A stretch of 33,272 nucleotides of DNA, taken from contig CAYVYK010000006.1 in the NCBI GenBank assembly GCA_964455675.1, positions 80,356 through 113,627 on the forward strand. The letters run 5' to 3'. Origin of the DNA: an uncultured Methanosarcinales archaeon (GTDB lineage: Archaea > Nanobdellota > Nanobdellia > Woesearchaeales > CAYVYK01). Positions 1 to 33,272 of this stretch are shown here, in pieces; positions within the stretch are counted from its first letter, which is position 1; every line of letters begins with the position of its first letter. The position numbers and the translations under genes are program-made. The notes under the pieces were generated by a model. It worked only from the letters and a program-made list of their open reading frames with translations, had not been told where the DNA came from and made no database searches.

Positions 1-1
1 C

Positions 2-130
2 CCTTGCCCGGACGTTTGAACCATCAAGAACCGCATTTGCGGTCACATCTATTTGCTGCGAATCTGCGGCAAGCACTTGCAGTGAACAGAGCACCACGAA
101 GAGCGCCACCGCGACTATCACCTTTTTCAT
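2..130 (-). CDS. Secreted protein, N-terminal fragment (runs off window edge)
   Basis: Manual translation MKKVIVAVALFVVLCSLQVLAADSQQIDVTANAVLDG...: typical signal peptide. GGAGGTGA RBS at 135-142 overlaps the stop of the upstream gene. Confidence 0.75.
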   Translation of the reverse strand, partial: MKKVIVAVALFVVLCSLQVLAADSQQIDVTANAVLDGSNVRAR

Positions 131-134
131 ACTC

Positions 135-1145
135 TCACCTCCGTCTAAGTACAAGAATAAAAATGATCAATAAGATTATGATTCCTGCAATCGCAACCCA
201 CAAGAGTGTCATGCTGATACCAAGCCTTGGAATGACGCCTGGAGTACTATCCTTAGGTTTCTTCGAATCCACATAGAACATTACATCCTCCATCCACTCC
301 TTGCAGGACTGCTGGACAGCAGGCGGAAGATCTGACCATGTCTTGTTCCCCTCAGGAATGCACTCCTTTGGAACAGAATTTACCGTCAGGATGACAGAAC
401 CGTTCTTGAGCTGATTGAGCACGAACTTGTTCGTCGATAGGAGCTTCTGGAGCTCCGCAAGCGCAGCATTAAGAGTCTCCTGATCACTGCTTTTCAGGTC
501 AGGCATGCAGAAATCATCCGTCAGAACCTTGTTATGCTTAATGTTGTTATAGCTTGAACCCACGACACAAAGGCTATTTTCCGCCTCAAGATCGTTCACG
601 TTAACATCACTGTTCGTGCTATTTGCAAGGAGCAAGCCTGTCGGGTCCTGGCGGACACCACTTGGCACAACCTTATTCTCGGCAATGATGACTTCCGAGC
701 TCGCATCGATCCTGATCCCGATGCCATCAATCTCGATCAATGTGTTTCGCAGCACACTTGCCTTGTTCGTGCGAACATGAATTCCGGTTTCCGCATTCTG
801 AATCGTATTTCCAAGTGTCTGGCTGTATTCCCCCTCAACGAAGATTCCAATGGGAAATCCCTTGACGAAGCAATCCTTCACGATACTCTCCCTGCCCTTC
901 ACAACAATTGCCTGGATAGGGGGGAATTCACCTGCGGGGATCAACCTGGAACCTTGGCAATCAAGAACGATACCGTCACTTGCAAGTACGATCGGATTAT
1001 CAAGAAAATAGGTATTTGGGCATAAGGTGAGACTTGTCCTCAGGTTCTCATCATCAGGCAGAGGAGAGCAAGGAACCGTCTCTCCGATTGCCGGCAAGGC
1101 ACACAGTACCATGACTGCCATCAGCAGGATAAGCTTCCTTAACAT
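135..1145 (-). CDS. Surface protein with right-handed beta-helix (NosD/pectin-lyase-like) domain, signal peptide and C-terminal TM anchor
   Basis: Signal peptide; LDCQG motif and repeated GI-x-V/I...N-x-I beta-helix coils; hydrophobic C-terminus ending RRR. Confidence 0.75.
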   Translation of the reverse strand: MLRKLILLMAVMVLCALPAIGETVPCSPLPDDENLRTSLTLCPNTYFLDNPIVLASDGIVLDCQGSRLIPAGEFPPIQAIVVKGRESIVKDCFVKGFPIGIFVEGEYSQTLGNTIQNAETGIHVRTNKASVLRNTLIEIDGIGIRIDASSEVIIAENKVVPSGVRQDPTGLLLANSTNSDVNVNDLEAENSLCVVGSSYNNIKHNKVLTDDFCMPDLKSSDQETLNAALAELQKLLSTNKFVLNQLKNGSVILTVNSVPKECIPEGNKTWSDLPPAVQQSCKEWMEDVMFYVDSKKPKDSTPGVIPRLGISMTLLWVAIAGIIILLIIFILVLRRR

Positions 1146-1192
1146 CCCAAAGGATACCAGAATTCGTACTATAAATACCTTTACGTTTTCTT

Positions 1193-1292
1193 NNNNNNNN
1201 NNNNNNNNNNNNNNNNNNNNNNNNNNNNNNNNNNNNNNNNNNNNNNNNNNNNNNNNNNNNNNNNNNNNNNNNNNNNNNNNNNNNNNNNNNNN
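1193..1292. other. Scaffold gap (100 N)
   Basis: Run of N; identical 13-mer TTTACGTTTTCTT on both flanks. Confidence 0.98.
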
Positions 1293-1358
1293 TTTACGTT
1301 TTCTTCATGGTCCTTGATATTGACAAGGTATATAAGGCGCTTTTGCTTCTTATATCAT

Positions 1359-2510
1359 ATGGCAGGTTCAATCCTGATCGCAGGAATCGATCCAGGAACG
1401 ACTCTTGCGTATGCACTCCTCGATACTGACGGGAACTTCATTGCACTCAAAAGCAGCAAGCACACGAGTATCGGAAAACTCATCTTTGAAATGCACCAGT
1501 ACGGCACGGTGCTCCTCGTTGGAACTGACAAGGCAAAAGTCCCTGGTCTCGTCGCCGCCGCGGCACACCGTCTCGGAGCCCGCGCTGTATCTCCGCGGGA
1601 AGACCTTAAAGTTGACGAAAAGCGCACGCTCGTACGGGGAATGAAAACGACCAACGCGCATGAATCGGATGCGCTTGCGTCAGCACTCTTCGCATATAAC
1701 CAATACCATGAAATCCTGAATCGGATTCGTGACCATCTGGACCGGGATGGGAAAAAGCCCTTATTTGCAAAGACCGCGAGCCTTGTAATAAAAAATGGTT
1801 TCTCAATCCACCATGCAGTGGAACTCCTTGAGCGACCTGATGAAAAAAGCACGATCATCGTCGAAAAAGCGCTGAATGAGCCTCAGAGGATGAGCAATGA
1901 TGATCTTCTCTATCTCTCGGAGCAACTGCTCTCCGCACAAAAAGACCTCAAGTGGCTCAAGCTACAGAACCGCCACCTCCAGCAGGAGCTCCTTATGCGT
2001 GGCCAGCGGGAAAAGAGGACACCAAAAGAAAAACCAGACTACAAAACCATGAGGATCCGCTTCCTCCGCAAAGAAACATCGGATCTTCAGGAAAAACTGC
2101 GACGGAAAGAGGAGGAATACACACTTTTTGCAGAACTGCTTGGGAAATACTCAGGATATCCGCTGGCAAAACGTCTGCACGATTTTAGCACAGAAGAATT
2201 CGAACGAAAAAACCGCGTACTGCATTTCCGACAGGGGGACATCATCTTTGTCGATAATCCAAACATCTTCAGTCTCCACATCCTTGACCGCGCACGATCA
2301 TTGTTTGACATCGTCCTTTATCGAGAACAACCTCACAAGAACATTCTTGAGCAGTCATCATTCCACTTTGTCGCGATCGACCGAGTGCTCGTGAAAGAAC
2401 TCAACGCCTATTTTGCCGTGATAGATCCCGAAAAAACGAGGGAGCAGGCGGGCTCATTTGACAGGCTTCAGTCATTGGTACGCGAGTACCAGAAACGTAT
2501 TACTCCTTAA
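1359..2510 (+). CDS. DUF460 family protein (RNase H-like N-terminus plus coiled coil)
   Basis: IAGIDPGTTLAYALLD, GTDKAKVP, EDLKVDEK and NAHESDALASA motifs; ATG 1359 follows TATA-like GGTATATAAG. Confidence 0.85.
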   Translation: MAGSILIAGIDPGTTLAYALLDTDGNFIALKSSKHTSIGKLIFEMHQYGTVLLVGTDKAKVPGLVAAAAHRLGARAVSPREDLKVDEKRTLVRGMKTTNAHESDALASALFAYNQYHEILNRIRDHLDRDGKKPLFAKTASLVIKNGFSIHHAVELLERPDEKSTIIVEKALNEPQRMSNDDLLYLSEQLLSAQKDLKWLKLQNRHLQQELLMRGQREKRTPKEKPDYKTMRIRFLRKETSDLQEKLRRKEEEYTLFAELLGKYSGYPLAKRLHDFSTEEFERKNRVLHFRQGDIIFVDNPNIFSLHILDRARSLFDIVLYREQPHKNILEQSSFHFVAIDRVLVKELNAYFAVIDPEKTREQAGSFDRLQSLVREYQKRITP

Positions 2511-2703
2511 CCTTAAACTCCGCATCAATGACTTTAGTCTTGTTCTTGAACTTCCTCTTCAGCCATTTATACCGCACATAAGTGATAAGAATACCCGCGA
2601 GCATTATAACAATCACGAGCAGTAAGCCCAGGATGAAGATGCCGCCGATGATTATCCAAAAGAGCAAGTACGCGAAGGCGAGCCACTTTAGGAGCGTCCA
2701 TCC
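2500..2703 (-). CDS. Small membrane protein, 5' end lost in gap
   Basis: Manual translation ...GWTLLKWLAFAYLLFWIIIGGIFILGLLLVIVIMLAGILITYVRYKWLKRKFKNKTKVIDAEFKVKE*: long hydrophobic stretch, basic tail, VIDAEF ending. This frame is absent from the ORF track. Confidence 0.65.
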   Translation of the reverse strand, partial: GWTLLKWLAFAYLLFWIIIGGIFILGLLLVIVIMLAGILITYVRYKWLKRKFKNKTKVIDAEFKVKE

Positions 2704-2803
2704 NNNNNNNNNNNNNNNNNNNNNNNNNNNNNNNNNNNNNNNNNNNNNNNNNNNNNNNNNNNNNNNNNNNNNNNNNNNNNNNNNNNNNNNNNNNNNNNNN
2801 NNN
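2704..2803. other. Scaffold gap (100 N)
   Basis: Run of N. Confidence 0.98.
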
Positions 2804-2804
2804 C

Positions 2805-3686
2805 CTAACGCACTTTCTTATATTGAGGACGTTCATAGGCGGTTTTTTCGTATGTCCTCCATTCCTTAATCTTTGACAACTCCGGTGGAATCGGCTCGGT
2901 GTATTCTCGGACTATCTTCAATTTCACCGCAGACTCGAAGAGTCTGCGATTCCTGCGCAGCAGTTCTTTGTTATCATAACCAAGAACAATTCCCTGCTCG
3001 TAGAGCTCAATGACCTGTTCTGGATCCGCGTTCGGCCGGATCTTATAGCCAAACTTCTGCTCGACCTTCCTCTTGAACGCTTTAAACCTCTCCGGATCCT
3101 GAAGCTTCTCCTTAACATATGACAAACGAGTATTGTTCGGATCCATATACGCAAGCACTCCTGCGTACAACTTCCTTCCGACGTCCGATTGAGTATCAAA
3201 AATGTGCTCCCCTGACTCTTCAGCAAGATAGATCAGTTGATTGATAAACTGCTCCCGACCAAATCTTTGATCGCCGAACACTAGCCTACTCTGTGTCTGC
3301 CAGAACATCGGGTCCTTCTTCGCCTTGTCAAGCCACTTCCTGACCTTTGATTTTGGCAATCCTTCATGCTTATAATGCTCAAGAACTGCAGTCCTGAAAA
3401 TGTCATCGGCAATCTTCTCTGCAACCTGGCGCTGTTCTGCATCGTCTTCGATGTCGCCAAGGCCTCGATGATCCTCAAAAATGTCCCAAAGCTTTTGCTG
3501 CAAGGTTTCCCTATTCACATTCTCCATAGCCTCCGCCGCACGCCGAGTTGCGGGATGTGCCAGGCGCACAAACTCGTCGTGTACCTCATCATCGAGGTGC
3601 TTGTTAAAATTATTATAATCAAGCTTTGGAACACGAAGGTACGCCTTGACAACGGACTTATGCCATTCCTGCGCAGATTGTGCCAT
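2805..3686 (-). CDS. Hypothetical soluble helical protein (293 aa)
   Basis: Long ORF with natural charged composition and upstream TTTTTATATAA TATA box; no family recognised. Confidence 0.8.
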   Translation of the reverse strand: MAQSAQEWHKSVVKAYLRVPKLDYNNFNKHLDDEVHDEFVRLAHPATRRAAEAMENVNRETLQQKLWDIFEDHRGLGDIEDDAEQRQVAEKIADDIFRTAVLEHYKHEGLPKSKVRKWLDKAKKDPMFWQTQSRLVFGDQRFGREQFINQLIYLAEESGEHIFDTQSDVGRKLYAGVLAYMDPNNTRLSYVKEKLQDPERFKAFKRKVEQKFGYKIRPNADPEQVIELYEQGIVLGYDNKELLRRNRRLFESAVKLKIVREYTEPIPPELSKIKEWRTYEKTAYERPQYKKVR

Positions 3687-3761
3687 AAAGAAACCCTCAG
3701 TGATTTGTTATATAAAAATGTTCAGTAGAACCAAGAATGTTCGGCGGTAATTCTGACCTTG

Positions 3762-3896
3762 CTACATCGCGTAGTAAAGCCCATCCTCCAAATACTCATC
3801 GAAATCAAAATATGCCGTTGTCTGCAAAAACTGGCTCGCGTTCTCAAGTCCTCGTGCAATACGATGGCTGCGTTCTTCCATTCGAGTATTATTCAT
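3762..3896 (-). CDS. Small hypothetical protein (44 aa)
   Basis: MNNTRMEERSHRIARGLENASQFLQTTAYFDFDEYLEDGLYYAM*; starts 5 nt after the dUTPase stop. Confidence 0.4.
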   Translation of the reverse strand: MNNTRMEERSHRIARGLENASQFLQTTAYFDFDEYLEDGLYYAM

Positions 3897-3901
3897 GTCT
3901 T

Positions 3902-4342
3902 TTACCCTCGAGTACCTGTACTTCCAAAACCGCCCGCTCCGCGAGTTGTCGCGTCAAGCTCCTCAACTTCTTGAAACGATGCCTCTTCGACTTGATTTAA
4001 CACCATCTGCGCGATCCGCATCCCAGCCGCGACCGTAAAATCCTTTACGCCATGATTCATCAGGATAACACCAATTTCCCCTCGGTAACCTGCGTCAATT
4101 GTACCTGGAGTGTTCAGCACGGTTATTCCTTCCTTCAGCGCAAGCCCGGACCTTGGCCTAATCTGGAGTTCGAATCCTTTTGGTATCGCAACCTGGATCC
4201 CTGTTTTGATGAGCGCTCGTTCACCACGTTTAATCACCGCAGGTTCCACGGCGTGAAGATCTACTCCCGCATCACCCTCATGCTCATACTTTGGAATAAC
4301 TGCTTCTGGATGGATGCGCTTAACTTTCACAGCTGTCGGCAT
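3902..4342 (-). CDS. dut: Trimeric dUTP diphosphatase
   Basis: All five dUTPase motifs: AGVDL, RSGLA, GTIDAGYRGE, RIAQ, RGAGGFGSTG. Start at MPTAVKVKR. Confidence 0.96.
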   Translation of the reverse strand: MPTAVKVKRIHPEAVIPKYEHEGDAGVDLHAVEPAVIKRGERALIKTGIQVAIPKGFELQIRPRSGLALKEGITVLNTPGTIDAGYRGEIGVILMNHGVKDFTVAAGMRIAQMVLNQVEEASFQEVEELDATTRGAGGFGSTGTRG

Positions 4343-4437
4343 CAATATGATAGTAATAGAACGTGTTATATAAATCTGCTCTTTACGCTGCATTCTACTC
4401 TCGGAAAAACGTCTATCTTCCGGAACGCAACACGTGG

Positions 4438-4941
4438 TTATTTGTCCGCTTTAAAATCCATGATTGATGTGAGGCGTTCCTCGATTACTTCAGACGTCTC
4501 TGCATCAACTTTTACGTTGAGTGTGCGTAGTGTATGCGTGATGAACGTAACGTTATACAAATCCTTGCCATGGAGATTCTGAAGGATTACAAAGAACTTC
4601 ATTGAGGGATGCTGAGGATACTTTGATTCTGCGAGTTTCTTTGCGACAATGATCGCATCAGCCAAGGGAATTTTAATCTTCTTCTCATTCAGCGGCTCAA
4701 GCTTTTTCTCAGGCTCGCGGAAAATCTCTGATTCCTCCTGTGATGTTATCTCCTCATCATTCATGATGAAGGTCGTTATTGTGTCAGTCGGATTGTAGAA
4801 ACCAAACTGCCATATGCCCTCATTATCCTTATCAACCATCTGGAATGCGTGCGCCCAGAAGGAATCGGGATTGCGTTTCCTCCAGGTCTTGAAGGAGGGC
4901 GCGCCTTGCAGTTTTTCCAATGCGTCAAGAACATCTACCAT
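4438..4941 (-). CDS. Hypothetical protein, possibly PepSY-like fold
   Basis: 167-aa ORF; WQFGFYNP and NVKVDAETSEVI resemble PepSY-like 'vDA.tGev' endings. Confidence 0.7.
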   Translation of the reverse strand: MVDVLDALEKLQGAPSFKTWRKRNPDSFWAHAFQMVDKDNEGIWQFGFYNPTDTITTFIMNDEEITSQEESEIFREPEKKLEPLNEKKIKIPLADAIIVAKKLAESKYPQHPSMKFFVILQNLHGKDLYNVTFITHTLRTLNVKVDAETSEVIEERLTSIMDFKADK

Positions 4942-4989
4942 TCTCTATTGTGTTGAACTGCGTTATAAAAACATTTGGATGCGTGCTGC

Positions 4990-5541
4990 TTAATCGGAAC
5001 TTCTCTGGCAAGTTCCGCACATCCAGACTGAGTCGTTCTCCGATAACGCGTCAGTGTACTCTCCGCATACCTGGCAGAACCCCTCGTTTGGACTTAGGCT
5101 ATGGATCGGCTTTCGGCGCTCTTCCCTCAACTCAAATTTCTCGACGAGCAGATCAAAAAGCTGAGGTTCAATCTTCAAGACGTCCTTTAACGTAAGAAGC
5201 CCGAGCATATTACCCTTGTCCATTACCGGCAGATGGCGTATATTCATGTCACGCATTGTGATGAGTGCCTCAAAAATATCCTTCTCAGGAGAGATCGTGA
5301 CCAGATTCTTTTCCATTACTTCCTGCAGAGTTACGGACTTTGGCGACTTACCTTCCGCGATCGCCTTTCGCACGATGTCTTGCTCGGTCACAAGCCCCAC
5401 AAGTTTTGTTCCCTTCTTGATAAGGATGGCGCCAACGTGCTGTTCCTTCATCACTTTCGCGCATTGTTGAATCGAATCGTCAGGAGTTAACGCAATTGGT
5501 TTTTCTGTCATTGCGTCGCAAACCTTGTAACCTGTCTTCAT
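4990..5541 (-). CDS. CBS-pair protein with C-terminal zinc ribbon
   Basis: Two CBS domains (VGLVTEQDIV, IRHLPVM, LGLLTLKDVL) followed by CQVC...CGTC. Confidence 0.92.
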   Translation of the reverse strand: MKTGYKVCDAMTEKPIALTPDDSIQQCAKVMKEQHVGAILIKKGTKLVGLVTEQDIVRKAIAEGKSPKSVTLQEVMEKNLVTISPEKDIFEALITMRDMNIRHLPVMDKGNMLGLLTLKDVLKIEPQLFDLLVEKFELREERRKPIHSLSPNEGFCQVCGEYTDALSENDSVWMCGTCQRSSD

Positions 5542-5698
5542 ACGAAGGAGGGGGCACTCTCGCTCTTATATAATTAATGTTTATAAAATATATAAAATCC
5601 GGAATATACATCCACTTACCGTCGATAGAGCATGAGACTACTTACTAGCGGAGAGTAAATTACATCTTTTCTTCATGCCAGAACATCATTCGCAGAAA

Positions 5699-5938
5699 TC
5701 ACTTTACCAGTTTCAGCGCTTTCTCGATAGCATCCTTGTCAAATCCAACAATGATCGTGCCATCGATATCCAACACGGGGACTCCCATCTGTCCACTCTT
5801 CTCGATCATTTCTTTCGCAGCATTGCGATCCATTCCCACATTAATATCCTGGAATTGCACACCCTTCTGTTTCAAGAAATCCTTCGCACGCACACACCAA
5901 GGGCATGTGGATGTGGAATAAACCTTTACGGTCGTCAT
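5699..5938 (-). CDS. Glutaredoxin (NrdH/YruB-like)
   Basis: VYSTSTCPWC, SGQMGVPV, IIVGFD motifs; GGAGG RBS. Confidence 0.95.
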   Translation of the reverse strand: MTTVKVYSTSTCPWCVRAKDFLKQKGVQFQDINVGMDRNAAKEMIEKSGQMGVPVLDIDGTIIVGFDKDAIEKALKLVK

Positions 5939-6201
5939 ATCAAACTACCTCCTTGAACATGAATAACATTTGGATTCTCTTATTGTCTACTCCATGCTCG
6001 GTTCAATACCCTATTTAAGTCTTTCTTTTGATATTAAAGCTTTCTCTCCAAGAACAGTGGAGGAGAAGATATGCTTGTCCCATATCTCCATGGTATTGAC
6101 ACATCTTGACGGTCAATGAACAGTTATGGTCGTCCTTCCCTAAACAGACCGATACGAAGATTTATATAGCATGCAGGGCAAAGGAGACTCGAGGTGACTC
6201 C

Positions 6202-6342
6202 ATGCTGTATAAGAAAGCAATCCTTCACCATGTATGGCTGTGGATCCTTGTCGCGTTCATCCTCGGGATCCTCTTGACTTACCTTGCAGCTCAAGGCGCA
6301 ATACCATTCCCATTCCCAATCTGTCCTGCCGCGGGCAAGTAA
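6202..6342 (+). CDS. Small single-pass membrane protein (46 aa)
   Basis: GAGGTGA RBS before ATG 6202 and TATA ATTTATATA upstream; one TM segment. Confidence 0.65.
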   Translation: MLYKKAILHHVWLWILVAFILGILLTYLAAQGAIPFPFPICPAAGK

Positions 6343-6346
6343 TCAA

Positions 6347-6847
6347 ATGCGTTCCATCATCGTCACAGGAACACCAGGCACTGGAAAAACCACTGTCGCA
6401 CGGTGGATATCAAAAAAGTATTCTCTTTTCTATGTAGATGTTCACCATCTCATCAAGAAGTCACGATGCTATGAGTCATACAGCCGCAAAGATAAGTGCT
6501 ACGAAGTCTCTGTACCAAAACTTGTGAACATCCTTCGAAACGTTATCGCTTCGCACTCTCGCGGGACAGTGATCGATTCGCATCTCTCACATTACTTGCC
6601 AAGTAATCTCGTAGATCTCTGTATCGTCACGAGAGCTCCGCTTCCTGTCATTCACAAGCGGCTCATAATTAGAAAATATTCAAAGAGCAAAATCCGTGAC
6701 AATCTCGATGCCGAAATATTTGAAGTATGTCTCACAGAAGCAGAGGAAAAGCGGCACTCTATCATCCAGATCGACACATCAAAACCTTGGCGTGAGCTGC
6801 TCGCAAAAGAATTGTCAAAACTACCGCTCAAAGCAAAAGTTTTATAG
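6347..6847 (+). CDS. Adenylate kinase, AK6/Fap7 archaeal type
   Basis: Walker A GTPGTGKTT; IDSHLSH; RKYSKSKIRDNLDAE. Confidence 0.92.
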   Translation: MRSIIVTGTPGTGKTTVARWISKKYSLFYVDVHHLIKKSRCYESYSRKDKCYEVSVPKLVNILRNVIASHSRGTVIDSHLSHYLPSNLVDLCIVTRAPLPVIHKRLIIRKYSKSKIRDNLDAEIFEVCLTEAEEKRHSIIQIDTSKPWRELLAKELSKLPLKAKVL

Positions 6848-6882
6848 GCCCTAAAAGACCATTATCAAAGTGGGAACCGCTG

Positions 6883-7428
6883 TTATGCGCCCTTGAACTT
6901 TTCCTTAACGGCTTTCTCGCTAATGATCGCAGAATTTCCCGAGGGATCCTCGATGATTATCTTGAGCTTATCCTGGCCCCACATCACGCGCTGGAGCTTC
7001 TTTAGCATATTCTTGGCCTTCTTGCGGACCTCCTCATCTTCCTCAGCATCGCGAGCCTGCTCGACTTCATGCGACACACGCTTCAGTATCCCTTCAACGT
7101 TTGTGATATACCCATTCGACGCGGGCCCTGGTGTAATCGTCGTGATGTGTGGAATCTTAATTGTGGCTTCGCTTGAGCGAACGATTCGAATACTCATGTC
7201 AGCTTCAGCAGAAACCTCTAGCGTGTATCTGCAAGGGTCGTGCTTGTCAACCGCCTCAAGATCTGTCTTGTAATAGCTGCAATCCTTGTTCTCACAATTC
7301 ATGGTGAACATGAACATTTTACCAAAGTATGGAACGTCAATCTCTCGCTCCATGAGGGTCAACGTATTCTTCTGACACATCGGACAGGGCTGACCACGCA
7401 GTTCCGAGGGGGCTTCATCATTTGGCAT
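6883..7428 (-). CDS. ZPR1 zinc-finger domain protein
   Basis: CPMC...VPYFG...CENKDC; GYITNVEGIL; IIEDPSGNSAI. Confidence 0.95.
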   Translation of the reverse strand: MPNDEAPSELRGQPCPMCQKNTLTLMEREIDVPYFGKMFMFTMNCENKDCSYYKTDLEAVDKHDPCRYTLEVSAEADMSIRIVRSSEATIKIPHITTITPGPASNGYITNVEGILKRVSHEVEQARDAEEDEEVRKKAKNMLKKLQRVMWGQDKLKIIIEDPSGNSAIISEKAVKEKFKGA

Positions 7429-7533
7429 GGGAGAAACAATTCAGTACGCTCTTAAATAGTTTTTCATTCAAGCGCCACATAGATGGCATACGGACCAATT
7501 ACCATTGTGCACCTAAGTCTGTTCCGTACTATC

Positions 7534-8715
7534 CTATTCAATGCTCCTCTCAGAAAGGAGTCCGCGATGCAACTTCGCAATGTCCTCAATACTCTCTGAA
7601 TCAATACCTGTTGAAGAAATTTCGAGAAGGTATCTCCCCTCCGTCAGAATGGCAATCTCGCGATCTTGGATGCTGATATAATAGGTTCCTCCTACTTCAC
7701 GCACAACCGGATCGTGATTTGATACAAGATACGCAAGGATCCGAGTTTCTCGACGAGCGGCATCAATTGCGGATGCCTCATCAGCGAACTCTCGAACGGT
7801 GAGGCTGATCGACGCATTGTCCGATTCCCACGTCTTTCCATAGTACGGCCGTACGCGAACCTCTGCAAGATAATCATACACGGACTCATTAAAGAGGAGC
7901 GCCATAATCACTTTTTTTGTCATATTACCCGCTGCGTAGTACTCCAAAACGCTCTCCTCTTCACCAGGAGCCAGCTCAAATTGTGCGGCAAATTCATCCG
8001 TCATCAAAAGCACTTCCAATTCCTCCATGTGGTAGGGGTCCTCTCCTGCGACAACATCGACGAGCGTGGGCGTGACAAATGTCTCGATTGCCGCGGCGAT
8101 GAACAAGAAAGGCACAACGATCACGACAAACAAGATCAGAGCTCGCTTGATGACCTCCAACCTTGTGTATTCCGCACAATACCTTCGACCGAGCCATAAT
8201 TTCAACCCAATAATCAGTCCGAGTGCCGCAGCAAATAGGATCGCCGGGATCTCGAAAATGCCGTGCGGAACAACACCGACGATAATTGTGAGCCACCCAT
8301 TATTCTGCAGGGGAACAATATGACCTGCGAGCGAAAACACAATTCCAAGCATAGCACCGTTCGAGAGCAAAACTAGAAGTGTTAAGAAAATGGTTACACC
8401 AGCGCCAAGGGATAGAAGGCCTACAAGGAGGTTGTTGTAGAAAATCCTCCAGAACAGTAGCCCCTGATGAGACGTCATGATTTCCTCAATCTTATCAGCG
8501 AGCTCCTCCATGATCTGCATTTTCATTTCGAGAGTTGATGCAACCCCGACCATGATCGCGAGAAAGAAGAAAAATGCAACAAAGTACAAAACAAAACGAT
8601 GGGCTGAGAGGAATTCTGAGAGGAATGAATAGTACTTACTCCTCCGCTCCACGTTCTTTTGGATTCTTCTGTGAAATGCGGCTTTTCTCTTCGTCTGTAC
8701 TCTGCTCTGCACCAT
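7534..8715 (-). CDS. SpoIIM/DUF95 membrane protein with extra C-terminal soluble domain
   Basis: IFYNN, NG, PHGIFEIPA and AAAIETFVT motifs, followed by about 170 hydrophilic residues. Confidence 0.88.
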   Translation of the reverse strand: MVQSRVQTKRKAAFHRRIQKNVERRSKYYSFLSEFLSAHRFVLYFVAFFFFLAIMVGVASTLEMKMQIMEELADKIEEIMTSHQGLLFWRIFYNNLLVGLLSLGAGVTIFLTLLVLLSNGAMLGIVFSLAGHIVPLQNNGWLTIIVGVVPHGIFEIPAILFAAALGLIIGLKLWLGRRYCAEYTRLEVIKRALILFVVIVVPFLFIAAAIETFVTPTLVDVVAGEDPYHMEELEVLLMTDEFAAQFELAPGEEESVLEYYAAGNMTKKVIMALLFNESVYDYLAEVRVRPYYGKTWESDNASISLTVREFADEASAIDAARRETRILAYLVSNHDPVVREVGGTYYISIQDREIAILTEGRYLLEISSTGIDSESIEDIAKLHRGLLSERSIE

Positions 8716-8768
8716 CCATGTCTTGAACCTGCGTGGTTTTATAAAGTTACGTTCTTCACTTCTGCACT

Positions 8769-9737
8769 ATGTACGAATACGATCGCGAGATTCCTCGGCT
8801 TGTCACACATGGACTATCGAGAGTGCAATTTCTGTCTCGCGGACGTCGAGGAATCGTTTTTAGGGGACGGTACAATGATAGAGACGTTGCTGTGAAAATA
8901 CAGAATCCTACGAGTCATGCGCATCACCGGATCGAACATGAGGCGTTGATGCTTGGAAAACTTAACAAGCACGGAATTGGGCCAAAGCTTTACGCAGCAC
9001 CGGACGGTATACTCATCATGGAGTTCATATCCAAACAAACCCTTGAGGAGTGGATGCAGCGAGTGAGCGTCACTCGCGTCAGGAACGTCCTTATCGAAGT
9101 GATGCATCAATGCTTTATTATGGACCGGATGCGGATACAAAAGGAAGAAATGCATCATCCGCACAAGCACATCCTCATGAGAAAGGACAGGCCCGTACTC
9201 ATCGATTTCGAGCGAGCCCGGAGTACGGATAAACCGCATAATGTCACACAGTTCTTCCAATACATGCGAAACTCTCGACTTACTCACATTCTACAGACTC
9301 GCGGTGTGGTCCTTGATGAAAAACGCGTCCTTAATCTCATGAAGTATTACACAAGCGAAGGTCCAACACCAGCGACGTACAGCGTGCTAAGAGAATTCCT
9401 GGTCCGCGAATGTGCTGTGTACCCCAAATTTTACCATGAGGTGTGGCGGCTCGCGTCACAAATACCCCTCGGAAAAGTTAGCACATACAAACTCATCGGA
9501 GAAGCTCTTGGAACTCGCGGGTATCGAGCCATTGGCCAAGCGCTCCGGAGGAATCCTTTTTCACCCGATGTTCCTTGCCATCGCGTTATCAACAGCGATG
9601 GGACTGTCGGAGGATACGGTGGGAAGAAGTCATCGCTTGAGAAAATCAGGGTGCTCGAAGGGGAAGGAATTACAGTTACCAGCAAAGGAGTTGATCTGTC
9701 AAAGTACGGCTATCGGTTTGAGCCATACTCCCACTGA
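8769..9737 (+). CDS. Fusion of atypical Ser/Thr kinase (RIO/Bud32-like) and MGMT/Ogt alkyltransferase domain
   Basis: Kinase: GRRGIV, VAVK, HE, LIMEFI, LIDFER. MGMT: IPLGKVSTY, RAIGQAL, NP, VPCHRVI, GGYGG. Confidence 0.88.
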   Translation: MYEYDREIPRLVTHGLSRVQFLSRGRRGIVFRGRYNDRDVAVKIQNPTSHAHHRIEHEALMLGKLNKHGIGPKLYAAPDGILIMEFISKQTLEEWMQRVSVTRVRNVLIEVMHQCFIMDRMRIQKEEMHHPHKHILMRKDRPVLIDFERARSTDKPHNVTQFFQYMRNSRLTHILQTRGVVLDEKRVLNLMKYYTSEGPTPATYSVLREFLVRECAVYPKFYHEVWRLASQIPLGKVSTYKLIGEALGTRGYRAIGQALRRNPFSPDVPCHRVINSDGTVGGYGGKKSSLEKIRVLEGEGITVTSKGVDLSKYGYRFEPYSH

Positions 9738-10087
9738 CCATTCTTACCAACGTACAATTCACTTGACTTCTCTCCGTCACGAATGACTGTGACAACGAAA
9801 CCATCAAGCGCAGAATTGACTCTCGTCAACGGAACGATTGAAGAGACGGACTTCACCGCGGTGTTACCACCAATGGCTCGGACGGCATCCGCACTATACG
9901 TGAGACATCCACCGACAAAGAGCAGGGCAGAAGCGCCAATCGCTAGCGGTTTCACCCAGCGCCGTCTATGATAAGGTTGCGCTGCATAACTAAGCGGGTT
10001 ACCTTGGATTCCATTATCGCCGCTGATACTTGTATCACTGCCTTGACTCTTACCAACAGATTCCTCTAACGGGCTCTCAGGTGTCAT
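9710..10087 (-). CDS. Hypothetical single-TM protein
   Basis: 125-aa ORF with TM segment after RRRW; BRE/TATA GAAAGGTTTATATA upstream. Confidence 0.65.
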   Translation of the reverse strand: MTPESPLEESVGKSQGSDTSISGDNGIQGNPLSYAAQPYHRRRWVKPLAIGASALLFVGGCLTYSADAVRAIGGNTAVKSVSSIVPLTRVNSALDGFVVTVIRDGEKSSELYVGKNGQWEYGSNR

Positions 10088-10110
10088 ACTCTCAGTATTG
10101 ATGCTACTAG

Positions 10111-10153
10111 TATATAAACCTTTCGTTATTGTAGCTACTAACTAATAGTAACA
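10111..10153 (-). promoter_or_regulatory. BRE/TATA promoter plus upstream element resembling 16841-16883
   Basis: Minus-strand GAAAGGTTTATATA about 24 nt before ATG; 30/43 ungapped identity to 16841-16883. Confidence 0.55.
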
Positions 10154-10245
10154 CGTAGCAGTAACAATTCGCAATAACATAATACAAACAGACCTATTCC
10201 AATTACTCCGATACATTTAAGAACCCATTATCATCAAATTATCGC

Positions 10246-10833
10246 ATGGCTCGACAAGCTACTCGATCAGAAACTGTTCAAAAAACTATGAATGTGTTTG
10301 CTATCCTGTCACTTGTCTTTGCGTTCGTATTTCCGATTCTTGGATTAATCTTCGGCATTGTGGCGCTCGTCCAGCTACGGGAAAGCCACGAGAGCGGGAA
10401 AGGCATGGCCATTGCAGGCATAGTCATCAGCGGCGTTTTCATGATCATCATCCCTATCATTATCATCGCGCTCATCGGAGCGATTGGCGTTGCACTTTTT
10501 GCAAGCACTGTGCTACCACTAGTATTCGAAGGGCAGTGCATGATGCCACATGGCATCATCTGCGTTGCCACAGAACCTTCACTGGACGGAATGATTGGCA
10601 TAACCCTGCAGAACACGAATGAACTCATGATGAATGTGCGAACACAACTTGACGGCATGCCATGCAGTCCATCAGGAGTACAATGGCTAACCGGAGAAGA
10701 GGTGACATTCTCCTGTCCAGCACGAGAAGGGCAAAGCCACGGCCTACGAGCGAGGCAATTCTCAATAAGTTATATTGACACGGGAGGCATGCGTGTTCAG
10801 ACCGAAGGCAGGATCACTCAGCCGATTTCTTGA
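10246..10833 (+). CDS. DUF4190 membrane protein with C-terminal Cys-containing extracellular domain
   Basis: AILSLV...GLIFGIVAL..Q...ESGKGMAIAGIVI is the DUF4190 signature. Confidence 0.85.
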   Translation: MARQATRSETVQKTMNVFAILSLVFAFVFPILGLIFGIVALVQLRESHESGKGMAIAGIVISGVFMIIIPIIIIALIGAIGVALFASTVLPLVFEGQCMMPHGIICVATEPSLDGMIGITLQNTNELMMNVRTQLDGMPCSPSGVQWLTGEEVTFSCPAREGQSHGLRARQFSISYIDTGGMRVQTEGRITQPIS

Positions 10834-11179
10834 CACCACCTATCTTCCATAGTATGATTGCAGCAACATAGTTGGCCACCACAAGAATGACACTATACCC
10901 TGTAATCCCAACCATTCCGAGGAAATAAAGCAGAATCCCATCGGTTGCTAGTAGAATACACATACTGACGAATGTCTTAATACCCCAATGGTAATGCCCA
11001 AGACGAGCAGCCATGATCAGAGCTGGCAGAAGATAGAGGATGAAAAGTTTTACCCCCGTCCACAAGTAGAAGAAGAAATTCTCACGGAAAAAGAGCGCAA
11101 ACATCGCGATATAGACAATCCAGTACGTGATAATAATCGTCCTTGCGGCTACCCATGTACTACGTTTCACAAGGCTCAC
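10814..11179 (-). CDS. Four-TM hypothetical membrane protein
   Basis: Four hydrophobic segments; overlaps the end of the upstream co-oriented gene. Confidence 0.7.
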   Translation of the reverse strand: MSLVKRSTWVAARTIIITYWIVYIAMFALFFRENFFFYLWTGVKLFILYLLPALIMAARLGHYHWGIKTFVSMCILLATDGILLYFLGMVGITGYSVILVVANYVAAIILWKIGGVKKSAE

Positions 11180-12830
11180 CTGGAAAATTATTTATGAGCA
11201 CGGCAGGTCCATCATCCATATCCAAATACCTAAAATGACCGCTCATGATGCTTGCGTTTGCGAATCGATCCCAGTATGTCGTGTCATTCAGCTGATTGAA
11301 CAATACAATCGTGATTGCGTCAAAATCACACAGCGACGCTTCCGTGAGATCGGCAACATCCTGAAACTCTTGTGAAGACGAAAAGTGAATCCAGCCCTGA
11401 CGCGTGTCGCCTGTACGCTCGAGCAGGGGAATAATCTTGAATACCGAGGAGTTGCCAATCTTGACCCGCTCATAATTTTCCTGATCCTCCATATCGAGGA
11501 CGAAAGGCGGCCTATTGATCAGCCAGAGCAGCCGTAAGGGAGGGGCTTTATCTGTCACCACAAGCACACGGGCATCCTTGGGCAGATCCTCTTTGAGATC
11601 AAGCAGCCAGTTCATGTATGACTCGGGCAGAAGCGGATTACCCTTGAAGATCATTGTGTTGAACTGCGCGACAAAAACGAGGAGGAGCAGAACCGAAAGA
11701 ACTGCAGTCACCATGAATTGTACGCGTTCGTACTTCTCACAGATCATATGGATAATCAGGAACACGACGAGCGCAAAAAATATGGAGGAAAAAATCGGCC
11801 AGTACAATCTCACGTCGTAAAACCTTGTGTACCCAAGATGAATCCCAAACCCAAGGAAAAACAGGAGGAAAAACGGGAGAAATTCAGGAACCGCTTCCTT
11901 ATGCGATACGAGCCAATACACTGCCAGAAGGACTCCAAGCCAGATCACATACCAGTACGGTCCAAAATGCACTGAGAACGGATAACTGTAGATGTCAGCA
12001 GTCTCGTATGACACTATGCGAGGAATAAGCGAACCCACCTTATCGTGCCATGAATGGATAAAGATAATCAGGTAGTCAATGCTAGCGAGGATACCTGCAA
12101 GAAAACTCAGCACGAATCCTCCCGCTTGACGGAACGACATCTTCTTAAATATCAGAGATGCAAGGATATACAGAGCACCACAGAGTGCCAAGTATACTAA
12201 CTCAGGGGTGTGGGTGAGCGCGATCGCAGCGACGATTATACCAAATAGGACGTATCCAAGGAGGCTGCGTTCATGGTACAACACGTAAAATGCAAGCGAG
12301 AGAAAAAACATTCCGAGCACGAGCAAATGATGACCGTACGCAAAACTTGATGCGAACGGCACGGCTTGAATGATCGCCATGACCGGCAACGATAAAAGGG
12401 CAAGATGCCTGTCAATTCTCCTAATACAAAAGTACCAAATAAGAGGGGTGAGAGCGAATGCCAACCCCACAAGAAGTATCAGTGACGCCCTTGGAGCGAG
12501 ATTCAGCAATCTTGCTTGGAATGCCGCGAGATAATACACCACGGGAGGCTGGGGAGAAACGAGACCTTGCACTCCTCCGCTCAGAACAGGGGGTGTTTGG
12601 TCGAGGACTCCGTGCGAGGTGATGTACTCAACGTATGCAAGATGCCAAAACGCATCCTGCGAGAGGTACACATACAGCTCCTTTGGATGAAGCGAATAAT
12701 GCTGAGCTTGTGGAACGTTTGAGAAGAACAGTAAAGCGACGGAGAATACGACGATGCATAGCTCGATTATGCCCTCATACTTTTTTAAAAAACCCAGCTG
12801 ATCTCCCAACTTTCCCAAAATAGACCCCAT
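11160..12830 (-). CDS. Multi-pass membrane protein, probable GT-C fold glycosyltransferase-like
   Basis: About 12 TM segments; QDAFWH and PQPP in first external loop; ALTH motif; C-terminal soluble domain (LPKDARVLV). Confidence 0.6.
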   Translation of the reverse strand: MGSILGKLGDQLGFLKKYEGIIELCIVVFSVALLFFSNVPQAQHYSLHPKELYVYLSQDAFWHLAYVEYITSHGVLDQTPPVLSGGVQGLVSPQPPVVYYLAAFQARLLNLAPRASLILLVGLAFALTPLIWYFCIRRIDRHLALLSLPVMAIIQAVPFASSFAYGHHLLVLGMFFLSLAFYVLYHERSLLGYVLFGIIVAAIALTHTPELVYLALCGALYILASLIFKKMSFRQAGGFVLSFLAGILASIDYLIIFIHSWHDKVGSLIPRIVSYETADIYSYPFSVHFGPYWYVIWLGVLLAVYWLVSHKEAVPEFLPFFLLFFLGFGIHLGYTRFYDVRLYWPIFSSIFFALVVFLIIHMICEKYERVQFMVTAVLSVLLLLVFVAQFNTMIFKGNPLLPESYMNWLLDLKEDLPKDARVLVVTDKAPPLRLLWLINRPPFVLDMEDQENYERVKIGNSSVFKIIPLLERTGDTRQGWIHFSSSQEFQDVADLTEASLCDFDAITIVLFNQLNDTTYWDRFANASIMSGHFRYLDMDDGPAVLINNFPGEPCET

Positions 12831-12973
12831 GCATCAGGAACAATCTTCACGGTCTTAAAAAAACTTGCGGGAAACGATGCGCAGGAAACAAAAATTCTCC
12901 GCTAATTTTACGTAGTGCACTACCCGTATCTTTTTATACACCACTGCATTACCCTCCATAGGGGGTGAAACTC

Positions 12974-13342
12974 ATGCGGACCGAACATCCAATGAGGGGT
13001 GCATATGAAGTACTCTTTGAAGCGTATACCCGCGCACTTCGGCCACTTTTTCTTGATGGAAGCCCAGAGCAGCGTGCGGCTATCGCAACTGGCCTAGATG
13101 ACATCCTTGACCAATCCAAACACTCAGGCACTGCACAAGCAGAACGGGCAAGAACTCGGTTTGGACGACTACGAGCGTGGGACAAACGAGTCGCAGAAGG
13201 ACTCAGCCGTAATCAGTTAGCAGAACAGCTCGGCATCCATCCGTCGACGATAACACGGTACGAAAACGGGAACGGAAGTCCGCTCTGTGGCTCAGAACAG
13301 GGGTCGCGCTACCTATCCTGGTACCGACACAGGCAAAAGTGA
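12974..13342 (+). CDS. XRE/Cro-type HTH protein
   Basis: GLSRNQLAEQLGIHPSTITRYENG; GGGGTGA RBS before ATG 12974. Confidence 0.85.
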   Translation: MRTEHPMRGAYEVLFEAYTRALRPLFLDGSPEQRAAIATGLDDILDQSKHSGTAQAERARTRFGRLRAWDKRVAEGLSRNQLAEQLGIHPSTITRYENGNGSPLCGSEQGSRYLSWYRHRQK

Positions 13343-14202
13343 GAGCGGAAACATTAATATTTTACAGATCACCTCTGGACCTTATGCAAGAGGCCACGCA
13401 AGTGCAAATACCAAGACCTCCAAGCACTCTCTCCGTTGAGGAGGAACAGGGCGACGCAACACTTGCCCTACCGCTTTTTGTTCAGCCCCAAATCCGACGC
13501 GTAGAACAAGACACCTACAAAAATCGGGTGATTGTTGTAGGCCCATACTCAAGCCTCAATACCTTTATCGAGTACCAGATTCCGATACTCTCCGAGAAAA
13601 CATATGTTGACGTGGTGCGTGATGTTGAACAGGATACACCGCCATACATTGATGTGAATATACGAGAAAGAACTCAACCTCGTCCGCGGTTACTGATCGA
13701 CTTTGGTTATCTCCTTGGCCCATGCGATCGTGAGCATTACGGTGACAGGATTCTGGAACGAATATTACTGCTGCAACGAGCGCTCGAAACCTACCTCAAA
13801 TCTCCGCCAAAGCGTCAGGGTGATAACGACATATTCCAAGAAACAGAATCAATCCCTGCGGCGGAAAGCATCCCGCGGATCCTTGATGATCTGCGCGCAG
13901 CGGTAGAGCCAACTCTTACCAGAGGATATCCTGAGATTGACGAGGATACCCTGTCACGAAAACGCGTCACTGACGCACTGCCATTCCAGGGATATCGTTC
14001 ATACGGGGAAGGCAATTCGTGGTGCGTTGCGATTCCAACACCTGATCTTGATGAATGGCTGCGAGCCAACAGAGCATATGACGATGAGGGAAACCTTCTC
14101 CATAGAAAACTTAACTTCAGTCCCCTAAAATCAGAACTGATCAGAGACCTTGAATCTATTCTCCACAAGGGAAGAGGCAAGAGACTGCTCAAGGTCGCAT
14201 GA
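13339..14202 (+). CDS. Hypothetical protein (start may be 13384)
   Basis: 287-aa ORF; GTGA overlap with the HTH gene; no family recognised. Confidence 0.75.
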   Translation: MRAETLIFYRSPLDLMQEATQVQIPRPPSTLSVEEEQGDATLALPLFVQPQIRRVEQDTYKNRVIVVGPYSSLNTFIEYQIPILSEKTYVDVVRDVEQDTPPYIDVNIRERTQPRPRLLIDFGYLLGPCDREHYGDRILERILLLQRALETYLKSPPKRQGDNDIFQETESIPAAESIPRILDDLRAAVEPTLTRGYPEIDEDTLSRKRVTDALPFQGYRSYGEGNSWCVAIPTPDLDEWLRANRAYDDEGNLLHRKLNFSPLKSELIRDLESILHKGRGKRLLKVA

Positions 14203-14234
14203 AGCACCGATGATGCACTAGCATATCCACCTCT

Positions 14235-14360
14235 TTATGATCCTTGCTTCTTGAGGTCGCACTTGATCAAGTCCATGATATCGGCTGACTCGCATTCTGG
14301 GTCAATAGGCTCTCCCTTGTATCGGCAGACGCCCTGTTTACAATGTACTTCTTTTGTCAT
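14235..14360 (-). CDS. Small Cys-rich hypothetical protein (41 aa)
   Basis: MTKEVHCKQGVCRYKGEPIDPECESADIMDLIKCDLKKQGS*; TTTTTAAT TATA-like element upstream. Confidence 0.5.
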   Translation of the reverse strand: MTKEVHCKQGVCRYKGEPIDPECESADIMDLIKCDLKKQGS

Positions 14361-14487
14361 GTGCCTTCTGTTGTATCAACAGATTAAAAACTTCATGCTT
14401 AAGGTTTTATCATTATTTTAACCGGAACCTCAAAGTTTATATAGGGGAACGGAAGAAATTGCATTCATCATTTTACGGGGTGCAATA

Positions 14488-16062
14488 ATGAAAAGAACTA
14501 TTGCTATAATGCTAGTATTGGCTGTGCTCCTCTACGGATGCGGCGTGAAAACGCCGACAGGAAACGTGGTTGGAACCAGCAATCCAGATGCAGTCAATGT
14601 TGAATTCTATGTCATGAGCCAATGCCCATACGGGACGCAGGTTGTTGATGCATTTGCGCCCGTCAAAGAACAACTCGGCGCAGCGGTCAATTTCCAGATT
14701 GATTACATCGCAAATGACAACGGCAACGGAAAGTTCTCAAGCTTACATGGCGAAAATGAAGTGCAAGGAGATATCGTTCAGCTTTGCGCCGCAAAATACG
14801 AACCGGACAAATATCTCAAGATGATCACATGCCAGGATGAGAATGCACAAGCGATCCCCGGCAACTGGGAATCATGCGCGAAGAGCAACGGTCTTGACGA
14901 GGAAAAAATCCGAGCCTGCTTTACGGGTGAAGAAGGAAAACAATTGCTCTCGGCATCAATCGTGAAATCCATGGCAGTCAATGCACAAGGCAGCCCCACA
15001 ATCTATATCGGAGGCGAGCAATACAGCGGCGGCAGGAAGTCAAGCGACTTCTTGCGAGCGGTTTGCAATAAGCTCATAGGAGAAAAACCAGAAGCATGCA
15101 GCAGCATCCCAGAACCAAAAACGATCAATGTCATTTACCTTAATGATAAGAGATGCGCAGAGTGCGACATAAGCCAGCTCACAGGCCAGCTTAGAAGCGT
15201 ATTTCCCGGAATCAAAGCCACAGAACTCGACTACAATACAGCGGAAGGAAAGAAACTGTACGATGAGACAAAACTCAAGTTCCTCCCTGCCGTGCTATTT
15301 GACAATACCGTCAAGGAAGATGAGTCATACTCCAACATCCAGTCATACCTTGTTCCTGCAGGGAGTTATCTATCACTACGCATCGGAGCATCATTTGATC
15401 CAACAGCAGAAATCTGTGATAATGGCATTGATGATACTTCTGATGGAAAGGTAGATTGCGCAGATGCCACATGCACATCATCTATGGTTTGCAGGGAAGA
15501 GAAACCAGGCAATGTTCAGGTCTTCATCATGAGTGACTGCCCCTACGGAAGGAAGGCGATCGAGGCGCTCAAAGAGAACGTTGACAATTTCGGAAGCAAG
15601 ATGACGTATGAAGTCCACTACATCGCTAGCGAGGACGGAGACGGATTCCAGAGCCTGCACGGACAGTATGAAGTCGATGAGGATATCGTGCAGCTATGCG
15701 TGAAAAAACATAGCCCAGGAAGCTCCCTTGACTATCTGTACTGCAGATCCACCAAAGGAGTGCGCGGGGTTGACTGGAAAGGCTGCGCGGAAGAAACAGG
15801 CGTAAACACTGACGCAGTGCAAGCGTGCTTTGATGGAAACGAAGGAAAGGACCTCCTACGCGAAGACATCAAGATCTCGAACGCACTCATGATCGGCGCA
15901 TCCCCAACGTGGCTTGCGAACAACAAGTACACTTTCTCAGGGATCGATGCAGAGACCGTGAAGCAGCAGTTCTGCGCTCGCAACACTGGCCTTGCCGGAT
16001 GCGAGAACGCACTCAGCACGGCTTCAGCGACCGGCGCGGTGCCTAGCGGTGCATGCGGCTAA
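14488..16062 (+). CDS. Lipoprotein with duplicated GILT/DsbA-like thioredoxin-fold domains
   Basis: Lipobox LYGC; two copies of (FY/FI)xMSxCPYG...SLHG..EV..DIVQLC...SPT; central CAEC; EICDNGIDD...DCAD..C motif. Confidence 0.8.
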   Translation: MKRTIAIMLVLAVLLYGCGVKTPTGNVVGTSNPDAVNVEFYVMSQCPYGTQVVDAFAPVKEQLGAAVNFQIDYIANDNGNGKFSSLHGENEVQGDIVQLCAAKYEPDKYLKMITCQDENAQAIPGNWESCAKSNGLDEEKIRACFTGEEGKQLLSASIVKSMAVNAQGSPTIYIGGEQYSGGRKSSDFLRAVCNKLIGEKPEACSSIPEPKTINVIYLNDKRCAECDISQLTGQLRSVFPGIKATELDYNTAEGKKLYDETKLKFLPAVLFDNTVKEDESYSNIQSYLVPAGSYLSLRIGASFDPTAEICDNGIDDTSDGKVDCADATCTSSMVCREEKPGNVQVFIMSDCPYGRKAIEALKENVDNFGSKMTYEVHYIASEDGDGFQSLHGQYEVDEDIVQLCVKKHSPGSSLDYLYCRSTKGVRGVDWKGCAEETGVNTDAVQACFDGNEGKDLLREDIKISNALMIGASPTWLANNKYTFSGIDAETVKQQFCARNTGLAGCENALSTASATGAVPSGACG

Positions 16063-16074
16063 GGGCTGCATTAT

Positions 16075-16125
16075 ATTTTTCATTTCTTTTTTTGTCATTT
16101 CTTGTATTCCTTTTCCATCTTATTA
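16075..16125 (+). terminator. T-rich archaeal-type terminator region
   Basis: Several oligo-T tracts immediately after the stop at 16062. Confidence 0.45.
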
Positions 16126-16228
16126 TTGATCTTGTAACAAAACACATGAGAATCGGGCGCTTTGGCAAGGACTTGTTCGGATAACTTATGATGAGAAGAG
16201 ACGAAAAAAAAGAACGTAAGAATGGCGC

Positions 16229-16804
16229 TTAGCCGGGCAACAGTGGGCGTGCGATCTCGATTTTTGCATACCTAAAGGATTGGTATTCTGCTCTTTTATC
16301 CGGTGGTACATCCGATGCATTTTTTGAGTCCATGCCATCTTTCCTGATAACATGCCAAAACTCATCATCCACCATAACACCTTCCACTGCTTTTCCACGC
16401 AGCGTTCTCACTTCAGTTGGAGATGCGTCGGCCACAGGCACTTGCTCGCCATTTGACGGATCAATCGCATACATTCTGACCGTGGGCACCATCACACGGT
16501 CTTCCAGATAATCTCTCATGGGAGACAAAGGATCAACCACTACTCCATTCACTCGTACACAATACCCGCCCTCAAGCTCTCTGCCAATTATTTCAAGGAT
16601 TGGTTTTGTATGGGGTGCGCTACGTCGCATGTACGATTCACCTAAAATTGTTACTGGCTGTGCTAATGCATAGCGGATAGCATCATCAACACTTCCCTGC
16701 TGGACGACTGGAAGATCTGCCTCATCGACTCTCAACGTCAACGTTGGGCTCTTCTCGATTGGACCAATACCAGCTTGTAACACAACTACATTATTAGATG
16801 TCAT
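16229..16804 (-). CDS. Hypothetical protein (191 aa)
   Basis: GAGGTGG RBS and GAAATCTTTATATA promoter upstream; no family recognised. Confidence 0.75.
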   Translation of the reverse strand: MTSNNVVVLQAGIGPIEKSPTLTLRVDEADLPVVQQGSVDDAIRYALAQPVTILGESYMRRSAPHTKPILEIIGRELEGGYCVRVNGVVVDPLSPMRDYLEDRVMVPTVRMYAIDPSNGEQVPVADASPTEVRTLRGKAVEGVMVDDEFWHVIRKDGMDSKNASDVPPDKRAEYQSFRYAKIEIARPLLPG

Positions 16805-16840
16805 TCTTTGCCACCTCTATGAGACTCTCCATATTACTGC

Positions 16841-16883
16841 TATATAAAGATTTCTATACTTTAGTCATTAGTTAGTGGTAACA
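16841..16883 (-). promoter_or_regulatory. BRE/TATA promoter plus upstream element resembling 10111-10153
   Basis: Minus-strand GAAATCTTTATATA; 30/43 identity to 10111-10153. Confidence 0.55.
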
Positions 16884-17030
16884 ATTTGATGTAATTATCG
16901 AAACGATTTGGGTTGGTATGCACTCCATTGCAGATTCAAACGAGATATCTTCCAGGGCACTGCCGATTACGGCTCCTTCTTAAGCACTCTCTTCCTTACC
17001 TTTAAATACTGGTTGATAGTGTTTAATTTC

Positions 17031-18389
17031 ATGCAACCAGAACGCATGACACCAAAGGAAGAGGAGAAACTGAAGAAGAAAGCACGAACGATCAGTGTCA
17101 TGGAGGGATCAGGATACAGTGTCATGGAAGGATTTGGCATGCGGTACATTACGCCGTATGCGCTCGCGCTTGGTTCATCAAAAATCCATATCGGAATCCT
17201 TGGTTCGCTACCAAGCCTGGCGGGAAGCCTGTCGCAACTCTACACCCTACGCCTCATGGAACGCATGCCACGTAGAAAGATCGCGATCTACGGCTCGGGA
17301 TTACAAGCCCTGATGTGGCTCCTTCTCCTTGCAACGGGCATATTCTACTATGTTTTCCACTTTGAGCAGGTCACTCCAATACTCCTCATCATCGTCTACA
17401 CTGCGCTTTTTATCGTCGGAGCGATCATTGGACCAGCGTGGACATCATGGATGAAGGACATCGTTACCGAACACCTTGGAGCATATTTTGGATTTAGAAA
17501 CAGGGTGTGCGGCACGGTTCTTCTCACAAGTGTCATCATCGCAGGATTCATCCTTGATTATTTCACGGAGTCACACATATACCTTGGATTCGTAATCCTC
17601 TTCACAATCGCGTTCCTCGGACGATTCTTCTCAATGCTATCCTTCTATCGGAAGTACGAGCCGCAGTACCGGCACTACCGTGAATACCACACCTTCGGGT
17701 GGTTCGCAGGAAAGATGCGACGAGAACTCTTTGGCAGATTCACCCTCTTTGTTTCACTGATGCTTCTTGCTACCGCGATCGCGGCGCCATTCTTCTCCGT
17801 GTACATGCTTGAAGAGTTAAAATTTCCTTACACAACATACATGATTGTCATCATTAGCTCAACTGTTGGATCCCTTATCTTCATGCCAGCATGGGGAAAA
17901 TTCGCGGACAAATATGGAAACCGGAAGGTCATGATGATCACTGGATTTGGGGTTTCGCTCGTGCCAATACTTTGGCTCGCAGTGCCCCTCCTGCCGCGCC
18001 TCATGCTCGTTCCTTACCTCGTCATGGCAGAGATCTACTCCGGACTGGTCTGGGCTGGATTCAATCTGTCGACGGGCAACTACATCTTCTACTCAGTCCA
18101 ACGTGAACGAGTTCCATGGTATACTGCATTCTTCAATATCATTACGAACGCAGGTGCATTTTTCGGAGCGATCCTTGGCGGTATCCTTGCATCATCGAAC
18201 ATTGCACTCTTTGGACTGACATCACTCCTCCTGATATTCCTCATCAGCGGCGTGGCGCGGCTCGTAGCGTTCCTGCTCACGATCCACACGATCAAGGAAG
18301 TGCAACCGGTTGAAGACTTTGGATTTAAGGAAGCTTTGGATAAATTCCGAGAGATCACGCCAGAGGACATCATCAAAATCCTGCGTTAA
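17031..18389 (+). CDS. MFS transporter
   Basis: About 12 TM segments; motif A WGKFADKYGNRKV; ATG 17031 follows TTTAAATA. Confidence 0.92.
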   Translation: MQPERMTPKEEEKLKKKARTISVMEGSGYSVMEGFGMRYITPYALALGSSKIHIGILGSLPSLAGSLSQLYTLRLMERMPRRKIAIYGSGLQALMWLLLLATGIFYYVFHFEQVTPILLIIVYTALFIVGAIIGPAWTSWMKDIVTEHLGAYFGFRNRVCGTVLLTSVIIAGFILDYFTESHIYLGFVILFTIAFLGRFFSMLSFYRKYEPQYRHYREYHTFGWFAGKMRRELFGRFTLFVSLMLLATAIAAPFFSVYMLEELKFPYTTYMIVIISSTVGSLIFMPAWGKFADKYGNRKVMMITGFGVSLVPILWLAVPLLPRLMLVPYLVMAEIYSGLVWAGFNLSTGNYIFYSVQRERVPWYTAFFNIITNAGAFFGAILGGILASSNIALFGLTSLLLIFLISGVARLVAFLLTIHTIKEVQPVEDFGFKEALDKFREITPEDIIKILR

Positions 18390-18462
18390 ATGAATCATTT
18401 ACGCCCATGAAGCACATCTTTAAATACTCCTTTGACAGGGATAGGTATGTCGTGGTTTATAT

Positions 18463-20016
18463 ATGACACTTGTCGAGAACGTGGTCGGGGCAGTACTCAT
18501 CCTCCTCTTCTTCCTTGCGGCAGGAATCTATATCACGACGAACGTTCTCAAAGATACTGAGACAAAAATCGATATCACGGAATCAAGCTTTCTTGACGAC
18601 CTTTACTCGCGGAATCTCAACAGCGTGCTTCTTGTGACAGAGGAATACACAGGACGGCCAATCGCAAACCTCCTCGGAACTGCCCTCTATAATCGTAACA
18701 GCACGATAGAATTTGACGGTAATGATATTGATGTTTATCGTGAGTTTGGAGCACTTCTCAATGCAACGTATGGCGCAGGAAAGTACTACGCAGTACTCCG
18801 GCCAGTTGTGCGACAAGTCAATCTCAAATTTGTCATCGACGGATCACCAAGCCTCGTTGATGAAATGCAAGAAATATCTACCAATATGTACCGTATCGTT
18901 GAGGAGGCCACAGAGAACAATCGGTCGGTCGACATCGCGATCTATATCCTCATGGACCAATCCACACAATGCCAGAACTATTTCCCCGAAAGCATATGGA
19001 ATGACACCGCACGGCAGATCGGAATCGATCCGTCGCGCATCACAGGATCATGCATCGCGATACATGGCGAAGAATCCCATAAGGACTGGCGTTATATGTA
19101 CAGAACAGCAGATGATGATTACCGGAGACAGTGGGGTATCAATGCGCCATACACACAGGCACTATTCCTCACGACCGGACGGGCACTATCAGAATTCTAT
19201 CAATCAGATTGGGCGTCAGGAGCAGCATACGCTTCATATGATGCAATGAACAAAACGTTTGCCCTCGTGAACATCATCTTTCCGCTGAGCGAAGAACTCG
19301 CAGGAAGCTCAAAACCTCACGAGTGCCTGACGGAAACACGATGGTCTGGACCATACCTTGATGACCGGTATCGCAGGTTCTATTGCGACACCTGCTGGCG
19401 CAGCTGTGACCTTAGCGAGGGAAACATCACACCAACGGAAGGCCGGAGCATCAACCTCATTCGCAACGCGACGCGCTATATCAGGGAGAACAATCATATC
19501 GTGAACCCAGTACTCATCTCGGGATGCAATTACAAAGCAGAGGAGAGCACAACCACATGGCACTGGTGGAATTATTATTACAACGACTCGGTCCGAGGAG
19601 GATCCGTCGTGAACCCCCGAGACATGATCAACATCGGGATCACCGGTAATTCCTACTGCCGGGACAATCACTGCAAGGGCTGCAGCATCGAACCAGGTAT
19701 TGCTGATGAGACACAATTCTACAAGCATGTATGCTTTCAGCCAGACTGCCAATTCTTCGAGCTCACACGCGAGATGAACATCATGGCGAACGCCACGGGA
19801 GGAAAAGTCATTATCCTCGAGGATGCGAGCAACCTCACCCTCGATATCCAGAGTGTTATCAATCAGAACATCGACAGTTTCCGGGTGGAACTCGGCTCGA
19901 TGCATGCTGATGCAGAGCGATACTCCTACCAGCGACTCATACCCATGCCCCGACCAGGGCGCTTTGCTGAACTACGAGTTTGGGTGTACAAAGACCTTGG
20001 AGGAGATTATTCTTGA
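18463..20016 (+). CDS. Membrane-anchored exported protein with vWA-like domain and Cys-rich insertions
   Basis: N-terminal TM (MTLVENVVGAVLILLFF); MIDAS-like FVIDGSPS; MANATGGKV; many Cys. Confidence 0.6.
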   Translation: MTLVENVVGAVLILLFFLAAGIYITTNVLKDTETKIDITESSFLDDLYSRNLNSVLLVTEEYTGRPIANLLGTALYNRNSTIEFDGNDIDVYREFGALLNATYGAGKYYAVLRPVVRQVNLKFVIDGSPSLVDEMQEISTNMYRIVEEATENNRSVDIAIYILMDQSTQCQNYFPESIWNDTARQIGIDPSRITGSCIAIHGEESHKDWRYMYRTADDDYRRQWGINAPYTQALFLTTGRALSEFYQSDWASGAAYASYDAMNKTFALVNIIFPLSEELAGSSKPHECLTETRWSGPYLDDRYRRFYCDTCWRSCDLSEGNITPTEGRSINLIRNATRYIRENNHIVNPVLISGCNYKAEESTTTWHWWNYYYNDSVRGGSVVNPRDMINIGITGNSYCRDNHCKGCSIEPGIADETQFYKHVCFQPDCQFFELTREMNIMANATGGKVIILEDASNLTLDIQSVINQNIDSFRVELGSMHADAERYSYQRLIPMPRPGRFAELRVWVYKDLGGDYS

Positions 20017-21740
20017 AATCCATACCGATCATAACGCTCCTGTTCCTCATCTTGGCATCATGCACTCTTGAAATGGAAGGGACAACCACTTCTGGGGGAT
20101 TGAGCTTTTCACAGAAGGAGACAATGGCAGATTACGCGGCACACAACCTTGCGACATCGCTTGAAGGAGGGAAACCATACATTGGTATTGTACCTGAGGT
20201 TCGAGGGTATGACTACCTTTTTGTCACGCTACGAAACCGCACGGAGCTTCGATGCGTGGAGAGAGGATATACTGACATCAATGACTTTGCACGGACAAAA
20301 AAGGACATTGACGACGCAATCACACGATGCATCAGCAACCCATCATACAAGAAAACCTACCGTCAAGGAGAAGTGAATGACATGAGTATCGCCCTCGAAA
20401 TATACTACAACCGACGGGCGATACCATTTGAGCGCCTATCATCAGAGATAGAGCTTGGTATCCATGGTATCGAAGTCAGGACGGGTGGGAAGGAAGCGTT
20501 TTTTCGATCAATTATCCCCATCGAATACGATCTGGATCTTGAGGAAACTCTCCAGAGTCTGTGCAAGCAAGCCGGAGCAGAAAAGGACTGCTATGAACAC
20601 GAGGATACCCAGATATTTGCATTCCATAGCATCACGTTCATTCGGGGAGCGGATGGGACTCTTACGGAGTTATACCGGAGCAATGTACTCGTTCCAACCG
20701 AGAGCATCGACAGGAATATGATTGTTGAACGGCTGTACTACTCGTTTGACTGGTTCACTCAACATTCATCAGTGTATACGCTTCATTACCAATATTATCC
20801 AAGCAAGGACACGTATTCCTCAAGCAATAATGACGTGCGCCAGATGGCTACATTATGGGCGATGGCAAGATTACAGCGGTTTTTTGGAGAGGAAACATAT
20901 ACGGATTTCATCGGACGAGGAATCACTTACTACCTCAATATGACAGCCTGCACGGGAACATACTGCTTCGTGCAGGATGGTGATGGCGGAAAAATAGCGA
21001 ATAATGCGTTCATGATCCTCACCCTTCTTGAAATGCCGGAGTATCCCGACGGGGAATACTACATTAATCAGTATGCGAATGGATTGTTACAACAACAGCA
21101 GGATAATGGGCGCTACAAAACATTCTTTGAGTACTCCATGGGCGGGGGGGAGGACTATTACCCTGGAGAATCCATGCTCGCGCTGATGGAACTCTACTAC
21201 AATACGAATGATTCGAAGTATCTGCAGTCTGTGGAGCGCGCATTCCCATACTACCGCGCATACTGGCGTGGAAATCCCACCACTGCATTCATACCATGGC
21301 ACAGCCAGGCGTACATACTTCTCTACAATATCACCCACGATCCGGAACTCGCCAGTTTTGTATTTGAGATGAACGACTGGCTTATAGATAATCACCAGAT
21401 CACAGAGGGGAGATATGAGGATGAGATTGGGGGAATGCCCCTTGGTACTCCACGGTGTTCAACCTCATCTTACCTTGAAGGCCTTGCCGACGCATACCGG
21501 CTTGCTGTCATGGTAAATGATACCAAACACATCAGAAAGTACGAGGGGGCAATCCGTGCGGGAGTACGATACATCCTCCTCACCCAGTACACACCAGAGA
21601 ACAGCTTCTATCTGAAACGACCGGAGCTTGCCATCGGCGGATTTCGGTATAGCCTTGAATCCAACAACGAGCGAATAGACTATACTCAGCACGCGGTCAT
21701 GGCACTATTAAAACTCAGTTCAACTGACATATTCGTCTAG
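20013..21740 (+). CDS. Lipoprotein with AMMECR1-like domain fused to an alpha/alpha-toroid domain
   Basis: GGAGG RBS and TTG start overlapping the upstream stop; lipobox LASC; LFVTLR..ELRC, ELGIHGI, LQSLCKQAG; C-half QQQDNGRY, YYPGESMLAL, GGFR, RIDYTQHA. Confidence 0.75.
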   Translation: MKSIPIITLLFLILASCTLEMEGTTTSGGLSFSQKETMADYAAHNLATSLEGGKPYIGIVPEVRGYDYLFVTLRNRTELRCVERGYTDINDFARTKKDIDDAITRCISNPSYKKTYRQGEVNDMSIALEIYYNRRAIPFERLSSEIELGIHGIEVRTGGKEAFFRSIIPIEYDLDLEETLQSLCKQAGAEKDCYEHEDTQIFAFHSITFIRGADGTLTELYRSNVLVPTESIDRNMIVERLYYSFDWFTQHSSVYTLHYQYYPSKDTYSSSNNDVRQMATLWAMARLQRFFGEETYTDFIGRGITYYLNMTACTGTYCFVQDGDGGKIANNAFMILTLLEMPEYPDGEYYINQYANGLLQQQQDNGRYKTFFEYSMGGGEDYYPGESMLALMELYYNTNDSKYLQSVERAFPYYRAYWRGNPTTAFIPWHSQAYILLYNITHDPELASFVFEMNDWLIDNHQITEGRYEDEIGGMPLGTPRCSTSSYLEGLADAYRLAVMVNDTKHIRKYEGAIRAGVRYILLTQYTPENSFYLKRPELAIGGFRYSLESNNERIDYTQHAVMALLKLSSTDIFV

Positions 21741-21813
21741 ACTCATTATCACCCTTGCCGTAAAAAGCTTTATATACTGTATAGTCGAGGGACAGAGTAC
21801 ATGGGGGGAGGAT

Positions 21814-24336
21814 ATGTTTAGAAGAGGCAATGTGCTTGGATCCATTCTGATCATCTTAGGGATTTTAACGGCAACTGCGCTCTATACCACTACACAACTC
21901 CACGGACCTAGCCGACGTGCGAGCATAGCAGAACTCTCCACACAGGTGGACTATCTCATTGAGGACGCAATACTACGCGCCATCCGCGACTATATCAAGT
22001 TCGGATACTCACGATATGATCCACATGATCCTATGATGTATGGTACTGATGTATGGTACTGCGAGCAGTCAATCCCACCCCACATCGGTGAGTCATCACA
22101 AGCCCTTGCACAATACATTAAGTACTACATCTCCATCGCTGTTGACAAAATCAACAGCGATTATGCGTCCCAAGGATTACATGTGAATAAACCTGATTAT
22201 ACCGATATCTATGTCGAAGGAGAGCAAGCGACAAGCATCGATCAACTACCTAACGACGGATTCTACGTACGCATCACGAATTTCTACGCAACGTACACGG
22301 AAAACGGAGACAGCATCACAAAGGACCTTAGCAAAACATACACCTTTAGTTACCGTCTCTGGCATATCTACAAGAAGATGCACCAGTGGATCGAGGATGA
22401 TGCAGGGAAGATCCAACTGAAAGTGTATGAGGCCATGACGGAAAAAGGATGCGAGGCACGAAAATGCTGCTGTGACCGAACCGGATCTGCAGACCGCTTC
22501 ACGTGCGGCGAGGTGCAGAGCCTTATCTCACAGTTTGGTGTGACGGCACAAGAAGTGGAAGCACAAATCCAAGCATCCGTGAACGAGCTTAATGCCGAAT
22601 TTGCAGGAACAAACATCCAGTGCGAATACATCATCGACGAAAAACTGGTCAATAATATCGCTGACTATAACAAGACTTTAGCGCAGGAGATTGACCAGGG
22701 ACATCGCTTCGAGTGCCTCAGCGTATGCCATAAGGACAATTATCCTCTGCCGCCTGATGAGGATATCATCCATGAAGAACTGTTCATCGGTGTGGCAAAC
22801 CAAGTTCTGAATCCCACATCTGCCCGCGGACAGCCGGGAAACTGGGGCTGCCCGTCACTAGACGAGACCGCATACCCAGAAACTATTGATCGGCCGTATG
22901 TATATGACAAATCGATGGACTGGTCGAATGTTGAGGAATTCCGAAACTTCACATGCCCATCAACCCAAGGCAGCGGACAACCAACGAACTATTTCGTTGG
23001 AGTAAGAAAGATGGCTGCATATCTTTACACAATACGATGCACAGACAGCAGCGCTTCCATCCAAACGGAAGACGGATTTGAACCATTCGCTCCGCAATTC
23101 CGCGTACGATGGAAGCTTCAATTCAAGTGCCCCATGCAGCGAGGTAACTATGTGCGGATCAGCGACCAATGCCAGGTGGGAGTAGGACCCGGCCAAGGCG
23201 CGGGCGAAGGCGAGGGCGAAGGAGAAGGCGAGGGCGACGGAGAGGGACCTCCACCACCCCCACCCCCAACGCCGCCGCCAGGTGGAGGAGAACTACCGAC
23301 GCCAACACCTGTCGGCGGATGCTTCCCTGCAGGAAGCGTGGTCCTCATGGCAAACGGGGAGAAGCGGCCGATCGAGGAAGTGCGCGCTGGAGACTACGTT
23401 CAAGGATATAACGATCGCACTAACCAGTACATACACGCGCAAGTCATTGCCGTTGAAGCGCCCATTGTGAACAGCATCTATCACATCACGTTCAGCGACG
23501 GCAACATACTGCGAGTGACAGATGATCACCCCATCCTCACAACAGTCGGGTGGGCAGCGCTCAATCCAGAAAAGGCACTCGCGGCAACGAACGGGATAGA
23601 GATTCACACTCTCAAGGTCGGGGACAAGATTGTGGCTTACCATACAACGCCCAAGCGAATCAAGGAGATACGCGCCATACAAGGACGGTTGCAGACATAC
23701 AATCTGCGCCAGGTTGAACCAGGCAACACATTTTTCGTGGACGGAGTACTCGTGCACAACAAGTACTGCCCTCCATCAGACTGCGATGTACCCCCCGGCG
23801 GAAGCCCGCAGTGCTTCCAGTGCTCGCAAGATGAAGTCACCGGCGAGAAAACATGCTCGGTACCTAATCCTGAGCTTGTATGCTCAGGAAAAACATGCGC
23901 AAAATGCGGAACAAGCGGAGCGTGCGATGCACCAAGACCTGGCGTTGTCTGCGGAACGGCAACCCAGTGCGCGCAGTGCGCGGATGATTCTACGCAATGC
24001 GTGTACAATCATCCCGACAGGGTCGGCGATAAATGTCACGGGAACGAACCATGCGTCACGTACTGTTCAACAAGCGGCTGTAATGACAAGCATCGGCTTG
24101 GCACGAGCTGCACCATCTCGGGAGCGCACATCGGATCATGCACTATTCCACCCTACCAGGGATCATGCACATCATCAGGCTCTTACCTTGTATGCACGGG
24201 AGACATACCCCCAGAATACCAAGGCAGAGTATGCTGTCATGGAGACCTCTGTAACACCGGAGAAATATGCTGCGATCTTGGCGGTGGCATCTACGACTGC
24301 GGCCCTGTTGGCGGCTGTGACCCAGACTCAGGATAA
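21814..24336 (+). CDS. Prepilin-like exported protein with internal Hint domain and Cys-rich C-terminus
   Basis: MFRRG/NVLGSILIILGIL N-terminus; Hint CFPAGSVV...TDDHP...YNL...FFVDGVLVHN; 28 Cys in the last 191 aa. Confidence 0.85.
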   Translation: MFRRGNVLGSILIILGILTATALYTTTQLHGPSRRASIAELSTQVDYLIEDAILRAIRDYIKFGYSRYDPHDPMMYGTDVWYCEQSIPPHIGESSQALAQYIKYYISIAVDKINSDYASQGLHVNKPDYTDIYVEGEQATSIDQLPNDGFYVRITNFYATYTENGDSITKDLSKTYTFSYRLWHIYKKMHQWIEDDAGKIQLKVYEAMTEKGCEARKCCCDRTGSADRFTCGEVQSLISQFGVTAQEVEAQIQASVNELNAEFAGTNIQCEYIIDEKLVNNIADYNKTLAQEIDQGHRFECLSVCHKDNYPLPPDEDIIHEELFIGVANQVLNPTSARGQPGNWGCPSLDETAYPETIDRPYVYDKSMDWSNVEEFRNFTCPSTQGSGQPTNYFVGVRKMAAYLYTIRCTDSSASIQTEDGFEPFAPQFRVRWKLQFKCPMQRGNYVRISDQCQVGVGPGQGAGEGEGEGEGEGDGEGPPPPPPPTPPPGGGELPTPTPVGGCFPAGSVVLMANGEKRPIEEVRAGDYVQGYNDRTNQYIHAQVIAVEAPIVNSIYHITFSDGNILRVTDDHPILTTVGWAALNPEKALAATNGIEIHTLKVGDKIVAYHTTPKRIKEIRAIQGRLQTYNLRQVEPGNTFFVDGVLVHNKYCPPSDCDVPPGGSPQCFQCSQDEVTGEKTCSVPNPELVCSGKTCAKCGTSGACDAPRPGVVCGTATQCAQCADDSTQCVYNHPDRVGDKCHGNEPCVTYCSTSGCNDKHRLGTSCTISGAHIGSCTIPPYQGSCTSSGSYLVCTGDIPPEYQGRVCCHGDLCNTGEICCDLGGGIYDCGPVGGCDPDSG
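23203..23280 (+). repeat. Coding low-complexity linker: (GE)n then poly-Pro
   Basis: GEGEGEGEGEGDGEG PPPPPPPTPPP immediately upstream of the Hint domain. Confidence 0.9.
23320..23760 (+). other. Hint / intein-like autoprocessing domain (147 aa, no homing endonuclease)
   Basis: Cys1 (CFPAG), block B TxxH (TDDH), terminal His-Asn; +1 residue is Lys. Confidence 0.9.
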
Positions 24337-24467
24337 TAAACACCTACTAACTCCCCATTTGCTTGCATGAGTTCTCGCAAGTCTTTGGAATAAAGAACTG
24401 CCAAACAATCCAAAAAAAAGGAAAAAGAGTTGCATGATCTTCTGTGATTCGCAGTATACTACCTAAT

Positions 24468-24662
24468 TTACATGTTTGGTTCGCTACCGCAGTACGGACA
24501 AACCTTCGGGGTTTGCTTAGTCTTATTGAACAAGTACTTGTACTGGCATCGTGAACACGAGCGCTGAACCTTCTCCTCAGGAGCTTGCGGAATAGCACTC
24601 TCTCTCGACTCTCTCGGCTTTGGCGTGGGGACTTTCGGGTACTTCATCATTTTTGGGTCCAT
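24468..24662 (-). CDS. Small zinc-ribbon protein
   Basis: CSRCQYKY...PKVCPYCG. Confidence 0.8.
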   Translation of the reverse strand: MDPKMMKYPKVPTPKPRESRESAIPQAPEEKVQRSCSRCQYKYLFNKTKQTPKVCPYCGSEPNM

Positions 24663-24671
24663 GTTCTCTCC

Positions 24672-25283
24672 TCACTCTATCTTTGCTGAATGCAACCATT
24701 CCTGATCGTAGAGGACATGCACGAGCTTGTTCAGACGGTCACGTCCACCCTCGACAAGGTAGGTTATCTTAAAATGGCCATCACGTACGGCCTCGAGCGA
24801 AAGAACATTGTATTTTGTCGTATACTCAATCAAGTGGGGCTTCAAATCCCTCTCCGCAACCGGACGGGACGTCTCGATCGTGAGCCTTCGCTTGTACGTT
24901 CCAAGACCATGCTCTTCGAGATATCCGTCGAAACGCACGATAATCCAGACGGCTGCGTACAGAATTCCTCCGATGATGTATTCCCGCAGGCCAATCGTCA
25001 GCCCAAATATCGCGAAAAACCAGACGGCTGCTGCAGTTGTAAAACCAAAGACACGATCGGTGCCTTTAATCAAAGCACCAGCACCTAGAAATCCAATTCC
25101 CGTTACGACAGCCGCGATGAGCGACGTCGTGTTCTCCATCTTCCCGGATGTTGCCAAAATTCCAAGAGCGCATGCACCAAGGGAAACGAAGATAAACGTG
25201 CCAAAGCCAACTGGCTTATGCTTGCGCTGCCGCTCAAGTCCAAAGAGACTTGCGGCAATGAACGTTATCAGAAGTCGGATCAT
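24672..25283 (-). CDS. MgtC/SapB family membrane protein
   Basis: GLERQ..KPVGFGTF, VVTGIGFLGAG, GFTTAAAVW motifs; C-terminal ACT-like region. Confidence 0.93.
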   Translation of the reverse strand: MIRLLITFIAASLFGLERQRKHKPVGFGTFIFVSLGACALGILATSGKMENTTSLIAAVVTGIGFLGAGALIKGTDRVFGFTTAAAVWFFAIFGLTIGLREYIIGGILYAAVWIIVRFDGYLEEHGLGTYKRRLTIETSRPVAERDLKPHLIEYTTKYNVLSLEAVRDGHFKITYLVEGGRDRLNKLVHVLYDQEWLHSAKIE

Positions 25284-25390
25284 ATTTCCAGCCGCTCGTT
25301 GTCGAACTGGAAACGGTCGAACGGCAACCGGGGGTCCTCTTCATTCTTACCAAGCAGGCGCTGCCAGGCAAAAACCTTTTTTCCGATCAT
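25280..25390 (-). CDS. 36-aa upstream ORF coupled to the MgtC gene
   Basis: MIGKKVFAWQRLLGKNEEDPRLPFDRFQFDNERLEI*; ATGA overlap with MgtC start; TTTAAATA about 25 nt upstream. Confidence 0.5.
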   Translation of the reverse strand: MIGKKVFAWQRLLGKNEEDPRLPFDRFQFDNERLEI

Positions 25391-25515
25391 GTCTACTAGT
25401 ATACATTTTTGTATATTTAAATCTATTGGATGTGCGTATTTAAACTGGCAAAAAAAGAGGTTATAAAGCCTAGAGATCCTGTTCTTGCCATATCAATGCT
25501 GGCATAAGCCCTTCT

Positions 25516-26493
25516 TTACATGTACTCGAGATCAATCCTCAGTTCAGTCAGACTGTTCACAAAGAGCGCGACACGCTTCGTATAGATAATAAGCTCAACA
25601 TCCTTCTTGTTTGCTTCAGATTTCAATTTTGCGTAGACGCGGTTCATCTCCTCAGTGAGGTGATAGATCTTTTGTGCCTGAGCTGTTGAAAAATGGTACT
25701 GGAGAACAGAGTACGCCTTGAACATCCCTACCACATGATGGAACATCGTTTCGACATTCTTGCTTGCCCTCTCGCCTTCCATAAGGAGAAGGCCAATCTT
25801 CTTGAACGAATCACCGAGCAGTTCAAGCGTGAATATCAGGGAGTACATCGTCTGAGTCTTGCGATAATCCTCGTGACCATACTTATTCAGCAGCCTTAGG
25901 CACAGATCCTCAAACCTATCAAGATTTGTGTCAAGGATATGGATCTCCTTTAACTCATCAAAGTTACCTTTGAACGCTCCCTCAAGGATCTCAGCCATAG
26001 TCGTCAAAAGGTGGAAAATCCTGCGGAATGCGTTGTCAAACTCTTTTGGACTCGTCTCGCCAAGCTCCCGAATTACGCAATAACTACCGCGCTGCTCAAT
26101 AATTACCATACCGACCAGGCGATTCACAAGAGCCTGCACCGCTTCGATTGGGCTGAGAGCGTCTTCGTTTGGTATTCTTCGCGAAAGGGTGTCCAGCGTG
26201 AATGCCGTATGCACATGCCCGGAGCCGTTTGAGTCAAATTTCACCCGAATCTCGTCGTAACCTGCGCGGTAGACGCTTGAGATCATGCGCCAAATGGCCC
26301 GAGTGCGCAAGGAAGATATATCAATCGAGATGGTCCTTGCCGTCTGATGTTCGACGGAGGAGACCAGGAGCTCCCTTCCTCTCTCCGTAACATCGAGCTC
26401 ATCTCCTGCGCGGATCGTATTCCTTATCGCCCATTTGCTTGGGAGCGTGAGCGTAAGGGTATTCTTCCCCTGTTTGATCACCTTTCGTCGCAT
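25516..26493 (-). CDS. Archaeal AbrB/MazE-PhoU transcriptional regulator
   Basis: RKVIKQGKNTLTLTLPSKW...GDELDV (AbrB-like); YRAGYDEI; PhoU-like helices (DTNLDRF..LCLRLLNK, LELLGD). Confidence 0.9.
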   Translation of the reverse strand: MRRKVIKQGKNTLTLTLPSKWAIRNTIRAGDELDVTERGRELLVSSVEHQTARTISIDISSLRTRAIWRMISSVYRAGYDEIRVKFDSNGSGHVHTAFTLDTLSRRIPNEDALSPIEAVQALVNRLVGMVIIEQRGSYCVIRELGETSPKEFDNAFRRIFHLLTTMAEILEGAFKGNFDELKEIHILDTNLDRFEDLCLRLLNKYGHEDYRKTQTMYSLIFTLELLGDSFKKIGLLLMEGERASKNVETMFHHVVGMFKAYSVLQYHFSTAQAQKIYHLTEEMNRVYAKLKSEANKKDVELIIYTKRVALFVNSLTELRIDLEYM

Positions 26494-26513
26494 ACTTGCT
26501 TGTGATATCAGGC

Positions 26514-26570
26514 AATATATTAATGCTTTATGTATATTCAGAATATATTAGATATATCTACATATATTTT
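26514..26570. promoter_or_regulatory. Phased TATAT boxes with 12-bp palindrome in divergent intergenic region
   Basis: TATAT at 26533, 26544, 26553 and 26563; perfect palindrome TAGATATATCTA at 26549-26560. Confidence 0.5.
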
Positions 26571-26654
26571 TGTGCGGAAACTATATTGTATACTGCATAG
26601 CTATTTATCACCCTTCGGAGTCGTATAATTCCACGATTCGTTTGGGGTGATACC

Positions 26655-27005
26655 ATGCACACAACTATCGATACAACTCTAGCGCATATCGCAGATGAAG
26701 CCGCAAAGCTCTTTGCGAAGCGAAAACGCACCGGCGGCGAACCAGTTTCGCAGGATTACCAGATGGCTGCACGCAACGCTGTCTATTACGGCATGAGCGG
26801 CTATACCATCCATGTCGGTCATGAAGCGCTCGGGTTTTGCGACCATGAGACAATCAGCCAAAATCCCGGGCAAGTCACCAGGAACGATTGGCACGTTCTT
26901 GCTCATTCGCTTGCCGACACACTTGACGCGCATGGAGACGTGCATTCCTCACAAGCAGCTCGTGCATACGCAGAGCGGGACTTTAGCGTCTTTACACTTG
27001 GGTGA
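26655..27005 (+). CDS. His-rich hypothetical protein (116 aa), first gene of the radical SAM operon
   Basis: GGGGTGA RBS; GTGA overlap with the next gene. Confidence 0.75.
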   Translation: MHTTIDTTLAHIADEAAKLFAKRKRTGGEPVSQDYQMAARNAVYYGMSGYTIHVGHEALGFCDHETISQNPGQVTRNDWHVLAHSLADTLDAHGDVHSSQAARAYAERDFSVFTLG

Positions 27006-27964
27006 AATTGGTGGATAGCGCTTACACATTCTCTCTCGAACGAGAGAAACATTTTCCCCCCATGGTGCAGCTCACTATCACGAATGTGTGCGATATGGCA
27101 TGCACGCAGTGTGCGCATCCCGTGTATCGACGAGAAGAAGGATACAAGCCCTCGTTCATGGACATGGATCTCTATCATAAGATTACCGAAGAAATGAAGA
27201 ATCATCCATGGTCTGTACTCCGAATCTTCGGGTGGGGAGAGCCACTCCTGCATCCGCATCTTGCAGAAATGATCGCAGAAGCAAAAGCACGAGGAATTGA
27301 GAGCACGAATCTTATCACAAACGGCCTCAAGCTCGATCAGGATATCAGCACAAAACTTGTACGATCAGGGCTTGACGTGCTTGAGATAAGCCTTGATGCC
27401 GCAACACCGCAAACGTACGCCCTCATTCGAGGGAGCGAACGGAACCACCAGATTGTTGCGGAAAACATCCGACGCTACGTGCAGATCCGGGATGATCTCA
27501 AAGGCTGGACGTACGTTACCGTAAGTATCATCAACCAGCCCAAAGCAGCACACGAGATAGAAGACTTCAGACGCGCATGGCAGGGAATAGCGGACGACGT
27601 CATTGTCCGCACATTCCACGACTTTCAAGGGTACGCTCTGGACGGGGGCACTATCACACTTCCACCGAGGCACCCTTGCAGATGCCTATGGTCACGATTC
27701 AATGTGAATTCGGAAGGTCTCGTCAACATTTGCTTCAATGATTGGCACAATAAAGACGTGCTCGGAGACCTAAAAGATCCGGCCGCGAGCATCGCACAGA
27801 TATGGACAAGTCCGCGGTACGAAGAATACCGTGCGAGCCATCTCGACGGAAAACCAAAGGGAATATGCGGGAAATGCAGGGACTGGATAGGGGCAAGCTG
27901 GTCCACGCCGTACGAGACGCTCATTACTCGTGCGCAGGCACGCATCGCGGAGCGACGACGCTGA
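27002..27964 (+). CDS. Radical SAM enzyme with twitch/SPASM-type auxiliary domain
   Basis: CDMACTQC; GWGEPLLHP; ITNG; ISLDA; PCRCLW...GLVNICFND...CGKC. Confidence 0.93.
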   Translation: MKLVDSAYTFSLEREKHFPPMVQLTITNVCDMACTQCAHPVYRREEGYKPSFMDMDLYHKITEEMKNHPWSVLRIFGWGEPLLHPHLAEMIAEAKARGIESTNLITNGLKLDQDISTKLVRSGLDVLEISLDAATPQTYALIRGSERNHQIVAENIRRYVQIRDDLKGWTYVTVSIINQPKAAHEIEDFRRAWQGIADDVIVRTFHDFQGYALDGGTITLPPRHPCRCLWSRFNVNSEGLVNICFNDWHNKDVLGDLKDPAASIAQIWTSPRYEEYRASHLDGKPKGICGKCRDWIGASWSTPYETLITRAQARIAERRR

Positions 27965-27995
27965 GATACCTTTTGAGCATGAGGTAGCGAGAGCT

Positions 27996-28754
27996 ATGCA
28001 AGCAATCATCCTAGCTGGAGGAAAGGGAAACAGACTTTTGCCACTCACCAACTATGTACCCAAACCGCTCCTCCCAATCAGGGGAGAACCAGCGATCAAA
28101 CTCGTCATCGAATCGCTTGTTCGCGCAGGAGGAAAAAACATCATCATCGTGCTACCTACGAACCGAGGAGCTCTCGAAGACTACCTTCTGCACCTCCAGA
28201 CTGATGTACCGATCACGTACGCGCACACTCATCCCTATGAAAATCGAAGGGGTATGGCCATTGGCGTCATGCAAACCGAACAGCTAGTCGGAGAGCATTT
28301 TGTTGTGACCGCATGCGACACAGTGTTTCCTGCATCCTACATACAGGAGCTCTATACTTACCACACCAAGAACTTTTGCGATGCCACATTAAGCGTGAGT
28401 GACCTTGGAGCGCGAGATCTCCTCGTCGGGAAAAGCGTAGTAGAGATATCTGCTTCGGGCGACATCATCAACATAATTGAGAAACCAACACTTGAGCAGG
28501 TTACCACATCGCTCGTATCAACACCTCTCTACGCGTTCAGCAAGAAAATATTCCCGCACCTTGAGAAGCTGGAGCCGTCGAGGCGAGGAGAGTACGAACT
28601 ACAGGACGCAATCAACTCCATGATACGATCAAAAGGAGTCGTCAGAGGATTCATGAATCCTCTCTGGAATTCTCTGGACGAATGGGTGATGCTGAACGAC
28701 GGATACGAATTCCTGAGACTCAACTTTCCCTATCTCAAACTACCACCAAGGTGA
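27996..28754 (+). CDS. Nucleotidyltransferase, sugar-1-phosphate NTP transferase family
   Basis: AIILAGGKGNRLLPLT...PKPLLPI; IIEKP; SRRGEYELQDAI. Confidence 0.93.
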   Translation: MQAIILAGGKGNRLLPLTNYVPKPLLPIRGEPAIKLVIESLVRAGGKNIIIVLPTNRGALEDYLLHLQTDVPITYAHTHPYENRRGMAIGVMQTEQLVGEHFVVTACDTVFPASYIQELYTYHTKNFCDATLSVSDLGARDLLVGKSVVEISASGDIINIIEKPTLEQVTTSLVSTPLYAFSKKIFPHLEKLEPSRRGEYELQDAINSMIRSKGVVRGFMNPLWNSLDEWVMLNDGYEFLRLNFPYLKLPPR

Positions 28755-28758
28755 TACC

Positions 28759-30081
28759 ATGAAACCATTTATCCTGCGAGAAGAGTATTTCGGCGCAAGC
28801 GTCATTCGGCGGAAGAATCTTACGTTCTTTTTCTTGAACGAATGGCAAACAGAATTCCTCAAAGAGATTCCGCACGCAAGCATCAGGGCGAGCATGCAAA
28901 GTGTATCAGCGCGCTCCCATGTCCCATTGTCAGACCTTGAACGATTCGCTTCTGAACAACAAGCGAAGGGGATGCTAGGCAGAGAGGGAGAGAGCGAGTA
29001 TACCGTTCGAGAGATGACGGAGGACAAACAATCGCTTCCACGAGGAATCCTCAAAAGCCCGCTACGACTCTACTTTGAGGTCACAAGGAAATGCAACCTG
29101 CGCTGCAAGAACTGCTTTTCATCGTCTGGCAATGCATTCACAGATGAGCTTACGCACGCAGAAGTGCTCAAGACGCTAGATGAACTACGAGCAGCAGACG
29201 TTCTTGAAGCGCGCATCACGGGCGGAGAACCGACACAGCGGGACGGATGGCGGGATATCATCAGCCACGCAAAAGACCTCGGCCTAGCGGTATCCCTTAA
29301 CACGAATGGAGTATATCCTGATCCAAATGTGCGGGATGATATCCTAAGGCTAGGAGTTGACCAAGTCATCATCAGCCTCGATGGGAACAAGGATGCGCAC
29401 GAAAGCTTGCGAGGAGAAGGAACATACGCGAAAACACTCGAGACCATACGATACCTCAGCGAGCGGGCAAACAATGTTCGCATCAACACGATCCTCAAGG
29501 AAGAGACAGTTCCGCACATCCCAAAACTCATTCATATGGCGCACGATCTTGGAACAGAAATGTGTTTCATCCTCCTAAGACCAGTGGGCAGGGGGGAAGA
29601 GCTCTTCGACGCAATACCCTCCCTTCATGCGCTTTACGATGGAGTGCGGCTCGTAAAGGAACTTCGCAAGCAATACCCGGAAACAAAAATCCTCACAAGC
29701 TACGACGTCATCCAGGCAAACGCTGTTATGGCGGCACCTGATGTTGACCTAACTGGATGTGCAGCTGCGCTGCGAGGATGCGGCATCAGCAGCAAAGGCC
29801 GCGTGGAGTGCTGCGGATTTCTTGCGGAACTCACGGACGAATATACTCCTGGCAATATCCGGGATCATGGCTACAGCGTTCTTTCCATGTGGCGAAACTC
29901 TCCGCGTGTGCAAGCATTCCGCGAGCTTAACATCGCACGCAATAAAGAATGCGTCCAATGCCCCAGCTATGACGTCGCATGCTTTGGCAGCTGCGCTGCC
30001 ATGCATGTCTACCGCAGCGTGAATCCAAGAGGAAAGGACCCCTACTGTGTGCGCGATCGCTCCTGCGGTGGTGGACCATGA
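28759..30081 (+). CDS. Radical SAM/SPASM enzyme with RRE/PqqD-like N-terminal extension
   Basis: CNLRCKNC; TGGEP; SPASM GCAA...GRVECC...CVQC...CFGSC...DPYC; N-terminus LREEYFGA...FFLNE. Confidence 0.92.
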   Translation: MKPFILREEYFGASVIRRKNLTFFFLNEWQTEFLKEIPHASIRASMQSVSARSHVPLSDLERFASEQQAKGMLGREGESEYTVREMTEDKQSLPRGILKSPLRLYFEVTRKCNLRCKNCFSSSGNAFTDELTHAEVLKTLDELRAADVLEARITGGEPTQRDGWRDIISHAKDLGLAVSLNTNGVYPDPNVRDDILRLGVDQVIISLDGNKDAHESLRGEGTYAKTLETIRYLSERANNVRINTILKEETVPHIPKLIHMAHDLGTEMCFILLRPVGRGEELFDAIPSLHALYDGVRLVKELRKQYPETKILTSYDVIQANAVMAAPDVDLTGCAAALRGCGISSKGRVECCGFLAELTDEYTPGNIRDHGYSVLSMWRNSPRVQAFRELNIARNKECVQCPSYDVACFGSCAAMHVYRSVNPRGKDPYCVRDRSCGGGP

Positions 30082-30650
30082 TTGATGAACCTCTTCTTGC
30101 ACGCATCAGGGCCCTTGCGCACCGCATACATCCGCGACACAACATGGAAGGGCACATTCTGCCCGTCGTGCAGATATCCCTTGAGCTTGCACAAGAACTT
30201 GATACGACAGATATTTCCGTAGTTGAGGCGGCCGCGTACCTTCACGACGCTGGGCGCGTAAGGTTCGGGTGCTACAGGCATGACGTGACAGGATCGATCT
30301 ATGTTGATTGGAAACTTCGGCAGTATCACGTCCCTCGGGCTGCGCGAGAGCATATCGTCTCATGTGTCCGAACGCACCGAGGAACGAAGGAGCATCCGCC
30401 TCAGAGCATTGAAGCAGAAATCGTCGCGAACGCAGATGCCCTGTCGCACTTTGAATGCATCCTGTACGAATTCGGAATCCATTACTCCCATACCCACAGC
30501 GTTCGAAAAACCTCGGAGTGGTACAAGACGAAGTGTGAGTATGACCTAGCGCGCAAACTCACGATACCAGGTGCGCGAACCCGAGCTATACACCACTACA
30601 CGCACTTCGTCTCGCCACTCTTATCCACGCTTGCGAGGTATGTGCAATGA
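30078..30650 (+). CDS. HD-domain phosphohydrolase
   Basis: GHILPV...AAYLHDAGR...HDVTG...RTH...IVANADALSH; ATGA overlaps at both ends. Confidence 0.9.
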   Translation: MIDEPLLARIRALAHRIHPRHNMEGHILPVVQISLELAQELDTTDISVVEAAAYLHDAGRVRFGCYRHDVTGSIYVDWKLRQYHVPRAAREHIVSCVRTHRGTKEHPPQSIEAEIVANADALSHFECILYEFGIHYSHTHSVRKTSEWYKTKCEYDLARKLTIPGARTRAIHHYTHFVSPLLSTLARYVQ

Positions 30651-32089
30651 AGCGCGTTCTGCTCGTCGGGCCGCACGCACAAAACATACGTACCGGGCAA
30701 TACCTTGCCCCACCACTCGGAATACATCGACTTGCGAGCTACCTACGAGCACGAAACCTCGCAGAAGTGGATGTCATCGATCCATGCCTTCAGCATGAAC
30801 CTCTCGATCGAGCGTATGATTACATCGGTACTAGCATGTTGCATCCAACATTGCCAGTCGATATCGATTTTCTCTACCGTGCGAGGCAAGCCCAACCAAA
30901 AGCGACAATTATTGGAGGAGGTCAGGGAGCAAAGTTTCACGCGGAAATGCTCCTGCGAGAGACTCCGCTGGATATGATCATACAAGGCTGGGGGGAAAAA
31001 CCACTCGCCGCGTTAATCAGCGGTGAACAACCTGAACGCATCCCTGGAATACTCACACGCGACATAAAGGGAATGCCCGAAGAACAAGTAACAACGCATG
31101 AATTCCGAGAAATCTCGATGTCCATTGACTTTTCAACAATACCTTTTCGACGATATTGGGAACATATGAACGCGATCTATCGACCGGAGCACCAGCGACT
31201 CATGAAAACCGAGGGCATGATGCGCACCGTGCGCCTGATGACATCAAATTACTGCCCCATGGGTTGTACGTTCTGTTCATCAACACGGTTCCTCGGTAGC
31301 CATCAGCGCTTTTATCAGCTTGATGCAGAGGATGTCGTTAAACTCATGGAATCGGCTCGGAAAGCGGAACCTGAGGTTGAGAGCTATTACTTCAACGACG
31401 ATGACTTCATGATCAATACCAAACGAATGACAGCCTTCTGCACTCTTGTGCGTGAAAAGTTTCCCGAACACCATCTCATGTGCATGGGACGTATCGATGA
31501 TCCTGACGGTGACATGCTCACACGGATGGCTGGCAGTGGTTTCTCCATCATCTTTTATGGCGTGGAAACATTCTCTGACCGTTTAGCCATGGAAATTGGA
31601 AAGAGCTCCATCCCAAGCTATGGACCCATGGCATACCAGAAGGTCCTTGACACCATCGCAGCAGGGATAACTCCGCAGATTTCACTTATGCTTTTTATCC
31701 CAACGACAACCGACAAGGATCTTGAGACAACCATTGATGTGACCGTTGATCTCTTGTCGCAAGGCGCCCGCGCAACAGTGTTTCCTTACGTTGAGGCTTT
31801 TGCCGGGACACCCATTGTAGACCACCATAACGTTCAAACTCAAACTTATTCCATACATGGTCAAGAATTCACACTGCCCACTGTTGTTTTACCTGATGAC
31901 GTGAGTATACGCATGCTTGCGGAACGGGCAATAAAGAGAAAACATACGTACAACTCACTCTGCGGTCCGCGTTACGGAGGAGTTATACCCCAGCCCATAG
32001 ACACGCTGCACCTCTTTAAATCAGTCTATGAGGAAATGGGAAAACCAACTTCTACGATCGACAACCTTCTTCTGACTATGGTCGAGTGA
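30647..32089 (+). CDS. Cobalamin-binding radical SAM enzyme
   Basis: PPLGIHRLASYL and IIGGG..A, D.IIQGWGE in B12 domain; CPMGCTFC; FNDDDF; YGVET. Confidence 0.92.
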   Translation: MKRVLLVGPHAQNIRTGQYLAPPLGIHRLASYLRARNLAEVDVIDPCLQHEPLDRAYDYIGTSMLHPTLPVDIDFLYRARQAQPKATIIGGGQGAKFHAEMLLRETPLDMIIQGWGEKPLAALISGEQPERIPGILTRDIKGMPEEQVTTHEFREISMSIDFSTIPFRRYWEHMNAIYRPEHQRLMKTEGMMRTVRLMTSNYCPMGCTFCSSTRFLGSHQRFYQLDAEDVVKLMESARKAEPEVESYYFNDDDFMINTKRMTAFCTLVREKFPEHHLMCMGRIDDPDGDMLTRMAGSGFSIIFYGVETFSDRLAMEIGKSSIPSYGPMAYQKVLDTIAAGITPQISLMLFIPTTTDKDLETTIDVTVDLLSQGARATVFPYVEAFAGTPIVDHHNVQTQTYSIHGQEFTLPTVVLPDDVSIRMLAERAIKRKHTYNSLCGPRYGGVIPQPIDTLHLFKSVYEEMGKPTSTIDNLLLTMVE

Positions 32090-32147
32090 TCTTCATCATG
32101 ATATCAAGAGCGAAGTGGACACATCAAACCATTTCCCTTAACCTATC

Positions 32148-32759
32148 CTATTGGACAACCAATCCCGTGCATCTCCAGTTGATTTCCGCGGTAGCTGTTT
32201 CGAGATTTATGACACACGCAGGACTACATCCTTCCTTCTGAAGGTCAAGGTTGATCCAGAGCGTGCTTGTGCCTTCATTGCAGACATATGTAGAAGGGTC
32301 AAGGATGAGAGCATCGCCACACTCGCTGGATAACGCTATTGTCACAGCTTGGCCGAGCGTCATCGTGTTTCCCTTGGTATCGGTGCACGAAAATTCTGTC
32401 GTGTCTGCTGGGCATTCCCCTTGGGTGTAGCTTACGACTTTCATCGCGGCACACGCACCACAGCCGTTGCCAAATGTCTGATAGACTGTCTTACCTGAAT
32501 TCAGAACAATCTCACCACAGACAGGAGCGTACTCCATCGTGCACATCTTATTTGTACTCTCCTCGGCAGTGCAGATGTGCTTGCCACAGTCCTCTTCCCA
32601 AGCACGGATGCACTTTTGCTTGTCCTCGCACCATGAGTAGCCGGCGGCGATGAGGCAGCCATGCTCGTCCTTGTCTCCGCCGATCGGTTGGGGCTGGCAG
32701 CCTATAGCAACAATACACAACACCGCACATACGATACTCATTAGTTTCATGCACATCAC
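32148..32759 (-). CDS. Cys-rich lipoprotein with Kazal-like module
   Basis: Lipobox AIGC; GGDKDEHGCLIAAGYSWC...CIRAWEE module; CTMEYAPVCG...TFGNGCGAC; CSPACVI...EINWRCTG. Exact start codon uncertain. Confidence 0.8.
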   Translation of the reverse strand: MMCMKLMSIVCAVLCIVAIGCQPQPIGGDKDEHGCLIAAGYSWCEDKQKCIRAWEEDCGKHICTAEESTNKMCTMEYAPVCGEIVLNSGKTVYQTFGNGCGACAAMKVVSYTQGECPADTTEFSCTDTKGNTMTLGQAVTIALSSECGDALILDPSTYVCNEGTSTLWINLDLQKEGCSPACVINLETATAEINWRCTGLVVQ

Positions 32760-32828
32760 CTATCCGAACCTCCAGGCATGAGGGTTTAAATATGTTGGGG
32801 ATACTTCAACCCCAATAGAAGTGAACGC

Positions 32829-33077
32829 ATGCAATCCGAACGCGACCTTGTCATTTCCATGCAGCAGAAGATTTTGGTTGAGATTATCACCGGGAGGGCT
32901 GCTCGACGCGATACGAGAGTGCAAGATCTGTTTGATGCCTTTGGGCCCCGAAACTATGAGAGCGTCAGAAAGGCGATTGATACTCTCGTTAGGACCAAGA
33001 TTCTCCGGCGAAGAAATGATACACTCTTCATTAACCGGAAGAAACAGAAATTGATTGACGCAATACTACGCATATAG
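32829..33077 (+). CDS. Small basic protein, possible winged HTH
   Basis: 82-aa ORF after TTTAAATA; helix pattern VRKAIDTLVRTKILRR followed by short beta strands. Confidence 0.55.
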   Translation: MQSERDLVISMQQKILVEIITGRAARRDTRVQDLFDAFGPRNYESVRKAIDTLVRTKILRRRNDTLFINRKKQKLIDAILRI

Positions 33078-33162
33078 CTTTGCATGGTCTAAACAGTATA
33101 GATTACCGATGAGTCCCTTGCGCACAAAGCCTTAAATGCACCAATGCCCATAGCTGAACACG

Positions 33163-33272
33163 ATGGGACGGTATCCACGAATTTCTGACACTCCGGACAG
33201 TTTTGATAAGAATAGAAAGATCTGCAGGAATTGTGCGAACCTAGTCGCTAGCGGACGACGGCATTACTGCTC
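33163..33272 (+). CDS. N-terminal fragment of a Zn-finger protein, possibly HNH endonuclease family
   Basis: MGRYPRISDTPDSFDKNRKICRNCANLVASGRRHYC... open to window end; CxxC...RRxYC pattern. Confidence 0.5.
   Translation, partial: MGRYPRISDTPDSFDKNRKICRNCANLVASGRRHYC

Follow-up and report, generated by a model that had tools for sequence, protein, structure and literature searches.

A triple radical SAM operon in a Woesearchaeota-type archaeon: a variant of a recurrent cassette that may tailor a nucleotide-activated sugar

The six tightly packed, same-direction genes at positions 26655-32089 of the window (the whole 33,272-nucleotide stretch of DNA analysed here) are interpreted, with a probability that we put at about one half, as a variant of a recurrent and undescribed cassette which would carry out the radical tailoring of a nucleotide-activated sugar or sugar-like polyol. 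Conservation extends not to the six-gene set but to three radical SAM (rSAM) enzymes, nucleotide hydrolases and a nucleotidyl-transfer enzyme that can be exchanged for another. The earlier note's statement that the gene combination is not a described pathway holds, in that none of the six proteins reaches an NCBIfam equivalog cut-off and no description of the cluster was found in the literature; because no curated cut-off is reached, all substrate assignments are made by analogy. The features concerned are as follows.

25516..26493, minus strand: regulator candidate, 325 aa, divergently transcribed, with an N-terminal SpoVT/AbrB domain (MazE_antitoxin) and a weak PhoU-like C-terminal part
26494..26654, unstranded: divergent intergenic region, AT-rich (32% GC)
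26646..26657, plus strand: RBS-like GGTGAT and the ATG of g1, copy 1 of a 12-mer
26655..27005, plus strand: g1, small helical protein, 116 aa
27002..27964, plus strand: g2, BtrN-like twitch rSAM enzyme, 320 aa, with an alternative start at GTG 27011
27996..28754, plus strand: g3, short sugar-1-phosphate-type nucleotidylyltransferase, 252 aa from ATG
28750..28761, plus strand: RBS-like GGTGAT and the ATG of g4, copy 2 of the 12-mer
28759..30081, plus strand: g4, rSAM/SPASM enzyme, 440 aa, with an N-terminal RRE-like (PqqD-type) domain at residues ~4-70
30078..30650, plus strand: g5, HD-domain phosphohydrolase, 190 aa from ATG 30078
30647..32089, plus strand: g6, cobalamin-binding rSAM enzyme, 480 aa

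All of the open reading frames named earlier were found again on the plus strand with the domains then predicted, Pfam supporting the rSAM/SPASM, NTP_transferase, HD and B12-rSAM calls for g2-g6. The overlaps GTGA 27002, ATGA 30078 and ATGA 30647 are likewise present, as are the intervals of 31 and 4 nt, with the qualification that the first overlap depends on the start chosen for g2: the alternative GTG 27011 has a better Shine-Dalgarno-like sequence (GGGTGA) 5 nt upstream, and its use would turn the g1/g2 overlap into a 5-nt gap. The longest frame for g3 begins at GTG 27930, and the N-terminal motif LAGGKGNRLLPLT can be seen in the g3 translation. The 12-mer GGTGATACCATG does occur twice, at 26646 and 28750, where 0.14 occurrences are expected from shuffles of that word; it has no extra meaning, since it is simply an RBS plus ATG with six copies genome-wide, and 96 different 12-mers are repeated within the window. 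The intergenic region upstream of g1 presumably holds the putative promoters of both the operon and the regulator.

The RpoB sequence marks the host as a DPANN archaeon of Woesearchaeota type, tiny and of the symbiotic kind, in keeping with the DPANN-like host proposed earlier: the fragment is 73-78% identical to the RpoB of MAGs whose labels are in most cases Woesearchaeota, Nanoarchaeota or Nanoarchaeia and in some uncultured Methanosarcinales. The accompanying expectation that DPANN genomes are biosynthetically minimal fits poorly here, because this genome (1.72 Mb, 99% complete) has 17 Radical_SAM and 3 B12-binding matches. B12-rSAM matches occur in 24 of 40 relatives from the same archaeal order, often several of them adjacent, and since multi-rSAM clusters are thus common in the order, the setting is less surprising than the earlier note implied.

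The possibility that the genes do not co-occur in other genomes, which had been named as one that would count against a dedicated pathway, was checked. The full six-gene set was found nowhere else, but the g2/g4/g6 core does recur, with homologues of g6 (35-37%), g2 (25-45%) and g4 (28-39%) together in nine other loci (L084, L087, L122, L089, L255, L256, L259, L261 and L260), five of them in MAGs labelled Pace-, Woese- or Nanoarchaeia. The genes thus look like one dedicated pathway, whose core co-occurs elsewhere; g1 lies outside the part that is conserved. One partial contig (L091) has the gene order of the window, g2 (54%), g3 (43%) and g4 (51%), and two others pair g4 (55%) with g6 (41%; L077) and g4 (42%) with g5 (40%; L079). 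A MAG locus (L260) carries a Rosetta-stone fusion, an 828-aa frame which is g6-like at residues 6-498 and g2-like at 510-787. It is with the g4 family specifically that g2 is associated: a separate g2 match of at least 80 bits is present in 12 of the 25 loci with a g4 match of at least 150 bits, as against 1 of the 86 with distant SPASM matches only, that one being the truncated orthologue L122. Since the related loci are for the most part unbinned and often short metagenome contigs, the counts of presence and absence given here are minimum values. The partners found in or beside the cassettes vary and are always nucleotide-handling:

NTP_transferase: the window, L091, L012/L100, L103, L256, L259
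DUF4922: L085, L086, L089, L255, and weakly L261
NUDIX: L012, L085, L089, L098, L101, L255, L256, L259, and P0030, where it is fused to a g4 homologue
HD: the window, L079, L089, L255
Thymidylate-kinase-like with CTP_transf_like: L012, L103, L256; the kinase alone in L259
NDK fused to a B12-rSAM enzyme: L011, L080
PHP: L015, L110
AAA_18 kinase: L101

The first gene, g1, is predicted to be co-transcribed with the operon and lies outside the conserved cassette, since no homologue was found in 165 related loci (156 + 9). It has no match in Pfam, NCBIfam or PADLOC, and its description as an orphan is nearly accurate: a word-indexed search of 5.8 billion proteins returned only g1 itself, but exhaustive phmmer found five remote relatives (111-149 aa and 2430 aa long) and one further, probably spurious match. 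The AF2 model has four helices (pLDDT 87.2, pTM 0.83); Foldseek against the PDB gave nothing at E<=0.001, and the best VIA Z score, 6.9, to globin-like helical domains, is under the significance level for helical folds. The protein may be a lineage-specific add-on. The divergently encoded AbrB-type regulator, which probably controls the operon, is of a kind that often accompanies the cassettes. Its Pfam match to MazE_antitoxin (E 4.2e-5, 23.9 bits) is just below the 24.7 cut-off and that to PhoU (E 0.005) is also under its cut-off; homologues are divergent beside related cassettes in L089 (32%), L255 (26%, partial) and L261 (26%), another in L256 (24% identity, PhoU 25.6 bits, above the cut-off) lies about 5 kb from the cassette, and the host genome has five paralogues at 21-27% identity.

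The case for a sugar substrate begins with g2, which has Pfam matches to Radical_SAM (60.2 bits) and SPASM (36.2 bits) and the CX3CX2C motif CDMACTQC. All 13 family sequences compared keep C30/C34/C37 and C226/C244/C289/C292, and the family profile matches BtrN (E 9e-20), covering both the rSAM core and the auxiliary-cluster or twitch region, so the earlier "twitch-type" assignment is borne out. The auxiliary cysteines are spaced C-x17-C-x44-C-x2-C, which we take to be the spacing of BtrN as well. BtrN, the founding "twitch" enzyme, is the 2-deoxy-scyllo-inosamine dehydrogenase of butirosin synthesis, and DesII, matched next (1e-7), is a TDP-sugar deaminase/dehydrogenase; these matches argue for a sugar substrate, as does the finding that all seven g2 homologues detected in the host phylum lie within glycan clusters. 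The likeness has limits: identity is low, no curated family cut-off is reached, no aminoglycoside or macrolide-sugar genes surround g2, and g2 is partnered by two more rSAM enzymes, which BtrN and DesII are not. The nucleotidyltransferase g3 (NTP_transferase, 95.2 bits) also points to a sugar through its resemblance to AglF (139 bits, cut-off 400), archaeal GlmU (127) and RmlA-long (97), its best NCBIfam matches, all of them under cut-off.

These two proteins also bear on the maturation of a metal or pterin-type cofactor, with g2 resembling MoaA or a tungsten maturase and g3 and g5 acting as a MobA-/DVU_1551-like pair that makes a dinucleotide cofactor. The best NCBIfam match of g2 is indeed the tungsten cofactor oxidoreductase rSAM maturase (94 bits), with MoaA at 62 bits; g3 matches the MobA-like NTP_transf_3 (58.8 bits), and for g5 there is a weak match (19 bits) to the HD portion of the NTP transferase of the DVU_1551 family. 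We regard such a role as highly improbable: the scores are far under their cut-offs (380, 284 and 315, respectively), the g2 profile is much nearer to BtrN than to MoaA (3e-6), and neither the window nor the sister loci contain a molybdo-/tungsto-enzyme, pterin or MoaB/C/D/E gene.

The B12-rSAM enzyme g6 (B12-binding 44.7 bits, Radical_SAM 49 bits, motif CPMGCTFC) has about 20 orthologues at 39-49% identity and 1143 family members at E<=1e-20. Its closest named relatives, L253 (46%) and L254 (41%), are both inside glycan gene clusters with DegT, FdtA-like, GT1/2/4/9/10, flippase and AglB/STT3 genes, and they fall in a 16-row clade (SH-aLRT 97) which mixes cassette and glycan-cluster members; a giant Omnitrophota protein (L001) has g6-like domains fused to GT2. 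Both observations argue for a sugar. In the fosfomycin route, the cytidylyltransferase domain of Fom1 acts first, C-methylation by Fom3 follows, and the nucleotide is then removed. The operon would follow the same logic, in which a nucleotide handle is added by a nucleotidyltransferase, stays in place while a B12-rSAM enzyme works on the substrate and is taken off by a hydrolase, but the window has no PEP mutase or phosphonate genes, g6 scores 42.9 bits against a PhpK-family P-methyltransferase model with a cut-off of 600, and there is no Fom3 model among its 15 NCBIfam matches. A nucleotide handle with a B12-rSAM enzyme has precedent, according to PMC9204698, in Fom3, whose substrate is cytidylyl-HEP, and in OxsB, which requires the HD phosphohydrolase OxsA and acts on a nucleotide.

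The OxsB/OxsA pair suggests another substrate, a free nucleotide remodelled on its ribose or base to an analogue (an antimetabolite or antiviral chain terminator) like the products of the oxetanocin and viperin enzymes, with kinases that supply or re-phosphorylate the substrate and HD, NUDIX and MazG-like proteins that process or detoxify the product. The g5 gene adjoins that of g6 and is translationally coupled to it by a 4-nt overlap, which resembles the OxsA/OxsB pairing of PMC9204698, and in the PDB the g6 family profile matches OxsB best (E 3e-7, 32.5 bits), ahead of 9ccb and AprD4. That match is weak and confined to the B12 domain, and OxsA is not matched by the g5 profile at E<=1. What g5 (HD 41.5 bits; H26, H56-D57, H100 and D120 invariant in 3 of 3 sequences; orthologues in L079, L089 and L255 at 37-43% identity) does match are the uncharacterised small HD hydrolases 2pq7, 3djb, 5dqv and 3gw7, of which 5dqv is, we take it, the NTP pyrophosphohydrolase YpgQ; this fits a free nucleotide, as do the NDK fusions, the thymidylate-kinase-like partners, the AAA_18 kinase and the frequent NUDIX proteins. 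The rSAM enzymes with nucleotide kinases and hydrolases alongside resemble pVips, and PADLOC gives weak pVip matches for g2 (57.8 bits) and g4 (56.6 bits), but these matches extend over no more than the common rSAM core, the viperin model of NCBIfam reaches 56.7 bits where its cut-off is 180, and pVips act alone and are not known to have auxiliary clusters or B12 partners. The window adds to an OxsB/OxsA-like pair two rSAM enzymes and a nucleotidyltransferase whose sugar-1-phosphate type is unneeded for such chemistry, the nearest solved relatives of g2 act on a cyclitol and a TDP-sugar, and the closest g6 relatives are in glycan clusters, so that a free-nucleotide substrate is considered unlikely.

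The third rSAM enzyme, g4 (Radical_SAM 75 bits, SPASM 24.1 bits, motif CNLRCKNC), gives rise to a further alternative, in which the cassette would mature a ribosomal peptide or a small protein, into a RiPP or, as with mycofactocin and PQQ, into a protein-derived cofactor, the RRE of g4 binding a substrate (g1 or an undetected short frame) that the other rSAM enzymes modify further. The AF2 model (pLDDT 92) has at its N-terminus the beta3-alpha3 RRE topology (pLDDT ~95), followed by an rSAM barrel and a SPASM domain with at least seven cysteines, as in SuiB, CteB, SkfB, MftC and PqqE. The best Foldseek match is SuiB over its full length (E 1e-18, TM 0.70, 463 columns), followed by SkfB, PqqE and CteB, with TigE also among the best; of 29 family members, at least 90% retain an R-E-x-F-G motif in the N-terminal part. 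The best NCBIfam matches are MftC for g4 and, for g6, the RiPP enzyme ApyD (59 bits), and g1 is translationally coupled to g2. However, MftC scores 162.7 bits against a cut-off of 265, Pfam PqqD has no match in g4, and many family members retain only a truncated N-terminal stump. No conserved small frame was found in the window and 34 related loci, the close set L084/L087/L122 included, and no precursor peptide, peptidase, exporter or leader-processing gene was found; g1 is modelled as a well-folded four-helix protein with no disordered leader/core layout, and is absent from the 165 loci. The neighbours of g4 handle nucleotides, not peptides, and known rSAM RiPP pathways make no use of such constant partners. 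A peptide product is thus quite unlikely, and is kept as a rival because g4 is most like SuiB.

Among the sugars, nucleosides and RiPPs that the earlier note listed as products of these enzyme families, the evidence thus favours nucleotide-activated sugars. The known pathway, such as glycan sugar synthesis, that was named as a contrary outcome is approached through this sugar evidence, but no known pathway was matched. On the sugar reading, g3 would join an NTP and a sugar-1-phosphate, or a comparable phosphate ester, into an NDP-linked substrate; in sister cassettes an unrelated DUF4922 protein, of a family presumably related to Ap4A-phosphorylase/GalT-type enzymes, would replace g3. The BtrN/DesII-like g2 would abstract a carbinol hydrogen, so that the ring is oxidised or deoxygenated, g6 with its cobalamin would methylate or rearrange an unactivated ring carbon, and g4 would perform a third radical step. 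The HD hydrolase g5 (elsewhere NUDIX, PHP or MazG-like proteins) may then remove the nucleotide handle or clear side products, and the product would then be released or else serve the cell surface by way of glycosyltransferases whose genes lie elsewhere.

The sugar reading is weakened by several observations. The window's cassette lacks glycosyltransferases, flippases and sugar dehydratases, as do most sister cassettes, free nucleotides would suit the NDK, thymidylate-kinase-like and NTP-pyrophosphatase-type partners no less well than NDP-sugars, the RRE-like domain of g4 and its structural matches, all peptide maturases, are left unexplained, and g6 matches the solved B12-rSAM enzymes weakly. 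The trio of g2-, g4- and g6-type rSAM enzymes travels together across many uncultured lineages, and if the sugar reading is true, three different rSAM enzymes, of the twitch, SPASM and B12 kinds, would remodel an activated sugar into an undescribed product.

The six open reading frames lie on a shared strand with junctions as the earlier note had described them, and Pfam confirms the domain order that was claimed there from g1 to g6. None of the six proteins reaches a curated NCBIfam cut-off, and the functions given below are assigned by analogy.

Genes of the operon (26655-32089, + strand), with Pfam domains and the best NCBIfam match (score; cut-off)
g1, 116 aa: no Pfam family
g2: Radical_SAM and SPASM; tungsten-cofactor radical SAM maturase (94 bits; 380)
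g3: NTP_transferase; AglF (139.1 bits; 400)
g4: Radical_SAM and SPASM; MftC (162.7 bits; 265)
g5: HD; HD part of a tRNA methyltransferase fusion (28 bits; 434)
g6: B12-binding and Radical_SAM; ApyD (59 bits; 750)

The start of g2 may be the GTG at 27011, which has a GGGTGA box ahead of it, instead of the overlapping GTG at 27002. The 12-mer repeated at 26646 and 28750 was considered as a regulatory repeat and ruled out, being a ribosome-binding site plus the start codon ATG; the genome has 6 copies of it, and the window contains 96 other repeated 12-mers.

Genes flanking the operon, and other features observed in the window
upstream of the operon, divergent, across a 161-nt region of 32% GC: 325-aa protein with an AbrB/SpoVT-type N-terminus
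downstream of the operon, convergent: 203-aa protein without a family
21814-24336 (+): 840-aa ORF with a Hint/intein-like module at ~500-650 and no other recognised domains
8769-9737 (+): 322-aa ORF with a weakly RIO/protein-kinase-like N-terminal half and a C-terminal O6-methylguanine-DNA-methyltransferase DNA-binding domain
1193-1292 and 2704-2803: two runs of N, each 100 long to the nucleotide, which are scaffold gaps or masked sequence

All three radical SAM proteins score above the PF04055 cut-off of 29.5 bits (g2 60.2, g4 75 and g6 49 bits), and their cluster-binding motifs (CDMACTQC, CNLRCKNC and CPMGCTFC, respectively) are invariant in the alignments. The twitch subclass is defined by a shortened SPASM-type C-terminal domain for one auxiliary [4Fe-4S] cluster, and the only invariant C-terminal cysteines of g2 are C226, C244, C289 and C292 (13 of 13 sequences); on this pattern g2 is assigned to the twitch subclass and is predicted to bind an auxiliary cluster. 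A profile built from the 13 sequences matches BtrN with an E-value of 9e-20, aligning g2 221-316 with BtrN 161-254, the region of the auxiliary cluster, and then DesII, the lipid enzyme Tes, MoaA and BlsE. The nearest solved relatives of g2 act by oxidation or deamination of cyclitol or TDP-sugar carbinol centres. For the NCBIfam model viperin_w_prok the cut-off is 180 bits, of which g2 reaches 56.7, and the PADLOC pVip matches are confined to the radical SAM core; viperin membership was rejected for both g2 and g4. The PADLOC search for defence systems returned only generic pVip and Cas3-HD cross-matches.

The class B assignment of g6 is based on PF02310 at residues 17-123 (44.7 bits, cut-off 32.1) followed by PF04055 at 199-364. 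A single-sequence search with g6 returned no PDB match at E<=0.001, and a 7-sequence profile matched the B12 domain of OxsB (E 3e-7), 9ccb and AprD4, and weakly NocN and TokK. Membership of the OxsB family was rejected, the 32.5-bit score with the g6 profile being limited to the B12 domain.

The g3 protein scores 95.2 bits against PF00483 (cut-off 21.2) and carries LAGGKGNRLLPLT at its N-terminus (residues 6-18), G-x-G-x-R-L being the signature of sugar-1-phosphate nucleotidylyltransferases; it is a short enzyme of this type. It falls below the equivalog cut-offs that would fix a substrate, namely those of AglF (139.1 against 400), GlmU (126.6 against 292) and RmlA (97.2 against 320). The g5 protein scores 41.5 bits against PF01966, the HD metal-dependent phosphohydrolases, and its metal ligands H26, H56-D57, H100 and D120 are invariant in all three orthologues; it resembles small uncharacterised HD hydrolases, and OxsA is absent from the 10 matches of its profile at E<=1.

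A word-indexed search with g4 returned about 30 full-length homologues of 30-60% identity. The nine closest of these were aligned, and with this alignment genome and metagenome contigs yielded 67 and 80 loci, which were searched with all six proteins, and named genomes were added by a contig scan with the g6 alignment; the related loci are mostly short, unbinned contigs, and their genes are longest-ORF calls.

Arrangement of operon homologues at related loci (L numbers; identity to the window's protein)
L091: g2 (54%), g3 (43%), g4 (51%), arranged as in the window; the contig is just 2.6 kb long
L077: g4 (55%), g6 (41%)
L079: g4 (42%), g5 (40%)
L084, L087 and L122, GC-rich contigs: g6 (36-37%), g2 (42-45%), g4 (37-39%)
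L255 (Pacearchaeota), L261 (Woesearchaeota) and L089 (metagenomic): divergent AbrB-type gene, then g6 (36-37%), g2 and g4 homologues, DUF4922, and a second SPASM enzyme of ~505 aa; L089 and L255 continue with NUDIX and then HD (g5, 37-43%), and L261, where the DUF4922 match is weak, with a GT2 gene
L256, L259 and L012/L100: longer version with NUDIX, a thymidylate-kinase-like gene and NTP_transferase; some with a methyltransferase, a CTP_transf_like gene or a histidine phosphatase
L260 (Nanoarchaeia): g6 and g2 homologues fused in one 828-aa ORF, then g4

Identical longest-contig sizes suggest that eight further pairs of g4 and g6 homologues share contigs. A separate g2 homologue is present at 12 of the 25 loci with a strong g4 match and at 1 of the 86 loci with distant SPASM matches, that one being a truncated orthologue, so the association of g2 is specific to the strong-g4 loci. 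Cassette-type orthologues of g6 (35-37%) occur in five metagenome-assembled genomes labelled as Pace-, Woese- or Nanoarchaeia, as archaeon or as 'Methanosarcinales', and the best g6 match in 40 relatives of the same order is only 27% identical. The earlier note had held that a failure of the genes to co-occur in other genomes would refute a dedicated pathway. Because the core genes are found together at the related loci, this objection falls for the core formed by g2, g4 and g6; the exact six-gene set turned up in the window alone.

The first gene stands outside this conserved core. Five remote relatives of g1 (E 1e-6 to 2e-8) were found among 1.84 billion representatives, together with one further match to a repeat protein which is probably spurious, and the relatives share the core ...NFLRYG...G..C....QNPG...; except for P0053, a 2430-aa protein encoded on a 310-kb contig, they come from ENA contigs of 814-5546 nt. 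An AF2 model of g1 has four helices (pLDDT 87, pTM 0.83), for which Foldseek and VIA gave no significant structural match and the ESM Atlas no usable one. The g1 family profile found nothing at 156 related loci (best E 2.7) or at 9 further loci (best E 0.19). The remote relatives, the confident model and the absence from both sets of loci together indicate that g1 is a real, folded, lineage-specific protein, and it does not have the character of a typical RiPP precursor and does not belong to the conserved cassette.

The genes that accompany the radical SAM enzymes at the related loci are overwhelmingly nucleotide-handling. One partner is either NTP_transferase or the unrelated DUF4922, which at L086 has a weak C-terminal ATP_transf match. 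We take DUF4922 to be related to Ap4A-phosphorylase/GalT-type enzymes, and the exchange of one family for the other points to a nucleotidyl-transfer step; in our analysis this swap would be the best single clue, pointing to an NDP-linked intermediate. Further partners are NUDIX, which in one case (P0030) is part of the same protein as a g4 homologue, HD, PHP, thymidylate-kinase-like, CTP_transf_like and AAA_18 kinase proteins, and at L077 a weak MazG-like match (E 0.01) that lies below the cut-off. The reading that we favour, to which we assign a probability of about 0.5, is an undescribed pathway for the tailoring of an NDP-sugar.

Several genomic contexts favour a sugar. The nearest named relatives of g6 each stand alone inside classical glycan clusters, one in a Nanoarchaeota genome (L253, 46%) with DegT, an FdtA-like isomerase, GT2, GT9, GT1 and a flippase, and the other in a Pacearchaeota genome (L254, 41%) with AglB/STT3, GT1/2/4, an FkbM methyltransferase and GT10; in a quick IQ-TREE phylogeny both fall in one clade with the window's g6 and that of L077 (SH-aLRT 97). 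A g6-like B12-radical SAM domain and a GT2 domain are parts of one giant Omnitrophota protein (L001, 3641-12541, 2966 aa). Beside g4 homologues there are GT2 genes at L082, L083, L103 and L261 and a UDP-galactopyranose mutase at L090. Finally, when the phylum was searched with g2 (400 other genomes), matches at E<=1e-30 appeared in 7, all at 29-33% identity, and these seven homologues, the only ones in that set, lie among NeuB, KDO-8-P synthase, CMP-sugar cytidylyltransferases, glycosyltransferases and flippases.

Some of the same partners can be read as evidence for a free nucleotide as the substrate, an alternative that we regard as unlikely. It would account for the kinases and pyrophosphatase-type hydrolases and for the fusions of NDK to a B12-radical SAM enzyme beside g4 homologues (L080 and L011, the latter labelled Saccharibacteria), and the adjacency of HD and B12-radical SAM genes recalls OxsA/OxsB as that pair is described in PMC9204698.

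Three related loci have features that deserve separate mention.

Side observations at related loci
L262, 2-21334, Omnitrophota: second giant ORF (>=7111 aa, that is, at least that long) with a g6-like B12-radical SAM domain; like L001, most of its length is without a Pfam family
L010, 1493-4747, genome labelled Bacteroidales: 40%-identical g4 homologue with no B12-radical SAM gene after it, and instead a corrinoid protein (B12-binding_2 and B12-binding) with a URO-D/MtaA-like methyltransferase on either side; these genes could form an alternative module for cobalamin methyl transfer
L169, G336:C5:90000-107000, ~3700-13200, DPANN genome of the same class: PEP-mutase/cytidylyltransferase fusion, TPP-dependent decarboxylase and Fe-alcohol dehydrogenase, like Fom1/Fom2/FomC, adjoining two twitch/SPASM radical SAM enzymes, a B12-radical SAM enzyme, a CDP-alcohol transferase and two nucleotide pyrophosphatase/phosphodiesterases; the set resembles a phosphonate pathway, whose product might be a methylated phosphonate

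The preferred NDP-sugar reading leaves one main observation without an explanation, which is the architecture of g4. The SPASM class requires a C-terminal seven-cysteine motif for two auxiliary clusters; g4 scores 24.1 bits against PF13186 (cut-off 21.5), and C334, C352, C398, C401, C408, C412 and C430 are invariant among its 9 close homologues, C398 alone being invariant and C401, C408 and C430 nearly so in the wider family of 29 sequences. The model of g4 (pLDDT 92) begins with a beta3-alpha3 domain at residues 4-70, followed by the radical SAM barrel and the SPASM domain. The N-terminal domain has the topology of an RRE (three strands, three helices) at high confidence, with no match to Pfam PqqD at E<=0.01, and the best Foldseek matches are SuiB, over the full length, then SkfB, PqqE, CteB and TigE, with BlsE, anSME, MoaA, DesII and viperins lower. 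This resembles the architecture of the RRE-bearing peptide maturases, and it raises the alternative that g4 matures a RiPP. We judge this alternative improbable: the window and 34 related loci were found to share no conserved small ORF that could serve as a co-encoded precursor, g1 is an unlikely candidate for that role, being folded and not conserved with the cassette, the operon has no protease or exporter, and the nucleotide-handling partners are constant. At least 90% of the 29 homologues retain an N-terminal R-E-x-F-G motif, but many have only a stump of the N-terminal domain, and g4 stays below the equivalog cut-off of MftC (TIGR03962; 162.7 against 265 bits). In a distant subfamily, a 66-aa ORF at L104 7607-7804 and L107 2222-2419, 86% identical between the two contigs, lies directly upstream of a g4-like SPASM gene (26% identity to g4), and is a possible precursor peptide for that subfamily only.

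The host fits the description 'DPANN-like', as a fragment of its RpoB is 73-78% identical to metagenome-assembled genomes most of which carry the label Woesearchaeota, Nanoarchaeota or Nanoarchaeia. The genome measures 1.72 Mb, is 99% complete and has 17 Radical_SAM and 3 B12-binding matches; the window forms the terminal part of one of its contigs, 113.6 kb in length. The sequencing runs listed with the sequence are two DNA runs of a single study, with no RNA run among them. B12-radical SAM matches occur in 24 of 40 relatives of the same order, often several adjoining, and multi-radical SAM clusters are therefore a feature of the group and not the oddity of a single genome. A second such cluster in the host genome (G000:C17:21600-26800) has a B12-radical SAM match and two more Radical_SAM matches within 5 kb, one of them weakly g4-like (27% identity). 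Recent horizontal transfer of the operon was considered, and is unsupported by composition: the GC content is 0.513, against 0.490 for the genome (sd 0.024), and 9% of the 5.4-kb windows of the genome equal or exceed it.

The suggestion that the combination is an undescribed pathway has stood up: it corresponds to no curated family or PADLOC system, and full-text searches, which covered few subscription journals, returned no paper on it. The main text of the DPANN genomics papers examined does not mention radical SAM enzymes. Radical SAM tailoring of sugars and nucleotides occurs in a handful of antibiotic pathways, with one or two such enzymes in each. The class of chemistry is thus known, including nucleotide handles as in Fom3 and OxsB, and what is new is a three-enzyme cassette, one member of which bears an RRE-like domain, and which combines three different radical SAM classes with a nucleotide handle and recurs in organisms thought to be nearly without biosynthetic capacity. 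Cobalamin synthesis is rarely encoded by Woesearchaeota, according to PMC8421398, from which it follows that the hosts of the cassette must scavenge cobalamin.

A bolder proposal, which we consider speculative and probably incorrect, is that the cassette is a mobile, self-contained unit of ultra-small symbiotic lineages (DPANN archaea, one Saccharibacteria-labelled genome and Omnitrophota), in which three consecutive radical steps, one of them cobalamin-dependent, would start from a common nucleotide or nucleotide-sugar and yield a bioactive nucleotide analogue of a new kind. This would act as an antiviral or host-directed antimetabolite, or else, with the RRE-like domain of g4 involved, be a sugar-nucleotide moiety joined by radical coupling to a protein or peptide. 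Both the antimetabolite and the coupling would be chemistries without precedent. For enzymology, the cassette offers a defined set of orthologues, a natural fusion of g6 and g2, and, as a pointer to the intermediate, a non-homologous replacement between NTP_transferase and DUF4922. A product that is a surface sugar would add a new building block to the interface between symbiont and host, and one that is a nucleotide analogue would represent a new class of natural product.
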